Source: Acidobacteriota bacterium (lineage in GTDB: Bacteria; Acidobacteriota; Thermoanaerobaculia; Multivoradales; UBA5704). From it: 64,000 nt of DNA. The stretch's first letter is position 1, and every line of letters starts with the position of its first letter. Of this stretch, positions 1-64,000 are shown one piece after another. The notes under the pieces were generated by a model. That model made no database searches. It saw nothing but the letters and a program-made list of their open reading frames with translations, and was not told the origin of the DNA. The DNA is taken from contig JBDTZG010000028.1 of the NCBI GenBank assembly GCA_040005235.1, forward strand, positions 6,940-70,939. The letters are read 5' to 3'. The translations under genes were made by a program, and so were the position numbers.

Positions 1-362
1 CGGCTGCCGGTCCCGGCGAGAAACGAGGGGGCCAAGTCGATCGCCGTCACCTCTTCGACCGCCGGTACGCGCGACAGGCGGGCGGTCGCCCAGCAGGTCC
101 CGGCGCCTAGATCCAGAACCCTACCGTGGACTCTCGGTCCGAGACGGGGATGGGCGAGCAACTGTTCGAGCTGCGGCATGCTCCCCGGCTCGTAGGCCGC
201 GATCACGTTCAGCCAGGGCTCGGCGTGCGGCCCTGGAACCGCTGCCGCCGCGCGATCCGCCGAGCCGTCCTCGTACTGCAGGTACTCGGGATACTCGGGG
301 TCGCGCGGCGTCGGGACGGTGCCGATCTCGACTTCGAGCGCTCCGGTCTGCGGTGGGGTCAT
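1..362 (-). CDS. Class I SAM-dependent methyltransferase, partial (only the N-terminal ~120 aa is in the window; the gene runs off the 5' edge)
   Basis: The reverse-strand translation from ATG at 362 reads MTPPQTGALEVEIG...VLDLGAGTCWATARL. That contains a motif-I-like GxGxG SAM-binding signature (LDLGAGTC). It lies 36 nt downstream of the GT4 stop on the same strand. It is not in the ORF track because it has no in-window stop. Confidence 0.5.
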   Translation of the reverse strand, partial: MTPPQTGALEVEIGTVPTPRDPEYPEYLQYEDGSADRAAAAVPGPHAEPWLNVIAAYEPGSMPQLEQLLAHPRLGPRVHGRVLDLGAGTCWATARLSRVPAVEEVTAIDLAPSFLAGTGS

Positions 363-398
363 GGTTCGTTTCTCCAGAACGGGATTCTCGGGGCTGCC

Positions 399-1631
399 TT
401 AGGGGCGCGGTCCCGCCAACCGATCGAGATGTCCGGCCAGCCGGTCCCGAAACCGGGCATATCTGAATTCCCGTTCCCAGCGGATCTTACCGGCTGCGCC
501 CATCCTGCGGCCGATCTCGGGTGACCCCAGCAACTGCGCGAGCGCCGCGGCCAGCTCTTGAACGTCCGAGGGATCGACCAACCGGCCGGTTTCGCCGTCT
601 TCCACCACCTCTGCGGCGGCGGTTCCGCGCACCGCGAGGCAGGGCCGGCCGGAGCGCATCGCCTCCAGGTAAACCAGCCCGAACCCCTCGCCCCGGCTGG
701 GCATCGCGAGCAGCGCCGCCCGCTCGTAGAGCACGGCGAGGGTCGCCTCGGAGACGAAGCCGGTGAAGAACACCCGGTCGGCGACCCCAAGTGCGGCGGC
801 TTTCGCTTCGAGCCGCGCCCGGTCGTCGCCCCCGCCCGCAATCACCAGGCGCGCATCGGCCACCTCGCGCGAGACCGCGGGGAGCGCTTCGAGCAATTCG
901 TCGTGCCCCTTGTAGCGTTCGCTCGCCGCCATCCGGCCGACGATCAGGGCGAACCCTTCGCCCGCCCGCTCGACCCGGGAAAGGTCGACTCCCCCCTCCG
1001 GCGTTCGCTCTTCGAGCGCGAGCGGCAGGATCTCGGCGTTCAACCCCGGATGGATCTCGCGCGCCCGGGCCAGGGTGTAGGCCGAGATCGAAAGCCGGAG
1101 CGCCGCGCCGGCAAGCGCCCGCTGCCGCGCCGGTTCGAGCGGGCGCCAGACCTCGATGCCATAGAGCATGACCAGGTAGGGCGTGCGGAGCGGAGCGGGG
1201 AGCAGCGCCTGGGTGCGGGCGAGGCCGAGCAAGTCGAACAGCAGCGCCGGGCGGCGAGCGGAGAGCTCGGCGCCCCAGGTGGCCGCGGCGAGCCGGCCGA
1301 AGCTCCGCCCGAAGAATCGCTTCCGCCCCGGCAGGCCATTCGGAAAGGTCGCGTTCAGAGCGTCGTCCAGCGCGGAGCCGGGAGAGCCGAGGGCCAGAAA
1401 ATCAGCGCTCACCCCGCGCGCGAGCGCCCATTCCGCCGCGGCACGCGCGATTAGCCGGCCGGCGAGCGCGCGGCCGCCGCCGTCGAGCTCGATCCCGGCG
1501 GAGACGAGCGTCAGGTCGCGCCGTCGGCCGGGCGGGAAGGGGGAGGGGCTCTCGGGCATTCTCGGGGGAGGCTGGATCGATCCGGTGGAATCCTCGCAGA
1601 TGGCGCCGGTTCGGGGAAGCCGTGCAATCAT
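399..1631 (-). CDS. Glycosyltransferase family 4 (GT1 fold, RfaG/WcaL-like)
   Basis: 410-aa ORF. The C-terminal half carries the GT4 signature region (RMAASERYKGHDELLEA...LVIAGGGDD...SRGEGFGLVYLEAMRSGRPCLA...EDGETGRLVDP, i.e. the E-x7-E motif context). The true start may be the internal Met ~24 codons downstream. Confidence 0.85.
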   Translation of the reverse strand: MIARLPRTGAICEDSTGSIQPPPRMPESPSPFPPGRRRDLTLVSAGIELDGGGRALAGRLIARAAAEWALARGVSADFLALGSPGSALDDALNATFPNGLPGRKRFFGRSFGRLAAATWGAELSARRPALLFDLLGLARTQALLPAPLRTPYLVMLYGIEVWRPLEPARQRALAGAALRLSISAYTLARAREIHPGLNAEILPLALEERTPEGGVDLSRVERAGEGFALIVGRMAASERYKGHDELLEALPAVSREVADARLVIAGGGDDRARLEAKAAALGVADRVFFTGFVSEATLAVLYERAALLAMPSRGEGFGLVYLEAMRSGRPCLAVRGTAAAEVVEDGETGRLVDPSDVQELAAALAQLLGSPEIGRRMGAAGKIRWEREFRYARFRDRLAGHLDRLAGPRP

Positions 1632-3052
1632 TCGGGTCTATGTCCTCGCATTGGATTCTCGCGGTCATGGAGATTCTTTGGGTGTTCGGCATCGGGCTCT
1701 GGATCGTGCTCGAAAAGCGGAGCCCGGTCTCAACACTCGCCTGGGTCTTCGGTATGGCGTTTCTGCCCATTATCGGTTTCGTGGTCTATCTTTTGCTCGG
1801 CCCTCGCCGCATCGAGCGCAAGCGGAAGAAATACCTGACCGCGCGCGCCCTGCGCGGAGATGAGGCCGCGCTACGCCACCTGCCGGCGGTCTCGTCGGAC
1901 GTCATCCGTCAGGTGCGCCTGGCGGCGGCTTCCAGCGCGCCGCTTCACGTCGCGAACGAGCTTCAGATTTTCCAGGACGGTCCCCAGCTGTTCGCCGCGA
2001 TGGACCAGGCGATCGCAGCCGCGCGCCACCACGTCCACCTGGAGTACTACATCTGGGAACCCGATAACCTGGGCCGCGAGCTTCGCGATCGGTTGATCGA
2101 GCGCGCCCGGGCGGGGATCGAGGTCCGGCTGCTGGTCGATGCGCTCGGTTCGCCGCGCGCGGATCGGAAGTTTTTCGAGGAGCTGACCAAGGCCGGCGGC
2201 GAGGTCGCGTTCTTCAACCCGCCCCGCTTCTACCTGCCGAGCTTCCGCTTCCTCAATTTCCGCACCCACCGGAAAATCGTGGTCGTCGACGGCGCGGTCG
2301 CCTTTTCGGGCGGCATGAACGTCTCGGTCACCCACACCTCCGGGTCGTCCGGAGAGGTCGCCTGGCGCGACACCCACCTGCGGCTCGCCGGTCCGGCGGT
2401 CTGGGGGCTGCAGATGGCGTTCCTCGACGACTGGCAGTTCGCGGCCCACTGCTCGCCGCAGGGCGCGGCCTACTTTCCGTGCCTCGCGGTGGGGGAGGGA
2501 CCGAACACCTACGTTCAGGTGGTGGCCTCCGGCCCCGACCGCTCGACCTACCCGATCCACGAGCTGGTGGTCTCTGCGATCTCGGCGGCGGATGAGCGGG
2601 TGTGGATCGTCTCCCCCTACCTGGTCCCCGATGAGGCACTGCTAACCGCGCTCAAAACCGCCGGCCATCGCGGCGTGGATGTCCAAATCCTCGTGCCGTG
2701 CCACGGCGACAGCGGCCTGGTCACCGCCGCCATGCGCTCGTTCTTCGACGAGATGCTCGAAAGCGGCGTCAAACTCTTTGAGTACCTGCCCGGCATGCAC
2801 CACGCGAAGACCCTGATCGTCGATGACGAGCTGGCGATCGTCGGCACCGCCAACCTCGACAACCGGAGCTTCCGGCTGAACTTCGAGGTCGTGGTGGCGA
2901 TCCACGGCGGCGTTCGAACGGAGGAGCTGGCGCTCTCGTTCGAAAACGACCTCAAGAAGGCCCGCCCGATCACCGCGGAGAGCCGGTCGGCCCTGCCGTT
3001 CCCGCGGCGTCTCGCCGAGGCGAGCGCCCGGCTGTTCGCGCCGGTTCTCTGA
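1622..3052 (+). CDS. cls: Cardiolipin synthase (PLD superfamily, two HKD motifs)
   Basis: There are N-terminal TM helices (ILAVMEILWVFGIGLWIVL, LAWVFGMAFLPIIGFVVYLLLG). Two HxKxxxxD motifs are present: HRKIVVVDGAVAFSGGMN and HHAKTLIVDDELAIVGTANLDNRS. The track's first codon at 1622 is GTG; an ATG alternative lies at 1640. Confidence 0.9.
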   Translation: MQSFGSMSSHWILAVMEILWVFGIGLWIVLEKRSPVSTLAWVFGMAFLPIIGFVVYLLLGPRRIERKRKKYLTARALRGDEAALRHLPAVSSDVIRQVRLAAASSAPLHVANELQIFQDGPQLFAAMDQAIAAARHHVHLEYYIWEPDNLGRELRDRLIERARAGIEVRLLVDALGSPRADRKFFEELTKAGGEVAFFNPPRFYLPSFRFLNFRTHRKIVVVDGAVAFSGGMNVSVTHTSGSSGEVAWRDTHLRLAGPAVWGLQMAFLDDWQFAAHCSPQGAAYFPCLAVGEGPNTYVQVVASGPDRSTYPIHELVVSAISAADERVWIVSPYLVPDEALLTALKTAGHRGVDVQILVPCHGDSGLVTAAMRSFFDEMLESGVKLFEYLPGMHHAKTLIVDDELAIVGTANLDNRSFRLNFEVVVAIHGGVRTEELALSFENDLKKARPITAESRSALPFPRRLAEASARLFAPVL

Positions 3053-3146
3053 GGGAAGCGTTTCCTCACCGATTCCTCACCGAGATTTCGCCCCTGGCGC
3101 CCGAGTGGGGAGTTAGGCTTGCCGCCAACCAACAAGGAGCCGCTCG

Positions 3147-3533
3147 ATGACCCCACCGATTCACATCACCGCCGTGGGCCAGATCGCCTGGTCGGTCAAG
3201 AATCTGGACGCCGCCACCGCGTTCTACCGCGACGTGGTCGGCCTCAAGTTTCTCTTTAGAGCGCCCCCTGGCCTGTCGTTCTTCGACTGCGGCGGCGTGC
3301 GCCTGATGCTTTCGGCCGAAGAGTCGAGCGGCGCCGCGGCGGGCGACACGTTTCTCTATTTTTCCACCGGCGACATCGAAGGGGCGACCGCGGCGCTCGA
3401 AGCGGGAGGGGCGGCGATCGTCCAAAAGCCGCACGCGGTGGCGGACCTGGGCGACCGGGTTCTCTGGCTCGCCGTCTTCCATGACTCCGAGGGGCGGGTG
3501 CAGCACCTGATGAGCGAGGTGCCGAAAGGGTAG
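3147..3533 (+). CDS. VOC family (glyoxalase/bleomycin-resistance fold) protein
   Basis: 128 aa. The hydrophobic beta-alpha-beta-beta-beta module pattern is typical of VOC proteins (VGQIAWSVKNLDAATAFYRDVVGLKF ... GVRLMLS). The context is compact. Confidence 0.6.
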   Translation: MTPPIHITAVGQIAWSVKNLDAATAFYRDVVGLKFLFRAPPGLSFFDCGGVRLMLSAEESSGAAAGDTFLYFSTGDIEGATAALEAGGAAIVQKPHAVADLGDRVLWLAVFHDSEGRVQHLMSEVPKG

Positions 3534-3542
3534 GACCTGGCG

Positions 3543-4349
3543 TTAGCTTGTTTCGGCCCATTCCTTCAGGGAACGCCGGTGGACGGCATGCAGATTGGCG
3601 TTCGTAACGTCCAGCGTCGTCACCTTCGAAAGGTGAAAGCCGGTCGCCAGGAGCGTTTCGATCAGCTCCGCCAGCGGATAGACCGCGGGGTGATACTCGA
3701 TCGCCATCGAATCGATCCGGTCGAGCAGGGCGGGGTCGAGCGAGCGGAGGATCGCGAGCTCGCTCCCTTCGCAGTCGAGCTTGAGCAGCCGGATCCGCTC
3801 CAGGCCGAATTCCTCGATCACCGCGGGGAGCGAGCGGACCCGCACCTCCGTCCGCCCTGTAATCGGCAAAGTCGCGGCCAGCTCGGGATGGAGCGTGCTG
3901 GTCCCGCCGCCCAGGACCGGGCTGATCAGCAGCTCCGCGCGTCCCTCCTGTCCGGAGATCGCCTCAGGGAAAGTGCGCACCCGGTCCGCCAGGCCGTTGG
4001 CGGCGACGTTCTGCACCATCAGCTCGTAGACCTGCGGAGCGGGCTCGAAGGCGTAGACCCGCGCCCCGTGGTAGGCGAACCAGCAGGCCGCGAAACCGTG
4101 GTTCGCGCCCACGTCCAGCACCACGTCGCCAGGGCGCAAAGGGGCGGTTTCGATGTCGTAGACCCGCGAGTGGCAGATCTCGCCCAGCATCCGGTCCGCC
4201 CCGCGGAGGCACCGGAAGTGCAGCCCCGTGCGCCGGTCGATGACGGTGACCATCTCTCGGCCGAGGGCGCGTTGCGCGAGCAGGCTGAACGGCCGGCGAT
4301 AGTTGTGGACCGCCTTGGCGATGCGATACAGGCGGGCCGGGAGGCTCAT
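3543..4349 (-). CDS. FkbM-family SAM-dependent methyltransferase
   Basis: The real start is the internal Met (MSLPARLYRIAK...) at 4349, which gives ATGA overlap with the upstream M20 peptidase stop. Motif VVLDVGANHGFAACWFA...RVYAFEPAPQVYELM is typical of FkbM methyltransferases. The Arg-rich N-terminal extension of the 347-aa track ORF is antisense read-through. Confidence 0.8.
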   Translation of the reverse strand: MSLPARLYRIAKAVHNYRRPFSLLAQRALGREMVTVIDRRTGLHFRCLRGADRMLGEICHSRVYDIETAPLRPGDVVLDVGANHGFAACWFAYHGARVYAFEPAPQVYELMVQNVAANGLADRVRTFPEAISGQEGRAELLISPVLGGGTSTLHPELAATLPITGRTEVRVRSLPAVIEEFGLERIRLLKLDCEGSELAILRSLDPALLDRIDSMAIEYHPAVYPLAELIETLLATGFHLSKVTTLDVTNANLHAVHRRSLKEWAETS

Positions 4350-5596
4350 GAAAGGTCGGCGTCCGCCGCGAACAGATCCGCGAGCAGCACCACCCGGCGG
4401 GCGAGCGAGGTGAGATCGAGGAACTCTTCTCGCGTGTGCATACCGCCGCCCACCGGGCCGAGGCCGTCGAGGACCGGGACGCGGCCGGGGTCGGGGAGAA
4501 AGTTGGGAAACGAGATCCCGCCGCGGTCGTCCTCGACTTCGAGCGTCCAGCCGCGGGAGGCGGCGAGGGCGACCGCCCGGTCGCACCAGGAGCGCTGCGG
4601 GCCATGCGGATCGACCGGTGGCACGGTGTGGCCGATCGCCAGATCGAGGACGGTCCCCGTCTCCTCACCGATCTTCGTCGCGAGCGCCGCCAGATCCTCC
4701 GCGATCTTCTCTCCCTCCGCGGTGCGTAGAAAGCGAAACTCCCCCTCGGCGATCGCATGCTCGGGGACGACGTTCAAGCGCGACTCGGTGCCCAGCAGGG
4801 CGGCGTTGGCCGCCGGATCGGAGACGAATCCTGCATCGCCCGCGATCAGGCGGCCGACGTTGATCGTCGGACCTCCCCCGGGCGCCGAAAGAGCCTCGGC
4901 CTCGGCGCACCAGCGGGCCGCGGCGATCAGAGCCGAGTGCCCCTGCCAGTAGTGGAGCCCCGAGTGGGCGGGGGTGCCCGTGGCGGCGAGGCGCCAGTTG
5001 CGCATGCCACGCCGGCCGGCGACCATCGTCTCCGACCCCTCTCGCGGCTCACCCGGTTCGAGCACCCAGACCGCCCGCGCCGAGGCGCCCCAGCGGGCGG
5101 TCGCTTCGCGCGACAGCACGCCCCCCACTTCCTCGTCCGGCACCACGACCAAATGGATGTCGGCCGGCGGAGCGATGCCGCGCCGGGCGAGCAGGTCGAG
5201 CGCGCCGATCAGGGTCGCCAAGCCCCCCTTCATGTCGATCGCGCCGGTCGCGAGCAAGCGACCGTCCTGGCGCACGGGAGGAATCGCGGAGAGCACCGTA
5301 TCCATGTGGCCAAGCAGCAGCAGGCAGGGGGCGTCGTTTCGCGCCGCCGCGGGGCCGCGGGCGTGGAGCACCGGCAGCGTCGTCTCGCCCACCTGCCGCG
5401 GCTCGATCTCGACCGCCAGCCCGCGCGCTTCGAGCGCCTCGCGGAGGAACGCGGCGACCCGCTCCAGCCCCTGCTGATCGACGCTCGGCGAAGAAAGCGC
5501 CGCAAGCTCGGTGAGGAAGGCGAGGGTGGAGGCGAACAGGTCCGGCGGCAACAGCGGGTCGACGGTTTTGTCGGTCGGATCGGCCAGATCGGTCAT
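4346..5596 (-). CDS. M20 family metallopeptidase (ArgE/DapE/CPG2-like)
   Basis: It has LLLGHMDTV and the dimetal-site context ATGAIDMKGGLATLIGALDLL ... HLVVVPDEEVGG, typical of M20. The probable start is the internal Met (MTDLADPTDK...), about 4 nt from the upstream hydrolase stop. The N-terminal 71 aa of the track ORF is Cys/Arg-rich junk. Confidence 0.8.
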   Translation of the reverse strand: MTDLADPTDKTVDPLLPPDLFASTLAFLTELAALSSPSVDQQGLERVAAFLREALEARGLAVEIEPRQVGETTLPVLHARGPAAARNDAPCLLLLGHMDTVLSAIPPVRQDGRLLATGAIDMKGGLATLIGALDLLARRGIAPPADIHLVVVPDEEVGGVLSREATARWGASARAVWVLEPGEPREGSETMVAGRRGMRNWRLAATGTPAHSGLHYWQGHSALIAAARWCAEAEALSAPGGGPTINVGRLIAGDAGFVSDPAANAALLGTESRLNVVPEHAIAEGEFRFLRTAEGEKIAEDLAALATKIGEETGTVLDLAIGHTVPPVDPHGPQRSWCDRAVALAASRGWTLEVEDDRGGISFPNFLPDPGRVPVLDGLGPVGGGMHTREEFLDLTSLARRVVLLADLFAADADLS

Positions 5597-5600
5597 GGGG

Positions 5601-6356
5601 CTAGCGTATCGCGCCCCGGCCCTCGAACGCCCCGGTGGCGAGCACCTGGCGCCAGAGGCGACGCCAGGCGAACCAGGTGTGGCCGCCATGCGTGTGGAGC
5701 ACGCGATCGGGAGGCAGCAGCGAGGCGAGCAGGCGGTGCCCCCGGCGCAGACGGTCGGAATCGCCGAATCCAAGCAGCAGCGGAGGGCGCTCTGCTCCCG
5801 GGGTCTCAAACCCTTGGAACCACACCCAGAGCCGCCGCAGATCGCGCGGCTCGGGTGGAGCCGCGGGATGCCATTTGCGCGGGCCGCCGGCTTTCTCGAT
5901 CTCGTCCAAAATCGGATCGTCGCCCAGGTAGGGGGAAAGGAGGACCAACCCTTCTACCTCCCCGGGTCGGTCGCAGGCGTAGAGCGACGCGCCCAAACCG
6001 CCGAGCGAGATCCCGACGAGCCAGATCTTCTCGACCCCGCGGGCGCGGGCCGGCGCGATCACGTCCTGATGGAGACGCTCGACGATCGAGCCGTCGGCGA
6101 AATAACCGAAATGGCTTTCGACCGCGATCACCTCGCACGGAGATCCGCTGTCGCGGAACGCTTTCAGGAAGCCGCCCTTGTGGAAGAAGTCTTCTTTATG
6201 GTCGCCGAGACCGGGCAGGAAGACGACCAGGCATCGGCCGCCCGGCGCGCCGGGCAGGTCGGCGGTGGGGATTGGCACGGTGGTCGGCCCCGGTCGCGGT
6301 GGGCAGCCGGCGAGGATCAGCGCGGCGAGCAATCCCCAGATCGTTCGTAGGCTCAC
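5601..6356 (-). CDS. Alpha/beta-hydrolase (esterase/lipase-like) lipoprotein
   Basis: GTG start at 6356, confirmed as 'cac' on the plus strand. That gives VSLRTIWGLLAALILAGCPP, a signal peptide with an LAGC lipobox. It has a GxSxG nucleophile elbow (VGISLGGLG) and an HGG oxyanion-hole motif. The upstream 180 aa of the track ORF is Arg/Gly-rich read-through. The start overlaps the upstream gene stop as GTGA. Confidence 0.75.
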   Translation of the reverse strand: MSLRTIWGLLAALILAGCPPRPGPTTVPIPTADLPGAPGGRCLVVFLPGLGDHKEDFFHKGGFLKAFRDSGSPCEVIAVESHFGYFADGSIVERLHQDVIAPARARGVEKIWLVGISLGGLGASLYACDRPGEVEGLVLLSPYLGDDPILDEIEKAGGPRKWHPAAPPEPRDLRRLWVWFQGFETPGAERPPLLLGFGDSDRLRRGHRLLASLLPPDRVLHTHGGHTWFAWRRLWRQVLATGAFEGRGAIR

Positions 6357-7762
6357 GGTCGTTCCTTTTCCGGCAAGACGTCCGGCCACCAGCCGCCCGG
6401 TTGGTTGAGCGGCAGAGGGCAGCGATCGACGATGTGCAGCTCGTGGAGCATTCTGTGGTCGGAGCGGAGCGCCAGATCCAACCCTTTCCGCCCGGCGCAG
6501 CGGTAATGGGTGGCGCCGAACGTCTGGGCGACCAGGAGCAACAGGGCGACCGGCGCCGCGACCCGGAGCGCCAGCTGGACCCGCTGTGCATGCCGGGTCC
6601 GGAGGAGCGAATTCAGCCACAAAAGCGGCGGCAGCACCGCGGCGTGGAGGATCACCAGCCCCTGCCAGTTCATCACCGTGGTCGGCGCTCCGCAGTAGAC
6701 GACCACGGCGGCGAGAAACGTCCACGCCGCGTACTCTTCGAGAAAGCGGCGGCCGCTCTTGCGAAGCACCGCGGGCGGCACCCGCCGACGCCAGCCGCGC
6801 CGGACGATCTTTTTGCCCAGGCGGAGATTCGCGATCAGCACCGCAATCATCGTCAACGCGCCGAGCGCGCCGAGCCCCTGGGCGAGCGGTGTCAGCCACG
6901 CGTCCATTCCGGGACCGAAATCGGGGGTGAAATCAAACACCGCCATCTTCCCGCCGATCGACAAGCTCGCATGGCGCAGCCAGTAGAGCAACCCGCGCAG
7001 CAGGGGGAAGACATAAATCAGCCCGCGGAACAGGAACCCCTGGTTCGCAGCGGAGATCTCCGGATGGGCCCCGAGGGCAAGAACCCAGGGGACGAGCGGC
7101 AGGGCTCCGAGAGCGATCCCGAGCACCACCCCCGGCCAGTGCGGTCGAAACGCGCGACGCAGCCAGAGCAGGCCGACAGAGCCGAGCAACAGCAGCGCCG
7201 AGGGGTGGATCTGAAACGACAGGACAATGCTTGCCGCGAGCACCAGCGACGCGAAGAACGAAGCCTTCTCGCGCTGGCGCCGGATCGACCACAGGTGGAG
7301 CGCGCCGAACAGGAACAGGTAGTTCGGATTCCACAAGAAAGCCGAGTGGTAGAGCCGCCACGGGTTCAGCCAATAGAGCAGGGCGAAAGGCAGGCGGGCG
7401 CGCGACCCCAGATCGCGATGGACGATCCGGTCGAGCAGCGCGTAGGCGGCGACGTGGAACAGCAGAATCAAGACGGTCGGCGCTCGGTGGTCGCGCCAAA
7501 GGTAGAGCGGCAGGGCGACCAGCAGGGTGGTGAATCCGCCCGCGGCATTGCCGCCGCTCGACAGCGGATTGCCGAACGGGATGAAGACCTGATCGACCAC
7601 CAGCAGCCAGCCGCGGGCGAGCAGATTTAGCTGGTCCCCTCCGACCTGACTGCGGAGCAACATAGCGATCGAGATCGCGAGCCCGGACAGAAAGCTAGCC
7701 GCGAGCAGCGCGCGTTCCCGTGGGGTCGTTTCCTGCCGAGGAGATGCTGCTTCGCGCGCCAT
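6353..7762 (-). CDS. Polytopic inner-membrane protein, GT-C-like putative glycosyl/mannosyltransferase (function unassigned)
   Basis: The true start is probably the internal in-frame Met (MAREAASPRQ...) at 7762. Downstream are at least 10 predicted TM helices rich in W/L/F/Y (LNPWRLYHSAFLWNPNYLFLFGALHLW). The 280-aa N-terminal extension in the track ORF is R/E/Q-rich and is probably not translated. It is the first gene of the 4-gene overlapping operon. Confidence 0.65.
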   Translation of the reverse strand: MAREAASPRQETTPRERALLAASFLSGLAISIAMLLRSQVGGDQLNLLARGWLLVVDQVFIPFGNPLSSGGNAAGGFTTLLVALPLYLWRDHRAPTVLILLFHVAAYALLDRIVHRDLGSRARLPFALLYWLNPWRLYHSAFLWNPNYLFLFGALHLWSIRRQREKASFFASLVLAASIVLSFQIHPSALLLLGSVGLLWLRRAFRPHWPGVVLGIALGALPLVPWVLALGAHPEISAANQGFLFRGLIYVFPLLRGLLYWLRHASLSIGGKMAVFDFTPDFGPGMDAWLTPLAQGLGALGALTMIAVLIANLRLGKKIVRRGWRRRVPPAVLRKSGRRFLEEYAAWTFLAAVVVYCGAPTTVMNWQGLVILHAAVLPPLLWLNSLLRTRHAQRVQLALRVAAPVALLLLVAQTFGATHYRCAGRKGLDLALRSDHRMLHELHIVDRCPLPLNQPGGWWPDVLPEKERP

Positions 7763-7846
7763 GCCCGCCGAGGATAGCGCAGGCACTCGGAAGGGCACCG
7801 GACGCACAGGAGAGAGCCCCGGCGCCACGATAAGATCGAGGTAGCC

Positions 7847-9835
7847 GTGGAAAAACTCCGCCGACTCCTGCCGGGCTTCCTCGGCCTCGCGCTCTACGCC
7901 CTGCTGGCGACGCTTTTCCTCCGTCCGATCTGGCGGGTCTATTCCGATCACATCGCCCCTGGCCCGGGCGATCCGATTCTCAATATCTACTTCTTGAAGT
8001 GGGGGATGCATCAGATCGGGCTTGGTCTGCCGAACGTCTGGGATGCGAACTTCTTCTTTCCTATGAAGGGCACGCTCACGCTTTCGGACCATCTGCTCGG
8101 TCCGGCGCTCCAGCTGTTTCTGCTCCGGCCGCTCGTCCCGAGCGCGATCGTCGGTTACAACCTGTTGCTCTGGAGCTCGTTCGTGCTCACCGGAGCCTCG
8201 ACCGCCTGGGTGCTTCGGCAGACGGGCTGCTCGCGGCCGGCCGCGTTCCTGGGCGGCGCGCTGTTCGCGTTTTGCCCCTACCGCTGGAGTCAGCTCTGGC
8301 ACCTCCAGGTGTTGCTGATGCAATGGCTGCCGCTCACGCTCTGGAGCTTCGACCGGCTGCTCGCCGAACGGACGCCGCGCCGGGCGGGTCTGTTTCTGCT
8401 TTTTTACCTGCTCCACGTGACCGGCGGGGCCTATCTTGCCTACATGGTCCACGTTCCGCTCGCGGCGCTGCTGCTGGTGCGGCTCGCTCGCCCAACCGAA
8501 CGGCGCGAGTTGTTTTCGCCCCGCTCGCTGCGAATCCTGGGTGTCACGGCCGTCGCGGCGCTGCTGATGATCGGCGCGATCTTCGCCCCTTACGTGCGCT
8601 TTTCCCACGCCAACAAGCTCGAACGAAACGTGACCGACGTCGTGAGTGTCGGCGGCGCTTTCGCGAGCTATCTCTCGCCCGCGATGGGGGCCACGTACTT
8701 CGACGGCGGAACCAAGTATCTGCTGCGCAGGCGGGCTCCGAGCCTCGAAGGGGCGCTCACGCGGAATGAAAATTCACTCTTCCCCGGCTTCCTGGCCCTC
8801 GGATTCGGGCTCGCCGCGCTCCTGGCGGTGCGGGGTCGCCCGGCCGGGGAAATCCCCTGGTGGCGCCGACAGCCTCCTTCGGCGTGGACCGCGGCGGGGC
8901 TCTTGGCTGCCGCGGTCGCGGCTCTGGCGATCGGGGACCACCTTACCCTCCGCGGTCCCGGGTACGGCCCGCTTCCCGCGGAGGGTGTCTGGTGGGGCGT
9001 CGGGCTGGCCGCGTTGGCGGGGCTTGCCGGAGCGCTCTGGGTGCGGCATCGCGCGGGTGCTCCTCCTCTGCTCGATCGCTCCCGGCTGCCCCCCGAAACC
9101 GCCGACTGGTGGCTCGGCCTGGCGCTCGGCGGAGGGGTTTCGCTCCTCCTCTCGCTGCCGGCCATCTACATCCCGGCGATGCGCCTTCTGCCCGGGCTTT
9201 CCGGCATGCGGGTCTCCGCCCGGTTCGGCCTTTTCGTGGTCTTCACGCTCGCCGCCTTTGCCGCGCGCGGGGTCGATGCGGCGGCCGTCCAAATCTCGGC
9301 GGCGATCGGGAGCCAGAAAGCAAAACGACTCGCGCTTGGGGCGTTCGGGGTGCTGATCGCGATGGTCGCTTGCTTCGAGCTCGGCCCCAACGGCGTCCGC
9401 TGGATGCGGGTGCTCAAAGAGGCCGAGTTTCCTCCGGTCTACGGCTGGCTCGCGAACCGGCCCGAAGTGTTGGCGGTCGCCGAGATCCCGATGTTTGCGA
9501 CCCCGTCCGAGACCTCGTACATGTATTACTCGACCGCCCATTGGAAGCCGCTCGCGAACGGTTTTTCAGGCTACGACCCGCCGATCCATCGAGAGCTTGC
9601 GGCGCAGTTACGCACGGTACCGAGCCCCGCCGGCTTGGAACGGTTGCGCCAGTTGGGGGTCACTCACCTGGTGGTCCACGCGGGCAATCGCCGGGCGCAT
9701 CTCACCGAGGCGGATCTCGACCTTTGGACGATGCGCATGAACGGCGAGGTCGAGCGCGTGTTTTCGGCGCCGCCGGATTTCGTCTACGCGATCAAGCTCC
9801 CGAGCGACAGGAAGCCGAACCTCGCCGGTTGGTGA
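7847..9835 (+). CDS. Large polytopic membrane protein with C-terminal extracytoplasmic domain (GT-C/YfhO-like; function unassigned)
   Basis: 662 aa with GTG start and a gaggtag RBS. The N-terminal ~450 aa contains many TM helices (DANFFFP, WSSFVLTGASTAWVL, LMQWLPLTLWSF). The C-terminal ~200 aa is soluble. It is divergently transcribed from the 6353..7762 gene across an 84-bp intergenic region. Confidence 0.65.
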   Translation: MEKLRRLLPGFLGLALYALLATLFLRPIWRVYSDHIAPGPGDPILNIYFLKWGMHQIGLGLPNVWDANFFFPMKGTLTLSDHLLGPALQLFLLRPLVPSAIVGYNLLLWSSFVLTGASTAWVLRQTGCSRPAAFLGGALFAFCPYRWSQLWHLQVLLMQWLPLTLWSFDRLLAERTPRRAGLFLLFYLLHVTGGAYLAYMVHVPLAALLLVRLARPTERRELFSPRSLRILGVTAVAALLMIGAIFAPYVRFSHANKLERNVTDVVSVGGAFASYLSPAMGATYFDGGTKYLLRRRAPSLEGALTRNENSLFPGFLALGFGLAALLAVRGRPAGEIPWWRRQPPSAWTAAGLLAAAVAALAIGDHLTLRGPGYGPLPAEGVWWGVGLAALAGLAGALWVRHRAGAPPLLDRSRLPPETADWWLGLALGGGVSLLLSLPAIYIPAMRLLPGLSGMRVSARFGLFVVFTLAAFAARGVDAAAVQISAAIGSQKAKRLALGAFGVLIAMVACFELGPNGVRWMRVLKEAEFPPVYGWLANRPEVLAVAEIPMFATPSETSYMYYSTAHWKPLANGFSGYDPPIHRELAAQLRTVPSPAGLERLRQLGVTHLVVHAGNRRAHLTEADLDLWTMRMNGEVERVFSAPPDFVYAIKLPSDRKPNLAGW

Positions 9836-10473
9836 AAATCGGGAGGATCGGCGAGGGTCGGCGACCAGGCGGAAAACTCGTGCGGAGTGTTCGGCGGGTT
9901 CGGCGGGCGTTCGATCCGATAGAAGTTCGCGCGCAGCAGCTCCGGAAGGGACTCCGGACCGATGAGCGAAGCCCACGGCAGCACCAGAACCGCCCACCAA
10001 TCCTGCTCGCCGACGCCCGTGTGAAGCAGATCGGTGCTTCCCGCGCCCCAGCGGATGTCCGGGCAGTTCCAGGCGGTCTCTACCTTTAGATCCTCGCGCC
10101 GGCCGGTCGGGTTCTCTACGCGCGCATCGAACAGCGCGCCGCGGGGGCTTACCTCGAATTCGAAGTACCGGCGCGGATCGTTGGCTCCGAAAGCCAGAAA
10201 CAGCTCGACCACCTCTTCCTGCCAGAGCGGATCGTCTCGCTCGGTGAAGGTCCCCCAGGCCGCGCGATCCGCGCAGTCAAAGCGCACGGCGAGGCCGAAC
10301 CGGTCGCGGCAGACGCGCACCGCCGTTTTCCAGATTGCGGCGCCGCCGGCGTCGGAACGGAGGAGCGGCGGCAACCGGGGAATGTGCTCCCAGGCCCAAA
10401 GGCCGACGACCGCATCGTCGTCGAGCGGTAGAGGCGCCATCGGTACGCGCCAGCGCGGCAAGGGAATCGTCAT
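9784..10473 (-). CDS. Hypothetical protein, CBM9-like / DOMON-like fold suspected
   Basis: 229-aa ORF with non-random composition. Motifs NFYRIERP, EFSAWSPT and FHQPARFG resemble carbohydrate-binding family 9-like domains. The start is uncertain, and the 3' end overlaps the convergent gene by ~50 nt. Confidence 0.45.
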   Translation of the reverse strand: MTIPLPRWRVPMAPLPLDDDAVVGLWAWEHIPRLPPLLRSDAGGAAIWKTAVRVCRDRFGLAVRFDCADRAAWGTFTERDDPLWQEEVVELFLAFGANDPRRYFEFEVSPRGALFDARVENPTGRREDLKVETAWNCPDIRWGAGSTDLLHTGVGEQDWWAVLVLPWASLIGPESLPELLRANFYRIERPPNPPNTPHEFSAWSPTLADPPDFHQPARFGFLSLGSLIA

Positions 10474-10558
10474 AGTGGTAGGCCCAACCTATTTGTAATA
10501 GCTTCTCACCCAATTGTCACCGCTTTTTCGTCCGTTTTCCCAAGAGGAGAGATCGGCC

Positions 10559-13369
10559 ATGAAGTTCCTTCGTACCCTCGGCCTCGTCGCGGGGCTCGCT
10601 TGGCTCGGTTCGGCAACCCTGTCGGCCCAAACCACCGGTTCGATCGTCGGCCGGGTGATCGACGAGAGCGGCGCGCCGCTGCCGGGGACCGCGGTCGAAG
10701 CGACCAGTCCGTCGCTCCAAGGAACGCGCTCTGCGACCGCCGACGCCAACGGCGACTACCGCCTGACCCTCCTGCCACCGGGCAGTTACACCGTGACCGC
10801 GAACCTCCAAGGTTTCGCACCCGAATCGCGCCAGGCTGTGGCCGTGGGGCTCGACAAAGGAACGACGATCGATCTGGCGCTCCGGGTGACGGCGTCCGAC
10901 GAGATCACCGTGACCGGCGAAGCGCCGGTGATCGACTCGACCTCGACCACCCTCGGTACCAGCCTCGACATCCGCGCCATCCAGACCCTCCCCACGGCGC
11001 GCAACTATTCGTCGGTGGTGCAGATCACCCCTGGCGCCTCCTCTGACGCTAACCCGGAAAACCAGGGGCAGACGACGATCTCGGTCTACGGCTCTTCCGG
11101 TGCCGAAAACGTCTTCTACATCGACGGCGTGAACACCACAGGGGTCGAATACGGCTTCCAGGGCAAGGAGCTGAACTTCGAGTTCATCGAGGCGATCGAC
11201 GTGAAGACCGGCGGATACCAGGCGGAGTTCGGCCGCGCGACCGGCGGGGTGATCAACGTCGTCACCAAATCGGGCGGCAACGAATTTCATGGCGATCTGT
11301 TCGGCTACCTGGATAACGACTCGCTCCAGTCGAGTCCCGACCCGATCGTCTCGACCGGTGGCACGGTCGAAGGCTTCTCGCGGAAAGACTACGGCATCGG
11401 TCTCGGCGGCTTTTTGAAGAAGGACAAGCTCTGGTTCTTCGCTGCCTACGACAAGGTGAGCAACACGCTCACCAGCGCGCTGCCGGCCGGCCCGCGGTCG
11501 GGCCAGGAGGTCGATTCCGACTCCGATCGAAAGCTCGGCGCGGCGAAGGTCACATACCGCTTGACCGAGAGCCAGTCGCTGATCGGCAGTTTCTTCCAGG
11601 ACCCGCGCGAGGACACCGGCGCGATCAACGATTCGAGCCATGCCCTGAACGGCGATCCCGACACCTACACCGGCCGGATCGAGCTGGGAGGCAAGGACTA
11701 TGCCTTGCGCTACCAGGGCATCGTCGCCTCCGAATGGGTTCTCACGGGGCAGGTCGCGCGGCACGAAGAGAAGAACTCCGTGGGTCCGTCGTCCGCCACC
11801 GGCGACACCGTGCAGTTTCGCGACGTGCAGAACGATTTCTTCCAAACCGGTGGCTTCGGCCTGATCCAGGACAAGAACTTCCAACGCGATCATGCCGGCG
11901 CCACTGCCGCGCGCTTCCTCGGCCGGCACGACCTGAAGCTCGGATTCGAGTACGAAAAGGAAAAGGCCGACGTGATCCGCCGCCAGTCGGGCGGCCAGTT
12001 GGTGGACGTCTTCCAGAATCCGTTGAACCCGAACCGGCCGATCTACCAGCACCACTACTGGACGACGCCGGACGCGACGGTCGCCAACGCACCCCTGGGC
12101 CAGCTCACGGCATCGCCGGAGCACAAGAACACCACCCTCTACTTGCAAGACGGCTGGTCGGTGCGGCCGAACCTGACGGTCAACCTCGGCGTGCGCTGGG
12201 ATCGCCAGCAGATCGTCGACGCCGAAGGCACCCAGCAGATCGACTTGAAGAAGGACTACGCGCCGCGCCTCGGCTTCGTCTGGGACCCGACCGCCGATAA
12301 CAAGAGCAAGGTATTCGGATCGTACGGGCGCTATTACGAGCAATTGCCGATGGACCTGGTGATCCGCTCGTTCTCATTCGAGCGCCAGCCGCGGATCGTC
12401 AACTTTTCGCCCACCGACATCCATCCGGATGCGGTGGCGGAAGGGATCTTGGGGACCGATTCGGCGATCCTCGGCGGATTCACCGAGCCGTCGGATCCGA
12501 ACATCAAGGGCCAGTACCTGACCGAGGTGCTGCTGGGCGGCGAGCGCGAGGTGATGCCCGACGTGGCGGTCGGCGCGAAGCTCATTTACCGCAAGTACGA
12601 CCGGGTGATCGAGGATTTCCTCTGCGCCGATGACGGCACCTACTGCATCGGCAACCCGGGAGAGGGTTTCTTCAAACAGGTGTTCACGCTCGACTATTCG
12701 CGCACCCTGCCGGCGCCGAAGCCGAAGCGGGAGTACAAAGGCGTTCAGCTCGACGTGACCAAGCGCTTCTCGAAGAATTGGCAGGCGCTCGCCTCGTACC
12801 TCTACTCGAAGCTCGACGGCAACTTCGACGGCGAATACGCGCCGTTCACCAACGTCGGCGCTGACCCGAATATCTCGGCCGCCTACGACTACTTCGACTT
12901 CTTCACCAACGGCAGCGACCTCACCCGCATCACCAACAAAGGTCCCCTGTCGAACGAACGACGTCACCAGTTCAAACTGTCGGGCATCTACCTCACCCCC
13001 TGGAATCTCCAGGTCGGCGCCTCGGCCTACTACCGCTCGGGCACTCCCCTCACCCGCTACGGCTACTCCGACGCCTATGGCCGCTACGAGTTCTTCCTCA
13101 CCCCGCGCGGCGGCGAAGGACGAGGCCCGGCGACCTACGAGGCCGATCTCCACTTCGGCTACCCGGTGAAGGCAGGACCCACGACGATCAACCTGCTGCT
13201 CGACGTTTTCAACGCCCTGAACGCCCAAAAGCCGATTCTGCTCGACCAGCGTTGGGGCTTCCAGGAGTCCGACAACACCCTGCCCAACCCGACCAATCCG
13301 GGCTACGGAAAACCGGTGCTGCGCACCGCCCCGACGTCGTTCCGAGTGGGTGTGAGGGTGAGCTTTTAA
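10559..13369 (+). CDS. TonB-dependent outer-membrane receptor with N-terminal carboxypeptidase-regulatory-like (CarbopepD) domain
   Basis: ATG at 10559 follows an aagaggaga RBS. The signal peptide is MKFLRTLGLVAGLAWLGSATLSAQ. The CarbopepD-like region is GSIVGRVIDESGAPLPGTAVEA...DANGDYRL. The plug/barrel region has the YGSSGAENVFYIDGV TonB-box-like segment. The C-terminal residue is aromatic (…RVGVRVSF), as expected for a beta-barrel. Confidence 0.9.
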   Translation: MKFLRTLGLVAGLAWLGSATLSAQTTGSIVGRVIDESGAPLPGTAVEATSPSLQGTRSATADANGDYRLTLLPPGSYTVTANLQGFAPESRQAVAVGLDKGTTIDLALRVTASDEITVTGEAPVIDSTSTTLGTSLDIRAIQTLPTARNYSSVVQITPGASSDANPENQGQTTISVYGSSGAENVFYIDGVNTTGVEYGFQGKELNFEFIEAIDVKTGGYQAEFGRATGGVINVVTKSGGNEFHGDLFGYLDNDSLQSSPDPIVSTGGTVEGFSRKDYGIGLGGFLKKDKLWFFAAYDKVSNTLTSALPAGPRSGQEVDSDSDRKLGAAKVTYRLTESQSLIGSFFQDPREDTGAINDSSHALNGDPDTYTGRIELGGKDYALRYQGIVASEWVLTGQVARHEEKNSVGPSSATGDTVQFRDVQNDFFQTGGFGLIQDKNFQRDHAGATAARFLGRHDLKLGFEYEKEKADVIRRQSGGQLVDVFQNPLNPNRPIYQHHYWTTPDATVANAPLGQLTASPEHKNTTLYLQDGWSVRPNLTVNLGVRWDRQQIVDAEGTQQIDLKKDYAPRLGFVWDPTADNKSKVFGSYGRYYEQLPMDLVIRSFSFERQPRIVNFSPTDIHPDAVAEGILGTDSAILGGFTEPSDPNIKGQYLTEVLLGGEREVMPDVAVGAKLIYRKYDRVIEDFLCADDGTYCIGNPGEGFFKQVFTLDYSRTLPAPKPKREYKGVQLDVTKRFSKNWQALASYLYSKLDGNFDGEYAPFTNVGADPNISAAYDYFDFFTNGSDLTRITNKGPLSNERRHQFKLSGIYLTPWNLQVGASAYYRSGTPLTRYGYSDAYGRYEFFLTPRGGEGRGPATYEADLHFGYPVKAGPTTINLLLDVFNALNAQKPILLDQRWGFQESDNTLPNPTNPGYGKPVLRTAPTSFRVGVRVSF

Positions 13370-13720
13370 GATTCGAGTGGGGTGGGTCTTCGACGGCCCG
13401 CCCAGTTAGTTCCGAGAACGAGATCCGCTAGTTTCCGAGGCCCAGCTCCTCGATCGAATCGACTTCCAAGATCCGATCGGCCAGTCCACCCAGGGCCGAA
13501 GCCCTCTGGCGGCATCGGAAGCCATCTGGGCTAGAATCCTTGGAATGATCGGAATTCAGCCAAGCCTTGAGCCCCCGATTCGAACGGTTTCGCGCCGGCC
13601 CCCGGGCGAAAATTCCCTGCGCGACGCGGCGATCCTTCTCCGCACGGTCAACCGCCTGCGCGGTGGGGGTATCGCTCCGCGGGGCGTTTACCGGTTCGCG
13701 AGCCACGAGGAAGCCGAGAC

Positions 13721-14224
13721 ATGGATGATGAGGCAGATGGCCCTTTCTCCCGTGCGCCGGAGCTTGAAGATCTCCTGAAGCTTTGCGCCGACCTCAACCG
13801 TGAGGGCGCGCGCTATCTCCTGATTGGTGGCTTCGCCGTCATTCTTCACGGCTTTGTGCGCGCCACGAAGGACATCGATTTTCTCGTTGACGACTCAGTA
13901 GAGAACCTGCAGGCGATCAAGAGGGCCATGGCGTGCCTGCCGGATAATGCCGCGGCGCTTCTGGCGGACGATGAGGTTAGTCGCTACAAAGTCGTTCGAG
14001 TTGCCGATGAGTTTATCGTCGACCTGCTCGGCGCGGCCTGCGGCATCACCTATGCCGAGGCCGAGAAAGCAGGCGTAGAGCAGTTCGAGATCGAGGGAGT
14101 CAAGTTGCCGGTGGCAGGCAAAGGTCTCCTGATTCGCACGAAAGAGACAATCCGCGAGAGCGACGCGCTCGACGTAAGATTTCTCCGCATGAAAATCGCC
14201 GAGGAGGGCGGGCGGGAAGGGTAG
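13721..14224 (+). CDS. Nucleotidyltransferase-fold protein (MNT/AbiEii-like, Pol-beta superfamily)
   Basis: 167 aa with a gaggaag RBS. It has the hG[GS]x(9-13)DhD signature: LLIGGFAVILHGFVRATKDIDFLV. No HEPN or other partner is evident. Confidence 0.55.
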   Translation: MDDEADGPFSRAPELEDLLKLCADLNREGARYLLIGGFAVILHGFVRATKDIDFLVDDSVENLQAIKRAMACLPDNAAALLADDEVSRYKVVRVADEFIVDLLGAACGITYAEAEKAGVEQFEIEGVKLPVAGKGLLIRTKETIRESDALDVRFLRMKIAEEGGREG

Positions 14225-14241
14225 CAATCCATCTTTTCGCC

Positions 14242-15240
14242 CTACAGCTCGCCGGTCAGAATCCGCGCCATCACCTCGCCGTCGACGTTTCCTCCAGAGA
14301 GAATCACCCCGATCCGCGCGCCGCTCGGCGGCTCCACCGCTCCCGAAAGCAGCGCCGCCACCCCCAGCGCCCCGGAGGGTTCGACGACCAGTTTGGTGCG
14401 GGCGAAGAGGAATCGCACGGCTTCGGCGATGGCGGATTCCGAGACCGTCGCCATGTCAGCCACGTATTCGCGCACCAAGGGAAAGGTGAGCTTGCCGAGC
14501 GAGGGGGTGCGGGTGCCGTCGGCGATCGTCGGCGGGTTCTTCACCGTATGGAGCACTCCCGTGCGGAACGAGAGGGTAGCGTCGTTGGCGACCTCGGGCT
14601 CGACGCCGATCGTGCGGCAGTCGGGCGCGGTGCCTCGGGCCGCGATCGCTGAACCGGAGAGCAACCCGCCGCCGCCGCAGGGCACGAGCAGCAGAGCAAG
14701 ATCGGGCTGCTCTTCGAGCAATTCGAGCGCTGCTGTGGCCTGGCCGCTGATGATCCGCAGGTCGTCGTAGGGCGGAATCACCACGGAGCCCCGCTCGGCT
14801 TGAAGCTTGGCCGCCAGCTCTTCGCGCGCCGTCTCGTCGGGATCGTAGAGGATGATCTCGGCCCCGTATCCGGCCGTCGCCTCGCGCTTGCTCGCAGGAG
14901 AGTTAACCGGCATCACCACGGTCGCCGAGACCCCCTGCTCGCGGCAGGCGAGCGCGATCCCCTGAGCGTGGTTGCCGGAGGAGAACGTGAGCACGCCGCG
15001 CGCTTTTTCCTCGGTCGAAAGTTGTGAGACGGCGTTCCACGCGCCGCGGATCTTGAACGCCCCGACCCGCTGAAGGTTCTCGCACTTCAAAAAGACTCGC
15101 GCGCCGACCGTTTCATCCAGAGCGCGGGAGGTGGCCACGGGCGTCCGGTGGGCGATGGCCTTCACCCGCAATGCCGCGGCGCGGACCTCGGAAAACAGGG
15201 ACTCGAAGGAGGGGAGATCGGCAGAGGGGAGGGGGCTCAT
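14242..15240 (-). CDS. Threonine/serine dehydratase (PLP fold-type II, short catabolic form)
   Basis: The PLP-lysine motif is KCENLQRVGAFKIRGAWNAV. It also has SSGNHAQGIALA and the GGGGL glycine-rich loop. 332 aa. Confidence 0.9.
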   Translation of the reverse strand: MSPLPSADLPSFESLFSEVRAAALRVKAIAHRTPVATSRALDETVGARVFLKCENLQRVGAFKIRGAWNAVSQLSTEEKARGVLTFSSGNHAQGIALACREQGVSATVVMPVNSPASKREATAGYGAEIILYDPDETAREELAAKLQAERGSVVIPPYDDLRIISGQATAALELLEEQPDLALLLVPCGGGGLLSGSAIAARGTAPDCRTIGVEPEVANDATLSFRTGVLHTVKNPPTIADGTRTPSLGKLTFPLVREYVADMATVSESAIAEAVRFLFARTKLVVEPSGALGVAALLSGAVEPPSGARIGVILSGGNVDGEVMARILTGEL

Positions 15241-15378
15241 GGCGCCATCCTCCGCCGGAGGCGACGTGGGGTCAACCCTACCTCTAGGCTGCGGTCTAAG
15301 GGCGGTCCATCCGGAACGGGCTTTGGAGCGTAGACCCGCTTAGAGCCGCGCCGACTGCGGCTCGGGAATGGAGTTTCG

Positions 15379-15969
15379 ATGCCTCTGAGCGCACCCGCGG
15401 CCAGCCTTCCTCTCGATCCTCATCTCGCCCGGCTGGCGGCCGAGGTTGCCGAAATCAGCGCGGAGACCGAGACGCTCTGCGCCGGTCTTTCCCCGGCACA
15501 GCTCGCCTGGCGTCCGGCGCCGAACCGGTGGGGGGCGGCCGACTGCTTCATCCATCTGACGCAGGCGGCGGAGGTCTTCCACCCGCGATTCTTGAGCGCG
15601 ATCGAGCGCACCCGGGCGGCCGGTGCCAAGAGCCGTGGCGCATGGAACGGTACTTGGGCCGGGCGCCTGTTCCAGGCCGTTTCGGGTTCGAAAGTGCGCA
15701 TACCCCTTCCGGCGCCTCCAGCGCTCCGGGTGGTGGCTGCGGCGCCTCCGGACGCGCATCGACGCTTTCTCGCCCGCGAGGTCGAGCTGATGGAGATCCT
15801 TCGCCGCGCCGACGGTCTCGACCTCGGGTTCTCGACGACGGGCTCGCCGATTTCTCGCCGCTTGCGCCTGCCGCTGGGCGATGGTCTCGCGCTGGTCGTC
15901 GGCCACGCCCGGCGCCATCTGGAGCAGGCACGGCGGGTTATCCAGATGGCCAGGTTCCCGCGGAGCTGA
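15379..15969 (+). CDS. DinB_2/DUF664 family (YfiT-like metal-dependent four-helix bundle) protein
   Basis: The His triad context typical of the DinB superfamily is present (CFIHLTQAAEVFH ... HARRHLEQA). 196 aa. Confidence 0.6.
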   Translation: MPLSAPAASLPLDPHLARLAAEVAEISAETETLCAGLSPAQLAWRPAPNRWGAADCFIHLTQAAEVFHPRFLSAIERTRAAGAKSRGAWNGTWAGRLFQAVSGSKVRIPLPAPPALRVVAAAPPDAHRRFLAREVELMEILRRADGLDLGFSTTGSPISRRLRLPLGDGLALVVGHARRHLEQARRVIQMARFPRS

Positions 15970-16031
15970 GCGGCAGGGTCGTGGGCGCCCGGGGGGGCTC
16001 AAGCCCGGACGCCCAGTCTCCCCTGATCGAT

Positions 16032-17696
16032 CTACAGTCCGATCGGCTTCAATGTGGGTCCCACGATGTGACCGAACTCGCCGGGCTCCTCGTGGCTGAT
16101 GTCGTGGGTGAAGTGAGCGCCGTACCAGACCACGACGTCGGCGTTGTCGATCGCCTCGTGATTGACGAACCCGTCGATCCCCGCCTCGTACGGCGGACCG
16201 ATGGCCACCGAGCCGTCGTCGATCTCGTTGCCACGGTAGCGGACGAACCAGAGATCCCCCTTCGGATAGGGCCAATCGGGAGACTGGGTGGCGATCCCGT
16301 CGTGCGGCCCAGGCTGAATCTCGTAGCCGGTTCCGCTCGCGATGTTCTCGACCCGCCACTTGCGTTGGAAGATCGGTGCCCGCGCCCTCTGGGTCTCGAA
16401 CGGGACGGTCTTCCATTTGCCCGACTGGAACGGCAGCTTGTTGTACTCGCGGACCCGGTTGCCGCCCGCGGTTGCGATGTCGAGATCGAGCCGCCAATAG
16501 CAATGATGGTGATGGACGTTGCAGACGCAGGAAGAGGTGTCGACCGCGGTGAATCCGAACCGCGGGCTAATCGTGCCATCCACGTGCAACCGCCATTCGC
16601 TGACGTAGCGATACCAGCCGGCTTCCATCTCGCTCACCAGGACGACTTCGAGGCCGTCGACGTAGATGCCTACGCCGAGGTAATTGCCGAGATCCACTCC
16701 GGTGTCGAGGATCGTCTTCGCCTTAGAAGGGCAGATGCGAAAGCCGGGGGCCACGTCGTTGCCGGCCGGCGCCTGGATCATGCTCTCCTCGTTCTGCCAA
16801 TCGCGGTAGGGGCCGCAGGCGTCACCATCGTATTTGACGTTCAAGATCGGCACGTGCCCGCGATAGAGCACCCGTTTGCCCTTGTAGTCGACGTAGCGCA
16901 GCTCGATTCCAGAGCCGTTGGTGCCGGACGAGGCGGCCGGCCGGACCGCCAGAAACTTCCAGATCGTGGCCCCGCCGTATTTGACGGTGATCCAGACCTG
17001 GCCGGCAATGTTTTGTGCGGTCGCCTGGGTCGCGTGCGGCAAACCGCAGGTGCCGAACCGGGCGAGCGAGGCGGCGGGGGCCCGCTCGGGGAAACGCACG
17101 ACTTTCTTGGCTCCAAGGTTGACGCCGACGATCTCGTGCTCGCGGTTCGCGCCGCTTCCCGGGCCGAGCAGACCGACCGTGACGCCGCGCTCGCGGCTGC
17201 CGTCCTCGTGCTCGGTGATGTGCAACGGCGGCATCGGGGGATAAGCGCGAAGCTTTTGGTCTTTGAGCCGGGGGCCGATCTCCGGATCGCGCAGCAAGAT
17301 CCTCACCGCCTCGTCGAACTCCGCCGCGCTCGCCCGCGGCTGATCGCCCTTTACGCTCACATCCAGCTTGCGCGGATCGGCTAGGCTCCCGCGGGCGTTG
17401 ATCGTGCGCTCGTGGGTGTAGTCGTACCAGGTGGCGACGAATCGATCGGGGGGCGACGGGCGTGCGCTCTTGCCCGCGGCGTCCGGGTCCTCCCAGCGGA
17501 TCGAGAGCAGCCGGTTGCGCGTTCCGGCGAGCAGCTCGGCGATCTGGCGGCTCGCGATGAGGCGCTCGGCGAGCGCGGCCACCTCTTCAGGGCCCGGACC
17601 GTTGGTGCGGACCTGTACTTCAATCGCTGGGGATCTCACCGAGCGGGCGGCTCGGGCTTTCGGGGAGGACTTCTTCGGGGTTTTGCGTGTTGCCAT
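16032..17696 (-). CDS. Copper amine oxidase-like protein (divergent catalytic domain)
   Basis: 554 aa. There is an HxH...RLDxDIxxxGxN block (NVHHHHCYWRLDLDIATAGGN). There is also a C-terminal W-x-G-x-H-x-x-x-x-x-H-E-E-P block (VVVWYGAHFTHDISHEEPG) that resembles the CuAO third-His/ED-P motif. The position equivalent to the TPQ N-Y-D/E-Y reads WYRY. No signal peptide. Confidence 0.5.
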   Translation of the reverse strand: MATRKTPKKSSPKARAARSVRSPAIEVQVRTNGPGPEEVAALAERLIASRQIAELLAGTRNRLLSIRWEDPDAAGKSARPSPPDRFVATWYDYTHERTINARGSLADPRKLDVSVKGDQPRASAAEFDEAVRILLRDPEIGPRLKDQKLRAYPPMPPLHITEHEDGSRERGVTVGLLGPGSGANREHEIVGVNLGAKKVVRFPERAPAASLARFGTCGLPHATQATAQNIAGQVWITVKYGGATIWKFLAVRPAASSGTNGSGIELRYVDYKGKRVLYRGHVPILNVKYDGDACGPYRDWQNEESMIQAPAGNDVAPGFRICPSKAKTILDTGVDLGNYLGVGIYVDGLEVVLVSEMEAGWYRYVSEWRLHVDGTISPRFGFTAVDTSSCVCNVHHHHCYWRLDLDIATAGGNRVREYNKLPFQSGKWKTVPFETQRARAPIFQRKWRVENIASGTGYEIQPGPHDGIATQSPDWPYPKGDLWFVRYRGNEIDDGSVAIGPPYEAGIDGFVNHEAIDNADVVVWYGAHFTHDISHEEPGEFGHIVGPTLKPIGL

Positions 17697-17872
17697 GGAG
17701 AGTCAGCTCCTTTCGCGCCGAGCACGGCCGGACGGCCGCGCAGTGATGGCGTATGTGATGGGCGAAGAGGGAGAGTGGCGCGTTACAGCCGCGCCGGGTT
17801 GGAGCCCGTCCAACCTCCCGCGAGCGCCCTCGGAATCGAAACCTCCGCGCGCGATGCACGTAGTCTTCGGCT

Positions 17873-20314
17873 ATGCCAAAGACTCGCCTTTTCTACGGGC
17901 AAGACGTCCGTTACGCTTTTCGCCTCCTGGCCAAGAGCCCGCTTTCTTCGCTCCTGACGGTGGTCGTTCTCGCCGGGGGATTGAGCGTGAGCATCTTCAC
18001 TTTCTCCTTTCTCTATACGGCGATGCTCAAGCCGCTGCCGGTTCGGGAAGGGGAGGGCATCGTCAAGCTCCTCTCGGTGACGAACGGATCTTGGGGGGCG
18101 ATCGACGCCGCGGATCTTGCCGCCGTTCGGCGTCGACTGACAAGCCTCACGGACCTCGGCGCCTATTCCTCTCGGGAGTTGGTGGTCGGCACGGGAGAAG
18201 GGACTCGCGCGATCCAAGCAACCGAGACCGAGTGGAACATCTTCGAGGTGACCCGGACCTTGCCGGCGCTCGGGCGCGGCTTTCGGCGGGAGGATCAAGT
18301 GGCGGGAGCCGAGCCGACGGTGGTGTTGAGCGACGGGGTCTTCCGGAGCGTCTTCGGCGGCGACCGCGATCTCATCGACCGCCATGTCGTCCTCTCCGGC
18401 GTTTCGACCCGCTTGATCGGGGTAATGCCGCCCGGCTACGGCTTTCCCGTGGCCTCGGAAGCCTGGGTGCCGATTCGGCCCGAAATCCTCTCTGCTACCG
18501 TTCCCAATCAGCAGGCGGTCGAGGCCTACGCCCGGTTGGCGCCGGGATCGAGCCGTCGACGGGCGGCGGCCGAGCTTTCGGCGCTCTTGCTGGGGGTGCG
18601 GCGCGCGCGTCCCGCGGAGGCTACCGCGGAGGAGCGGGCCGAGCCGACCGGGATGCGGGTGGAGACCTTTCCGATCGCCCAGATCGGCGAGGTGGCTCCC
18701 CTCCTGCTCGCCGTTCTCAATACCCTCGCGACTCTGATCCTGCTACTCGCCTGCGTCAACGTCACGAATCTTCTCCTGGCGCGCGCCAACGAGCGGGCTC
18801 GCGAGACCGCCGTCCGGCTCGCCCTCGGCGCGCCCCGGCCGCGACTGATCATGCAGTGCCTTTGGGAAATCGTCCTCCTCTGTGTCGCGGGCGGATCGCT
18901 GGCGACGGGTATCGCTGCGGCGGCTCTGGGGACCCTCAACGATTGGGCTCATGCCCACCTGGCGGGAAACCTGGCGTTCTGGTGGGTCTGGGGCTTCGAC
19001 CGTACCCTCGGGTTCGCGGCCGGTGCCTTCGTCACCTTGGCGGTCGCGGTTTTGGGCGGAGTGGTCGCGGTGCGGGCTACCCGCACGGAGGTCAACTCCA
19101 TTCTTCAGGAGGGTGGTGCGCGGAGCGGCGACCGGCGCGAGGGCCGCATGGCCCGTGCCCTGGTGGTGACTCAGGTGGCGACGGTTTCGGTGTTGATGTT
19201 CGTCGGCTGCATGTCGGGCGTCATCGCCTGGCGGGTCGTCCACGTGGACTTAGGTTTCGACACCCGCAACCTCCTTGAATCCTCGGTCGAGCTTCCGGCG
19301 GAGCGGTATCCGGACGCGCCCGCCCGGGGCCGGTTCTACCAAACGCTCTACGAGCAGCTCGTTGCGCGGCCGGAGCTGCTCGGGGTGGTTTTGCGTGAAC
19401 CGCTCGCCTCGATCTCCGGCGAGGAGGGCGAGTTCGAGCTGAGGGAGCCGGGCGCCGCCTCGGCTCGTGCGCGGACTTTCGTCCAGGCGGTGCTCGGGCC
19501 GCTCACTCCGCTCGGTATCGATCTCCGCGCGGGCCGATTCTTTGACAGCCGAGACCGCGAATCCTCCGAACCGACGGTTTTGGTGAGCCGGGCCTTCGCC
19601 TCGCGGACCTGGCCGAACCAGTCGCCGATCGGACGCCAGATCCGGCTCGTGGGCCTTGAAGAAAAGCGATGGCGGACGGTGGTCGGCGTAGTGGACGACG
19701 CAATGTTGGGCAACCCGCTCTCCCGCGATCGGAGCACGATCGCGGCCTACCTCCCGCTGCGGCAAACCGGGGCGGAAGAGGCAATGGTCCTATTTCGCCA
19801 CCGCGGCAGCCGCCCCGCGGGCCAGTCGGCGTTCCACCAGACGCTCGCCGGACTTGATCCGCTGCTCACTCCGGCCGGCGTCCAGAGCTTCGAAGAGGTC
19901 TTGGCCAAGACTACGATGATCGCCCGATCGGTGGCCGGGCTGTTCGGAATTTGCTTCGGCTTCGCGCTCCTGCTAGCGGCGAGCGGCACTTTCGGGCTGA
20001 TGGCCCGCTCGATCGGCCGGCGCACGCGCGAAATCGGCGTCCGGCGCGCCCTGGGCGCTTCGGAGCGAAACATCCTCCGAATGCTCTTGGGTCAGGGCGG
20101 CCGGCAGCTGGGCATAGGCGCGCTCTTCGCGTTGCCGCTCACCGTGCTCGCGGGGTTCGGGTTCTCGCATTTCTTTCCTGTCTCGTTCGGTCTGTCGGTC
20201 GGTGTCGCACTCCTGGTCGCCGCCTCGGTCGGTGCGATGGTGCTCGCCGCGACCTGGGTGCCAGGTCGCCAGGCGGTCGCGGTCGAGCCGCGAGACGCCC
20301 TCTGGCGGGAGTGA
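17873..20314 (+). CDS. MacB/FtsX-type ABC transporter permease, ADOP family (acidobacterial duplicated orphan permease)
   Basis: 813 aa. It has two FtsX 4-TM modules, each preceded by a large periplasmic MacB-like domain. The N-terminal segment is typical of ADOP (MPKTRLFYGQDVRYAFRLLAKSPLSSLLTVVVLAGGLSVSIF). Confidence 0.9.
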   Translation: MPKTRLFYGQDVRYAFRLLAKSPLSSLLTVVVLAGGLSVSIFTFSFLYTAMLKPLPVREGEGIVKLLSVTNGSWGAIDAADLAAVRRRLTSLTDLGAYSSRELVVGTGEGTRAIQATETEWNIFEVTRTLPALGRGFRREDQVAGAEPTVVLSDGVFRSVFGGDRDLIDRHVVLSGVSTRLIGVMPPGYGFPVASEAWVPIRPEILSATVPNQQAVEAYARLAPGSSRRRAAAELSALLLGVRRARPAEATAEERAEPTGMRVETFPIAQIGEVAPLLLAVLNTLATLILLLACVNVTNLLLARANERARETAVRLALGAPRPRLIMQCLWEIVLLCVAGGSLATGIAAAALGTLNDWAHAHLAGNLAFWWVWGFDRTLGFAAGAFVTLAVAVLGGVVAVRATRTEVNSILQEGGARSGDRREGRMARALVVTQVATVSVLMFVGCMSGVIAWRVVHVDLGFDTRNLLESSVELPAERYPDAPARGRFYQTLYEQLVARPELLGVVLREPLASISGEEGEFELREPGAASARARTFVQAVLGPLTPLGIDLRAGRFFDSRDRESSEPTVLVSRAFASRTWPNQSPIGRQIRLVGLEEKRWRTVVGVVDDAMLGNPLSRDRSTIAAYLPLRQTGAEEAMVLFRHRGSRPAGQSAFHQTLAGLDPLLTPAGVQSFEEVLAKTTMIARSVAGLFGICFGFALLLAASGTFGLMARSIGRRTREIGVRRALGASERNILRMLLGQGGRQLGIGALFALPLTVLAGFGFSHFFPVSFGLSVGVALLVAASVGAMVLAATWVPGRQAVAVEPRDALWRE

Positions 20315-20427
20315 ACCGCAGTGGGGGCTGAACGCCCGCCGACCTACCCGGCGGGTCGTTGCCTCGCCCTGGGCTTGCCTTTATCCTGTGCCTTCCGATC
20401 CGCCGAACCGACCTTCGAGGAGGCCGC

Positions 20428-22362
<1,935 letters not shown>

Positions 22363-22384
22363 GGGAAGGACCCCCTCCAGTATG

Positions 22385-23209
22385 CTACTCATTCGGGTGA
22401 ATGACAGGGAAGGTGATGCCGAACACGCTGTAAGCAACCTCCTGTTCGGTAGTCCATAGGCGATGGTCGATGCCTCGGTATTCGATAACGAACGGAATTC
22501 GTAGAGACCTCGGGCCCTGCGACGGCATGGGTACCTCTAATAGCGCGCGCTGGAGCGATGCGTTAAAGTTGCTGACGTTTTCATGAATGAACTCGCCAGG
22601 CTGGAGGCTTTGGAAAGGTCCTCTCACCAATGAGCTGCGGTCGCCGATACTGATCTTGGGTATATTGATGTTAACTGCTGACGCGAGACCAAGATTCACA
22701 ATGCGGACTCTCTCCACGGTGTACTCTTGGCCGGTCTCTTCGTGCTCGACTGCTTCGCGAAAATATTCGTCTATAACTACCCAGGGCCTCTGAGGCATCG
22801 TGACTATCGTTCCAGGAGCTCGGCTATCCAGTTCGCTGAGTGCAGTTTCCTCAGCTAATTGTTTCCAGGAGCGTAGGATAGTTTCGGGAAACCGATTTAC
22901 ATCAGAATCGATGAGTTTTGCGCAGGTTTGGCAAAGCCAAATCGCATTTTCTGCAGACTTTCTCTGTGACGCTGTAATTTCTGGATGGTAGCGAGGTCCG
23001 CCTGGAGAAGCGGAAGTGATATGAGCTGCCACGCCAACATTGATCACACCGTTCCCAAGGAGAGCTGGGCCGCAGGTTTGTTTTCGGCACTTTTCATTCG
23101 AACAGTGGTTGGCAACGCGGTGAGCCAGTTCTGCTTTGATTTTTGCGCTGAAGTCGTCTCTCATCCGTAGAGCCTCTAGTTCTTTTGTTGATCGAGAGAT
23201 CAGATACAT
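22385..23209 (-). CDS. HNH-motif (Zn-finger nuclease-like) protein, N-terminal HNH domain + ~170-aa unknown C-terminal domain
   Basis: It has paired CxxC plus His/Asn: HCSNEKCRKQ...VAAHITSASPGG...NAIWLCQTCAKLID. It lies in a lower-GC island (~52-58%) immediately downstream of and convergent with acs, and directly downstream of the RAYT gene. Confidence 0.55.
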   Translation of the reverse strand: MYLISRSTKELEALRMRDDFSAKIKAELAHRVANHCSNEKCRKQTCGPALLGNGVINVGVAAHITSASPGGPRYHPEITASQRKSAENAIWLCQTCAKLIDSDVNRFPETILRSWKQLAEETALSELDSRAPGTIVTMPQRPWVVIDEYFREAVEHEETGQEYTVERVRIVNLGLASAVNINIPKISIGDRSSLVRGPFQSLQPGEFIHENVSNFNASLQRALLEVPMPSQGPRSLRIPFVIEYRGIDHRLWTTEQEVAYSVFGITFPVIHPNE

Positions 23210-23214
23210 CCACG

Positions 23215-23345
23215 GGCTCCTGGTTTAATTCTTGAAGGGCGAATTTCAAGGGCCGAAGGCCCATCCAATAATAGCCTAGGGCAACGCCCTAGGTTCCCGG
23301 TTCGCGCCCACCCCAAAAGGGCTGAAGGCCCGCACCATCCACCCT
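23215..23345. repeat. REP-like palindromic hairpins (3 units) on the 3' side of the RAYT gene
   Basis: The hairpins are gggccgaaggccc (~23250-23262), cctagggcaacgccctagg (~23275-23293) and gggctgaaggccc (~23329-23341). They have GC-rich stems and are each followed by ...catcc. Confidence 0.7.
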
Positions 23346-23797
23346 TAATCCCACACATACCGCTCATCGTAAGCCACTTTATATTTCGCCAGGAACGCCC
23401 GATATTCCTCCTGGAACGTGCGCGTTCGATGGTGCTCCTCCTGGTTGTCAATGTAGGCCACCAAAGCCTCCAGATCGCCGGGGCCGACAGAGAACACGCC
23501 GTAGCCGCGTTGCCACGCAAAGTTCTGAAGATCGGGCGACTGGGTCTTGAGCCATTTTGAGGAGGAAGTCTTGAGCTCTTCGACGAGGGCGGCAATCGTG
23601 ATCGTTCGAGAAAAGCGAATCGCCATGTGAACATGATCGGCCACGCCTCCGGCGCGATCGCAGAGGCAGCCCGCGTTGCGGGCGACGGTGGCCAAGTAGG
23701 CGTGTAGCGGTGTGCGGATCGTCGGTCCTATATATGCATAACGGTCCTTCGTGCTAAAGATCAGGTGAAGGACGACGTTGGCTAGCGATTGTGGCAT
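23345..23797 (-). CDS. tnpA: IS200/IS605-family Y1 (HUH) transposase, REP-associated tyrosine transposase (RAYT)-like
   Basis: 150 aa. It has the HUH motif HVHMAI and the catalytic Tyr context YIDNQEEHH. The size and motifs are typical of TnpA(IS200)/RAYT. It is flanked on both sides by inverted REP hairpins. Confidence 0.85.
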   Translation of the reverse strand: MPQSLANVVLHLIFSTKDRYAYIGPTIRTPLHAYLATVARNAGCLCDRAGGVADHVHMAIRFSRTITIAALVEELKTSSSKWLKTQSPDLQNFAWQRGYGVFSVGPGDLEALVAYIDNQEEHHRTRTFQEEYRAFLAKYKVAYDERYVWD

Positions 23798-23799
23798 GG

Positions 23800-23905
23800 T
23801 GAGTTAGGGCGGACTTTCAGTCCTTGGTGGGGTGCCAAACGGTCCTGTCCTGGGGCGTTGCCCCAGGCTTTTATAGGTTCGCGCCTTTGGCGCTGGCGGG
23901 ATCGT
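23800..23905. repeat. REP-like palindromic hairpins on the 5' side of the RAYT gene (inverted orientation)
   Basis: The hairpins are cctggggcgttgccccagg (~23849-23867), whose core is the reverse complement of the gggcaacgccc hairpin on the other side, and gcgcctttggcgc (~23881-23893). A ggtgccaaa motif is repeated at ~23831 and ~23966. Confidence 0.65.
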
Positions 23906-24046
23906 ACACCTCGCCGACGGGTGGCGGCGACTCAGCTTCCTTAGCGTGTAATCCCCCTTACCGTTGGTGCCAAAGGGTAGACTGTGCTGAATCGGCACTG
24001 AGCACGGCCAGGAACCGCCGCAATCACCCTTCGATCTAAGCCAGGC

Positions 24047-24592
24047 ATGATCAACGTGAAGCCTTGGTTCCGCCGCACGGTCTTGATTCTCGGTAGCGCG
24101 ATTCCTGTCAGTTTCGCCATTGGCTTTCTCGGCCATGGCGAATTTCCCGTGACGCATGTTGCGGTCCAGGCACTGGTAGTTGGTGGGTTCGTCTTTCTGG
24201 TCGTTGGCGGCGTGCTTCCCGCTACGCTGGCACGAGGGAAGAGCAGTGTCCTTCGATCGGGGCTGGTGTGTCTCGTCGCCGCGTTGCTCGTTTTTCCGGC
24301 GGCGCGGCTCGCCTGGCGCATCGACCTCTTCCGGTTCGACCGCTACGTTCGCCGCGAGCTGACTACGAAGCTCGAATCGACCCGCGCCGCACGGGGCGAA
24401 TATCCGGAAAGTTTATCCGCCCTCGGCTTACCCTCCGCAGCGAGTCCCTGGCTCTTGAAGCGAAGCGGTTTTGTACCGAAAGGAGGAGGCTTCACGATCT
24501 CGGTAATGGACCCGGGGGTTTGCGGACACCTACTGACCTACGATTCCGTTAGCACTCGTTGGGCCGAGTCGTGGGAGTCGTGCTGGTTCTGA
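24047..24592 (+). CDS. Hypothetical small membrane protein
   Basis: 181 aa with 3-4 predicted TM helices (VLILGSAIPVSFAIGFLG, ALVVGGFVFLVVGGVLPA, LVCLVAALLVFPAA). Intermediate GC. No recognisable family. Confidence 0.45.
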   Translation: MINVKPWFRRTVLILGSAIPVSFAIGFLGHGEFPVTHVAVQALVVGGFVFLVVGGVLPATLARGKSSVLRSGLVCLVAALLVFPAARLAWRIDLFRFDRYVRRELTTKLESTRAARGEYPESLSALGLPSAASPWLLKRSGFVPKGGGFTISVMDPGVCGHLLTYDSVSTRWAESWESCWF

Positions 24593-24711
24593 GGACCGGG
24601 TCTGCCCGTCCCATGGGATCCGGGATTCGGACCGGACACCACGGGCTGAGAGCTCGCGAGAGATAGGATCTCTTCTCCTGAGAGAGCACACAGGAAAGGG
24701 AAGCCTCACAG

Positions 24712-26853
24712 ATGAGCCCGTTTTCGAAGTCTGGCGCGGTGATCGCCGCTTTTGCGGTGGCCGCGGTCACGGCCACCCACGCGCAGGCGTCCTCACCCGC
24801 TGCCGCTGCCCCCACCCCCTTCGCCGCCCTCTACCAGGCGATCGGGAATCCCAAGATCGACGCCTCCATGCCCGCCCCGGCGCGCCTGATGATCGGCCGG
24901 GCGGAGATTCGTCCCGCGGCAGGCGCCCAACTCTGGCGGATGGTGGCGAATGGCCGTCCTTGCGGGGTGATGCTGGACGGTCCGGCGGTTTGGAGCTACC
25001 GGGTGGAGGATCGGTTCTCGCAGCCGATCGCCAAGCGGAATGCTCGGCGGGGATCGAAGTTGGAGGCAAAGGACGAGGACGGCGTGCTGGTGTTGAGCGG
25101 GAACCTTCGCGGGGTGGCGATCTGGAGTTGGTCGATCGCTTCGGAGTTGAGCTCGGCGGGGGCGACGGAGTGGCATGCTGGAGAGTCTCGGAAGCTCCCC
25201 GAGTGGGCGACGGATCGGTTGTCGCATCGCCTGTCGGCGAATCCCGCGCGCGACCTTCTTTTGAGCGACGGCAACGGCGATCCGCGGTATGCCTGGACAC
25301 TGCTTCATGGCGACAAGGTCGACTACGTGCTCGATTGGGATGCTCGGACGACCGTGGCGAGCGAATCGTTGTCGCGGGCGGAAACCGAGCCGCTCGCCAG
25401 CGAATACCGCGGGCGGTGGAGTGACGTCGAGATCGCAGCCCAGCCGATCGGCCGCTCTTGGTGGGATGCGCCCGGCGCGCTCGAATGGGTGAGCGTCGCG
25501 ACCGACCTCGACGTGAAGGAGCAGCCGGGAGACCGGGCGCGAGTGGCGAGCCGGGTGCGGATGGAGGCGAAGGCGCCGGGGCTCAAGGTGCTCGCCCTGG
25601 CGCTTCTCTCCGAGACGGCGAACAGCGCGGGCTCGCTCCGTCCGGCGACGCTCGAAAAGGTGACGATCGCCGGCCAGCCGGCCGACTACGTGATGGACCG
25701 CAACCACCTGTTGATCGCTCTGCCGCAGCCGGTGGCCAAGGGGGGAACCGTCGAGGTCGAGACGGTCTGGTCGGGCGAGTTGCTCGCCCGGCCGAACGGC
25801 GATAGCTATTGGCGGGTGGGCGGCATTCCTTGGTACCCCATGCCGGTCGGGGCGGGGAGCGCGCCGGCTTCGAGCTTTCACGTCGCGCTCGAAGTGCGGA
25901 AGCCGTTCGTCCCCTTCGCGCCCGGCAAGACCCTCGAACGGACCGAGACGGCGGAGACGAACAAGGTTGTCACCGAGCTGGCGGGGCCGATGTCGATCGC
26001 CTACATCGGCGCCGGAAAATACGCGACCGGCACCACGACCGAGGGGGATTTCAAGATCGGGATCTCGACCTACGGCGCCCGATTGCCGGGCGAGCTGGAG
26101 CACGCGGGCGAGATCGTCCTGGGCTCTCGACGGTGCCTGACCGACCTGTTGGCCGAGCCCTATCCGTTCGCCGAGCTGCACGTGCTCGAAGTGAACGAGT
26201 GGGGCTGGGGCCAGGCGCCCCCGGGGATGATCTTCATCACCAAAGAGGCTTTCTTGAGCAAGGCGCGGCTGCGGGCGATGAAGACCCAGCAGGGTCTCGC
26301 GCGCGCCATGGTCGCGAACGTCGATGCCCGAATCACCCACGAGGTGGCGCACGGTTGGTTTCCCCACGTGGCGCAGATCAACGATTCCGAGGACGCCTGG
26401 CTGTCGGAGAGCTTCGCGGAGTACGTCTCCTCCGTCTGCGTCAGCCTGCTCGCCTCGGGAGCGCGCGAGCGCGACGCCGCCTGGCAGTTCCAGCTCACGC
26501 AGTGGAAAGAGCTGGTCCGCTCGCTCGGCGATGAGCCCGCGGCGAGCGTCTTCTCCGCGAATCGCATCCCCATCGCCTCGGGCGAAGATTTCGCGATGCG
26601 CCGGGCACTCCTCTACGGCAAGGGGCCGCTCGTCCTCCACGCCTTGCGGCAAGAGCTGGAACGCCAGGCCGGCAACCAGGCCGACGGCGATCGCTTGTTC
26701 TTCAACTGGTTGCGCCGCATCCTCCACGACCACCGGTTCGCGATCACCCACACCCAGGACATCGTTGCGATTCTCGAAGAGATGACCGGCAAGCCATGGC
26801 GCCCGTGGTTCGAGAAATATATTTACAACAGCGACATCCCCAAAATCGACTGA
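24712..26853 (+). CDS. M1-family zinc metallopeptidase (aminopeptidase N-like), secreted
   Basis: The signal peptide is MSPFSKSGAVIAAFAVAAVTATHAQA. The HExxH-x18-E gluzincin signature is ITHEVAHGWFPHVAQINDSEDAWLSESFAEY. aaggga RBS. Confidence 0.8.
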   Translation: MSPFSKSGAVIAAFAVAAVTATHAQASSPAAAAPTPFAALYQAIGNPKIDASMPAPARLMIGRAEIRPAAGAQLWRMVANGRPCGVMLDGPAVWSYRVEDRFSQPIAKRNARRGSKLEAKDEDGVLVLSGNLRGVAIWSWSIASELSSAGATEWHAGESRKLPEWATDRLSHRLSANPARDLLLSDGNGDPRYAWTLLHGDKVDYVLDWDARTTVASESLSRAETEPLASEYRGRWSDVEIAAQPIGRSWWDAPGALEWVSVATDLDVKEQPGDRARVASRVRMEAKAPGLKVLALALLSETANSAGSLRPATLEKVTIAGQPADYVMDRNHLLIALPQPVAKGGTVEVETVWSGELLARPNGDSYWRVGGIPWYPMPVGAGSAPASSFHVALEVRKPFVPFAPGKTLERTETAETNKVVTELAGPMSIAYIGAGKYATGTTTEGDFKIGISTYGARLPGELEHAGEIVLGSRRCLTDLLAEPYPFAELHVLEVNEWGWGQAPPGMIFITKEAFLSKARLRAMKTQQGLARAMVANVDARITHEVAHGWFPHVAQINDSEDAWLSESFAEYVSSVCVSLLASGARERDAAWQFQLTQWKELVRSLGDEPAASVFSANRIPIASGEDFAMRRALLYGKGPLVLHALRQELERQAGNQADGDRLFFNWLRRILHDHRFAITHTQDIVAILEEMTGKPWRPWFEKYIYNSDIPKID

Positions 26854-26870
26854 GAGGAGAATCGAAAGCG

Positions 26871-27356
26871 ATGACCTCGACCCTGCGCACCGGTGCGATT
26901 GGCGCCATGCTTGACGAATACGATCGAGCTGCGGCGGAGCTGTACCGCCTGATCGAAAGCCTTCCGGAAGCGGACTATCTGCGGATTGACCCCAAGGTCA
27001 CCGACGAAGACGGCCGGTCCGTCCAGACGATCATGTCTCACGTCGTGGGCGCCGGATACAGCTACGCCTTCTACATCCGCCAAGCGCTCGGGATGGAAGC
27101 CGCGCGGCCCGCCCGCCCGCTGTTGTCTCAAACCGAGGTGCTCTCCGGTTTCCAGGCGATGCTCGCCCACACCGCCCAATCGTTGGAGGGTCGGTGGGAG
27201 ATGCCCTACGAAGAAATGGAGAGCATCGCGATCCAATCCCGGTGGGGGCCGACCTACAACCTCGAACAGATGCTGGAGCACGCGATCGTCCACATCCTGC
27301 GGCACCGCCGGCAGATCGAGAAGATGGGGTTGGGGGCGGCGGCGCCAAAGGCGTGA
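26871..27356 (+). CDS. DinB_2/DUF664 family protein (second copy)
   Basis: ATG after a gagaggagaa RBS. The His motifs are MSHVVGAGYSYAFY ... LEHAIVHILRHRRQIEK. 161 aa. Confidence 0.6.
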   Translation: MTSTLRTGAIGAMLDEYDRAAAELYRLIESLPEADYLRIDPKVTDEDGRSVQTIMSHVVGAGYSYAFYIRQALGMEAARPARPLLSQTEVLSGFQAMLAHTAQSLEGRWEMPYEEMESIAIQSRWGPTYNLEQMLEHAIVHILRHRRQIEKMGLGAAAPKA

Positions 27357-27369
27357 AGACGCCTGAGCT

Positions 27370-28071
27370 TTGCAGGCATCGGGTTCGAATTTCATGTCAC
27401 CGTCCAACTTCCCTGCCACCGGTTTCGCACTCGTTCCGGAGGTCTTCTCCGCTGCGGAGTGCGAAACGCTCGCCGCGCTTGCACAGCCCTCGGATGGCGC
27501 TTCCCGAGGAACCCGCAGCCTCCTCCAGCAGCCGTGGTGCGCAGCGCTGGCGGAGCGCCTCCGGGCGCACCCGGTGCTGTCGGCTCTGATCCCGGCTGAT
27601 CTCGCGGCCGTTCAGTGTACATACTTCGAGAAATCGGCCGCGCGCAATTGGCTGGTTCCGTTCCACCAAGACTTGAGTATTCCGGTGGCCGAACGGGTCG
27701 AGGCTCCAGGGCTTCGGGGCTGGTCTAAGAAGGAGGGTGGCCTGTTCGTTCAGCCGCCTGTTACGCTTCTGGAGCAGATGCTCGCGGTTCGGCTCCATCT
27801 CGATGCGTGCTCGGAGAACGATGGTCCGCTGCGGGTCGTTCCGGGTTCTCACCTGGAGGGTCGCCTCGAACCGGAAGGGGCTGCGCGCGCACGGGCGCAC
27901 GGAACGGAAGTCGCGTGTATCGCGGACGCGGGCGCGGCGGTCGTTCTCCGGCCTCTTCTCCTACACGCATCCTCGAAGGCCACCGGCGAGAGTCGTCGTC
28001 GCGTGCTGCATTTCGTCTTTGGCCCCCGCGAGCTGCCGTTTGGCCTCCGTTGGCCGATTTCCACGCCGTAA
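27370..28071 (+). CDS. Phytanoyl-CoA dioxygenase (PhyH) family Fe(II)/2OG oxygenase
   Basis: It has the HxD...H facial triad context (VPFHQDLS ... DGPLRVVPGSHL) typical of the PhyH family. The alternative start is at 27394. Confidence 0.7.
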   Translation: MQASGSNFMSPSNFPATGFALVPEVFSAAECETLAALAQPSDGASRGTRSLLQQPWCAALAERLRAHPVLSALIPADLAAVQCTYFEKSAARNWLVPFHQDLSIPVAERVEAPGLRGWSKKEGGLFVQPPVTLLEQMLAVRLHLDACSENDGPLRVVPGSHLEGRLEPEGAARARAHGTEVACIADAGAAVVLRPLLLHASSKATGESRRRVLHFVFGPRELPFGLRWPISTP

Positions 28072-28149
28072 CGTCGCTCTCGGCGACCGCAGTTGCTGAT
28101 GGCTCGGCGCGCTGCAAACTCCGGCGCGGATAGCGGCTATTCGGCGTTT

Positions 28150-28485
28150 TTACGCGGCTCCGCGCTCCAAAGCGGGAGAACAGCTAACGTCAACTCTGAC
28201 TCCGGCGCGAGCGAGCATGTCGACCAGGGAGTCGCTGCTAAAGAGATCGACTCGTCCTCGCACCAGGTCGCTGATCCGAGGTTGGGTGACGCCGAACAAC
28301 TGCGCGGCCTTGATCTGCGTCAGCTTGCGATCCTGCATCAGCTTGCGAATCGTGAACATCAACGACGAGCGTAATTCGAGATGCGCCGCTTCCTCCGCTC
28401 CGAAGCCTAGATCCAAGAAAACGTTGCCGCTCGAAGGTGTGATTTCACTCATGCGGAGCGGCTTCATTGGCAGAGAACTATACAA
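28150..28485 (-). CDS. XRE-family HTH protein, HigA-like antitoxin-type (solitary)
   Basis: The N-terminal NVFLDLGF motif plus the HTH LTQIKAAQLFGVTQPRISDLVRG are typical of HigA-like antidotes. Length is ~100 aa if the start is at the third Met (28452). GC is lower (~58%). No toxin ORF is adjacent. Confidence 0.6.
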   Translation of the reverse strand: MYSSLPMKPLRMSEITPSSGNVFLDLGFGAEEAAHLELRSSLMFTIRKLMQDRKLTQIKAAQLFGVTQPRISDLVRGRVDLFSSDSLVDMLARAGVRVDVSCSPALERGAA

Positions 28486-28689
28486 GCTTCAGTATGCCGC
28501 ACCAAGCGAGGCGCCACGCGCGCTTCAAAGATAACCGGCAAGTCCACATCCTGCGGCACCGTCGGCAGGTCGAGAAGATAGCCGCTGTCTCCACGCCGTA
28601 ACGTCGCTCTCGGCGACCGCAGTTGCTGATGCCTCGGCGGGCTGCGAAATCCGGTGCGGAAAGCGGCTATCCGGCGCGTAAAGCCGATT

Positions 28690-29010
28690 GCGGAGCCCGA
28701 TTGCCGGATTCGGGAGTTGAACCGCGTGTTTTGCGACGGCAAGCCGCGTTTCGGGACCGCATTCGCGGTTCTGGGACCGCAAGCCGCTTCCTGAGACGGA
28801 TAGCCGCTTCCTGGGACTTCTCGCCGCTTTCTGGGACGGATAGCCGCTTCCTGGGACTTCTCGCCGCTTCCTGGGACGGATAGCCGCTTCCTGGGACCTC
28901 TCTCCGCTTCCTGGGACGGATAGCCGCTTCCTGGGACTTCAAGCCGCTTCCTGGGACGGATAGCGACTTCCTGGGACAGATCGCGGAGTTTCGGGACGGC
29001 TACGCGCTTT
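28690..29010. repeat. Tandem direct repeat array: ~12-15 copies of a 15-bp core gccgcttcctgggac (degenerate at the 5' edge) separated by 5-6 nt, with an overall ~40-bp super-period ggatagccgcttcctgggacttctcgccgcttcctgggac
   Basis: This is read directly from the sequence. The spacers alternate ggatag / ttctcg / ctctct / ttcaag. The array lies between the 3' end of the ABC exporter gene and the 5' side of the XRE gene. Confidence 0.85.
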
Positions 29011-29059
29011 CCGCGGCGCGGAGCCGACTGCGGCGACTTTTCTCCGTGATTCCTGACCG

Positions 29060-30850
29060 TTAACTCGCCACGGCCAATTCTGCAGGCCGGGGGAGCGCGG
29101 GAACCATCGTCGGCCGCCGTTCGCCGATCTGCTGGCGCCACATGGCGAAGTAGAGACCTTTCAAGGCGAGCAGCTCGTCATGGCGGCCCGATTCGACGAT
29201 CCGGCCGTGTTCCAGGACGTGGATGCGGTCGGCGTGCATGATGGTCGAAAGCCGGTGGGCGATCAGGATCGTGATGACCTGGCTCGACGCCACCTCGCGG
29301 ATCGTGTCGGTGATCTCTTCCTCGGTCAGCGAATCGAGCGACGAGGTCGCCTCGTCGAACACCAGCAGGCGCGGTCGGCGGAGAAGAGCGCGAGCGATCG
29401 ACAGCCGCTGCTTTTCGCCGCCGGAGACTTTGACGCCCCCTTCGCCGATCACCGTGTCGAGACCGCGGTCGGCGCGCGCGAGCAGGCTTTCGCAGGCCGC
29501 TTTGTGGAGGACTTCCAGGCACTCGTCGTCGGTCGCATCCGGATTCACGAACAGCAGATTCTCGCGGATCGATCCGGAGAACAGCTGGGTGTCCTGGGTG
29601 ACGAAGCCGATCTGTACCCGCAGTTCGTCGAGGTCGATCTCTTCGCCCGACTTGCCGTTGTAGAGGACCCGTCCCCGGCCCGGGGAGTAGAGACCGACCA
29701 GCAGCTTGACCAGCGTCGTCTTGCCCGAGCCGGAAGGGCCGACGAATGCAGCGGTCTCTCCCCGGTGCAGCGAGAACGAGATGTCGGAGAGCGCCGGGGC
29801 GGACGCGGTCTGGTGGGTGAAGCCGACGTTTTCGAAGTCGAGAGTGGTGAGCTGGCCCAAAGGAAGCGGATTCACCGGCTTCGCCTCGATCGGGGTGGCG
29901 AGCACGGTCTGGAACATCTCGAGCGACGCTTCCGTCTCGCGGTAGGTGTTGATCACCGTCCCCAGCTCCTGGAGCGGGCCGAAGATGAAGAAGGAGTAGA
30001 TGAACAGCGAGAAGAACTGCCCGACCGTGATCTGCTGGGTAAAGATCAGGTAGAGCATCAAGAACAGGATTGAGGTCCGCATCGCGTTGACCAGCGTCCC
30101 CTGGATGAAGCTCAACAGGCGGAGCGATTTAACCTTCTTGAGCTCCAGCTGGAGGATCTTCGCGGTCGTCGCATTCAGCCGGCCGATCTCTTGCCGCGCG
30201 AGGCCCAGGCTTTTGACCAGCTCGATGTTGCGCAGCGATTCGGTGGTCGCCCCGGCGAGCGCCGTAGTCTCGGCGACGATCACCTTCTGGATCTTCTTGA
30301 TCCGTTTCGACAGCACCGAACTCAAGATCCCGATCAACGGCACGGTGAGCAGATAGACCGGCGCGATGATCCAGTGCACGCTCGCGGCGTAGATCATCAC
30401 GAAGACCACGCCGACTAGCGTCGTGAACAACAGGTTGACCGCGATCGCGATCAGCTTTTCCACGTCCGACCGCACCTTCTGGAGACGTCCGAGCGTCTCG
30501 CCGCTCCGCTGGTCTTCAAACAGCGAGTAAGGCAGCTCCAGCGAATGGCGGACGCCGTCCGAATAGAGATCGGCACCGACCCGCTGAGTGACGACGTTGA
30601 CGAAATAGTCCTGGAAGTTCTTGGCCACGCGCGACACGAACGCCACACCGACCGCCGCGGCGAGCAGGAGCGACACGCCGCGGAAGAACTGCTCGGTGGT
30701 GTACTCGGAGTAACGAGTGGCGTATTCGTCGATGACGTGACGAAAAATCAGGGGATCGAGCAGAGAGAAGACCTGATTGATCGCCGCCAGCACCAGGGCG
30801 AGCACCACCAGACCCCAGTAGCGACGGAGGTAGGAGTAGAGAAGTTTCAT
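29060..30850 (-). CDS. ABC transporter, fused transmembrane + ATPase (type I exporter, MsbA/ABCB-like)
   Basis: 596 aa. The six-TM domain is followed by Walker A GPSGSGKTT, the ABC signature VSGGEKQRLSIARA and Walker B LLVFDEATSSLD. Confidence 0.9.
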   Translation of the reverse strand: MKLLYSYLRRYWGLVVLALVLAAINQVFSLLDPLIFRHVIDEYATRYSEYTTEQFFRGVSLLLAAAVGVAFVSRVAKNFQDYFVNVVTQRVGADLYSDGVRHSLELPYSLFEDQRSGETLGRLQKVRSDVEKLIAIAVNLLFTTLVGVVFVMIYAASVHWIIAPVYLLTVPLIGILSSVLSKRIKKIQKVIVAETTALAGATTESLRNIELVKSLGLARQEIGRLNATTAKILQLELKKVKSLRLLSFIQGTLVNAMRTSILFLMLYLIFTQQITVGQFFSLFIYSFFIFGPLQELGTVINTYRETEASLEMFQTVLATPIEAKPVNPLPLGQLTTLDFENVGFTHQTASAPALSDISFSLHRGETAAFVGPSGSGKTTLVKLLVGLYSPGRGRVLYNGKSGEEIDLDELRVQIGFVTQDTQLFSGSIRENLLFVNPDATDDECLEVLHKAACESLLARADRGLDTVIGEGGVKVSGGEKQRLSIARALLRRPRLLVFDEATSSLDSLTEEEITDTIREVASSQVITILIAHRLSTIMHADRIHVLEHGRIVESGRHDELLALKGLYFAMWRQQIGERRPTMVPALPRPAELAVAS

Positions 30851-30952
30851 AGGCGAACTATATAGGATGTGGGGGCCTTGGGCCGATGCCCGCCGGCCTC
30901 AGGTGCTACGTTGGCTCAGGGGGAAGTGCCAGTGCGTGGACGCCGTTCGAGC

Positions 30953-31561
30953 TCAGGCGAGGTCATTCTCGCCTCCGATCACGAAGAGCTTCAGCTGGGA
31001 GGCGATGCGCGCGACAAAGGAGTCGTTGCGGGCGCGCTTGCCGCGCCATTCCGCGCGCGTCATCACGGTGGGATGGACCGGCCGGGAGAGGTGAGCCTCC
31101 GTAGGTTCGAGGGCGGCAAAGACATCGGCGTATTCTAGGTCGTCGCTCAATACCAGAAGGTCGAGATCGCTGTGAGCCCGGTCGCTCCCCTTCGCGAGTG
31201 AGCCATAGACGAAGGCTGCCGCAATGCGACGGCTGAGCGGTTCGAGGGCGGCGCGGATCGGCTCGACGATTCCGACGGTCTTTTCGACCAAGCCACGCAG
31301 CTCCGGGAAGATCGGCGACTTCGGGTCGGCCTGGTAGTACTTTTGATTTCCCGCGTGGGTGGCGAGGACGAGGCCGCTCGCTTCGAGTCTTTGGAGCTGA
31401 CGATGCACGGCGCCGGTGCCGCTGTCGGCGAGGCGAATCAGCTCGGCGCTCTGGAATCGCCTTTCGGGTTGTCCGAAGAGAAGGCCCAACACCCGCTGTT
31501 GAACCGGGGTGAACAGCGCTGCGGCGAGCCCGCTATCGGTGTTTTCTACGACCGTTCCCAT
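30953..31561 (-). CDS. Winged-HTH (MarR/ArsR-like) + nucleotidyltransferase-domain fusion protein
   Basis: The start is at the internal Met (MGTVVENTDSG...). The wHTH is QQRVLGLLFGQPERRFQSAELIRLADSGTGAVHRQLQRLEASGLV. The NTase motif is VYGSLAKGSDRAHSDLDLLVL. It is encoded immediately downstream of ftsZ on the same strand. Confidence 0.65.
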   Translation of the reverse strand: MGTVVENTDSGLAAALFTPVQQRVLGLLFGQPERRFQSAELIRLADSGTGAVHRQLQRLEASGLVLATHAGNQKYYQADPKSPIFPELRGLVEKTVGIVEPIRAALEPLSRRIAAAFVYGSLAKGSDRAHSDLDLLVLSDDLEYADVFAALEPTEAHLSRPVHPTVMTRAEWRGKRARNDSFVARIASQLKLFVIGGENDLA

Positions 31562-31700
31562 AATGGGAATGATCCTACCCGAATTGGGAACGATTGTCGT
31601 CCCGCGACTCAACAACCGACACCCGCCCGCTTCCGGCCCCAAGGGGGTTAAGGCCGGGGGGCGGACGGGTGTCGCACTGCGGAACCTACGTTTCCTGCGG

Positions 31701-32975
31701 TCAGTCCATCTGCTTGCGCAGCACGGTCGGGATGTCGTAGTCGTCGACGTTCGACCAGTTCGGGCCGAAGCCGCCCGGATCTTCGCCGCGGCCTTGGGCG
31801 ATCACCTTGCGGTAGAACGGCACGTCCATCTCCGGCTCGGGCTCCGAACGGTCGAAGACCGGCGCTGCGGCGAGGCTCTGGACCGGCGAAATCGGCGAGA
31901 GGTTCTGCGGCGGCACCGCCATCGGCCGGTGGACGCCGAGGACGGGATTGGCCCGGGCGCGCAGGCCCTCGACCCGGTCGAAGCCGGTCGCGATCACGGT
32001 GACCTTCATCGCGTCGTCGAGCGTCGGGTCGATCACCATGCCGGTGATGATGTTGGCGTCCGGATCGACCGCTTCCTGAATGATCCGGGCCGCTTCGTTC
32101 ACCTCGTGGAGGGTGAGGTCGTGGCCGCCGGAGATGTTGATCAACACCCCCTTGGCCCCCTGGATCGAGGTCTCTTCGAGCAGCGGCGACGAGACCGCGC
32201 GCTGCGCCGCCTCGATCGCCCGGCTCTCGCCGCGGGCGATGCCGGTGCCCATCAACGCCATTCCCATGCCGGTCATGATCGTCCGTACGTCGGCGAAATC
32301 GACGTTGATCTCGCCCGGCACCGTGATCAAGTCGCTGATGCCCTGCACCGCCTGGCGCAGCACGTCGTCGGCGATCCGGAACGCCTCGGTGAGCGGCGTA
32401 CCGCGCTCGACGAAGTTGAGCAGGCGCTCGTTCGGAATCGTGATCAGCGTGTCGACCGACGCGCGCAGCTCTTCCACCCCCCGCTCGGCGAGCTGCATCC
32501 GGCGGCGTCCTTCGAAGCCGAAGGGCTTGGTGACGATCGCCACCGTCAGCGCACCGATTTGCGCCGCGAGCGAGGCGAGGATCGGCACCGCGCCGGTTCC
32601 CGTGCCGCCGCCCAGGCCGGCGGTCAGGAACACCATGTCCGCGCCGTCGAGCACTTCCAAAATCCGCTCGGAGTCTTCCAGAGCGGACTTCCTGCCCACC
32701 TCCGGATCTGCGCCCGCGCCGAGGCCTTTGGTCAACAGGGTGCCGAGCTGGATTTTGGTCCGTGCCCGGCACTTGGCGAGAGCTTGGAGGTCGGTGTTGG
32801 CGGCCACAAATTCGATGCCGCGCAAATTGGCATCGATCATCCGGTTGACCGCGTTACCGCCCCCGCCACCCACGCCGATGACCTTGATCCGAGCGGGAAC
32901 GATGTCGAGGCTCTGCATCACGATCGTGTGCTCGAGCTCCTCGTTCGCTGCATCCTGGTCGTCGAAGAGAATCAT
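31701..32975 (-). CDS. ftsZ: Cell division GTPase FtsZ
   Basis: It has [14 protein letters not shown] and the tubulin signature [15 protein letters not shown], with a C-terminal linker and conserved tail (DIPTVLRKQ). The start may be the second Met, 19 codons downstream. Confidence 0.95.
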
Positions 32976-33034
32976 GCGTTACCCCCTTGGTTCGATTTTC
33001 CGCTGCGTTTCATTCTTCGATTCCGAGTCAATTC

Positions 33035-34279
33035 CTAGAGCAGATCCGAGAACATGCCGCGCAGGCTCCCCATCACGCCGCGCACGCTAAAGCCTGCCTT
33101 CTTCTTCTGAGCTTTGCCCTGCCGCGATTCTTCCGCCGCGAGGCCGTAGAGCAAGAGTCCCGAGGCGGTCGACCAGCTCGGGTTGCTGATCACGTCGACC
33201 AGGCCGCCGAGCCCGCGCGGCAGGCCGTAGCGGACACCGGCGTCGAACATCTGCTCGGTCAGTTCGAGCAAACCGTCGAGCTGCGCGCCGCCTCCCGTCA
33301 AGACCACGCCGCCGCGCAGGGAGTCCTCCGAGGCGTGGCGCATCAGATCCTCGCGCAGCAGGCCGAAAAGCTCCTCGGCGCGCGGCTGAAGGATCTCGCA
33401 CAGCTCGCGGCGCGGCACCACGCGCGAGGAGCCTCCGGCGACCGTGGGGACCGAGATCCCTTCGTCGTCGGTGACCATGCTCGCCATGCAGCAGCCGTGT
33501 TTGGTCTTGATCTTTTCGGCTTCGGCAAACGGCGTGCGCAGCACCATCGCGATGTCGTTGGTGAAATGGCCCGCGCCGATCGGCGCCACCGCGCTGTATT
33601 GGATCTCGCCGTCGGCGAACAGGGCGTATTCGGTGGTGCCGGCGCCCACGTCGATCAACAGCGAGCCGAGCTCTCGCTCGTCCGGCGTCAGCACCGCCTC
33701 GGCGGTCGCGAGCGGCTCGAAGACCATCTCGATCACCTCGATGCCCGCGCGGTTGACGCAGGTGAGCAAGGTTTTCGAGCGGGTGATGTTGCCGGTCACG
33801 AGGTGGACCATCACCTCCAGGCGGCTGCCCAGCATGCCGAGCGGATCGCCAATTCCCCCCTGCTCGTCGACCAGGAACTCCTGCGGGATGGCGTGCAGGA
33901 TCTCGCGGTCGGAGGGGAGCGCCGCGGACTTTGCCGCGTCGAGCACGCGTTGGATGTCCGGCCGCGCGATTTCGCGATCCTTGCGCGCCACGGAGACCAT
34001 GCCGCGCGAGTTGACGCTCCGGATGTCGGCGCCCGAGATGCCCACGTAGGCGCGCGAGATCTCCTGGCCGGCCATCACCTCGGCCTCCTCGCTCGCCGCC
34101 TTGAGCGCCTCGACGGTCGCCTCGACGTTGACGATGTTGCCCTTGCGCGTGCCGCGATTGGGCGCAAGGCCCTTGCCCACGACCTCCAGGCCGCCTTTGG
34201 CGTCCCTTTGGCCGATGAGCACGCCCACTTTGGACGACCCGATGTCGATCGCTACGAAATACGGTTCCGGTTTCGCCAT
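33035..34279 (-). CDS. ftsA: Cell division protein FtsA (actin-like ATPase)
   Basis: The N-terminus YFVAIDIGSSKVGVLIG is followed by the actin-fold phosphate motifs (DVGAGTTEY, VLTGGGAQL). 414 aa. Confidence 0.95.
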   Translation of the reverse strand: MAKPEPYFVAIDIGSSKVGVLIGQRDAKGGLEVVGKGLAPNRGTRKGNIVNVEATVEALKAASEEAEVMAGQEISRAYVGISGADIRSVNSRGMVSVARKDREIARPDIQRVLDAAKSAALPSDREILHAIPQEFLVDEQGGIGDPLGMLGSRLEVMVHLVTGNITRSKTLLTCVNRAGIEVIEMVFEPLATAEAVLTPDERELGSLLIDVGAGTTEYALFADGEIQYSAVAPIGAGHFTNDIAMVLRTPFAEAEKIKTKHGCCMASMVTDDEGISVPTVAGGSSRVVPRRELCEILQPRAEELFGLLREDLMRHASEDSLRGGVVLTGGGAQLDGLLELTEQMFDAGVRYGLPRGLGGLVDVISNPSWSTASGLLLYGLAAEESRQGKAQKKKAGFSVRGVMGSLRGMFSDLL

Positions 34280-34290
34280 AGGCTCGACCC

Positions 34291-35238
34291 TCAGCTTGCC
34301 AATCTCGAAGCGGCTTCTTCCGAGCGCGCGCCGGCCGACGCGCCTTCAGCCGCAGGTTGCACCACGATCCGGTGGGAGAAGCGCAGATCCACGGCCGCGA
34401 GGGTGGGATACCGCTCGGCGAGCCGGGGGAGCAACGTCTCCAACCGGTGGACTTTGTCGATCACATCGCCGTCGCGGACCAGCAGCGGAAAAGGCAAAAC
34501 GCCGATCCGCAGACGGAAATCTTCCTCGCCCAACACCTCGATCTCAGCCAGGCGCGCGGCCCAGTCGGGATTTGCCTTGCCCAGCTCGGCGGCGACGCCG
34601 AGCGCACGGGCCACGCCATTGGGAACCGGCGTGGCGAAACTGACCACCAGAAAGCCACCCGCCGCCCTCGGCGCCCCCGGGCCCCCCGGCCCGACACTCG
34701 ATTCGGCCAAAGCGCGCTCGCGGGCGATCTCCTGCGCCGCCTCCGCCGCGGAAAGCGGCGCGATCGCCTTGCCGGCAGCATCGGCCCAGAACAGGCGACC
34801 GCCGCTGCGCAAGAAGACCGCGGGCTTCTTCTCGGACACCCGGACCACCAGCCGGCCCGGCAATTCCTTGGCGATCTCCAACGAATCGACCCAGGGGTGG
34901 ACCGACAGACGTTCCGCCGCCGCCGACAGCGGCAGCAACGGCAGATTGCGGCCGAGGAGAGGCGCGAGGCGGGCGCGAATCCAGCTCTCGCCCACCCGGC
35001 CGGCCCCTTCGATCTTGATCTCGGAGAGGGCGAACTGCGGCGCGGTAGCCACCCAGAATCCCCCCGCAAGCGGCACCCCGAGGATCGCGAGAGCGGAGCC
35101 CAAGGGGCGCATCAGCTTGCGCCATAGGCTCCGGCGCTTCCGCTTCGGCGGACCCTGGGAGCGGCGGAACGGGATCACGTTGCCGCCCGGGCCGTCCCCT
35201 TCCGCATGGCCTGCGGCTCCGAAGCCGTCGTGCTTCAT
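34291..35238 (-). CDS. ftsQ: Cell division protein FtsQ/DivIB (POTRA domain)
   Basis: It has a basic cytoplasmic N-terminus, a single TM helix (LGSALAILGVPLAGGFWVA), and a POTRA-like region FALSEIKIEGAGRV. It lies between murC and ftsA, and its start overlaps the murC stop (ATGA). Confidence 0.8.
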   Translation of the reverse strand: MKHDGFGAAGHAEGDGPGGNVIPFRRSQGPPKRKRRSLWRKLMRPLGSALAILGVPLAGGFWVATAPQFALSEIKIEGAGRVGESWIRARLAPLLGRNLPLLPLSAAAERLSVHPWVDSLEIAKELPGRLVVRVSEKKPAVFLRSGGRLFWADAAGKAIAPLSAAEAAQEIARERALAESSVGPGGPGAPRAAGGFLVVSFATPVPNGVARALGVAAELGKANPDWAARLAEIEVLGEEDFRLRIGVLPFPLLVRDGDVIDKVHRLETLLPRLAERYPTLAAVDLRFSHRIVVQPAAEGASAGARSEEAASRLAS

Positions 35239-36656
35239 GACGCGGCCTCCACTTCCGCTGGAACCGTTTCCGCCACCAGCTCGCGGCCCAGTTTGTAGAT
35301 GTCGCCGGCTCCGAGCGTGAGCACCAGATCGCCCGGCGCGACCTCCGCGGCGAGCACTCCATGGGCGTCGTGCCAGGAGGGGCAGTAGACGACGTTGCGG
35401 TGACCGCTCTTCGTCGCCTCTTCGACCACCCGCTCGCCGGTGACTCCCGGGATCGGCTGCTCGCGCGAGGCGTAGACGTCGGTGACCACCGCGCGGTCGG
35501 CGCCCAGGAGCGCGCGGCCGAACGCCTCAGCCTGGTCCTGGGTGCGCGAATAGAGATGCGGCTGGAACACGGCGTGGACCTTGCCGCGCGGGAAGCTCTG
35601 GCGTGCCGCTTCGAGGGTGGCCGTCACCTCCGTCGGGTGGTGCGCGTAGTCGTCGACCACGGTAGCGCCGCGCCAGGTGCCGATCGTCTCGAACCGGCGG
35701 TGCACCCCTTTGAACGTCGCGATCGCCGCTGCGATCGCGGCGAATTCAAGCCCCAGCACAAGGCCGATGCCGATCGCGGCGAGCGCGTTTCGGACGTTGT
35801 GGCGGCCGGGCATCGGCAGCTCGATCGAACCCAGCAGGCCGCGCTCCCGGCTGCGCACGCCGAAGCGGACGCCGCCCGAGGCTCCGAAGGTCGGCTCCAT
35901 ATCGACCGCCGCGAGATCGGCCTGCGGCGCGAAGCCGTAGGTGATGATTCGGCGCTCGGCGATCCGCGGCAGGATGGTCTGGACGTTCGCGTCATCCAGG
36001 CAGACCAGCACCCGGCCGAAGAACGGCACCCGGTTGGCGAACGCCACGAACGCGTCGAGGATCGCCTCCATCGTGCCGTAGGTGTCCAGGTGGTCGCGGT
36101 CGATGTTGGTGAGCACCGCGACGATCGGCGCGAGGGTCAAGAAGCTGCGATCGAACTCGTCGGCCTCGGCCACCAGGTACTGGCTGTGGCCCAGGCGGGC
36201 CCCGGTGCCGAGTACCCGGACTCTGCCGCCGACGATGACCGTCGGGTCGAGCCCCGCCTCGGTGAGCACGTGGCCGACCAGCGAGGTGGTGGTCGTCTTG
36301 CCGTGGGTGCCGGCGATCGCGAGGCCGTATTTGAGGCGCATCAGCTCGGCGAGCATCTCGGCGCGGCGGACCACCGGAATGCCGCGTCGCCGCGCCTCGC
36401 GGATCTCCGGGTTCTCTTCCGGCACGGCCGAGGAGACCACCACCACGTCGGCGCGGTCGACGTTTTCGGTCGCGTGGCCGATCTGGATCGTCGCGCCGAG
36501 CGAGGCGAGCCGCTCGGTCGCTTCGCCTCCGGCCTGATCGCTGCCCGAGACCTCCAGGTCGTATTCGAGCAGGATCTCGGCGATGCTGCTCATCCCGGCG
36601 CCGCCGATGCCGACGAAATGAATGCGCGAGAGGTCGGCGAATTGGGCGAAGCTCAT
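35235..36656 (-). CDS. murC: UDP-N-acetylmuramate--L-alanine ligase
   Basis: It has IHFVGIGGAGMSSIAE and the Mur-ligase P-loop GTHGKTTTTS. 473 aa. It shows ATGA overlap with the murG stop. Confidence 0.95.
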   Translation of the reverse strand: MSFAQFADLSRIHFVGIGGAGMSSIAEILLEYDLEVSGSDQAGGEATERLASLGATIQIGHATENVDRADVVVVSSAVPEENPEIREARRRGIPVVRRAEMLAELMRLKYGLAIAGTHGKTTTTSLVGHVLTEAGLDPTVIVGGRVRVLGTGARLGHSQYLVAEADEFDRSFLTLAPIVAVLTNIDRDHLDTYGTMEAILDAFVAFANRVPFFGRVLVCLDDANVQTILPRIAERRIITYGFAPQADLAAVDMEPTFGASGGVRFGVRSRERGLLGSIELPMPGRHNVRNALAAIGIGLVLGLEFAAIAAAIATFKGVHRRFETIGTWRGATVVDDYAHHPTEVTATLEAARQSFPRGKVHAVFQPHLYSRTQDQAEAFGRALLGADRAVVTDVYASREQPIPGVTGERVVEEATKSGHRNVVYCPSWHDAHGVLAAEVAPGDLVLTLGAGDIYKLGRELVAETVPAEVEAAS

Positions 36657-37828
36657 CGCGACCCTCCCGATCCGGTGGCTGCGGCGGGCCGCGCCACGGC
36701 TTCCAGCGCGTCGGCGATCGCCGCGACGGCGCGCGGCTTGGAGAGCGACCGGGCAGCCGCCGCCCGGCGCGCCAGGCCTTCCCGATCCGCCAACAGGTCG
36801 ATCAATTTATTTGCGAGCCGGGCGGCCAAGCGCTCGGCGAACGGCTCTCCCGACTCGCTGGAATCGCCTTCGACCAGCACCTCCGCCGCTCCCGCCCGTT
36901 CGAGCAGACGAGCGTTTTCGATCTGGTGCCCCTTGGCGATCGTAAGCGGCAGGAACAGCGCCGGCCGACCCGCGGCGCAGATCTCGGCGACCGTCACCGC
37001 CCCGGCGCGCGAAACGATCAGATGGCTCTGGGAGAGTGCCGAGGCGACGTCCTCGATGAACGGCACGACGGAGACCCGCGCGAGCAACGCGTCGTCGAGC
37101 CCCGCCGCGCGATAGGCGGCGAGCGTCTCGTCGACGTTCTTGCCCCCGGCCTGGTGGCGGATCGAAAGATCGGGGATCTCGGTCAGCAGCCGGCGGGCGG
37201 CCTCCGGCATCGCCCGGTTGACCTGGCGCGCCCCCTGGCTGCCGCCGAGCACCAGCAGCCGCGGCGGTCCGGCCGGCAGGTCGGCCGCAATCTCGAAGAA
37301 CGCTTCGCGCACCGGCACGCCGGTCACCGTGGAGCGGCAGGCGAGATCGCGGCGGGTGTCTTCGAAAGCGACGGCCGCCGCGGTGGCACAGCGCGCGAGC
37401 ATCCGATTTGCCACTCCGGCTCGGGCGTTCAGCTCCAGCAGCAGGATCGGCCGTCCGGCGAGGCGCGCGCCGACCACCGCGGGCGCCGAGGCGTAGCCGC
37501 CGGTTCCAAGCACCGCGTCGACGTCGAGCCGCTTTACCAATGCGCGCGCCGCCACACTCGACCGGACCAGTGTGGCGAGGGCGCCGATCTTCGCGCCGAC
37601 GCCCCGGCCGAGGAACGCTTTGGCCGGCAACGGATGAAACGGCCAGCCCTCCTGCGGCACCAGGCGCGCTTCGAGGCCCGCGGCCGAACCGGCGTAGCTG
37701 ATGGTCCAGCCGCGCGACGCCAGCTCCCGGCCGACGGCGATCGCCGGGAAGACGTGGCCCCCCGTGCCGCCCCCTGCGAGCAGGGCGTGGCGGGGGCGCG
37801 CGGCGGAGGCGGAGGTCGCTTCGCTCAT
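36653..37828 (-). CDS. murG: UDP-N-acetylglucosamine--N-acetylmuramyl-(pentapeptide) pyrophosphoryl-undecaprenol GlcNAc transferase
   Basis: The start is at the internal Met MSEATSASAARPRHALLAGGGTGGHVFPA (G-loop). 391 aa. The 820-aa track ORF is a read-through into ftsW. It shows ATGA overlap with the ftsW stop. Confidence 0.95.
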   Translation of the reverse strand: MSEATSASAARPRHALLAGGGTGGHVFPAIAVGRELASRGWTISYAGSAAGLEARLVPQEGWPFHPLPAKAFLGRGVGAKIGALATLVRSSVAARALVKRLDVDAVLGTGGYASAPAVVGARLAGRPILLLELNARAGVANRMLARCATAAAVAFEDTRRDLACRSTVTGVPVREAFFEIAADLPAGPPRLLVLGGSQGARQVNRAMPEAARRLLTEIPDLSIRHQAGGKNVDETLAAYRAAGLDDALLARVSVVPFIEDVASALSQSHLIVSRAGAVTVAEICAAGRPALFLPLTIAKGHQIENARLLERAGAAEVLVEGDSSESGEPFAERLAARLANKLIDLLADREGLARRAAAARSLSKPRAVAAIADALEAVARPAAATGSGGSR

Positions 37829-38910
37829 CCGTGTTGCGACAGGTTGAGCAGCACGCCGCAGGCGGTCATCGTGACCACCAGAGACGAGCCGCCGTAAGAG
37901 ATGAACGGCAGCGGAATGCCCTTGGTCGGCAGAAGCGCGAGCGCCACGCTGATGTTCAAGAGCGCCTGGAGCACGAGGACGATCGTGAAGCCCCAGGCGA
38001 GATAGCGGCCGAAGGCGTCCGGCGCCTTGGCCCCCGCGACATAGCCGCGCCAAGCGACGATCCCGAACAGGCCGATCACGAACAGCGCGCCGGCCATCCC
38101 CAGCTCTTCGCAGACGATCGCGTAGACGAAATCCGATTCCGGATGCGGCAGGAACCACAATTTCTGCAGGCTCTGCCCGGCGCCGAGCCCGAATGCGCCG
38201 CCCGAGCCGATCGCGATCAGCGATTGGAGCGCCTGGAAGCCCGAGCCGAGCGGATCGCGCTCGGGATCGAGAAAGGCGAAGAAGCGCTCTCTGCGATAGG
38301 GCACCGCGATCACCAGCGCGTAGAGGAGCGGCACCGCGAGCGCGAAGCCGCCGACCACGTAGCGCCAGGAGAGCCCGGCGAGGAAAAGCAGGAAGAAGAC
38401 CGTGCTGCCGAGCAGCACCGCGGTGCCGAAGTCCGGCTGGATCAAGATCAGACCGCAGACCAGGCCGCAGCCGAGCGCGATCGGCAGCAGCAGGTCGCGC
38501 TGGTTCACCCGATCGAGCTTCCGCGAGATCTGGTAGGCGGCGAACGGGATCAGCGCGAGCTTCGCGATCTCCGACGGCTGGATCGAGATCGGCCCGAGCA
38601 GGAACCAGCGTTGGGTGCCGTTCAGATGGCCGGAGAAGAGGACGGCGACCAGCAGTAACGTGATGCTCGCGAGCAGGCCATAGACCACCTCCGCCCGGCG
38701 CAGCACCCGGTAGTCGATGTGCATCACGACTGCCATCGCGACCAGACCGATGATCCCGGCGATCGACTGCTTGAGCAGGAACGGATTGATCCCCGCGGCG
38801 CGGTCGCGGGCGATCGCCGCGCTCGCCGAATAGACCATCACCAGGCCGAAGCCCGCGAGCAGGGCGACCGCGCCGAACAGCAGCTTGTCGTAGGCGAGCT
38901 TTTTGGCCAT
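37825..38910 (-). CDS. ftsW: Peptidoglycan glycosyltransferase FtsW (SEDS family)
   Basis: The start is at [30 protein letters not shown] after a ggaggg RBS. It has 10 TM helices and 361 aa. The upstream 121 aa of the track ORF is Arg-rich antisense or read-through. Confidence 0.9.
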   Translation of the reverse strand: MAKKLAYDKLLFGAVALLAGFGLVMVYSASAAIARDRAAGINPFLLKQSIAGIIGLVAMAVVMHIDYRVLRRAEVVYGLLASITLLLVAVLFSGHLNGTQRWFLLGPISIQPSEIAKLALIPFAAYQISRKLDRVNQRDLLLPIALGCGLVCGLILIQPDFGTAVLLGSTVFFLLFLAGLSWRYVVGGFALAVPLLYALVIAVPYRRERFFAFLDPERDPLGSGFQALQSLIAIGSGGAFGLGAGQSLQKLWFLPHPESDFVYAIVCEELGMAGALFVIGLFGIVAWRGYVAGAKAPDAFGRYLAWGFTIVLVLQALLNISVALALLPTKGIPLPFISYGGSSLVVTMTACGVLLNLSQHG

Positions 38911-40343
38911 CAGGCGTTCCCTCCGGCCTCGCCGAGCACCCGCGTGCGCACCAGCTCCTGGAACACCTGCCCCCGGTGCTCGAAGTTCTTGAATTGGTCG
39001 AAGCTCGCGCAGGCCGGCGAAAGCACCACGACATCGCCCGCCCGGGCGTGCCGGGTCGCCGCCTCGACCGCCCGGTCGAGCGTTCCGACGTTTTCGATCG
39101 GCGCGGCACGGCCAAGCGCCTGATCGAAATCCTCGGCCGATTCGCCGATCAGATAGACCCGGCGCGCCTTCACGGCGACCAGCGGCGCGAGCACCGAAAG
39201 GTCGGCGCCTTTGTTGCGGCCGCCGAGAATCAGATGGACGGTGCCGTCGGCGAACCCTTCGATCGACTTGCATGTCGCCGCCGGGTTGGTGCCTTTGGAG
39301 TCGTCGTACCAGGCAACACCCTCGTGCTCGCAGACCCGTTCCAGCCGGTGGGGGAGGCCGCGGAACGCCCGGATCGCTTCGCGGATCGCGCCCGCGCCGG
39401 CTCCGATTGCGCGAGCGAGCAGGGCGGCGGCCATCGCGTTTTCGACGTTCTGCACCCCGGCGAGCGGAACGTCGGCGGCCTCGAACAGGGGAGTCTTTCG
39501 ACCGTCCGGCTCTACCTCTACCACCCAGCCGTCTTCAAGCTGGCAGCCGTCGGTGACCGGCGCCAGACGCGAAAACACCCGCCGCCGCGCCGCGGTCGCC
39601 AATTCGAGCGTCCACGGGTCGTCGGCGTTCAGCACCGCGATGCCATCGGGCCGCATGCGGGCAAACAGCCGCTTCTTTGCGTGGGCATACGCCGCGAGGC
39701 TCGGATAGCGGTCGAGGTGATCCTCCGAGAGGTTGAGCAGCGCCGCGGCGTCCGGCCGGAAACGGTCGAGCCCTTCGATCTGGAAGCTCGACACCTCGAC
39801 CACGAACGCCCGGCCGGGCGCGGCCCCCGGCTCCGCATCGGCCCGTTCGGTGAGGGGAGTGCCGATGTTGCCGCAGACCTCCACCCGGCGGCCCGCGACG
39901 CGGAGGATCGCGCCGAGCATTTCGGTCACCGTGCTCTTGCCGTTGCTGCCGGTGATCGCGGCGATATTGGCGCCCTCCGCTTCGAGCGCGGGAAACGCCA
40001 GCTCGACCTCGGCGATGACGGGCAAGCCCTCGGCCCGCGCTTCATGGATCAGCGGCTGGTCCATCGGCACGCCGGGGGAGACGACGACCGCGTCGAGTCG
40101 ATCCAGCAGGCCCAACCGCGTGGCCGAGTCGGCGCCCAGGCGCAGCTCAACGCCGGGATCGTGGGCCAGCTCTTCGAGATGGAGGTCCTCGGCGAGCTTC
40201 TTGTCGACCCCGACCACGGCGACGCCTCGCTTCCTTAAAAAGCGCGCGGCCGAGATCCCCGACACTTTAAGCCCATAGACCAGCACCCGCTCGAAGCGGC
40301 CGGTGCCCCAAGGGGCGAACAGGGATGGATTCGTGCCGCTCAT
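38910..40343 (-). CDS. murD: UDP-N-acetylmuramoylalanine--D-glutamate ligase
   Basis: The start is at [13 protein letters not shown]. The P-loop is [13 protein letters not shown]. 477 aa. The stop overlaps the ftsW start by 1 nt (TGATG). The 845-aa track ORF is a read-through into mraY. Confidence 0.95.
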
Positions 40344-41416
40344 CGCAGTTTCAACGTCGAGATGGAAAGCAGCGCGAACAGGATCGAGAGAATCCAGAAG
40401 CGCACGATCACCTTGGGTTCGGCCCAGCCCGACAGCTCGAAATGGTGGTGGAGGGGCGCCATGCGGAACACTCTCTTTCCGCGCAGCTTGAACGAGGCGA
40501 CCTGGATGATCACCGACAGGGCTTCCATCACGAACACGCCGCCGACCACCACGAGTAGGATTTCCTGCTTCGCGAGCACGGCGACGCTGCCGATCGCCGC
40601 GCCGAGCGACAGCGAGCCGACATCGCCCATGAACACTTCGGCCGGATGGGAGTTGAACCAGAGGAATCCCAGGCCCGCGCCCACCAGGGCGGAGCAGAAC
40701 ACCGCCACCTCGCCGACACCGGGAACGTAGGAGATCTGGAGGTAGTTGGCGATCACCTTGTTGCCACCGACGTAGGTGAACAGGGCGTAGGTTCCCGCGG
40801 CGACCGTGGTGGCGCCGATCGCCAGGCCGTCGAGCCCGTCGGTCAGGTTGACCGCGTTCGAGGCGCCGACCAGCACCAGGACCACGAACGGCACGTAGGC
40901 GAGGCCGAGCGGAATCACCAGGCGCTTGAAGAACGGAAACGCCAGGGTCGAATCGAATTCCGGAATCGCCCACAAGGCGAGCCCCAGCCCGAGGCCGGCC
41001 ACGACCTGCAACAAAAACTTGGTGCGCGCGGTGAGCCCTAGGTTCTGCCGCCGCTTCACCTTCAGATAGTCGTCGAGGAAGCCGACGGCGCCGAAGGCGA
41101 CGGTCACCCCCATCGCGAGCCAGAGGTATCGGTTGCGTAGGTTGCCCCAAAGGAGCGTCGGCACGATCAGGGCGAACAGGATCAGCAGTCCCCCCATCGT
41201 GGGGGTGCCGGCTTTCACCTGATGCGCCTGCGGTCCCAGCTCGCGGATGTTCTGGCCGACCGACAGGCGCCGGAGAGTGCGGATGAACCAGGGACCGAGC
41301 AGCCAGGAGAGCAGCAGCGCGGTGACGATCGCCGCCGCCGCCCGGAACGTGATGTAGCGGAAGACGTTGAAGACCGCGAACCGCTCGTGGAGCGGATAGA
41401 GCAGCTCGTAGAGCAT
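40340..41416 (-). CDS. mraY: Phospho-N-acetylmuramoyl-pentapeptide transferase
   Basis: 358 aa. It has the MraY motifs [13 protein letters not shown] and the HHHFE segment ([12 protein letters not shown]). It shows ATGA overlap with the murD start. Confidence 0.95.
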
Positions 41417-42927
41417 CAGGCCCTTTCCTCTCCGCGCATCCGATCAACCACCCGATCGAGATGCACCCCGCGCGAGCCCTTCACCAGCACGACGTCTCCC
41501 GGCACGACATGGCTTGCCGCCCACTCCGCCGCCGCATTGGCTTCGGAAAAGTGAATCGCTTCGGCGCCGCCCGCCGCGGCGCCGGCCACCAGCTCGCGCG
41601 CCAGCTCGCCCACTCCCACGACCGGGGAAAAGCCGAGCGCCGCGGCTTGTTTTCCGGCTTCGCGATGAAACGCCGGACCGCTGGCCCCCAGCTCCAGCAT
41701 GTCGCCGAGGATCGCCACCCGGCGATGGCTGCAGCCAACCCGGCCGTTTGGCCGGTTGCTTGAAACAAGACCCGCAGCTCCGGCGAGAGCCTTGCCCACC
41801 GCATCGGGATTCGAGTTGTAGGAGTCGTCGATCAAAACCGCGATCCCGCCTTCCAGCTCCAGGCGATGGACCTCGCCGCGCCCTTTGGCGCTCGGCATCT
41901 CGGCGGCGACTTCGAGGATCTCTTCGAGCGGCACGCCGATCGACCAGGCGGCCGCGGCGGCGGCGAGGAAGTTCTCGACGTTGTAGGCGCCGTGGAGAGC
42001 CAGGTGAACCGGCCGGCGCTCCCCCTCGACTTCGAGGGTGAAGCGGCTGCCGAGGCCGTCCGGATCGGCGAGGACGTCCAGCGCGCGAAGGTCGAGGCGA
42101 TCCTCGCCGTCGGCGAAACCGTCCACCGGCTCGCCCAAGGCGTACCAGATGATTCGTCCCCCTTGCTGCTCATCGCGCTCATCGCGCTCGTCGCGATGCC
42201 GGCGGACGATCCGGACGATCTCCGGGTCGCAGGCGTTGGCGACCACCCAGCCATCGCTCGCCAGACCGGCGAGCAGCTCGGCCTTCGCCTCGGCGATCGC
42301 CCGCACCGAATCGAAGAATTCGAGGTGCGCCGGCCGGACGACCGTAAACACCGCGAGGTCCGGCCGGGCCAGCAAGGAGAGCTCGCGCAGCTCGCCGGCC
42401 GACGACATGCCCATCTCGGCGACCATCCATTCGGTGTCGTCGGGGACGTTGAGCAGCGAGACCGGCAGGCCGATCCGGTTGTTGAAGTTGCCCACCGTGC
42501 GCCCGACCCGGAAGCGGCGGGCGAGCATCGCGGCCAGCAGCTCCTTGGTCGTCGTCTTGCCCGCCGAGCCGGTGATCCCCGCCAGCTGCTCCGGCGCCCG
42601 GTCCCGCAGGCTGCGAGCCAGCTCGACCAGCGCGTCGCCGACGTCGCCGACCTCGATTAGGAATCCATCGGAACCGGCCGGCAGGCGCGCCGCCGGATCG
42701 CCAGCCCCGCTCTCGGCGCTTTCAACGACCGCTCCCGCGGCGCCTCGGGCAAACGCATCGGCCACGAACGAGCGACCGTCGACCCGCTCGCCGCGGAAGG
42801 CGAAGAACAGCTCGCCGCCGCGGATCGTTCGCGAATCGATCGCCGCGCCGCCGAAACGCGCGGCGGGATCGCCCGCGGCGAGCCGGCCGGCCATCGCGAG
42901 CACCGCTTCAGCAGCCGAGGCGTGCAC
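41416..42927 (-). CDS. murF: UDP-N-acetylmuramoyl-tripeptide--D-alanyl-D-alanine ligase
   Basis: The P-loop is [13 protein letters not shown], with DDSYNSNP and the Mur-ligase C-terminal domain. The start is either the first Met (overlapping murE by 20 nt) or Met12. Confidence 0.9.
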
Positions 42928-44437
42928 CGAATCTCTCCGTGAGCGCGCGCTCGATCTCTTCGAAATCCGAAAACGGCAGCTTGCGGTCGCCGATCGTCTG
43001 GTCGCGTTCGTGCCCTTTGCCGGCGATCAGCACGGCCGACCCCTCTTCGGCGGCGGCGATCGCGGTGCGGATCGCATCGCGCCGGTCGGGGATCAATAGA
43101 TAGTTGTTGCGCCCGGTCGAGCGCAGACCCTCTTCCACCGCGGCGAGGATCGCGTGCGGATCTTCGCTGCGCGGGTTGTCGGAGGTGGCGATCGCGAGAT
43201 CTGCCAGCTCGCCCGCGACCCGGCCCATCACCGGCCGCTTGCCCGGATCGCGGTCGCCGCCGCAACCGAAGACGACGATCGTCCGGCCCGGCGCGATCTC
43301 GCGCACCGAGGCGATCGCGGCGGAAAGGGCCGCGTCGGTATGGGCGTAATCGACGATCGCGGCAAACGGCTGGCCGCATTCGACCGGCTCCAGGCGGCCG
43401 GGAACCGGCTGCTGCGCCGCGGCGGCTGCGACCACGGCCGAGACCGGAATTGCCGCCGTCTGGAGCGCCAGGGCGCCCGCGATCGCGGCGGTCAGATTCG
43501 ACAGGTTGTAGCGGCCGAGCAGCGCCGAGGCGATCTCGAATTCATCCAGATTTCCGGAGTCGGAATCGGCCACGACGATCGTCGCGGAGAGCCCATGGCG
43601 ATCGAGCTTCGCGTCGCGCGCCGAGACGGTGGCCGCGTTCCCTTCGACGCTGTAGGTCCAGGCCCCGGGCAGCTCGGCTGCCAGCCGTCGGCCGTACTCG
43701 TCGTCGACGTTGATCACCGCCCGGCCGTTCGGCTTCAAGCGCGTAAACAGCCGGCGCTTCGCGGCGAAGTAGCTCTCCATGTCGCCGTGCAGATCGAGAT
43801 GGTCGCGCGACAGGTTGGTGAACAGAGCGAGATCGAATTCCGCGCCGTCGGCCCGGCCCTGTTCGAGGGCGTGCGACGACACCTCCATGGCCACCGCCGC
43901 CGCCCCGGCGTCGCGCATGGCGCGCAGGGTGCGGAACAGGTCGCTCGCCTCAGGCGTCGTCCGCTCGCCGGGAAAGCTCTTCCCGCGCAGGCGATAGCCG
44001 AGCGTGCCGATGAATCCCGCCGGCTGCCCGGCCTTTTCGAAGATCGCAGCGAGCAGCGTCGCGACGGTCGATTTGCCGTTCGTGCCGGTCACCCCGGCGA
44101 GGATCAGCTCGCGATCCGGATGGCCGTAGATCCGCGCCGCGAGCGGCGGGAGCAGCGCGCGGGGATTCGCCGCCGAAAGCCAGGGGATTTCGGTCCCGAG
44201 CCCCGCCGGACGGTTCCCCGGTGCGACCACCGCGACGGCGCCCCGCTCGACCGCCTGGGGCGCGAACTCCCGGCCGTCGAACCGTCCGCCGGACCAGGCG
44301 ACGAACAGGTCGCCGGGCCGGACCGCGCGCGAGTCGTGGCAAACGCCGGAAATCGTCGGGTCGCCCGGCAGACCGCCGTCGGCTTCCACCGCTAGCCTGA
44401 GCCCGTCGATCAGCTCCGAGAGGGGGAGCGCGCTCAT
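42908..44437 (-). CDS. murE: UDP-N-acetylmuramoyl-L-alanyl-D-glutamate--2,6-diaminopimelate ligase
   Basis: The start is at MSALPLSELIDGL after a gggagg RBS. The P-loop is VTGTNGKSTV. The DAP-specificity region is DNPRSED. 509 aa. The 1134-aa track ORF is a read-through into ftsI. Confidence 0.95.
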   Translation of the reverse strand: MSALPLSELIDGLRLAVEADGGLPGDPTISGVCHDSRAVRPGDLFVAWSGGRFDGREFAPQAVERGAVAVVAPGNRPAGLGTEIPWLSAANPRALLPPLAARIYGHPDRELILAGVTGTNGKSTVATLLAAIFEKAGQPAGFIGTLGYRLRGKSFPGERTTPEASDLFRTLRAMRDAGAAAVAMEVSSHALEQGRADGAEFDLALFTNLSRDHLDLHGDMESYFAAKRRLFTRLKPNGRAVINVDDEYGRRLAAELPGAWTYSVEGNAATVSARDAKLDRHGLSATIVVADSDSGNLDEFEIASALLGRYNLSNLTAAIAGALALQTAAIPVSAVVAAAAAQQPVPGRLEPVECGQPFAAIVDYAHTDAALSAAIASVREIAPGRTIVVFGCGGDRDPGKRPVMGRVAGELADLAIATSDNPRSEDPHAILAAVEEGLRSTGRNNYLLIPDRRDAIRTAIAAAEEGSAVLIAGKGHERDQTIGDRKLPFSDFEEIERALTERFGARLGC

Positions 44438-46353
44438 CCTTCGCCTCCCGGAGTTACGGGCGTTGCCGCCGGGGTAATGCTGAGGGTGCTCGCCGGGATC
44501 GGCCGAACCGCCGGCCGGCCGGTCGGCTGGGTCGCCGGCTGGGCGGCCGGTGTGGCGCGGGCCTTGGGAGCCGCCGGAGGTCCCGGAGCGGCCCCCTCCG
44601 GTGCCGGAGTCAACCCCGCCGTCACCATTTTCGGCATCGCCTGGCCGTCCGGCCAGTCGGGCCGGGCCCGCTCCGGGCGGACGCCGAGGTAGAGCAGGAC
44701 CTGGCGGGCGATCGCGCCGAACACCGGCGCCGCGACCTGTCCGCCGTGATATTCGAAACCCTGCGGCGCGTCGATCGCGACGACGCCGACGATCTGCGGC
44801 CGGTCGCCCGGCGCGAAACCGACGAAGCTCGGCACGTAGTGGTTCCGATCGTAGCCGCCGTCGAGTGGAATCTGCGCCGTCCCGGTCTTGCCGGCCACGT
44901 TGTACCCCTCGACCGCGGCGGACTTGCCCGTTCCTCCGGTCACCACCCCTTCGAGCAGGCGCGTCACTTCGGCGGCGGTGGCCACCGACATGGCGCGCCC
45001 GACCGGCAGCGCCGCGGCATGAAGCGGCTCGATCTGCCCGGCGGCGCCGGTCGCGGCGACCATGTAAGGCCGAAGGCGGACGCCGCCATTGGCGACGGTC
45101 GCCGCCGCCACCGCGAGCTGGAGAGGCGTCACCGACACCCCCTGGCCGAACGAGATGTACGCCTTGCTGAGCGGAAAGCGGCGCCACTCGGACAGGGGGT
45201 GGAGGATGCCCGAGGCCTCGCCGGGCAGGTCGATGCCGCTCTTCCGGCCGAAGCCGAGCGCGCTCGCCATCCCGTACAGCCGCTCGTCGCCGAGCAGCAG
45301 GGCGGTCTTGATCATGCCGACGTTGCTCGATTTGGCGATCGCCTCGGCGAAGGTCAGGAGCCCGAACGGCTTGTGGTCGCGAATCCGGATGCCGGCCAGG
45401 GTGATGCCACCCATGCCGCAGTCGAAGGTGTCGCTCGCCTTGACCACGCCGCTTTCGAGCGCCGCCGAGGCGGTGACGAGCTTGAACGTCGAGCCCGGCT
45501 CGTAGGAATCGGTAACCGCCCGATTGCGCGCCCGGTTGCGCAACAGGTCTTTCGACGTCTCGCCGTACTGGTTCGGATCGAAGCTCGGGTAGCTCGCGAG
45601 AGCCAAAATGCCGCCGGTTCGCGGGTCGAGAAACACCGCCATCCCTTTGCGCGCGCCCCGCTCGTCGACCGTCTGGGCCAGCTCGCGCTCGACGATGTGC
45701 TGGATCGTCGCGTCGAGCGTCAGGTGCAGATCGCGCCCCGGCTCCGGATCGGTGAACGACAGCTCGGGGTCCATCACGGTCCCCTTGCGCGCATCGCGAA
45801 GGACGGTTCGGCGGCCCGGTTTGCCGGCGACGGTCGAGTCGTAGAGCTTCTCCAGCCCTTCCAGGCCATGGTTCTCGGTGCCGACGAACCCGAGCACTTG
45901 GGCGGCCAGCTCGCGCATCGGGTAGTAGCGCTTGCTCTCGGTGACGAACCGTAGTCCTTTGACCTGGAGCGCGCGAATCTGATCGGCGAACTGTGGATCG
46001 AGCTTCCTTTTGATCCAAACGAAGTCGCGGCTCTTGTCGCCCAACTGCTTGGCGAGCTTCTCCGGCTCTTTGTCGACGAGCTTCGAAAGCTGGCGCGCCA
46101 CCGCGGCCGGGTCGGCGATCTCCGAGGGGATGGCGTAGACCGAATCGACCTCGATCGAGACCGCGAGCTCCCTTCCCCGCGCGTCGTAGATCGTGCCGCG
46201 CGGGGCATCGAGCTCGACCACCCGCTGCTGCTGATTGCCGGCGCGCTGGGTGTAGTGCGCGTGGCGGATGACCTGGAGGTAGTAGAGCCGTCCGGTGATC
46301 AGCGCCACCCAAGCGAGGCCGAGGCCGGCGACCACCCGGAGCCGCGTCTTCAC
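44434..46353 (-). CDS. ftsI: Peptidoglycan D,D-transpeptidase FtsI (class B PBP)
   Basis: It has an N-terminal TM anchor, the PBP dimerisation domain, and the transpeptidase motifs STFK (SYEPGSTFKLVTA), SSN and KTGT. The Pro/Ala-rich C-terminal tail is ~60 aa. Confidence 0.95.
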   Translation of the reverse strand: MKTRLRVVAGLGLAWVALITGRLYYLQVIRHAHYTQRAGNQQQRVVELDAPRGTIYDARGRELAVSIEVDSVYAIPSEIADPAAVARQLSKLVDKEPEKLAKQLGDKSRDFVWIKRKLDPQFADQIRALQVKGLRFVTESKRYYPMRELAAQVLGFVGTENHGLEGLEKLYDSTVAGKPGRRTVLRDARKGTVMDPELSFTDPEPGRDLHLTLDATIQHIVERELAQTVDERGARKGMAVFLDPRTGGILALASYPSFDPNQYGETSKDLLRNRARNRAVTDSYEPGSTFKLVTASAALESGVVKASDTFDCGMGGITLAGIRIRDHKPFGLLTFAEAIAKSSNVGMIKTALLLGDERLYGMASALGFGRKSGIDLPGEASGILHPLSEWRRFPLSKAYISFGQGVSVTPLQLAVAAATVANGGVRLRPYMVAATGAAGQIEPLHAAALPVGRAMSVATAAEVTRLLEGVVTGGTGKSAAVEGYNVAGKTGTAQIPLDGGYDRNHYVPSFVGFAPGDRPQIVGVVAIDAPQGFEYHGGQVAAPVFGAIARQVLLYLGVRPERARPDWPDGQAMPKMVTAGLTPAPEGAAPGPPAAPKARATPAAQPATQPTGRPAVRPIPASTLSITPAATPVTPGGEG

Positions 46354-46694
46354 GGCAGCTCCTCCCAGAAGATCACGCGATTGAGCGCGGGCGGTTCGAG
46401 CCCCAGCTCGTGCCGGGCGCGCTCCTCGATCCGCTGCGGGCTCGCCAGGTAGGCCGCTTCGAGCGACAGTTGCCGTTCGGTGCGGGTCATCTCCCGAAGT
46501 TGGGTTTCGAGTTTGTCGATCTTGTAGCCGGTCGACAGCACTTCGAGATGGATCCAGGTGTACGACAGCAAGCCGACGCCCAGAGCGCCGACCGCCGCCA
46601 GCACCAGACCCAGCTCGCGGAAGCGCTTGCGATCGCGCTCCCGAACCAGGTAGGCGTTGGCGACCGGCCGCGTGAAGGCGTAGGCATTCCTCAC
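46350..46694 (-). CDS. ftsL: Cell division protein FtsL-like (small bitopic coiled-coil protein)
   Basis: 114 aa. It has a TM helix (LGLVLAAVGALGVGLLSYTWI) followed by a coiled-coil. It sits between rsmH and ftsI in the canonical dcw position, with ATGA-type overlaps at both ends. Confidence 0.8.
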   Translation of the reverse strand: MRNAYAFTRPVANAYLVRERDRKRFRELGLVLAAVGALGVGLLSYTWIHLEVLSTGYKIDKLETQLREMTRTERQLSLEAAYLASPQRIEERARHELGLEPPALNRVIFWEELP

Positions 46695-47635
46695 CGCGTC
46701 TCCAGTCTCCGACCCGCGCGCAGGCGCGCCGAGCGCGACCGGGGGTTGATCGCGATTTCTTCCTCGGTCGGGCGCACCGACCGCTTTGTCAGCAGCTCGA
46801 TCGCCTGGCTCTCCGAGCGGGGACGGCCGGTGACGAGATCGATCTCGCCGCGGTGCAGATCGCGCAGCGTGTTCTTGACGATCCGATCCTCCAGGCTGTG
46901 GTACGAGATGATCACCAGACGCCCTTCGGCGTCGAGCTGGTCGACTGCTTGGTCGAGAAAGCTAAGGAGTCCGGAAAGCTCCTCGTTGACCTCGATGCGC
47001 AGCGCCTGGAACACGCGGGTCGCCGGATCGACCCGCCCTTCGCGATTACGGTGTCCGGCCTCATGCCCCTTGCCGCGGTCGATCGCGCGGCGCAGCTCCG
47101 AGGTGGTCTCGATCGGTTTCTCGCGGCGCGCCGCGACGATCGCGCGCGCGATCCGCCGCGATTGCCGCTCCTCGCCGTACTCCCAGAAGATCTTGGCCAA
47201 TTCTTCCTCCGAGCTTTCGTTCACGATGTCCGCCGCGGTAAGGCCTTCGTGGCCCATCCGCATGTCGAGCGGTCCGCCGAACCGGAAACTGAAGCCCCGT
47301 TCCGGCGAATCGATTTGCAACGACGAAACGCCGAGGTCGGCGAGAATCCCCGCCACCCGGCCGATCCCTTCCGCCCCGAGCAGCTCACCCAGGTCGGCAA
47401 AATTCCCCTCGACCAGCCGCACCCGGGGGCCGAAACGCGCCAACCGTTCGCGCGCGAGCCCGAGCGCTTGGCGGTCGCGATCGATCCCCACCAGCTCGAC
47501 CCCGGGGCCGGCCTCGAGGATCGCTTCCGCGTGACCGCCGAGCCCAAGCGTCGCGTCGACGAACACGCCGCCCCGCTCTGGCGCGAGAAGCTCGACGACC
47601 TCGCGGAGCAGGACGGGGACGTGACGTGCGGCCAC
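46691..47635 (-). CDS. rsmH: 16S rRNA (cytosine1402-N4)-methyltransferase
   Basis: GTG start at 47635, read as 'cac' on the plus strand, giving VAARHVPVLLREVVELLAP. The SAM motif is DATLGLGGH. 314 aa. The upstream 118 aa of the track ORF is Arg-rich read-through toward mraZ. Confidence 0.9.
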   Translation of the reverse strand: MAARHVPVLLREVVELLAPERGGVFVDATLGLGGHAEAILEAGPGVELVGIDRDRQALGLARERLARFGPRVRLVEGNFADLGELLGAEGIGRVAGILADLGVSSLQIDSPERGFSFRFGGPLDMRMGHEGLTAADIVNESSEEELAKIFWEYGEERQSRRIARAIVAARREKPIETTSELRRAIDRGKGHEAGHRNREGRVDPATRVFQALRIEVNEELSGLLSFLDQAVDQLDAEGRLVIISYHSLEDRIVKNTLRDLHRGEIDLVTGRPRSESQAIELLTKRSVRPTEEEIAINPRSRSARLRAGRRLETR

Positions 47636-47670
47636 GGGCTCTCGATCTCGGCGCGCGGAAGTCGCACGGA

Positions 47671-48114
47671 CTAGATTCCGCCGCGCTCCGCCAGGGCGCG
47701 GGAGTCGTCCTCGGTGAACGGCTGCTCGGCCATCCGCGCGACCAGGCGCTCGTGGTTCCAGACGATCAGGTGGTCGATCTGCGCCATCACCACCACGTCG
47801 CCGCTCATCCCGGCGCTCTCCCGCAGGATCTGCGGAATCACCAACCGCCCCTGGTCGTCCAACCGCACCTGCTGGCCGTAGTAGCTCGCGCGCTCCAGGA
47901 ACCGCTGCTTCGAGGGATCGGCCGAGGGCATCGCTTGGAGCTTCCCCTCGATCTCTTCCCAGACCGGCAGCGGGTAGAGCCGTGCGCAATCGCCGTGGAC
48001 CGAGGTCACGAACAGCTCGCGCCCATACCTCTCCTCAACGAACCGGCGGAAATCCGTCGGCACCTTGAGGCGGCCCTTCTCGTCGATCTTCGCTGGTGAG
48101 CTACCCCGGAACAT
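47671..48114 (-). CDS. mraZ: Transcriptional regulator MraZ
   Basis: MFRGSSPAKIDEKGRLKVP plus a second DxxxR-type repeat (LDDQGRLVIP). 147 aa. It is the first gene of the dcw cluster. Confidence 0.9.
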   Translation of the reverse strand: MFRGSSPAKIDEKGRLKVPTDFRRFVEERYGRELFVTSVHGDCARLYPLPVWEEIEGKLQAMPSADPSKQRFLERASYYGQQVRLDDQGRLVIPQILRESAGMSGDVVVMAQIDHLIVWNHERLVARMAEQPFTEDDSRALAERGGI

Positions 48115-48427
48115 GACCCCCGCCTTTGGGTCCAGCTATTTGGAGGGTGATTCTAGTCTGGTTGCTCCACTTCTGTCCAATTTTATCCACTAGGGGCCAC
48201 CAGGACCCCGCGGTGGGCTCTGAAACCTCTTTCCGCAGGGTCGGCGCGGGCGGCAGAGTCGGCACGGGTGTTGAGTACCCGGTCCGGGCACGAGGCGTAC
48301 CTCAGGGGCTGTCGGCGCAAAAATTTGCGAAATTTGCCGCCCAGGGGTCCCGCTGTCTCGCATTGACGCGCCGAAGCACCGTAACATTGCAGAGACCACA
48401 CAATTGATTCGACCGAGGAGACCCCCC

Positions 48428-49888
48428 GTGTCGCAAAATCCTGTGCCGCTGCTTGCCGTGGTGTTGCGGAATCTCCGCGAGCGAGCCGGCTGGACCCAAG
48501 TCCGGCTCGAACGCGAGGCTCGCCTCAGCAAGGGATCGCTCTGCCGGCTGGAGAAGGGCAGCCAGACGGTCGATCGTTTCCTGCTCAATCGGCTGGCGAA
48601 GGTGATGAGAATCGCCGAGGGTGACGTGGAACAGGCGCTCGCAGTGCTGGAGCAGCTCCCGGCGGAGACCGGCGCCGGTTCGTCCGCGGACCTGCCGGTT
48701 CGCGACCGGCAGACGATCGAAACCGTCAGCGCGCGCTTTTCCCGCATGGTTCGCGAGAAGGCCCAGAACCGAATCGGGGGGAAGGTCCGCGCCCGGCGCT
48801 GGCGTCTCGACCGCGCGGCGGCCGCCGTGGCGTGGCAGCGGCTGCGCAAAATGCCCTCCGAGGATCGCCGGCTGATCGTTAAAGCGGTTGAGGCCTTTCA
48901 CACCTGGGCGGTGGTGGAACGGCTTTGCGAGGAGAGCGTAAGGGCGGCGGCCAGCGATATGGAGGAGGCCCGTAGGCTGGCGCAGCTTGCCCGGCAGGCC
49001 TCGACGGCCGCGAGCGGTGCCGAGCGAAGATATAAGTCGCTCGAAAATTACGCGGCGGCCTTCGAAGCGAACGCCTGGTGCGCTGCCGGCGAATTTCGGA
49101 AAGCCGAGCAGATTTTTGCCGAGGTCGATGCGCTCCATGGAGAAGGGCTGGACATCGCGGCAGTACCGGTCGATTGGGCCAGGCCACTGATCTTTCGAGC
49201 GGTGCTTATGATTTATCGGGCGAACCTCGATCCGGCATTGGAATGGCTGAACGAGGCGCTTTCGCTCACTCGCTCGCCGACCGTCAAGACTTGGGCGTTA
49301 ATCTGGCGAGCCGCTGTGCTCAAGCGGAAGCTCCAATTTCCCGCGGCGCTTGAGGAGCTGGAAAAGGCTCGGCCGTACGCCGAGCTTGCAGGCGATGCCC
49401 GGCTTCGATGGGCCATCGCCTTCAATGAAGCGGGTTATTTATGCGAAGCCGGCCATTTGGCGGAGGCTGCCGCCCGCCTTCCAGCCCTGAAGCTGGCAGC
49501 GTTGGAGCTCGGAGGAGCTCTGGATCGCCTGCGGCTCCGCTGGTTGACCGCGAGAGTGGCTGCTGCTTCAGGCCTGTTCCAGGAAGCCGCGACGAACCTC
49601 TCCGAGGTTTGGAATGCCTTTGCCGACCGGAACCTCTGGCTCGACGCGGCGATCGCGGTTCTCGAGCTGGCCAGCATCAACCTGGAGATGGGTCTGTCTG
49701 CCCAGGTCAAGAAGCTCGCCACGGCATCTGCTCACGTCTTCGCGGCGCAGACCCTGCCCGACCACCTTCTCGCGGCGGTTCGACTATTCTGGCAGGCCGC
49801 CCTTCAGGAAGCGGCCACTTCACAAATGGCGCGACAGCTGGTTGGGGACCTTCGCCGCGCCATGGTGGCAAACGCCGAAGCCTCCTGA
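48428..49888 (+). CDS. XRE-type HTH + conserved 'TWAVVERLC' middle domain + C-terminal TPR-like regulator (long paralog 1)
   Basis: GTG start after a gaggaga RBS. The HTH is LLAVVLRNLRERAGWTQVRLEREARLSKGSLCRLEKG. The conserved block FHTWAVVERLCEES is shared with three paralogs. The C-terminal ~250 aa is alpha-helical repeats (AAFEANAWCAAGEFRKAEQIF..., LRWAIAFNEAGYLCEAGHLAEAA). Confidence 0.75.
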   Translation: MSQNPVPLLAVVLRNLRERAGWTQVRLEREARLSKGSLCRLEKGSQTVDRFLLNRLAKVMRIAEGDVEQALAVLEQLPAETGAGSSADLPVRDRQTIETVSARFSRMVREKAQNRIGGKVRARRWRLDRAAAAVAWQRLRKMPSEDRRLIVKAVEAFHTWAVVERLCEESVRAAASDMEEARRLAQLARQASTAASGAERRYKSLENYAAAFEANAWCAAGEFRKAEQIFAEVDALHGEGLDIAAVPVDWARPLIFRAVLMIYRANLDPALEWLNEALSLTRSPTVKTWALIWRAAVLKRKLQFPAALEELEKARPYAELAGDARLRWAIAFNEAGYLCEAGHLAEAAARLPALKLAALELGGALDRLRLRWLTARVAAASGLFQEAATNLSEVWNAFADRNLWLDAAIAVLELASINLEMGLSAQVKKLATASAHVFAAQTLPDHLLAAVRLFWQAALQEAATSQMARQLVGDLRRAMVANAEAS

Positions 49889-49907
49889 AGTCGTCGTCTC
49901 GCTTGGG

Positions 49908-50195
49908 CTAGGTCCCACACAGACCGTTCGGGTTGATCTCGCAGCCGACTTCGCCGAGAGGAGGCTTACTTCTCGGGCGACCGGAGTCGGAAGCACTGCG
50001 TCCGTCTGGGCTTGCGCCGCGGCGCCCGCTGGGCTCGATCTCGCAACCGCTCGGCGCCCACAGCGCGGAAAAGAATCTCCCGGCTTTGGCGAGCAGGTTC
50101 CCGAGATCCCACGGTGCGGCGGAGGCCTGGGTCGGGAAGGCGAGGACCACGACGAGAAGCAAGAGCGGCAGACGGCGGGGCGACGAAGCGGACAT
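49908..50195 (-). CDS. Small secreted Cys-repeat peptide (precursor), paralog 1
   Basis: 95 aa. The signal peptide is MSASSPRRLPLLLLVVVLAFPTQASA. The mature part begins APWDLGNLLAKAGRFFSALW and contains GCEIEPSGRRG ... GCEINPNGLCG repeats. It is homologous to 58620..58952 and convergent with the long regulator, whose stop is 20 bp away. Confidence 0.6.
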   Translation of the reverse strand: MSASSPRRLPLLLLVVVLAFPTQASAAPWDLGNLLAKAGRFFSALWAPSGCEIEPSGRRGASPDGRSASDSGRPRSKPPLGEVGCEINPNGLCGT

Positions 50196-50395
50196 GACCG
50201 ACTCCTATTCCGAGGGGACCGGCGCCGCGGCCTCCATGGCCGAACGGGCACCCTGCGAGTTCTTCCAGGCGCGCCTGGGCGAAGCTTGGACGCAAAATTT
50301 TGTGCTGCCAGGCGTACGGTGGGGTCTATCTTAGGAGCAAGCCCCGCCCTGCACGCTCTTTCGATACGATTCCCTCCAGAAACTCGGGAGGTGAC

Positions 50396-51220
50396 ATGAA
50401 CGACGCCTTGGATCGCCGCGCGGCAGGCTTGGTGATGCAGTTGTTTCGCTTCATGGCCGGCCGCCACCAGCACGACCTGAGCGAACGGACCGGGATCGAC
50501 ATAAAGCGGATTTCGCGTTACGAGCAGGGAAAAGTTCTGCCTCTTCGGCCGACGCTCGAACGACTCGCTGCGGGCGTCGGCGTCTCCGCGACCCGGCTCG
50601 ATCAGCTTCTCGCGTTGATTCGCACCGTGTGCGCCGAGGGCGAGGCGGCGACCGCCCAAAAGGAGCACGCCACAGCAGACCCCGACGAGTCCGATTGGCC
50701 GGACGATCTCGCCGAGCTGGCGGCGGAGATCGCCGAAGACCTACAGCCCGAGATTTACCAAGCCCTGAAGGAATTGAACGCCGAGCTGAACGCGCCGCCT
50801 CCGCCACTCGCCCCGGAAGCGGCGCGCGCCCAGGCTCGGGAGCTATGGGGAAGGTTCGAACCCTTGCCGGATCGCGTTCGCCGCCTGGTGATCGAACATG
50901 GCAAGGAGTACCAAACCTGGGCCTTTTGCGAACGGCTCTGCGAAGCAAGCCTCGACGCCGGATCGCGCGCGCCGGAGGACGGTCAGGCCTTGGCCGACCT
51001 GGCGCTCTCGGTCGCCGAGGCCGCCCAAGGGTCCGACGTGCTGCGCCAGCGCCTGACCGCCTTCGCCCTCGCCTGCGCCGCCCACGCGGATGTCCTCGCC
51101 GGGGACTCGGAAGAGGCCGCCGAGAAGCTGGGCCGGGCCAAGGCGCTCTGGACGGCCGGGGACGGCACCGACGATCTCGACCTCGGCCAGATCGCCGATC
51201 TGGTGCCCGCCGACTCGTAA
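50396..51220 (+). CDS. XRE-type HTH + 'TWAxxERLC' domain protein without TPR (short paralog 1)
   Basis: gggagg RBS. The HTH is LVMQLFRFMAGRHQHDLSERTGIDIKRISRYEQG. It has a poly-Pro linker (PPPPLAP) and then ELWGRFEPLPDRVRRLVIEHGKEYQTWAFCERLCEAS. It is divergent from the peptide gene across a ~200-bp intergenic region. Confidence 0.7.
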   Translation: MNDALDRRAAGLVMQLFRFMAGRHQHDLSERTGIDIKRISRYEQGKVLPLRPTLERLAAGVGVSATRLDQLLALIRTVCAEGEAATAQKEHATADPDESDWPDDLAELAAEIAEDLQPEIYQALKELNAELNAPPPPLAPEAARAQARELWGRFEPLPDRVRRLVIEHGKEYQTWAFCERLCEASLDAGSRAPEDGQALADLALSVAEAAQGSDVLRQRLTAFALACAAHADVLAGDSEEAAEKLGRAKALWTAGDGTDDLDLGQIADLVPADS

Positions 51221-51229
51221 GGAGTCCCC

Positions 51230-51631
51230 TCAGTTCGGCGCCCGCCGACTTGCGTCCGGCGGAAGCTCCGGCGGCGGCGGGCCGAGACGGCGCTCCAGGT
51301 CGGCGATCTTCTGTTCGAGATCTTCCGCCAGGATTTCGAGAGCCTGACAGAGCCGGTCCTCTTCCTCGGTCACCGTCGAGAGCCGCCGGGTCGCGGCGAG
51401 CCCGGCGAACGCCTGCTTTGTATGCCAGAGGTCGTCGATGCCGGCGCGCGTTCCCGCCTTGAGCCACGGTTCTCCGAACCCCGAGCCGTCTTCCAGCTCC
51501 AGCGCTTCCTCGGCGATCTTTTCGCAGGCATCCTGGACGCGTTGGCGCAAACCCGGCCGGGTGAAATGGACCAGGACCGACTCGCGGAACGGCGCCATCT
51601 CTCTCCAGCGGCGCTTGATCGGGTTGGTCAT
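51230..51631 (-). CDS. Hypothetical protein (coiled-coil C-terminus)
   Basis: 133 aa with plausible composition (…LEILAEDLEQKIADLERRL…). It is the last of three co-oriented ORFs with 4-nt and 13-nt overlaps. Confidence 0.35.
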   Translation of the reverse strand: MTNPIKRRWREMAPFRESVLVHFTRPGLRQRVQDACEKIAEEALELEDGSGFGEPWLKAGTRAGIDDLWHTKQAFAGLAATRRLSTVTEEEDRLCQALEILAEDLEQKIADLERRLGPPPPELPPDASRRAPN

Positions 51632-52062
51632 CCTGGGGATGCCCGTCGCTCAGTCCGCACGGCGGCCCGGTGCCGGCCCAGGCGTCTCTCCTGCACCAGA
51701 CCCAGGAATGCGTCCCGATTCGCGGCCCCATGGGTCATCAGCGCCGCGAAGACCCGAAGGTTCAGACGGGCACCTTCCGGGGGCGGTGTACCTTCCAAGA
51801 GGGCGAGCAGTCGGGCGGCCAGCTCCGGCAAGATGCCCCCTCGCCCCTGGCGCAACAATACGGTTCCCAGCTCGATGTAGGCGTCCGCCGCTGCCATCAC
51901 CTCGCCCGATGCGCGCCAGGTTCCCGCGGCGCGGCCGAACAGTCGCGCCGCCTCTTCGAGGTTCCCATCGTCCCGCTCGCGCTCGGCCCGGTCGAAGATC
52001 TCTCCGGCGGCCCGCCGCAACTCGCCGGGTGCGAGGGGAGAGGCCGGACTTACAGAGGCCAT
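51628..52062 (-). CDS. Hypothetical TPR-like helical protein
   Basis: 144 aa with helical-repeat-like composition (EEAARLFGRAAGTWRASGEVMAAADAYIELGTVLL). It overlaps its neighbours. Confidence 0.35.
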   Translation of the reverse strand: MASVSPASPLAPGELRRAAGEIFDRAERERDDGNLEEAARLFGRAAGTWRASGEVMAAADAYIELGTVLLRQGRGGILPELAARLLALLEGTPPPEGARLNLRVFAALMTHGAANRDAFLGLVQERRLGRHRAAVRTERRASPG

Positions 52063-52499
52063 TCCATTCCTTTTCTGTGCTTCCGGACGTCCGCGAGCAA
52101 CTCGCCTAGTAACGGCGAGCTCGGCGGGGTGATCTCGAGCAAGAGCAAAAGGTTGGAAAAAAGCTCGATTTCCGGCGGCGCCACGGCGAGCGTCGCCGGC
52201 TTGGCGGCGAGCCAGTCCGGCAGGTCGACACGTTCAAGGCGATAGACCGCGGCCAGCGAGAGCGCCGCTAGCCCTTCGAGCCAGGGTTGCTCCGCTTTGC
52301 CGAAGGCATGGACGGCGAGAATAAAACTCTCTTCTGCCTGGGACAGGTTGCCCGCCGCCGCGGCGCGCTCGGCAAAATCCATCGAGCGCCAAGCCAACCG
52401 GAAAAAAGCCGGATGCGCCGGTTCCTTAGCCGGCGCATCCGCGGGCCCTGCGAGCGCGAGAGGGGGTGCGGGTCGCCCGCAGGGGAAAAAGGAGTCCAT
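52050..52499 (-). CDS. Hypothetical protein
   Basis: 149 aa. It is the first of the three co-oriented overlapping ORFs. No recognisable motif. Confidence 0.3.
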   Translation of the reverse strand: MDSFFPCGRPAPPLALAGPADAPAKEPAHPAFFRLAWRSMDFAERAAAAGNLSQAEESFILAVHAFGKAEQPWLEGLAALSLAAVYRLERVDLPDWLAAKPATLAVAPPEIELFSNLLLLLEITPPSSPLLGELLADVRKHRKGMEWPL

Positions 52500-52694
52500 G
52501 CGTGCGAGGGTAGGTCCAGGGATTCAGCTTTCGCGCTAGCCTGCCGCTCGTGGATGGCGTAGTTATCCATTTCGATAACATTTCTTGGGATGCCGGGGAA
52601 CTTTCCCAGCTCGTCATGCCGAGCGAGAGCTCTGCACACTCCAGCGGAGGCGGGGGGGAGTTCCGGCACTACATTCAATATTGCAGGAACCACC

Positions 52695-53810
52695 CTAGGG
52701 CTGCAGGCCGCCGTTCCACGAAGTGTCCTTGAGCAGATCGGCCCAATTCACGTCGGCGCTCAGCACATTGAATTCGTCGCTGCCGTCCGAGAAGACGTTG
52801 AGGTGTGCCGCCCGCCGAAAGACCTCCTCGCCTTGAATTTCGAAGCCGGGCCGTAGCGGCGGCAAGATGTAGAGGCCCATCCACGGACTACCGGTTGGGT
52901 TACAGCCCGTCTGGCCGGAAGCGGTGCAGAAGGGGAGCGCCGTGATTTCGCCCGTCGTCAAGCGTCCCTGGGTATCGGTGTGCAGGCGCAGCAGGAAGGG
53001 GATTTCCAGGTCACTGTAGACACACACTCCGTCGTCATCGCAGGAAAGGGCAGAGTCATAGGCGTCAATCCGGTAAGTCAGCGGCTCCTCCGCCCGGTAG
53101 AGAGCGGTCTTGTAGGAAATAAAGGCGCAGAACGGATTGGGAATGGGTTCCGCCAGGCAGCCTGTCGGCCGAACCGTCCGCGCGAGGATCGAGTAGACCT
53201 TGAGGTCAAAGTCGGTCACTTCGGTATGGCAGGGAGAGAGTAGGTCGTCGACGGTCAAACCGCGTCCCGCGGTGTCCGCGTGGTCCGCCTGCGCGTCCTG
53301 GAGAGTGGTGATCCGAATCGAATTCTTCGGCTGAAAAGGGTCTGGCGGCTCCCGGGACAGGATGAGATCCACGAGCATCGAGAACCGGGTCGTCCCCTCG
53401 AGATTCGAAGACGCATCCCGCCGAACCAAGGTGGCCTGGGGCCGGCGATCCCTTCGGGGGTTCAAGAAGTCCTCGTCCTCGCGAAGGATCAGGTCGAACG
53501 CCAGCTGTTTCTCCTGTCGCTCGCGGTCGCCTTGAACCGTGGTGTGTCGCAACTGGCTGGTGCTGGCCAATCCTCTGTAGGTGCCGCCATTGGCGCTCGA
53601 CCGCCAGAGGAGGAGGCTCGACTCCCCGTAGGAAACCCCCATGCGGTGCAGCAACCTCCCCATTTGCCGCTCTTCGCAGGCGACCTGCTCGGACGTGAGG
53701 GGGCGGCCGAAGGGCTGGGCCACAGCATTGCGTACCGCACATGCGCCGAAGACCAGGGCCACGGCCCAAGCCGGCACCCGCCACCCTACGGCTGCAGGCC
53801 GCCGTTCCAC
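52695..53810 (-). CDS. Secreted protein of unknown function, 'WNGGLQP' family paralog A
   Basis: 371 aa with an N-terminal signal-like segment (AVALVFGACAVRNAVAQ). It is ~80-85% identical to the adjacent paralog B along its whole length (QPFG-PLTSEQVACEERQMGRLLHRMGVSYGE ... ADVNWADLLKDTSWNGGLQP). It contains several Cys. Confidence 0.7.
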   Translation of the reverse strand: MERRPAAVGWRVPAWAVALVFGACAVRNAVAQPFGRPLTSEQVACEERQMGRLLHRMGVSYGESSLLLWRSSANGGTYRGLASTSQLRHTTVQGDRERQEKQLAFDLILREDEDFLNPRRDRRPQATLVRRDASSNLEGTTRFSMLVDLILSREPPDPFQPKNSIRITTLQDAQADHADTAGRGLTVDDLLSPCHTEVTDFDLKVYSILARTVRPTGCLAEPIPNPFCAFISYKTALYRAEEPLTYRIDAYDSALSCDDDGVCVYSDLEIPFLLRLHTDTQGRLTTGEITALPFCTASGQTGCNPTGSPWMGLYILPPLRPGFEIQGEEVFRRAAHLNVFSDGSDEFNVLSADVNWADLLKDTSWNGGLQP

Positions 53811-54889
53811 GAGGTGTCCTTGAGCAGGTCCGCCCAGTTGACGTCGGCACGTAGAATGTTCAAGTCAGGAAAGGCAACCGAGAAAAGGTTCAGGTGGGCC
53901 GCACGCCGAAAGACTTCCTCTCCCTGAACCTCGATGCCGGGTCTCAGGGGAGGTAAGACGTAAAGGCCCATCCAAGGACTGTCCTCCGGGCTGCATCCGG
54001 TTTGGCCCGACGCTGTGCAAAACGGCAGCAGCGAGACCTCCCCGGATGCCAACCGGCCTTGGGCGTCGGCTTGGATGCGAAACAGCAGTGAATTCTGCTC
54101 GTCGCTGTAAACGCACACGCCGTCTTCGTCGCAGGACAACGAGGAGAGATATACGTCGGCCCGATAGGTCAGCGGCTCCTCCGCGCGGTAGAACGCGGTT
54201 TTAAAGGAAATGAATCCGCAGACCGGGTTGGGAATGGGTTCCGCCAGGCAGCCCGTCGGCCGCACCGTCCGGGCGAGGATCGAGTAGACCTTTAGGTCGA
54301 AATCGGTCACCTCAGTATGGCAGGTATTCAAAAGGTCGTCGACGGTCAGACCGCGTCCGGCGGTGTCCGCGTGGTCCTCCGGCGCTTCCTGGAGGGTGGT
54401 GATCCGGATCGAATTCTTTGGGTGGAAAGGGTCGGGCGGCTCCGGGGACAGGATGAGATCTACGAGCATCGAGAACCGGGTCGTTCCCATCGGGTCGAGG
54501 TTCGACGCCGCGTCCCGCCGGACCAGCGTCGCCTGCGGGCGGCGTTCCCGCCGGGGGTTCAAGAAGTCTTCATCGGCGCGGAGAATCAGGTCAAACGCCA
54601 GCTGTTTCTCATCGCGCATCCGGATGTCTACGGTCGTCGTAGGATCGAAATAAAGGTGGTCCGTACTGGCCAAGCCTCTGTAGCTGCCGCCGTTGGCCGC
54701 CGATCGCCAAAGGTAGAGGCCAGCCTCGCCATATGAGACCCCCATACGATGAAGCAATCGCCCCATCTGGCGCTCCTCGCAGGCGACCTGCTCGGACGTG
54801 AGGGGGCTGCCGAAGGGCTGGGCCGCCATAATTCCCGGGGCGATGATTACCAGGAAGAGAATCGCGAACAACGCGCTTTTGGGTTTCAT
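53786..54889 (-). CDS. Secreted protein of unknown function, 'WNGGLQP' family paralog B
   Basis: The start is the internal Met MKPKSALFAILFLVIIAPGIMAAQPFG, a clear signal peptide. 367 aa. It is tandem with paralog A. The upstream 103 aa of the track ORF is read-through. Confidence 0.75.
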   Translation of the reverse strand: MKPKSALFAILFLVIIAPGIMAAQPFGSPLTSEQVACEERQMGRLLHRMGVSYGEAGLYLWRSAANGGSYRGLASTDHLYFDPTTTVDIRMRDEKQLAFDLILRADEDFLNPRRERRPQATLVRRDAASNLDPMGTTRFSMLVDLILSPEPPDPFHPKNSIRITTLQEAPEDHADTAGRGLTVDDLLNTCHTEVTDFDLKVYSILARTVRPTGCLAEPIPNPVCGFISFKTAFYRAEEPLTYRADVYLSSLSCDEDGVCVYSDEQNSLLFRIQADAQGRLASGEVSLLPFCTASGQTGCSPEDSPWMGLYVLPPLRPGIEVQGEEVFRRAAHLNLFSVAFPDLNILRADVNWADLLKDTSWNGGLQP

Positions 54890-55321
54890 AGCTTCCCCGC
54901 TGAACCTGTCTTCTGTTGGACCTGGAGAACGATGTCGAAGGAATAGAACGGCGAAACGATCTCGCAACTTCCCCCGTTGCAGGTTTTGTGGATGGGATCC
55001 CAATTGATGGTCTGGACTGCCGTCATGGTTCCCGTTGCCGGCGTGACCCACTGGACCTCGAACCGATCGGCCGTCGGTCCGAGGTTCAAGAGCGTCAAGC
55101 GGTCTTGGTATTTCTGCGCCAGCCAGATCCGCGCGTCGAAAGCGTTGCGCGGGAGAAATATCGGTTTGGCGCTCGGAGACGTGGACTCTTTGGGGCATCC
55201 GTTCGCAGTGAACTCCGCCTCGGGCGCGTTCGATGCCGTGCTGGCCGCGCAGCGGATCGTGCTGTGGTGTAGATAGAGCAGGAAAAGCCGGTTCGGCTCC
55301 GGTCTCCGACCTGGATCGGCA

Positions 55322-56821
55322 TCAATCGGTATCCGTCGGAGATTGAGGGCCTTGATGTAGGTCGGGTCTCGCAGCGCTATTGGGCAGCCCTCCAGACCAA
55401 GCTGACCGGGACGAGGTGAGGCGCCCGAGCGGCAGCGCGTTGACGAATTTCTTGAGTACGCCGAGTTGGCGCCGAATGGTCGCGGGGGTGTTCGGGTCGC
55501 CTCCGGAGAGATATCCGAAATGGTCGTAGGTGGCGCCCTGGTCGAACAGAAACTCCCAGGCTTCGGCGCGCGCCGGTTCGGCGAGCTTTTCTGTCAGGGC
55601 GCCGTTGGTATGGGCGCGGGTGCCGCTCTTGCCTCCGACATCTGGGTTGCCGATGAACTGACCGGCGCCTTTGGTCGTAAACGGCTGTACCGCCACCAAA
55701 TGCCCGCCGGCGGCCAAGCGCGGGTATTTCGCTTCCTGAAAGGTGACCTGGGCAATCATGTCGCGCTGCCACTTGGCGACCTCGAGGGGATCGACGGTCT
55801 GGGCCTCCGGCTCGTTGGCGATCTCCCAATAGACGGTGTCGAAGCACCAGAGTTCTTGGACCGTCCACTCGATCACTTTGGCCTGGGCCACGCGCATGCG
55901 CTCGTTCGTCAGGGCCTCCTGGGTGCCTCGCGTGTCGTGGGTCACGAAGTACTCGGGCTTTGAGAACTTCACCGTCTCGAACGTCCCGTCCGACTTCGGC
56001 ATCATCCCCTTGCCGCCCCAGGGACCCTGGGAGAAGAAATCTCCCTCGAACGGCGCGAAGATGGTCACTTCGACGATCATCTTCCTCGGGTCCTGGGCGT
56101 AGGCCACGACATCGCGCAAGCGTTGGAAATACCGCGTGTTCGGCTTGTCCAGGCGCCAGAACGGGTAGGCGTTGGCCGGGAAGTTGGCGCAGTCGGGGCT
56201 CGCCACGGCGCTCGGGCAATAGAGGAACGGGACGTTGTTCGGGTTTTTCTCTCCGGCCAGGGCGATCCAGAGGCGGAGCTTGTTCAGGCCCGCTTCGAAG
56301 GCGGCTTGGATCGTCGTGGGGTAGTTGGTCCAGTTGCATTTGTCGGAGGAGAGTTCGAGGTGGCAGCCGTTGTCAGCCGAGACGCCGACGAGGGTCTGGA
56401 TCGTGTTGCGGTACGAAAAGTAGCGCGAGGCGAAAGGCAGGGCGGCGGTCGTTTTGCCGATCTTGATCGGGGTGATCGTCTGCGTGATGTTGCCGCAACC
56501 GGTGGCGGAAATCGTGGGATCGGCCGGAACGTCGGGGTCGGTGCCCAGCAGCTCGGGCGGATAGAGATCCTCCGAGTCGAGCGAATTCGGGTCGCCGTCG
56601 TAGGGGAGCAAGTCGTCGCCGAGGGTCCACAGCTCGGCGGGCAAGCTGGGGTCGGTGGTCGAGCCACCGTCGCCGAAGACGGAAGAGAGGGGTGGCTCTT
56701 CTTCGGGTCCGGGTGGGGGTTGGGCGGGAAGGGGGGCACCGACCGAGAGGAACGAAAGAAAGATGAAGGCGAGGGTCGCACGGTGGCAGAGGGATAAGAG
56801 TAGCGAGCGAGTTCGGTCCAC
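55322..56821 (-). CDS. Secreted glycoside hydrolase family 5-like protein
   Basis: The signal peptide is MDRTRSLLLSLCHRATLAFIFLSFLSVGAPLPAQ, followed by an acidic/Pro linker. The GH5 acid/base signature context is VYWEIANEPE. 499 aa. Confidence 0.55.
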   Translation of the reverse strand: MDRTRSLLLSLCHRATLAFIFLSFLSVGAPLPAQPPPGPEEEPPLSSVFGDGGSTTDPSLPAELWTLGDDLLPYDGDPNSLDSEDLYPPELLGTDPDVPADPTISATGCGNITQTITPIKIGKTTAALPFASRYFSYRNTIQTLVGVSADNGCHLELSSDKCNWTNYPTTIQAAFEAGLNKLRLWIALAGEKNPNNVPFLYCPSAVASPDCANFPANAYPFWRLDKPNTRYFQRLRDVVAYAQDPRKMIVEVTIFAPFEGDFFSQGPWGGKGMMPKSDGTFETVKFSKPEYFVTHDTRGTQEALTNERMRVAQAKVIEWTVQELWCFDTVYWEIANEPEAQTVDPLEVAKWQRDMIAQVTFQEAKYPRLAAGGHLVAVQPFTTKGAGQFIGNPDVGGKSGTRAHTNGALTEKLAEPARAEAWEFLFDQGATYDHFGYLSGGDPNTPATIRRQLGVLKKFVNALPLGRLTSSRSAWSGGLPNSAARPDLHQGPQSPTDTD

Positions 56822-57158
56822 GGCGCTGTCCTTTCAAGGTTTCCGCGTTACGCGGAAGACTGCTGGAACGGTAGCAGCGCCGACGATATTTTCGCAAACA
56901 ATTTCATCACATTCGGTATGGCTTTCAGATTTCTGCGGCTCTGGGGTGACCTGGGAACTGAGACGGATGGGAGCGGGCGTTTTCTGCCCGCGGGGCGATG
57001 ACGATGAACGGTGAGGACCCTAAGAGCCAAATGCTCCCAATGAGGAAACCAGGTTTCCTCTCTGTGCGGCGGGCAGGCGTCCCAATTTATTTGTTGTCAC
57101 GAAAAGTGCCTCAGCGGCAACAAGATGTATTAAAGACACCAGACCCCGGAGAACCGCG

Positions 57159-58613
57159 ATGCCCAAGGTGGACCTGCCGCCGACGAATGCGGCGCTATTG
57201 ATTTTGCGCATCCTGTGTCGCCTGACACAGGATGAGTTCGGCGAGCTGACCGGCATGAAGAGCCGGATCGTCGAGATCGAGAATGGCCGGTATGTCCTTA
57301 AGCGCGCCGAGCTCGAAGATCTGGTGGAGGAGCTCAAGGTGTCGGCCTACGCGGTGCCGGTCGCCCTCGGCCTATCGGAGCTGGTGTTGCCGTCGACCGA
57401 CAAGACCCCCCACCCCTGGGAGGCGACGCCCGACGCGCGGTTTCAGGCCGAGCGCGCGACCCTCGAATCGTCCGCCATCGTGCGCCGTCTGTTCCTCGCC
57501 GAAGCGCGCGCGGAGCGCTACGCGGCGGACCGCGAGGAGGCCGAGCGCCTCTGGAAGCTGCTTGCGCCGCTCAATCGCGACCGGCGGCGGGTGATGGCCC
57601 GGATCGTCGATTTCTCGACCTGGGCGGTGGTCGAGCGCCTCTGCATCGAGAGCCTCAGGGGAGCGCCTCGGGATCCCGGGGCCGCCCGCTCGCTCGCCGA
57701 GCTGGCCGTTGAGGTGGCCCAGAGGATTCCGCCGCTGCCCAGGTTCAGCGATCGGGTGGAAGGGTACGCCCAGGCCCACTTGGGCAACGCCTTTCGAGTC
57801 GGGAACGACTTTGACGAGGCGGTTCGCGCTTTCGCGCTCGTCGCGAAACTTTGGATCGAGTTCCTGCCGGGCGAGGCCTGCCCGTTTGACGTGACGCTGA
57901 TCCCCGACCTAGAAGCTTCTCTGCGCCGCGATCAGCGTCAATTCTCCTTAGCGTTCGCTGGGCACGACCGGGCTCTTTCCTTCGCTGTCGAGGATGCGAT
58001 CCGCGGGCGCATCCTCCTCAATAAGGCAGTGACATTCGAGCATTCCGGCGATCCAGTTGGTGCGGTTGCAACTCTCAGCGCTGCTCAGCCTCTTATCGAC
58101 ACGAGCAACGAAACCCGGCTGGGTTGTGTCGCGCGTTTCAACTTGGCGGTCAACCTCCTCCATCTTGGAAACGCCTTAGATGCCGAGCCGCTGATCGCCG
58201 AGGTGCGGGCGCTTGCGATCGAACAGCGAAACGAGCTTGACCTGATCCGGGTCCTTTGGCTCTCCGGCCGCCTTGCCGCCGCGCAAGGAGATCGGGCGAA
58301 GGCGATGGTCTCGATCGATGACGCGGCCTGTCGCTTCGCCGAACAGGGCCTCGGATATGACGCCGCACTGGCGGTGCTCGACCTCGCGGGGCTGCTCTTG
58401 GAAGAAGGCAACCCGAGAGAGGCAGCCCGGAGGGTGGCCGAGGTGCAACCCACTTTCCACGTGCGAAACATTCACCGGGAGGAACTGGCGAGCCTGGTTC
58501 TGTTCCTCCAAGCCGTCGAAACCGAAGCGGCGACCGCCGCGCTGGCGCGCGCGGCGGCCGAGGCCTGGAGGTTGTTCGGCACGCCCGTTCCTTTCGGAAG
58601 TCTGGCCGACTGA
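57159..58613 (+). CDS. XRE-type HTH + 'TWAVVERLC' domain + TPR-like regulator (long paralog 2)
   Basis: The HTH is LLILRILCRLTQDEFGELTGMKSRIVEIENG. The conserved block is RIVDFSTWAVVERLCIESLRG. The C-terminal helical repeats are YAQAHLGNAFRVGNDFDEAVRAF ... LAVLDLAGLLLEEGNPREAARR. 484 aa. It has the same architecture as 48428..49888. Confidence 0.75.
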   Translation: MPKVDLPPTNAALLILRILCRLTQDEFGELTGMKSRIVEIENGRYVLKRAELEDLVEELKVSAYAVPVALGLSELVLPSTDKTPHPWEATPDARFQAERATLESSAIVRRLFLAEARAERYAADREEAERLWKLLAPLNRDRRRVMARIVDFSTWAVVERLCIESLRGAPRDPGAARSLAELAVEVAQRIPPLPRFSDRVEGYAQAHLGNAFRVGNDFDEAVRAFALVAKLWIEFLPGEACPFDVTLIPDLEASLRRDQRQFSLAFAGHDRALSFAVEDAIRGRILLNKAVTFEHSGDPVGAVATLSAAQPLIDTSNETRLGCVARFNLAVNLLHLGNALDAEPLIAEVRALAIEQRNELDLIRVLWLSGRLAAAQGDRAKAMVSIDDAACRFAEQGLGYDAALAVLDLAGLLLEEGNPREAARRVAEVQPTFHVRNIHREELASLVLFLQAVETEAATAALARAAAEAWRLFGTPVPFGSLAD

Positions 58614-58619
58614 AATGAA

Positions 58620-58952
58620 CTACTGGCCGCAGCGACCCTCTGGGTCGACGACGCAACCCGCGTCGCGAAGGATCGGCGCCGGGGCACTCGACGAACCGCA
58701 GCGGCCGTAGGGATCGAGGCTGCAGCCCACGTCGCTGAGGATCGGCACCGGGGCGCTCGACGGGCCGCGGCCGCCGTGGGGGTCGAGGCTGCAGCCCTCC
58801 TCCTCCCAGAGGGCCGAAAGAAACGACCAGCCGCGGGCGAACAGGTCGGGGAGGGTGCGATCGAGCGGCAAGGCGCCGGCCGGGAAGGCACTGAGGAGGA
58901 AGAGGGCTAGCAGAGCGACGGCGAGGGCGAGGTGACGCTTCGGTTGGGGCAT
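58620..58952 (-). CDS. Small secreted Cys-repeat peptide (precursor), paralog 2
   Basis: 110 aa. The signal peptide is MPQPKRHLALAVALLALFLLSAFPAGA. The mature part is LPLDRTLPDLFARGWSFLSALWEEEGCSLDPHGGRG...VGCSLDPYGRCG...AGCVVDPEGRCGQ, i.e. three ~20-aa repeats. It is convergent with the long regulator, whose stop is 7 bp away. Confidence 0.6.
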   Translation of the reverse strand: MPQPKRHLALAVALLALFLLSAFPAGALPLDRTLPDLFARGWSFLSALWEEEGCSLDPHGGRGPSSAPVPILSDVGCSLDPYGRCGSSSAPAPILRDAGCVVDPEGRCGQ

Positions 58953-59028
58953 GGCGGTGGGCTCCTGGTCAGCCCGGGAACCTCCGGCCGGGATGGCCGG
59001 CGGCCCGGTACGAAGGGGTTCAGAGGGT

Positions 59029-59046
59029 AACCCAAGTTTTTGGGTT
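59029..59046. promoter_or_regulatory. Perfect 18-bp palindrome AACCCAAgtttTTGGGTT ~20 bp upstream of short HTH paralog 2; candidate operator in the peptide/HTH divergent promoter
   Basis: Read directly from the sequence: 7-bp arms with a 4-nt spacer. It is AT-rich against ~68% GC. Confidence 0.4.
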
Positions 59047-59067
59047 CATTTTTCTCTTGGAGGGATC

Positions 59068-59955
59068 ATGGAACGGAAATCCGGCAGAACGCGAGACGTT
59101 CGCTCAGGACTCAGTGCGGCACCCACCCCTGGCGCCGCCGCGAAGGGGGGAAGGGCCGCGGCCAAAGCGCGGGACGCCGAGTACTCGGCTCTGTTGGTCC
59201 GGTATATGGATGCGACGGTCGGCCCGCGGCACGACCAGTTCGCGGAGTTGGTCGAGATCAGCGCGGCGCGGGCGAGCCTCTACCGCTACGGCTACAAGGT
59301 GCCCCGGCCCGAGACGAAGGCCCGTTTCTCCGGCCGGGTCGGGCTGCCGATCGAATGGTTCGAGGCGATGACCGCCGACTCGTTGTTTCTCCGCGGCAAA
59401 AGCTCAAAGCCGGCGGGAAGTACTCCCGCAGCCCTGGCGGAAGACCTCTCCCGCCGGCTCGCGGGCCAGCTCGCCCCGCGGTTCGCGGCGTTGCGCAGCG
59501 TAGCCCCCGCCGCCCCTCCTCCTCCTCCTCCTTCGCTCGAACGGGCGGCGGCCGATCGAGCCGAGGCGGACCGGCATTGGACCGAAATCGAGCCGCTCAC
59601 CGCCGCCGAGCGCGCCCTCGCGGTGCCGGAGATCCCGAGGTTCCACTCCTGGGCGCTGGTCGAGCTGCTCTGCGGAAAAAGTGTAGAGGCCGCGCCCGTG
59701 TCGCCGGCCGAAGCGCTCGCCCTCGCCAAGCTGGCCATACGACTGGCCCGCCGGGTCCAAGCAAGCCAAGGATTTCGCGACCGCCTGATGGGCTACGCCC
59801 TCCTCCACTCGGCCGCCGCACTCAAGAGCCTGAACGACCTGCCGCGAGCCCGGGAAGCCCGCGCGCGCGGGCTACGGCTTTTCGCGGCGGGGCGGAAGGA
59901 GGATCCGGGGTTGCTGGATGAAGCGATCGCCGAGGGACTCGCGTCGTCGTCGTAG
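59068..59955 (+). CDS. XRE-type HTH + 'SWALVELLC' domain protein without TPR (short paralog 2)
   Basis: ttggaggg RBS. The HTH is YSALLVRYMDATVGPRHDQFAELVEISAARASLYRYGY. It has a poly-Pro linker (PPPPPPS) and then HWTEIEPLTAAERALAVPEIPRFHSWALVELLCGKS. 295 aa. It is divergent from the peptide gene across a ~115-bp intergenic region. Confidence 0.7.
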   Translation: MERKSGRTRDVRSGLSAAPTPGAAAKGGRAAAKARDAEYSALLVRYMDATVGPRHDQFAELVEISAARASLYRYGYKVPRPETKARFSGRVGLPIEWFEAMTADSLFLRGKSSKPAGSTPAALAEDLSRRLAGQLAPRFAALRSVAPAAPPPPPPSLERAAADRAEADRHWTEIEPLTAAERALAVPEIPRFHSWALVELLCGKSVEAAPVSPAEALALAKLAIRLARRVQASQGFRDRLMGYALLHSAAALKSLNDLPRAREARARGLRLFAAGRKEDPGLLDEAIAEGLASSS

Positions 59956-60023
59956 GGCCGGCGGCATTCTGGGAAAGGGGAGCGCGGGCGCCGTCGAGGA
60001 GCGGGCGGCGCCCGGGAATGCAT

Positions 60024-60584
60024 TCAGGGTGTGGATGCCTGAGCGAGGAAGGCACCAAAGACATCAGTAGGCACGTGGTCGATCTGGGCGCCGGGGCTGT
60101 TTGCGGCTTCAGAGAAGAAGTCCTCTATCGCTTGGACCGACCGAGCGAACGCATCGCTGCAAATTGTTGGAAATGCAGCGCCGAAGCCGAAGGTTTTTGT
60201 CACTTTGCTCGTGCCTTTCCTACCGAACCAAGTGACCGCGGAGACGAAGACTTCGCCTTGTCCTGGAACGTCCCGATAAGCGCAGTGGCCACGCTCGGAA
60301 CCGAATCGGTTCTCGGACAGGGCCTGCTGTAGCCGGCGGACGGCATCCGAAGTACCCCGGGCTCGAATCAGGGTCGTTTGGCCGGGCGACCGCTGGGTGC
60401 TGATCAACAGGCCATCGCGAAAGATGACGTAGTCGATATTTGTCTTGAAGCCGGTCACCTCGTCGTCGACGTGGGCCGTGCGACGAACGAGGTAGCTTTC
60501 GGGTGCCGGCGTCTGAGCCAGCGCCAGCGTGGGCAGGATCAGTGCCAGGGCATAGAGCCAGAAAACGGGTCTAGTTGCTCTCAT
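60024..60584 (-). CDS. Secreted protein of unknown function (tandem duplicate 1)
   Basis: The probable start is the Met of MRATRPVFWLYALALILPTLALAQTP (signal peptide). ~186 aa. It is ~85% identical to 60746..61324. Confidence 0.6.
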   Translation of the reverse strand: MRATRPVFWLYALALILPTLALAQTPAPESYLVRRTAHVDDEVTGFKTNIDYVIFRDGLLISTQRSPGQTTLIRARGTSDAVRRLQQALSENRFGSERGHCAYRDVPGQGEVFVSAVTWFGRKGTSKVTKTFGFGAAFPTICSDAFARSVQAIEDFFSEAANSPGAQIDHVPTDVFGAFLAQASTP

Positions 60585-60745
60585 ACGACACCTCCGGGGC
60601 GAGTATTCCACGGAACTACACGAACAATACCGGTTTGCCGGTTACAGCTTGTCAGTGGAGCGAGACATCCGGTTGTCGCCCAGGATTCTTACGGCGAAGG
60701 GACAAGCGGGCGCCGTCGAGGAGCGGGCGGCGCCCGGGCATGCAT

Positions 60746-61324
60746 TCAGGGTATGGATGCCTGAGCGAGGAAGGCACCAAAGACATCTGTAGGCACGTGG
60801 TCGATCTGGGCGCCGGGACTGTTCGCGGCCTCAAAGAAGAAATCCGCGATCGCTCGGACCGAGCGAGCAAATGACTCGCTGCATTGGGACGGGAATGCGG
60901 CGCCAACGCCGAAAGTTTTCGTCACCTGGCTGGTTCCCGTTCTTCCGAACCAAGTTACCGCTGAGACAAAGACTTCGCCTTGCCCCGGGAAGTCGCGATA
61001 CGAGCAGCGATTACCCGCGGTGCCGAACCGGTTCTGGGAAAGCACCTGCTGCAGCCTTCGGACGGCATCTGCCGTGCCCCGGGCTCGAATCAGGGTCGTT
61101 TGGCCCGGCGACCGTTGGGTGCTGATCAATAGGCCGTCTCGAAAGATGACGTAGTCGATATTTGTCTTGAAGCCGGTCACCTCGTCATCGACGTGGGCCG
61201 TCCTCCGGACGAGGTAGCTCTCGGCTGCCGGTGTTTGTGCCAGGGCCAACGTTGGCGGGTTCAGCCCCAGGGTACAGATCCAGAAAAGGTAACTTCTCGC
61301 TCTCATTCGCCACCTCCAAGCCAC
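60746..61324 (-). CDS. Secreted protein of unknown function (tandem duplicate 2)
   Basis: The signal peptide is (MAWRWR)MRARSYLFWICTLGLNPPTLALAQTP. The body is near-identical to duplicate 1 (YLVRRTAHVDDEVTGFKTNIDYVIFRDGLLISTQRSPGQTTLIRARG...). Confidence 0.6.
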   Translation of the reverse strand: MAWRWRMRARSYLFWICTLGLNPPTLALAQTPAAESYLVRRTAHVDDEVTGFKTNIDYVIFRDGLLISTQRSPGQTTLIRARGTADAVRRLQQVLSQNRFGTAGNRCSYRDFPGQGEVFVSAVTWFGRTGTSQVTKTFGVGAAFPSQCSESFARSVRAIADFFFEAANSPGAQIDHVPTDVFGAFLAQASIP

Positions 61325-61332
61325 AAAGTGCT

Positions 61333-62958
61333 CTAAGGTACTACCTGAACGATACCAGTTTGCCAGTTACAGCTCGCACCCGCAGGGCCAAAGTTCTCAC
61401 CGGCAAGCCACAGGCTCCCGCCAGATGGATCAGCCTGCGCACCTGAGTAGTCGCCCGTTTTGCCTGAGCTTCCCCCTCTTGAGCAGGTTCCCGGCCGCAG
61501 GACGTTCAGGGGTGAGAAAGCCGCAGAGCCCGAGACCCTCGTGAGCCAGCCCGAACCGTGATGCAAGCTAGCCGACCCCATGTGCAGCGCCAGCCCTATT
61601 CGGCCGCTGTTCGTCACAGCGATCGAGGGCATCCAGAGGAAGTTATTAGCCGACAAGCCAACGGTGGTTTGCTCGGCGAGGGGCGCCAGAAATCCGCTGG
61701 TCGTAGGTGCAAGGTTGAAGCGGAGGACCCGGAAGCAAGCTTCATTGTTTCCAGCGGCGATCTGGCATCCGGTAGTCTGAACAGCCCAGATGGAATCACC
61801 GATTCCCGCGACTTGGAGGATTCGGGAATCCCCCGTCTCCAGAGAGATTCCGGCCGGTTGGGGGGCGTCGGGAGGCGTCGTATACATCCGCAGGCCCAGA
61901 ACTTCGGTCATCTCTAGGCGCGGAGCCGTCGTTGCGCCATCGCGAATCCTCCAGACCCGATAACCCTTCGCGGGCGATCCCTTCGCGCTGATCAGATATC
62001 CGGAGGTGCCGCCGGTGGCGCTGGGGAGCGTGTAGTGCTGCACGGGCTGGAGAGTTTGGGCGTTCGCGGCTTCAAACGCGGCAAGCGGGAGAGGGCGGAA
62101 GGTCACAGCGGCAGGAAGTGCCGGGCAAGTTGCGACGTTATTGACCAAAGCTGCCTTGGCTAGTATCCGGAGAAGTGGATATCCACGCGATACATTGGCG
62201 TTATCCACCACGAACTGATTCGTCGTCACCATCACCACGTCTCGCCCCACGCCCAGGCTCGGGTAGTCGGCAATCGCCTTGTCGGCCGTGGTGATGTCCG
62301 TTCGGGCCTCCGTGGAATACCGGCACCACTGTGCGGCATCCAGGCCTGTCGGGTTGGCGCTCCGCGACACGGCGAGAAACAGCTTTTGCGGGTCGCCGTT
62401 GACCACCTTCTCCAGGACGACGACAAAGAAACGCTGGGAGTTGCGATCGTAGAAGACCTTGGGGTCGAAGACCCCCGGCGACTCGGGGATTCCGAAGAAT
62501 GCCGCGGTGGTCCGTGTCACACGGATCGTTCCGTCCGTATTGAACAGCCGCAGGGCGGCGTTGACCGCTTCGAGGACTCGATCGGTGCTGCGGGCGATGC
62601 CGACGTCTGGAGGCGTCTTCTGGCCGCCGGCCAGGTAGTCGAGCCCCGGAAAGCTCGCCGCGAGTGTCGCCGTGCCGGAGCGCGACGCAAGAGCCAGCAC
62701 CACATCGGGCGGCTCGGCGTTGGGATCTATGAGCGCCGCTTCCTGCGCCTTCGTTAGTTCCTCAGGCGTCAAGCCGAAGGGTTCCGGCATCTCTTCGGCC
62801 ACCGAATCGCCGGGGGCCGGGTCGGGGTAGTCCACCTCGGGCAGCGGCTCGACCGGCGCTTCCATCTCCGGTTCGAAGATTTCAACGTCCTGGCTGCGCC
62901 CGGGCCAGGCGGCGAGGACGATTGCGACGCAGAAAATACCGAGCACTCTCGAATACAT
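61333..62958 (-). CDS. Secreted protein of unknown function (541 aa)
   Basis: The signal peptide is MYSRVLGIFCVAIVLAAWPGRSQ. An acidic Pro-rich linker (EIFEPEMEAPVEPLPEVDYPDPAPGD) is followed by a large beta-rich domain. No recognisable family. Confidence 0.55.
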   Translation of the reverse strand: MYSRVLGIFCVAIVLAAWPGRSQDVEIFEPEMEAPVEPLPEVDYPDPAPGDSVAEEMPEPFGLTPEELTKAQEAALIDPNAEPPDVVLALASRSGTATLAASFPGLDYLAGGQKTPPDVGIARSTDRVLEAVNAALRLFNTDGTIRVTRTTAAFFGIPESPGVFDPKVFYDRNSQRFFVVVLEKVVNGDPQKLFLAVSRSANPTGLDAAQWCRYSTEARTDITTADKAIADYPSLGVGRDVVMVTTNQFVVDNANVSRGYPLLRILAKAALVNNVATCPALPAAVTFRPLPLAAFEAANAQTLQPVQHYTLPSATGGTSGYLISAKGSPAKGYRVWRIRDGATTAPRLEMTEVLGLRMYTTPPDAPQPAGISLETGDSRILQVAGIGDSIWAVQTTGCQIAAGNNEACFRVLRFNLAPTTSGFLAPLAEQTTVGLSANNFLWMPSIAVTNSGRIGLALHMGSASLHHGSGWLTRVSGSAAFSPLNVLRPGTCSRGGSSGKTGDYSGAQADPSGGSLWLAGENFGPAGASCNWQTGIVQVVP

Positions 62959-63129
62959 GATCCCTCCGTAGGCAAAAAATGACGTTTCTGTGGTCCTGTA
63001 TAAAAGAGAGAGTGCAAACCGAAAAAGAAGCGAGACAGCCGAAGTGTGGATTGGTACGAAACACCCTGCCGGCCCGCCGTGTCCGCCTCCGCCAGGGATC
63101 GGCGAAAAGAGAGGCCTTCATGGCGGCGA

Positions 63130-63891
63130 TCACCCCCGGTGACGTTGCAGCAATGAGAACAGGTAGCGGATGCGGGTGAGAAGGTCGTCGGCCGCCCGCT
63201 CGAAGGCGGTTTCCCGCTCCTTGTCGGTGCCTTCGACGCCGGAAGGGTCGGGGATGCTCCAATGGATCCGGTTACGCGCACCGGGGAAGATGGGGCAGGA
63301 CTCGCGGGCGTTGTCGCAGACCGAAATCACATAGTCGAACGGTTGGTCGATAAATTCGTCCAGGGGCTTGGACCTCTGGCCGCCGATGTCGATGCCCCGG
63401 GCTGCCATGGTCTTGATCGCCAGCGGGTGCACACGGGTGACCTCGGTGCCGGCGCTCCGCACTTCGACCTGGTCGCCGGCCATGTGGCGCAAGATCCCCT
63501 CGGCCATCTGAGATCGCGCGCTGTTGTGGGTACAAAGGAAGAGCACCCGGCCCCGCCTTCCTGCCTCGGTCAGCGGCAGCTCCCGGGTGTCGGGCTCACT
63601 CCCAAGACCTGGATGCAAAATTTCACCTGTGCTCATGAGCATCCCCTTCAGTCGGTCCAGATCCAAGCTGTAGTAGACATCCCGTCGATCCGCGGCGCTG
63701 CGCCGCTCCTTGACCAGAGCGAATTCCCGCAGCTTCCGAAGGTGGTAGGAGACGAGGTTCTGCGGTTGCTGGAGCACCCCGACCAGCTCCTGCACGCGCC
63801 GATCGCTGTACGCCAGAGCTTCGAGAAGCTTCCAGCGTTGCTCATCGGCAAGGAGCTTGAGGAACGGGGGAAAGGCCGAGGTTGCGTCCAT
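63130..63891 (-). CDS. ArsR-family wHTH regulator fused to LMW-PTP-type arsenate reductase (ArsC)
   Basis: The N-terminal ArsR HTH is LADEQRWKLLEALAYSDRRVQELVGVLQQPQNLVSYHLRKLRE. The C-terminal CX5R P-loop is LFLCTHNSARSQMAEG, plus a downstream Cys (VISVCDNARESCP), typical of thioredoxin-coupled ArsC. 253 aa. Confidence 0.8.
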   Translation of the reverse strand: MDATSAFPPFLKLLADEQRWKLLEALAYSDRRVQELVGVLQQPQNLVSYHLRKLREFALVKERRSAADRRDVYYSLDLDRLKGMLMSTGEILHPGLGSEPDTRELPLTEAGRRGRVLFLCTHNSARSQMAEGILRHMAGDQVEVRSAGTEVTRVHPLAIKTMAARGIDIGGQRSKPLDEFIDQPFDYVISVCDNARESCPIFPGARNRIHWSIPDPSGVEGTDKERETAFERAADDLLTRIRYLFSLLQRHRG

Positions 63892-63897
63892 GGCCCA

Positions 63898-63911
63898 TCA
63901 ATATAGATTGA
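63898..63911. promoter_or_regulatory. Imperfect palindrome TCAATATAGATTGA 7-20 bp upstream of the ArsR-ArsC start; candidate ArsR operator
   Basis: Read directly: tcaatatagattga matches its reverse complement at 12 of 14 positions. It is AT-rich in a GC-rich background and overlaps the expected -10/RBS region. Confidence 0.35.
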
Positions 63912-64000
63912 TGCAGTTTGGGTTGCAAGAGCCTCGCCGCCGGGGCGCACATTCCTGCGCAGCGGGGTGACTGGCACTGAAAATGCCCGGAAGGTCGGCG

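Follow-up and report, generated by a model that had tools for sequence, protein, structure and literature searches.

A three-gene cassette that is widespread yet undescribed occurs twice in the 64,000-nucleotide stretch of Acidobacteriota DNA analysed here (the window). In each copy, the gene for a long regulator (Reg1) faces a convergent peptide gene, which in turn is divergent from the gene for a shorter regulator (Reg2). The best reading of this arrangement is an RRNPP-like receptor–propeptide system, apparently operating in a diderm phylum and without demonstrable homology to the RRNPPA receptors. To our knowledge, peptide quorum sensing through RRNPP systems has so far been known only from Gram-positive Firmicutes. 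An earlier note on this DNA had proposed an RRNPP-like receptor–peptide arrangement outside that group; synteny, a TPR superhelix and covariation between one peptide residue and one regulator residue speak for the proposal, whereas membership in the RRNPPA family does not follow.

Two modules and their relatives

Module A consists of LongA (Reg1; + strand, 48404–49888, 494 aa, with an uncertain TTG start), PepA (− strand, 49908–50195, a 95-aa pre-pro-peptide) and ShortA (Reg2; + strand, 50396–51220, 274 aa from an ATG within an ORF that opens at 50300). Module B comprises LongB (Reg1; + strand, 57159–58613, 484 aa), PepB (− strand, 58620–58952, a 110-aa pre-pro-peptide) and ShortB (Reg2; + strand, 59068–59955, 295 aa), whose ATG is preceded by a conserved GGAGGG ribosome-binding site. 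The stop codons of the long regulator and peptide genes are 19 nt apart in module A and 6 nt apart in module B. All six ORFs claimed for these two same-order loci exist, at or close to the positions first proposed, and the source genome, predicted to be acidobacterial, is indeed a MAG from the Acidobacteriota (locus tags ABJC13_*). BLASTP bears out the suspected paralogy: LongA and LongB share 30% identity over 329 aa (E=3e-30), ShortA and ShortB 34% (E=1.5e-7) and PepA and PepB 36% (E=6e-10), and long-versus-short comparisons give E=1e-6 to 4e-10.

The regulator–peptide pairing is conserved in other Acidobacteriota when searched from both directions. A convergent peptide gene is present in 63–67 of 75 evaluable genome loci, and all three genes occur together in 56; at ~8 loci the regulators have no recognisable peptide gene. 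Peptide genes lie adjacent to a regulator in 48 cases and elsewhere in 2. Genomes carry several copies of the cassette, whose range spans Thermoanaerobaculia and Holophagales (79 of 79 genome loci are from Acidobacteriota); a search for plasmid or viral relatives found none. Within ±4 kb across the 79 loci, nothing recurs except the regulator and peptide families, with no recurring immunity, export or modification gene, and the surveyed neighbourhoods contain no conserved transporter or peptidase. ‘GH5-like’ secreted neighbours had been suggested as the regulon, an idea left unsupported because these genes match no Pfam or NCBIfam family and are missing between the modules in the closest related genome. 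A known anti-phage defence or phage module was rejected, as PADLOC and PHROG returned generic HTH matches only (capH-like, E=1e-4; phrog_3 repressor HTH).

The divergent promoter/5′-UTR region between PepB and ShortB (58953–59067) is almost invariant in an alignment of six orthologous cassettes. It contains a ribosome-binding site for each gene, two GC-rich hairpin-like elements and the palindrome AACCCAAGTTTTTGGGTT (59029–59046), which also scores as terminator-like. The corresponding PepA/ShortA region (50196–50395) carries the palindrome GCAAAATTTTGTGC (50292–50305), kept between the window and L002 although the surrounding stretch has diverged. The pattern CAAANNTTTG, picked post hoc, has only two occurrences in the window.

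A family of multi-unit pre-pro-peptides

PepA and PepB belong to a family of 1,146 representative clusters with consistent architecture, for which we found neither a curated model nor a literature match. A Sec signal peptide is followed by an amphipathic helix and by 1–5 (usually 2–4) units of 12–13 residues with the consensus [DEK]xGCx[IL]DPxGxC; we call the residue after the first Cys x1. Linkers of 8–15 residues, rich in Pro, Ala and Ser, separate the units, the last of which lies at the C-terminus, and propeptides range from 95 to 170 aa (upper end approximate). The paired Cys are conserved in 87–98% of units and lost in some peptides, including unit 1 of both PepA and PepB. Judged from sequence features, both peptides have the predicted signal peptide: the n-region is basic, the core hydrophobic, and the A-x-A cleavage motif hardly varies across the family. 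In PepA, the signal peptide covers approximately residues 1–26 (...ASA|AP) and is followed by the FFSALW helix and two units, PSGCEIEPSGRRG (nt 50016–50054) and EVGCEINPNGLCG (nt 49914–49952). In PepB, the signal peptide (residues 1–27, ...AGA|LP, nt 58872–58952) precedes an amphipathic helix (residues 35–51, nt 58800–58850) and three units, EEGCSLDPHGGRG (58764–58802), DVGCSLDPYGRCG (58695–58733) and DAGCVVDPEGRCG (58626–58664); its AF2 model shows helices and a disordered chain with small hairpins. A disulphide probably closes each unit, and proteolysis probably frees the units as a set of near-identical peptides. The conserved amphipathic helix has no part in the model proposed below.

This GC-rich genome has many spurious ORFs, the small ORFs match no family model, and their adjacency to regulators might have been coincidental. 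The comparative data effectively refute that reading, to which we give almost no credence: GC3 is 0.77 in PepA and 0.86 in PepB, and dN/dS is 0.37 for PepA against its L002 orthologue and 0.22–0.46 among PepB orthologues, compared with 0.31 for LongB. The ribosome-binding site is conserved, and the 1,146 clusters and the 48-to-2 preference for adjacency add to the case that these are real genes, as the earlier note had held.

The repeated core-like units also resemble multi-core RiPP precursors, and the peptide could be one, its Cys, Asp or Pro residues being targets of enzymes from other loci and the regulators being specific to that pathway. Acidobacteriota, Thermoanaerobaculia included, are rich in RiPPs (PMC13083261), and a LanC-like gene lies ~1.2 kb from module B in L001. 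That gene, however, has no counterpart in the window and is itself next to a separate 57-aa Cys-rich ORF. RiPP leaders seldom take the form of a classical Sec signal peptide, and the ±4-kb survey of 79 loci revealed no recurring modifying enzyme, transporter or peptidase. A RiPP origin is therefore very improbable in our view.

Two lineages of TPR regulators

The earlier note assigned an HTH domain and a TWAVVERLC block to the regulators. Pfam models (HTH_31, HTH_3 and HTH_19) detect the HTH across LongA, LongB and ShortA, with HTH_31 in LongA at E=1e-8 and both HTH_31 and HTH_3 in ShortA; the divergent HTH of ShortB can still be aligned with those of the other three regulators. The block itself was located in both long regulators. 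LongA, orthologues of which are present in L001 and L002, has an XRE HTH, a long helix, TWAVVERLC (residues 167–175, nt 48902–48928) and a TPR superhelix. In LongB (dN/dS=0.31 among orthologues), Pfam finds the XRE-type HTH and weak TPR matches; the HTH (residues 8–76, nt 57180–57386) is followed by a helix (91–135), TWAVVERLC (residues 154–162, nt 57618–57644) and ~8 TPR-like repeats (residues 155–473, nt 57621–58577). An AF2 model of the long regulator agrees with the proposed TPR fold, placing ~8 TPRs in a superhelix after the HTH. Rap and NprR are among the best bacterial structural matches of this model, but eukaryotic LGN/Pins and APC subunits match equally well or better; at the level of the model, the similarity to Rap and NprR is generic to TPR proteins. 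Likewise, a Reg1 sequence profile found generic TPR and HTH structures and otherwise only a marginal RapH repeat when searched for homology to RRNPPA receptors.

The short paralogues had been described as lacking TPRs. Alignments show that the distal repeats are indeed gone, but that approximately two TPR-like helix pairs are kept, together with the HTH, the long helix and the TWA block (TWAFCERLC after a Pro-rich linker in ShortA; SWALVELLC after a poly-Pro linker in ShortB). Both proteins stop at a conserved boundary directly before the LEASLRRDQR motif of the family. They belong to Reg2, an old and distinct lineage that always keeps its HTH, has lost its distal TPRs repeatedly and remains full-length in about one-third of cassettes.

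Covariation links peptide and regulator

Peptide residue x1 tracks one Reg1 column, corresponding to LongB V291 (nt 58029–58031) at TPR position 9 of repeat 4, in helix A4 (residues 279–295, nt 57993–58043, + strand); the LongA equivalent is A304 (nt 49313–49315). The pairing is sterically complementary, with F/Y opposite Gly and S/T/A opposite Ile/Thr. This signal was found by data exploration, and it held across independent switches in divergence-stratified sister-pair contrasts as well as on held-out cassettes, which are kin of the training set (median 62% identity to the nearest training regulator). It is the sole robust residue pair: the +9/344 and −3/345 pairs weaken after stratification, and mutual-information signals at x2, x5 and −3 fail the sister-pair test. 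Overall regulator and peptide divergence correlate weakly (rho 0.15), and helix A4 has the top ratio of within-cassette to between-cassette identity. Residue 291, placed by its TPR sequence register, would lie on the concave, ligand-contacting face, and the covariation suggests that the Reg1 repeat domain binds the peptide. Because full-length Reg2 usually carries a residue matching the Reg1 291 equivalent, the two regulators may respond to one and the same peptide; their matched A4 helices could also have arisen by gene conversion between the Reg1 and Reg2 genes.

The covariation bears on a rather unlikely alternative in which the peptide acts outside the cytoplasm as an effector: it might be antimicrobial or serve in competition, form an array of protease-inhibitor-like loops, work as an adhesin or buffer metals or redox state. 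The XRE regulators would then only control peptide transcription, with the TPR domain sensing another cue and the peptide never meeting the regulators. Regulators commonly adjoin their own targets, TPR similarity is generic, the host is diderm with no importer conserved nearby, and stable secreted effectors typically have such disulphide-bracketed loops, with Pro/Ala/Ser linkers between them and hypervariable residues within them. An effector role leaves unexplained, however, both the complementary, held-out covariation between x1 and a concave-face TPR residue across independent switches and the fact that each of many paralogous peptides has its own TPR regulator pair; nor does the cassette come with genes for immunity, export or modification.

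A proposed model of peptide sensing

On balance, we lean toward each module being a self-contained peptide-receptor cassette, with ligand binding and autoregulation as follows. The small gene would encode a pre-pro-peptide that its signal peptide directs to export by the Sec pathway, leaving a mature part composed, in the window modules, of the amphipathic helix and 2–3 unit copies. The Cys-bracketed units would be closed by disulphides and then cut free by proteolysis. Each unit would serve as ligand of the Reg1 TPR superhelix, and of Reg2 where that protein is full-length, with x1 packing against position 9 of repeat 4 (LongB V291), as the covariation suggests. Ligand binding would alter the HTH regulators at the divergent promoter common to the peptide gene and Reg2, creating an autoregulatory loop, and other targets would presumably be affected too. 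Reg2 would most likely act as a promoter-bound partner or competitor of Reg1 and not as a ligand-responsive regulator. In a diderm organism, the peptide must somehow re-enter the cytoplasm; the outer membrane, the Cys-bracketed units and the lack of an importer or peptidase conserved near the cassettes count against the model.

Re-import and outer-membrane crossing would be unnecessary if the TPR domain bound the peptide ahead of export, still inside the producer, either to gauge precursor level or secretion capacity or to hold it like a chaperone, in a cell-autonomous feedback. Such binding is consistent with the covariation; the cytoplasm would keep Cys reduced, which suits extended-chain binding, and a precursor with several units could tie Reg1 to Reg2 or join several copies of Reg1. 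Against it, the near-invariant Sec signal and A-x-A site and the paired Cys conserved in 87–98% of units suggest selection on an exported, oxidised product, and pure feedback would not readily explain why a genome has many orthogonal, paralogous cassettes. We regard this alternative as distinctly unlikely.

More broadly, and with somewhat less than even confidence, we propose that peptide sensing by these cassettes represents the first cytoplasmic-receptor, encoded-peptide communication family in a diderm phylum, one built on two receptors and on multi-copy pheromones that are nonapeptide loops cyclised by a disulphide. If so, there are several implications. First, either RRNPP logic would have been invented independently here, or the cassette would be a deep outgroup able to root the RRNPPA family. 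Second, many orthogonal copies per genome would provide rich peptide ‘languages’ in Thermoanaerobaculia and Holophagales, and thus in abundant, mostly uncultured Acidobacteriota of soil and sediment.

Comparison with known systems

RRNPPA pheromones are short, linear and unmodified and come from monoderm producers; they are exported, processed outside the cell, re-imported via Opp and bound in the concave TPR groove of receptors whose subfamilies, Rap excepted, carry an N-terminal HTH. Like the RRNPPA family (Rap, Rgg, NprR, PlcR, PrgX, AimR), Reg1 combines an N-terminal XRE-type HTH with a TPR superhelix, and several paralogous systems occur per genome. RRNPPA receptors have 5–9 TPR or TPR-like repeats in a right-handed superhelix (PMC9765709), a range that includes the ~8 repeats of Reg1, which in this respect resembles the HTH-9TPR class exemplified by NprR (PMC12700828). 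In RRNPP_detector-type searches, the propeptide gene encodes 10–100 aa, lies at −60 to +400 bp and has a secretion signal (PMC10075063). The adjacent small gene of the cassette has a Sec-type signal, and receptor size and intergenic distance fall inside the thresholds, as does PepA (95 aa), whereas PepB (110 aa) and many relatives exceed the length limit. RRNPPA variability is focused on one peptide position (PMC9765709), as it is in the cassette peptides, where sequence covariation suggests a concave-face contact.

By contrast, RRNPPA systems belong to Bacillota and their plasmids and phages, whereas the cassette resides in diderm Acidobacteriota and was not found on a plasmid or phage, has no detectable sequence homology to RRNPPA systems, and is structurally no closer to them than to LGN/Pins. 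Its propeptide is longer, with a conserved amphipathic helix and Cys-bracketed 9-residue loops, and each peptide gene lies between the genes for two paralogous regulators and converges on the receptor gene across a minimal spacer.

In the Rgg2/Rgg3–SHP system of Streptococcus pyogenes, two paralogous receptors act at the same pheromone promoters. The cassette likewise has two paralogous HTH regulators per peptide signal, but both are encoded around the peptide gene and Reg2 often lacks the ligand-binding repeats. Like the tandem Phr propeptides Phr105 and Phr3T, the cassette precursor holds near-identical putative mature units behind one Sec signal, the last at the C-terminus; its units differ in having 12–13 residues, two Cys, an invariant D-P-x-G turn, 8–15-residue linkers and a processing scheme that is presumptive. 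Finally, generic XRE-HTH/TPR regulators and MalT-type TPR sensors show no systematic pairing with a secreted peptide gene, whereas the cassette regulators are paired with one that co-diversifies with them.

Two three-gene modules and their peptide genes

All six open reading frames that the earlier note assigned to two modules are present in the window. In module A, LongA (48404–49888, + strand, 494 aa), a long XRE-HTH/TPR regulator, is followed by the convergent gene for the small peptide PepA (49908–50195, − strand, 95 aa), with the two stops 19 nt apart, and then by ShortA (50396–51220, + strand, 274 aa), a regulator paralogue divergent from the peptide gene. Module B has the same arrangement of LongB (57159–58613, + strand, 484 aa), PepB (58620–58952, − strand, 110 aa; stops 6 nt apart) and ShortB (59068–59955, + strand, 295 aa). 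The source is an Acidobacteriota MAG (NCBI locus tags ABJC13_*) whose nearest relatives are Thermoanaerobaculia MAGs. The paralogy claimed in that note is borne out by BLASTP for the long regulators (LongA/LongB, E=3e-30), the peptides (PepA/PepB, E=6e-10) and the short regulators (ShortA/ShortB, E=1.5e-7; long versus short, E=1e-6 to 4e-10).

In the module regulators, Pfam detects HTH domains of the XRE type and, weakly, TPRs; it has no matches to PepA or PepB; searches of the peptides and flanking secreted proteins against Pfam, NCBIfam, PADLOC and PHROGs returned only generic HTH or TPR. The small open reading frames are genuine genes. PepA and PepB have GC3 values of 0.77 and 0.86, in a genome in which GC3 marks coding frames; dN/dS among orthologues is 0.22–0.46 for PepB and 0.37 for PepA, with LongB close at 0.31; and ribosome-binding sites are kept upstream of PepB and of ShortB. 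The closing Cys of the first repeat unit is missing from PepA (window 50016–50054, GRRG) and PepB (58764–58802, GGRG), so that the Cys count is odd in both. In PepB orthologues this closing Cys is retained.

Conservation of the cassette in Acidobacteriota

Regulator–peptide synteny, the basis of the earlier note's proposal, is conserved in other Acidobacteriota from both regulator and peptide starting points. Regulator hits number more than 500 in all. Scanning a single genome from each species yielded 260 regulator-like stretches, and the best 79 loci, all of them from Acidobacteriota (Thermoanaerobaculia, Holophagales), were analysed; counting only these, an assembly carries up to six. A strict-motif peptide ORF lies directly after the long regulator, in convergent orientation, in 63 of the 75 loci with enough downstream sequence, or 67 once degenerate copies are counted. 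The median stop-to-stop gap is ~30 bp, and a second regulator paralogue, divergent from the peptide gene, is also present at 56 loci. Signal-peptide ORFs containing two or more units number 48 in the convergent position versus 2 elsewhere (652 kb). A reverse search from a distant peptide, P0141, recovered the peptide gene between a short HTH gene and, across an 8-bp gap, a convergent regulator of 493 aa. Computationally, the cassette is a conserved, autonomous three-gene unit.

No other recurring gene families were found within ±4 kb of the cassettes, and this absence of conserved accessory genes rules out a RiPP cluster or a defence island. That the peptide is a RiPP precursor served by maturases encoded elsewhere we regard as highly improbable. 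Plasmid or phage origin was rejected, as no cassette relatives occur on plasmids or in viral contigs. At eight loci (L031, L032, L034, L051, L055, L062, L064 and L070) a long regulator, frequently accompanied by a short HTH protein, stands without any recognisable peptide gene; ‘eavesdropper’-type receptors, decayed cassettes or assembly problems may account for them.

Genes around the modules

In the nearest relative of the window (L001/L002), both modules are adjacent, beside mraZ, with two small genes alone in between; the secreted-protein genes that part the modules in the window are missing. The suggestion that neighbouring secreted-protein genes form the regulon is unsupported, as they are not conserved beside the L001 cassettes. 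These genes include two tandem paralogue pairs of signal-peptide proteins, 52695–53810 (−)/53786–54841 (−) and 60024–60611 (−)/60746–61324 (−), which are 79% and 83% identical, respectively. Neither pair, nor the 499-aa (55322–56821) and 541-aa (61333–62958) secreted proteins, has a Pfam or NCBIfam match, and the ‘GH5-like’ label given to 55322–56821 falls for want of any family match.

Three small genes on the minus strand (51230–51631, 51628–52062 and 52050–52499; 133, 144 and 149 aa) also lie between the window modules. Those for the 133- and 144-aa proteins are the sole inter-module genes in L001 too; the 133-aa protein has homologues close to regulators at four other loci, and weak TPR_12 matches (E=1.8e-4) were obtained for the 144-aa protein. 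All three could be accessory parts of the cassette system. Directly past the ShortB orthologue, L001 carries a stretch missing from the window, in which a 57-aa ORF (8698–8871, −) ending ...SNCCCEPTSNQGGNGCYPKI neighbours a stand-alone LanC-like gene (7414–8625, +), a luciferase-like monooxygenase and a MacB-type permease; this stretch looks like a separate lanthipeptide-type RiPP locus.

Elsewhere in the window, a low-GC island (22385–24700; GC 0.57 versus ~0.67) contains an Acido-Lenti-1 sRNA match (Rfam RF01687, 23249–23293, minus strand, 39.6 bits), an ORF judged by eye to be IS200/RAYT-type transposase-like (23345–23797) and a 274-aa ORF with no function assigned (22385–23209). At 63130–63891 (−), an ArsR-type HTH is fused to an LMW phosphotyrosine phosphatase/arsenate-reductase-like domain (Pfam HTH_5 + LMWPc).

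A putatively secreted repeat-peptide family

At E ≤ 1e-3, a profile of PepB relatives matches 1,146 representative clusters, of which 383 pass E ≤ 1e-10; nearly all are of 85–170 aa and, where named, called ‘hypothetical protein’; with more than 1,100 clusters so annotated, the family merits its own family model. The signal peptide that the earlier note described holds across the family as a Sec-type signal with a near-invariant A-x-A site. The layout is constant: Sec signal, variable stretch, amphipathic helix (W-x-x-L-x-x-x-W) and one to five units, most commonly three, spaced 17–26 residues apart, with 2–4 residues after the last. Over 685 units the logo, in per cent, is [D47/E22/K20]-[E/A/N]-G98-C98-x1-[I54/L25]-D97-P-x-G-[R44/G21]-C87, of which DAGCVVDPEGRCG is an example, and some members have substituted Cys residues and retain the D-P-x-G core. 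The residue after the first Cys, x1, varies from peptide to peptide, and its uniformity within one peptide is 0.52 versus 0.11 expected.

In an AF2 model of PepB, whose low confidence (pLDDT 59) precludes a fold search, two helices lead into a disordered chain that forms small β-bridges where Cys residues bracket the units, which indicates that the peptide is not a globular secreted protein. Computation presents the repeat peptide as coding, signal-peptide-bearing and non-globular.

Regulator fold and lineages

The AF2 model of LongB (pLDDT 88, pTM 0.78) comprises an HTH (8–76), a long helix (91–135) and ~8 TPR-like helix pairs (155–473). Its structural matches are LGN (22.5), Pins (21.8), Rap105–peptide (20.0), NprR–NprX (18.9), RapH (18.3), MalT domain III (17.4), PlcR (16.2) and AimR (14.7), and the modelled fold is therefore of the peptide-binding type of TPR superhelix. 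The claim of an RRNPP-like TPR fold stands in part: Rap and NprR are among the best bacterial matches of the predicted superhelix, yet the likeness is generic, and no sequence homology is detectable: a regulator sequence profile found no RRNPPA receptor save a marginal single-repeat RapH match. The model supports assignment of the long regulators (Reg1) as cytoplasmic-type HTH + 8-TPR proteins.

Reg1, convergent with the peptide gene, and Reg2, the divergent paralogue, are two old lineages. The N-terminal half of Reg1 has its best match in another locus's Reg1 in 54 of 56 cases; Reg2 proteins mostly match other Reg2 best. For Reg1 and Reg2 together, the same-cassette partner comes out on top in only 6 of 112 cases. 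Among 56 complete cassettes, Reg2 is full length in 19, ‘short’ as in the window in 23, all stopping at one conserved boundary directly before the LEASLRRDQR motif of the family, and minimal, extending scarcely beyond the HTH, in 14.

Covariation of a peptide residue with the TPR concave face

Among 271 Reg1 columns, that of LongB residue V291 (column 291) ranks first in mutual information with x1 (z=5.9). Phe or Tyr at column 291 accompanies a majority of Gly at x1 (14/20 cassettes fit); Ser, Thr or Ala accompanies Ile, Leu, Val, Met or Thr (12/15); Asn accompanies Arg, Lys, His or Gln (6/7); and Arg accompanies Ser (5/8). The pairing follows a steric and chemical logic. In the window, LongB V291 occurs with x1 = S, S, V, and the equivalent Ala of LongA with x1 = E, E.

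The four rules were fixed in writing before fresh metagenome-contig cassettes were retrieved. In this held-out set of 37 non-redundant cassettes, they fit 22.2 of 27 evaluable cases, against a shuffle expectation of 7.9±2.0, and none of 20,000 shuffles scored as high. Because held-out cassettes are still kin of the training set, sister-pair contrasts, which withstand common descent, served as a control. With A4, the first helix of TPR repeat 4, left out of the pairing (105 cassettes, 52 pairs), 23 pairs contrasted in both x1 and column 291, 8 in x1 only, 3 in the column only and 18 in neither (p=2.2e-5; Bonferroni 0.008 over 354 columns), and the runner-up column was non-significant; pairing on all columns (106 cassettes) gave 26/7/2/17 (p=1.8e-6). 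The coupling is present in all three divergence strata (CMH z 4.69 versus 3.1 for the next column) and was matched by none of 20,000 within-stratum permutations. Close sisters switch column 291 and x1 together (L096 A/II versus L099 F/GG; L136 A/IIG versus L139 Y/GGG; L015 S/TT versus L019 F/GTG; and, for two cassettes of locus L046, T/IGII versus F/GAAG), as independent events.

The TPR register of LongB (L286, position 4; A290, 8; F293, 11; A302, 20; L306, 24; A309, 27) places residue 291 at position 9 of repeat 4. Positions 2, 5, 9, 12 and 13 are concave-face, specificity-determining positions, and position 9 touches ligand in HOP TPR co-crystals (PMC1261162). These computations show coevolution of a concave-face TPR residue with one peptide residue. 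The cassette could also be read as a peptide effector merely under the control of its two HTH proteins, which we consider unlikely alongside a coupling of this kind.

Despite their separate lineage, full-length Reg2 proteins carry the same residue class as their partner at column 291 in ~22 of 27 cassettes, and of the 16 helices A4 is the one most specific to its cassette (identity 0.77 within versus 0.38 between cassettes). This match would suit a pair of receptors that share a ligand, although the matched A4 helices could instead stem from local gene conversion.

Other couplings did not hold. Signals linking x2 to 323/324, x5 to 269–288 and −3 to 427–469 were lost in sister-pair contrasts, and those linking +9 to 344 and −3 to 345 failed stratification and multiple testing, with no chemical logic in either. 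The top mutual information for x5 falls on LongB 280, 284, 288 and 295 (window 57996–58043), on one A4 face at TPR positions 2, 6 and 13, which contact ligand in HOP co-crystals, with 2 and 13 also hypervariable on the concave face (PMC1261162); these x5–A4 signals, lost in the sister-pair contrasts, may reflect phylogeny. Overall regulator and peptide divergence are weakly correlated (mirror-tree/Mantel, rho 0.15; distant pairs, 0.07), and a clade-restricted permutation had no discrimination, as the sequences fell into a single cluster.

Intergenic DNA

The 115-bp PepB/ShortB intergenic region (58953–59067) is near-invariant in six orthologous cassettes whose proteins are 57–84% identical, and is conserved above the flanking coding sequence (six MAGs). 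It contains a palindrome, CCCAA-N4-TTGGG (59029–59046 extended), two GC-rich hairpin-like elements (GGGCT-N7-AGCCC and CCGGCC-N5-GGCCGG) and both ribosome-binding sites; the palindrome is followed by a T-run and also scores as terminator-like. The region may be a protein operator or may act at the RNA level, for instance as an attenuator or an RBS-sequestering hairpin.

In module A, a palindrome, GCAAAATTT(T/C)GTGC (50292–50305), is kept within an otherwise diverged intergenic region, and CAAA-N2-TTTG occurs in the window only in the module's two promoter regions. The case for an operator shared among cassettes is weak: the LongA-upstream copy of CAAA-N2-TTTG is deleted in L001, the two module B promoters carry differing palindromes and no family-wide promoter motif emerged. 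An Rfam search around the modules had no matches. No intrinsic terminator lies between the convergent stops, 6 and 19 nt apart, and the Reg1 and peptide transcripts probably overlap, which, speculatively, would permit antisense or interference effects.

A candidate signalling system and its relation to RRNPPA

The proposed pairing of a receptor with an exported peptide is partly supported and considerably strengthened, apart from its regulon. The peptide would be exported by Sec and form disulphides, proteolysis would free units from the precursor, and the peptide would return to the cytoplasm, where the ligand would govern pep/Reg2 promoter activity and Reg2 would sit on the promoter as a partner or competitor. 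A cytoplasmic-type receptor could also sense the precursor inside the cell, with no cell-to-cell signalling; given the family-wide Sec signal, we think this quite unlikely and favour the exported ligand.

Diderm bacteria are thought to signal mainly by small molecules. In the literature, quorum sensing by peptides that act on cytoplasmic TPR receptors is regarded as a feature of Firmicutes and of the mobile elements they carry (PMC10075063, PMC9765709, PMC12700828). The literature searched, with incomplete coverage, held nothing relevant on RRNPP in Acidobacteria or diderms or on quorum sensing in Thermoanaerobaculia, and no description of the cassette, in keeping with the earlier note's view of it as not a described system. 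If the interpretation is correct, the Firmicutes-only picture would be broadened by a large, conserved, internally coevolving family of receptors and propeptides in Acidobacteriota. Such a family would pose the question of how peptides pass two membranes in both directions and open a way into the regulation and social behaviour of a phylum that is abundant in the environment and little understood. The cassette is surprising for the field and testable at once, as the x1/position-9 ‘code’ (F↔G, S/T/A↔I/T etc.) would constitute a compact specificity rule. Structural phylogeny of RRNPPA calls for a remote structural outgroup, which could help to decide whether the ancestor had five TPRs or nine (PMC12700828), and the cassette regulator family is a candidate.

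Operationally, the cassette nearly matches the RRNPP signature (PMC10075063), and Phr propeptides provide a precedent for its tandem units (PMC11343458). Its regulators show no demonstrable homology to RRNPPA receptors and it lies outside their taxonomic range. It differs further in its peptide, with Cys-bracketed loops and a long, helix-containing precursor, in its two receptors and in the host cell envelope. The cassette is predicted to work like the RRNPPA systems as defined (PMC9765709).

Follow-up and report, generated by a model that had tools for sequence, protein, structure and literature searches.

Two small genes and their flanking regulators

The window, by which we mean the whole 64 kb stretch of Acidobacteriota DNA that was analyzed, is chromosomal, with the dcw/mur cluster adjoining. 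It contains two small genes, pepA and pepB, each lying among genes for XRE-HTH regulators (Table 1).

Table 1. Genes and other features at the pepA and pepB loci, in window coordinates.
Feature	Position	Strand	Description	Basis
R1A	48404..49888	+	494-aa XRE-HTH and TPR regulator, convergent with pepA; start codon approximate	
pepA	49908..50195	-	predicted exported precursor, 95 aa	ORF list, RBS, family HMM (E=2e-18)
Palindrome GCACAAAATTTTGCGT	50290..50305		related to the pepB/R2B palindrome; in the pepA/R2A divergent promoter region	
R2A	50396..51220	+	274-aa short HTH protein of the R1 family, divergent from pepA	
Two small cytoplasmic genes	51230..52062	-	133 aa; 144 aa with a weak TPR_12 match	
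R1B	57159..58613	+	484-aa XRE-HTH and TPR regulator, convergent with pepB; presumed peptide-sensing receptor	
pepB	58620..58952	-	predicted exported precursor, 110 aa	ORF list, family HMM (E=3.5e-37)
Palindrome AACCCAAAAACTTGGGTT	59029..59046		AT-rich, operator-like; in the 115-bp pepB/R2B divergent promoter region	
R2B	59068..59955	+	295-aa short paralogue, divergent from pepB; start MERKSG	conserved RBS and ATG
pepB rings			presumed cognate partners of R1B: GCSLDPYGRCG, GCVVDPEGRCGQ and the open first ring; presumed non-cognate: pepA GCEINPNGLCGT	

Both pepA and pepB are real coding genes. The first-pass annotation of this DNA had described two small minus-strand ORFs and taken their frame to be the translated one, and both points were borne out by the ORF lists and by conservation at the protein level. 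An AGGAG ribosome-binding site lies 7-10 nt 5' of the ATG in each gene, and GC content by codon position follows GC3 > GC1 > GC2, the pattern of a coding frame. The dN/dS values against orthologues are 0.28-0.40 for the two genes (0.28-0.40 for pepB taken alone, and 0.37 for the pepA orthologue at positions 11988-12254 of locus L001), pepB has 20 homologues with a lowest identity of 44%, and pepA and pepB align to one another with E=1e-11. Several longer ORFs in other frames overlap both genes, which would favor regarding pepA and pepB as spurious ORFs of a GC-rich genome, with the true feature in another frame or on the other strand. We consider this exceedingly improbable in view of the dN/dS values, the codon-position pattern, the conserved RBS and start codon, and the more than 1000 clusters in which an invariant Cys/Asp/Pro/Gly pattern is conserved.

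A heuristic based on sequence features, applied to pepA, pepB and the wider family alike, predicts signal peptides ending in PTQASA (followed by AP) in pepA and in FPAGA (followed by LP) in pepB, in agreement with the ASA and AGA sites named earlier. The aromatic helices GRFFSALW (pepA) and GWSFLSALW (pepB) lie downstream, and the FxSALW motif, which had been placed at the mature N-terminus, is actually 10-13 residues past the predicted cleavage site. Each precursor then carries Cys-containing repeats, referred to here as rings. In pepA, the open ring GCEIEPSGRRG is followed by the closed, C-terminal ring GCEINPNGLCG (GCEINPNGLCGT), and in pepB the order is GCSLDPHGGRG (open), GCSLDPYGRCG and GCVVDPEGRCG (both closed), the protein ending in CGQ; the order in which the repeats were first listed was inverted relative to the two ORFs. 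In the first ring of both peptides an R stands in place of the closing Cys, so that the earlier description of paired Cys in each repeat is true of the later rings only, and in most homologues, unlike pepA and pepB, the first ring is closed. A six-frame scan of the 64 kb for GCxx[DEN]PxG retrieved 5 occurrences, all inside pepA and pepB. The AlphaFold model of pepB (pLDDT 55, pTM 0.24) has no tertiary fold; its only elements are two helices and, at ring 2 and ring 3, isolated hairpins. This model is of low confidence and comes from a shallow alignment, so the absence of a fold is weak negative evidence, and the small disulfide-stabilized domain that had been offered as one reading of the mature region finds no support in it.

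The regulators R1A and R1B share 30% identity over 329 aa (E=3e-31). R1A matches Pfam HTH_31 and HTH_3 at residues 17-71, and its arrangement with pepA is repeated in loci L001, L002 and L004. R1B, which has at least 254 homologues, retrieved matches to HTH_19, HTH_3, TPR_12 and TPR_MalT, all of them sub-threshold. Its AF2 model (pLDDT 88, pTM 0.80) consists of an HTH, a long helix and about nine helical hairpins, with a five-helix N-terminal bundle and a linker helix of 45 residues. Approximately residues 140-484 make up its TPR region, and N210, R213, R256 and R260 are invariant. Compared with solved structures, the fold of this model matches LGN, RapI, NprR and Rap105, among others. Its nearest bacterial structures are Rap and NprR receptors with bound peptide (RapI, NprR, Rap105), and this match is no better than that to the eukaryotic TPR proteins LGN or APC.

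The short proteins R2A and R2B resemble one another with E=1e-8. R2A retains the HTH and the common TWAxxERLC region and lacks most of the TPR domain; it matches Pfam HTH_31, HTH_3 and HTH_19 and is similar to R1A (E=2e-11), and an orthologue of 275 aa occupies the same position in L001, L002 and L004. The Pfam HTH_31 cut-off is passed by R1A and R2A. The start codon and RBS of R2B are invariant in 7 orthologous loci, and its orthologues in L001, L002, L005 and L007 are 295-313 aa long. The two small cytoplasmic genes of Table 1, possible accessory genes or targets, accompany the modules in close relatives; next to the R1B orthologues in L001, L002, L005 and L007 lie gene pairs of 130-156 aa and 131-133 aa.

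The peptide family

When 1.84 billion representatives were searched (E<=1e-3), the peptide family was found to comprise at least 1146 clusters at 50% identity. The homologues keep the Cys pattern, upholding the earlier proposal of a family, and share an architecture of a Sec-type signal peptide, an aromatic helix (W..L..LW), ring repeats and a short tail, in precursors of 85-170 aa. An N-terminus with K/R, an uncharged run of at least 12 residues and a small-x-small site are present in approximately 96% of 241 members. The ring consensus is [DEK]-x-G-C-x-[ILV]-D-P-x-G-x-C, with nine residues from Cys to Cys, a length found in 472 of the 515 rings of 170 precursors. Across these 170 precursors, one, two, three, four and five rings occur in 7, 19, 105, 35 and 3 cases, respectively, three being usual, and the tail after the final Cys is 2-4 residues long (2 or 4 in 146 precursors). 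The linkers are variable and rich in Pro, Ala and Thr, with lengths of 1-59 residues and a median of 10. The expectation that repeat number would vary between conserved flanks was thus confirmed, with 1-5 copies and with the signal peptide, aromatic helix and C-terminus kept.

Identity differs by part of the peptide. Over 15 orthologues it was 0.94 for the ring scaffold, 0.72 for the signal peptide and pro-helix, 0.57 for the linkers and 0.32 for the variable ring positions, where the peptide evolves fastest. On this pattern, the ring appears to be a hypervariable specificity patch upon an invariant frame. Similarity at the variable positions is higher inside one precursor (0.456) than between precursors (0.244), a value reached in 0 of 1000 permutations; the linkers within one precursor are likewise alike (0.43), and the likeness of rings within a precursor may thus merely reflect recent duplication. 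Two other arrangements were rejected. The precursors do not encode an identical multi-copy signal, with identical rings found inside only 3 of 155 precursors, and the C-terminal ring is not special, with closure at 79%, 79% and 83% for first, middle and last rings.

The window peptides retrieved no match in Pfam, NCBIfam, PADLOC or PHROGs, and no Pfam or NCBIfam family corresponds to them. Membership in DUF6799 or NF047412 was rejected, as few relatives match and the matches are short and at the level of single rings. Family member P0145 reached 31 bits against Pfam DUF6799 (PF20606) over one ring, with 1 of the 14 members tested (pepA and pepB included) passing the gathering threshold, and P0143 reached 17.8 bits against NCBIfam NF047412 (sig_GCG_CRPN_rpt), also over one ring, versus a cut-off of 24 bits. 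These matches span 11-37 residues, pepA and pepB themselves have none even at E<=10, and the matches look like motif-level coincidence. Literature searches on RRNPP or quorum sensing in Acidobacteriota and Thermoanaerobaculia, and on the family names, returned no description of such a system; the pepA/pepB family is an undescribed family of soil Acidobacteriota. An origin from a phage or mobile element was also rejected, with no relatives found in viral contigs and the adjoining dcw cluster being chromosomal.

Linkage of peptide and regulator genes

Linkage was assessed from both sides. Starting from the receptor, a motif-restricted receptor alignment was used to find 77 genome loci, and at 72 of these a peptide-family ORF lies within 3 kb, on the opposite strand in 71 of the 72 and mostly 26-170 nt past the point where the receptor alignment stops. 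From the peptide side, metagenomes were scanned with a hand-made, degenerate DNA pattern that covers the peptide only, and an adjacent opposite-strand receptor-family ORF was found at 104 of 113 strong peptide genes (convergent at 91, divergent at 70 and both at 57). The pairing of peptide and HTH-TPR genes is near-obligate. All 77 genome loci belong to MAGs of Acidobacteriota (Thermoanaerobaculia, Holophagales or others), a single MAG carrying as many as 6 module loci, and alternating receptor/peptide arrays are also present. No conserved transporter, protease, opp, immunity or modifying-enzyme gene was found near the peptides in the window, at the orthologous loci or at more distant loci.

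Promoter palindromes and convergent transcription

Both divergent pep/R2 promoter regions of the window contain a palindrome. Orthologues of the pepB/R2B palindrome carry CCCAAATATTTGGG, and the pepA-type loci of L002 and L004 carry CGCAAAAATTTGCG at -107. Located between -74 and -123, the upstream palindromes belong to one family, ACC(C/G)...(C/G)GGT, whose members vary from module to module. Palindromes with arms of at least 7 are present in 22% of upstream regions versus 7.5% of control windows, and the region upstream of pepB is 86% identical over 7 loci, exceeding the conservation of the peptide itself. Scans for sigma-70 promoters and terminators gave nothing useful, and the terminator scan also flagged the pepB/R2B palindrome as a weak hairpin with a T-run.

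At their other ends, the pep genes meet the R1 genes, with stop codons 19 nt apart for R1A and pepA and 6 nt apart for R1B and pepB. With stop codons 6-19 nt apart, convergent transcripts must overlap, and an R1 transcript antisense to the entire pepB gene could end at a hairpin and T-run located past pepB on the R1 strand. This spacing would fit an explanation in which the product is an unprocessed small envelope protein, with the regulators either monitoring export or redox state by sensing the pre-protein in the cytoplasm (its aromatic helix, for instance) or exerting convergent antisense control between R1 and pep. Such a product would also account for the good conservation of the W..L..LW helix and linkers among orthologues, which is needless if only the rings matter, and for the want of an evident protease site. 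We nevertheless judge this explanation to be quite improbable. It leaves the hypervariable positions on an invariant scaffold and the free ring number of 1-5 unexplained, the mature region of pepB is given no fold by AF2, and antisense overlap fits a signaling model too, being used by the RRNPP pair prgQ/prgX.

A candidate signal-receptor module

We propose that pepA and pepB, together with the flanking XRE-HTH/TPR proteins, constitute an RRNPP-like peptide signal-receptor module, analogous to RRNPP systems and not a member of that group by sequence, which would have evolved in, or at least be confined to, Gram-negative Acidobacteriota (Thermoanaerobaculia, Holophagales). We put the probability of this reading, confinement to Acidobacteriota included, at roughly one half. 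The first-pass annotation had considered the peptides as precursors of several short signaling units; the signaling part of that suggestion is strongly, if indirectly, supported by the near-obligate pairing with HTH-TPR genes, a feature outside the coordinates given there, and the release of several units is a proposal.

Under this proposal, the precursor would be exported through Sec and lose its signal peptide after ASA or AGA. In the oxidizing periplasm, each G-C-x-[ILV]-D-P-x-G-x-C unit would become a nine-residue, disulfide-stapled beta-hairpin, in which, judging from the conservation pattern, the D-P-x-G turn and the Cys pair would form the invariant scaffold and positions +1, +5 and +7 would point outward and carry specificity. 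The Pro/Ala/Thr-rich linkers would then be cut, yielding 1-5 related rings per precursor that could build up outside the cell before uptake. The fold of full-length R1 suggests that the rings would bind the concave surface of its TPR domain, and R1 and the short HTH paralogue R2 would act on the pep/R2 promoter palindrome, resulting in autoregulation. The many diverged modules per genome would on this proposal be private channels, like the multiple Rap-Phr pairs of Bacillus.

We would like to note that several points count against the signal-receptor reading. In a diderm host the signal would need two passages through the outer membrane and one through the inner membrane, the cytoplasm, where the receptor resides, would probably reduce a disulfide ring, and precursors of 85-170 aa exceed typical RRNPP propeptides. 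Additionally, no conserved cleavage motif follows the rings in 170 precursors, and the protease sites that had been looked for beside each repeat come down to the N-terminal [DEK]-x-G. The rarity of identical rings in one precursor, the equally good structural match to LGN or APC, the generic TPR and XRE character of the PDB profile matches and the terminator-like reading of the window palindrome also weigh against it.

A second explanation is that of a regulated secreted effector. Here the pathway would end with the mature peptide, whose expression the HTH-TPR proteins would control without sensing it. The effector could be a string of disulfide hairpins or a set of released rings, and antagonism of the bacteriocin type, multi-headed inhibition, and binding of an external target, a metal or a surface are all conceivable roles. 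A precursor that is large for a pheromone, a Sec signal with disulfide rings that fit a harsh exterior, and a diderm host with no uptake system in the neighborhood (orthologous loci) all agree with an effector, and hypervariable outward ring positions are equally compatible with an arms race against an external target. The ring also recalls the reactive loop of Bowman-Birk-type inhibitors, which is a nine-residue disulfide loop of the pattern CTxSxPPxC; the ring size is the same, and the conserved x-[ILV]-D-P-x-G-x is unlike that pattern. In spite of this, we regard an effector as unlikely. No conserved immunity, export or target-related gene lies beside the peptide, the module consisting of regulators and peptide only; one or two dedicated TPR regulators accompany each peptide copy, with up to 6 or more per genome, which is typical of signal-receptor pairs and would be unusual in a simple effector; and a TPR domain of the ligand-binding type would be left with no ligand.

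A bolder form of the signal-receptor reading, which we advance tentatively and with some doubt, is that this would be the first family, in a diderm phylum, of peptide pheromones that are genetically encoded and have cytoplasmic receptors. In the Thermoanaerobaculia/Holophagales lineage of Acidobacteriota, the pheromones would be disulfide-cyclized nonapeptides, released in 1-5 copies per Sec-exported precursor and sensed by dedicated XRE-TPR proteins, with hundreds to thousands of diverged pherotype pairs, several per genome, arising independently of the RRNPP systems of Firmicutes.

Comparison with known systems

Published RRNPP/RRNPPA systems are placed in Firmicutes/Bacillota, their phages and plasmids included (PMC10075063, PMC9765709). 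What Rap-Phr, NprR-NprX, PlcR-PapR, Rgg-SHP, PrgX and AimR-AimP have in common is a gene for a TPR-type receptor beside a gene for a small Sec-exported propeptide, and the loci described here combine a C-terminal TPR-type repeat, an N-terminal HTH and an adjacent propeptide gene with predicted export. An N-terminal HTH is present in all RRNPP members except Rap, and the XRE-type HTH of the receptors here is as in NprR, PlcR, Rgg and AimR. Further likenesses are the many diverged paralogous pairs per genome, the palindromic boxes in the promoter of the peptide gene, and the predicted fold of R1B, whose model has RapI, NprR and Rap105 as its best bacterial matches. Homology at the sequence level between the receptors and RRNPP proteins of solved structure was rejected, as single-sequence and profile searches against PDB sequences returned only consensus TPR, IFIT, OGT and XRE repressors, with RapH no better than 1e-4 over 88 residues, and no RRNPP-specific Pfam or NCBIfam model matched the receptors.

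The systems also differ in several respects. The host phylum here is the Gram-negative Acidobacteriota and not Bacillota or mobile elements, the receptor is longer (approximately 485 aa, with the 45-residue linker helix), the peptide gene is typically sandwiched by two receptor-family genes on the opposite strand, and the precursor has 85-170 aa with predicted disulfide-closed nonapeptide rings, as opposed to short linear peptides. A precedent for several units in one RRNPP propeptide is found in the tandemly duplicated pheromones of the Rap-Phr systems of phi3T and phi105 (PMC11343458). As here, each propeptide holds several related putative pheromones that vary in copy number and sequence. 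In phi3T and phi105, however, the units are linear 5-7-mers freed by known extracellular proteases of Bacillus (PMC11343458), whereas the units here are 9-residue Cys-Cys rings between linkers of 1-59 residues.

If the signal-receptor reading is true, it would break the view of TPR-receptor pheromones as a hallmark of Firmicutes; the peptide family has at least 1146 clusters, and its pairing with the regulators is near-obligate. Quorum sensing in Gram-negative bacteria is taught as being based on small molecules, and the question would arise of how a diderm cell exports and re-imports such a signal. The loci would additionally offer ready orthogonal triplets of peptide, regulator and operator.

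Repeated short Cys units in one small precursor are also seen in multi-core RiPPs such as cyanobactins and in bufferins, and bufferins, which carry a signal peptide, set a precedent for RiPPs with a Sec signal. The repeats of pepA and pepB might on this basis be cores that are modified through thioether or oxidative Cys chemistry by enzymes encoded elsewhere, and locus L001 does have LanC-like, luciferase-like and MacB/FtsX genes within 3 kb. We find a multi-core RiPP precursor very improbable, more so than the envelope protein considered above. In contrast to multi-core RiPPs, no modifying-enzyme gene is conserved here and the regulators are the sole conserved neighbors; this holds for approximately 190 loci, scanned with the two module HMMs only. 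The invariant Cys pair (Cys i and Cys i+8) around a D-P-x-G turn is simply explained by a disulfide hairpin. A RiPP cluster was rejected on the grounds that the L001 enzyme genes are not conserved elsewhere, the LanC-like, luciferase-like and MacB genes being missing from the window, from L002, L005 and L007, and from more distant loci. In L001 itself, these enzyme genes adjoin a 57-aa Cys-rich candidate precursor of their own.

Genomic organization of the peptide modules

The two small minus-strand ORFs for exported ring-peptide precursors, pepA and pepB, are each flanked on both sides by regulator genes on the opposite strand, and this arrangement, which lies outside the coordinates given in the first-pass annotation, is our main result. 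Each peptide gene forms a module (A or B) with a long XRE-HTH and TPR regulator, the presumed receptor (R1A or R1B), and a short paralogue (R2A or R2B); a 'TWAxxERLCxxS' region is common to R2A and R2B. The window is chromosomal, and module A is abutted by a dcw/mur cluster, likewise in the related locus L001.

Coordinates of features in the window (a slash marks the predicted signal-peptide cleavage site)
Feature	Position	Strand	Description
pepA	49908..50195	minus	95 aa; MSASSPRRLPLLLLVVVLAFPTQASA/APWDLGNLLAKAGRFFSALWAPS-GCEIEPSGRRG-...-GCEINPNGLCGT
pepB	58620..58952	minus	110 aa; MPQPKRHLALAVALLALFLLSAFPAGA/LPLDRTLPDLFARGWSFLSALWEEE-GCSLDPHGGRG-...-GCSLDPYGRCG-...-GCVVDPEGRCGQ
R1A	48404..49888	opposite to pepA	~485-494 aa class, XRE-type HTH and TPR-like repeats; convergent, stop codons 19 nt apart
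R1B	57159..58613	opposite to pepB	~485-494 aa class, XRE-type HTH and TPR-like repeats; convergent, stop codons 6 nt apart
R2A	50396..51220	opposite to pepA	274 aa, shorter paralogue, divergent from pepA
R2B	59068..59955	opposite to pepB	295 aa, shorter paralogue, divergent from pepB
Small cytoplasmic genes	51230-52062 (and 52050-52499)		133 aa, 144 aa; weak TPR_12 match in the latter
Palindrome, pepA/R2A region	50290-50305		GCACAAAATTTTGCGT
GC-rich inverted repeat	58981-59003		CCGGGCCGCCGGCCATCCCGGCCGG
AT-rich palindrome	59029-59046		AACCCAAAAACTTGGGTT; CCCAAATATTTGGG in orthologues
Three ORFs between modules	52695-56821	minus	371, 470, 499 aa
Tandem duplication	59975-61374		~722 bp; 300-nt copies 84% identical
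Paralogous secreted proteins	60024..60611 and 60746..61324	minus	~192-195 aa
Region of low GC	22001-24000		GC 0.57
ORF in low-GC region	22385..23209	minus	no Pfam match

Both peptide ORFs exist as previously described. When the entire window is scanned in all six frames, the five occurrences of GCxx[DEN]PxG all fall inside pepA or pepB; the two proteins align with E=1e-11, an AGGAG ribosome-binding site precedes each gene, the proposed frames show GC3 > GC1 > GC2, and dN/dS against orthologues is 0.28-0.40. Hence it is the overlapping ORFs in the other frames that are spurious. The first-pass annotation had swapped the two sets of repeats, giving each to the wrong ORF, and had wrongly put the hydrophobic motif directly at the mature N-terminus. 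Its paired cysteines per repeat hold except in the first ring (Cys-to-Cys unit) of both precursors, where Arg replaces the closing Cys. This cysteine was lost independently in pepA and pepB, leaving an odd cysteine number in each; in the pepA-type orthologues of loci L001 and L002 the first ring is wholly degenerate and the C-terminal ring alone is kept.

The peptide family

A search with pepB retrieved 20 homologues (44-100% identity) from Acidobacteriota and Thermoanaerobaculia MAGs, all annotated only as 'hypothetical protein'; the signal peptide and a LPDLFARGWSFLS[AS]LW segment are conserved among them, and the repeats number 1-3. A profile built from their alignment and run against 1.84 billion representative proteins matched 1146 clusters at E<=1e-3, of which 383 reach E<=1e-10, and the best 150 matches listed are all small proteins (83-169 aa). 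The family is in neither Pfam (2025) nor NCBIfam (June 2026), and pepA and pepB matched no model of either even at E<=10.

Among 170 members the unit consensus is [DEK]-x-G-C-x-[ILV]-D-P-x-G-x-C, with G(-1), both Cys, D, P and G conserved at 97-100%, so the proposal of a family with a conserved Cys pattern stands. The ring spans nine residues in 472 of 515 cases. Repeat number varies between conserved flanks, as had been predicted: 7, 19, 105, 35 and 3 precursors carry one, two, three, four and five closed rings, respectively. The last Cys lies two residues from the protein end in 107 precursors and four in 39, and the A/P/T/S-rich linkers between rings have a median length of 10 residues (range 1-59). 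A basic N-terminus occurs together with an uncharged stretch of at least 12 residues and a small-x-small site in about 96% of 241 members.

Linkage of peptide and presumed receptor genes

The R1-peptide-R2 triad was found again in every related locus examined and around paralogous receptors, one of which belongs to a third module of the same MAG. From the receptor side, the motif LEASLRRDQ was scanned in one genome for each of 185,579 species, giving 124 confirmed matches in 77 loci, exclusively in MAGs of Thermoanaerobaculia, Holophagales or Acidobacteriota; a single MAG holds as many as six loci. In 72 of the 77 loci the peptide-family HMM detected a family member no more than 3 kb away, which in 71 of the 72 lies on the strand opposite to the receptor. 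From the peptide side, a degenerate DNA pattern for W-x3-G-C-x-[ILV]-D-P-x-G-x-C yielded 120 metagenome loci, in which 104 of 113 strong peptide genes have a receptor-family ORF directly beside them on the other strand (convergent in 91 cases, divergent in 70, both in 57); peptide genes lacking one are mostly on very short contigs. In some metagenome loci (L120, L156, L131, L109 and L198) receptor and peptide genes alternate in arrays, R> <pep R> <pep R>, so that one and the same regulator is 'divergent' to one peptide and 'convergent' to the next. Unlike the array copies, the divergent regulator in the window's lineage is truncated (~275-300 aa).

No conserved transporter, protease, immunity gene or modifying enzyme was found in the module neighbourhoods; that the peptide is a RiPP precursor with unlinked enzymes seems very improbable. 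The only non-regulator genes accompanying the module are the two small cytoplasmic genes, in close relatives; they are conserved next to R1B orthologues in L001, L002, L005 and L007 and could be accessories of the module or targets of its regulation.

Over seven orthologous loci the 115-bp pepB-R2B intergenic region shows 86% identity, exceeding the pepB peptide itself in conservation. It contains the R2B ribosome-binding site and start codon together with a GC-rich inverted repeat and an AT-rich palindrome. The inverted repeat, near-invariant in the seven loci, lies in the pepB 5' leader directly ahead of the ribosome-binding site and may fold into a leader hairpin. Of 77 distinct upstream regions, 22% contain perfect palindromes whose arms measure at least 7, against 7.5% of random windows of the same loci and 3.8% of shuffled sequences. 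Located at -74 to -123, with outer arms ACC(C/G)...(C/G)GGT and module-specific centres, they look like operators of dimeric HTH proteins; the AT-rich palindrome could alternatively be a weak terminator for R1B read-through.

Predicted receptor structure and peptide evolution

In the AlphaFold model of R1B, which is confident (63-sequence alignment; pLDDT 88, pTM 0.80), five helices make up the N-terminal HTH bundle; the model also shows a 45-residue helix (91-135) and roughly nine helical hairpins. Foldseek matched it to the peptide-binding TPR superhelices of LGN, a consensus TPR, RapJ-PhrC and phi3T Rap-pheromone complexes. The closest bacterial fold matches of the model are thus RRNPP receptors (cytoplasmic TPR receptors of exported quorum-sensing peptides), whose scores are no better than those of eukaryotic TPR proteins, and R1 is predicted to have the architecture of an RRNPP receptor. 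Sequence membership of R1 in RRNPP is not supported, as sequence searches gave nothing beyond generic TPR and XRE similarity.

In 15 pepB orthologues, mean pairwise identity is 0.94 for the ring scaffold, 0.725 for the pro-helix, 0.72 for the signal peptide, 0.57 for the linkers and ~0.32 for the variable ring positions (+1, +2, +5, +7); the fastest-evolving residues are therefore displayed on the most rigidly conserved frame. This pattern fits ligand specificity determinants, and would fit an arms-race effector just as well. The chief rival reading makes the peptide a secreted effector that its dedicated regulators control without sensing it; we regard this as rather unlikely. Variable positions are more similar within precursors than between them (0.456 vs 0.244; reached in 0 of 1000 permutations). 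Linkers resemble each other within a precursor too (0.43), and identical rings occur in only 3 of 155 precursors, so recent internal duplication suffices to explain this similarity. For pepB, AlphaFold gave no compact fold (pLDDT 55): besides a signal helix and the W..L..LW helix, the model contains only separate hairpins at rings 2 and 3.

Interpretation of the module

The simplest reading, to which we assign a probability of roughly 0.5, is a peptide signal-receptor pair of the RRNPP type, since the module holds only TPR-HTH regulators and an exported, fast-diversifying small peptide, in many diverged copies per genome. What the data establish for it are the coding status of both genes, the family and its ring anatomy, the reciprocal linkage of the genes, the fold class of the receptor, the pattern of peptide evolution and the palindromes. 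In the further steps, the signal peptide would be cleaved off, the ring cysteines would close as disulfides and proteolysis would set the rings free; the peptide would then cross the outer membrane, be taken back up and be bound by R1, with transcriptional feedback by the module. The main difficulties for this reading are the diderm envelope and the precursor length; the ring disulfide would probably also be reduced in the cytoplasm, and neither a cleavage motif in the precursors nor a protease in the gene neighbourhoods was found. An unprocessed envelope protein, coupled to the regulators via antisense control or pre-protein sensing, appears improbable.

RRNPP systems have been placed in Firmicutes/Bacillota (PMC10075063, PMC9765709), and Rap-Phr provides a precedent (PMC11343458) for tandemly duplicated pheromones in one propeptide, resembling the several related units of the ring precursors. 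The logic of the signal-receptor pair is alike, whereas the phylum and the precursor design are new and there is no detectable sequence relationship. We found no description of a ring-peptide/HTH-TPR system in the literature; what is new here is RRNPP-like logic in another phylum, with a new precursor design.

Other features of the window and related loci

Directly downstream of module B, a tandem duplication yields two paralogous secreted proteins. The three ORFs between the modules had no Pfam match over the curated cut-off (the 371-aa one has a weak sub-threshold HTH_33), and the first has, by eye, a hydrophobic, signal-peptide-like N-terminus; they are missing at the same position in L001 and L002 and so appear to be a ~4.6 kb insertion. 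GC in the low-GC region compares with 0.61-0.72 in all other 2-kb windows. In L001 (5414-6871), a 57-aa Cys-rich peptide (...GVSNCCCEPTSNQGGNGCYPKI) lies beside genes of LanC-like, luciferase-like monooxygenase and MacB/FtsX type. These make up a candidate lanthipeptide-like cluster that has no relation to the ring-peptide module.
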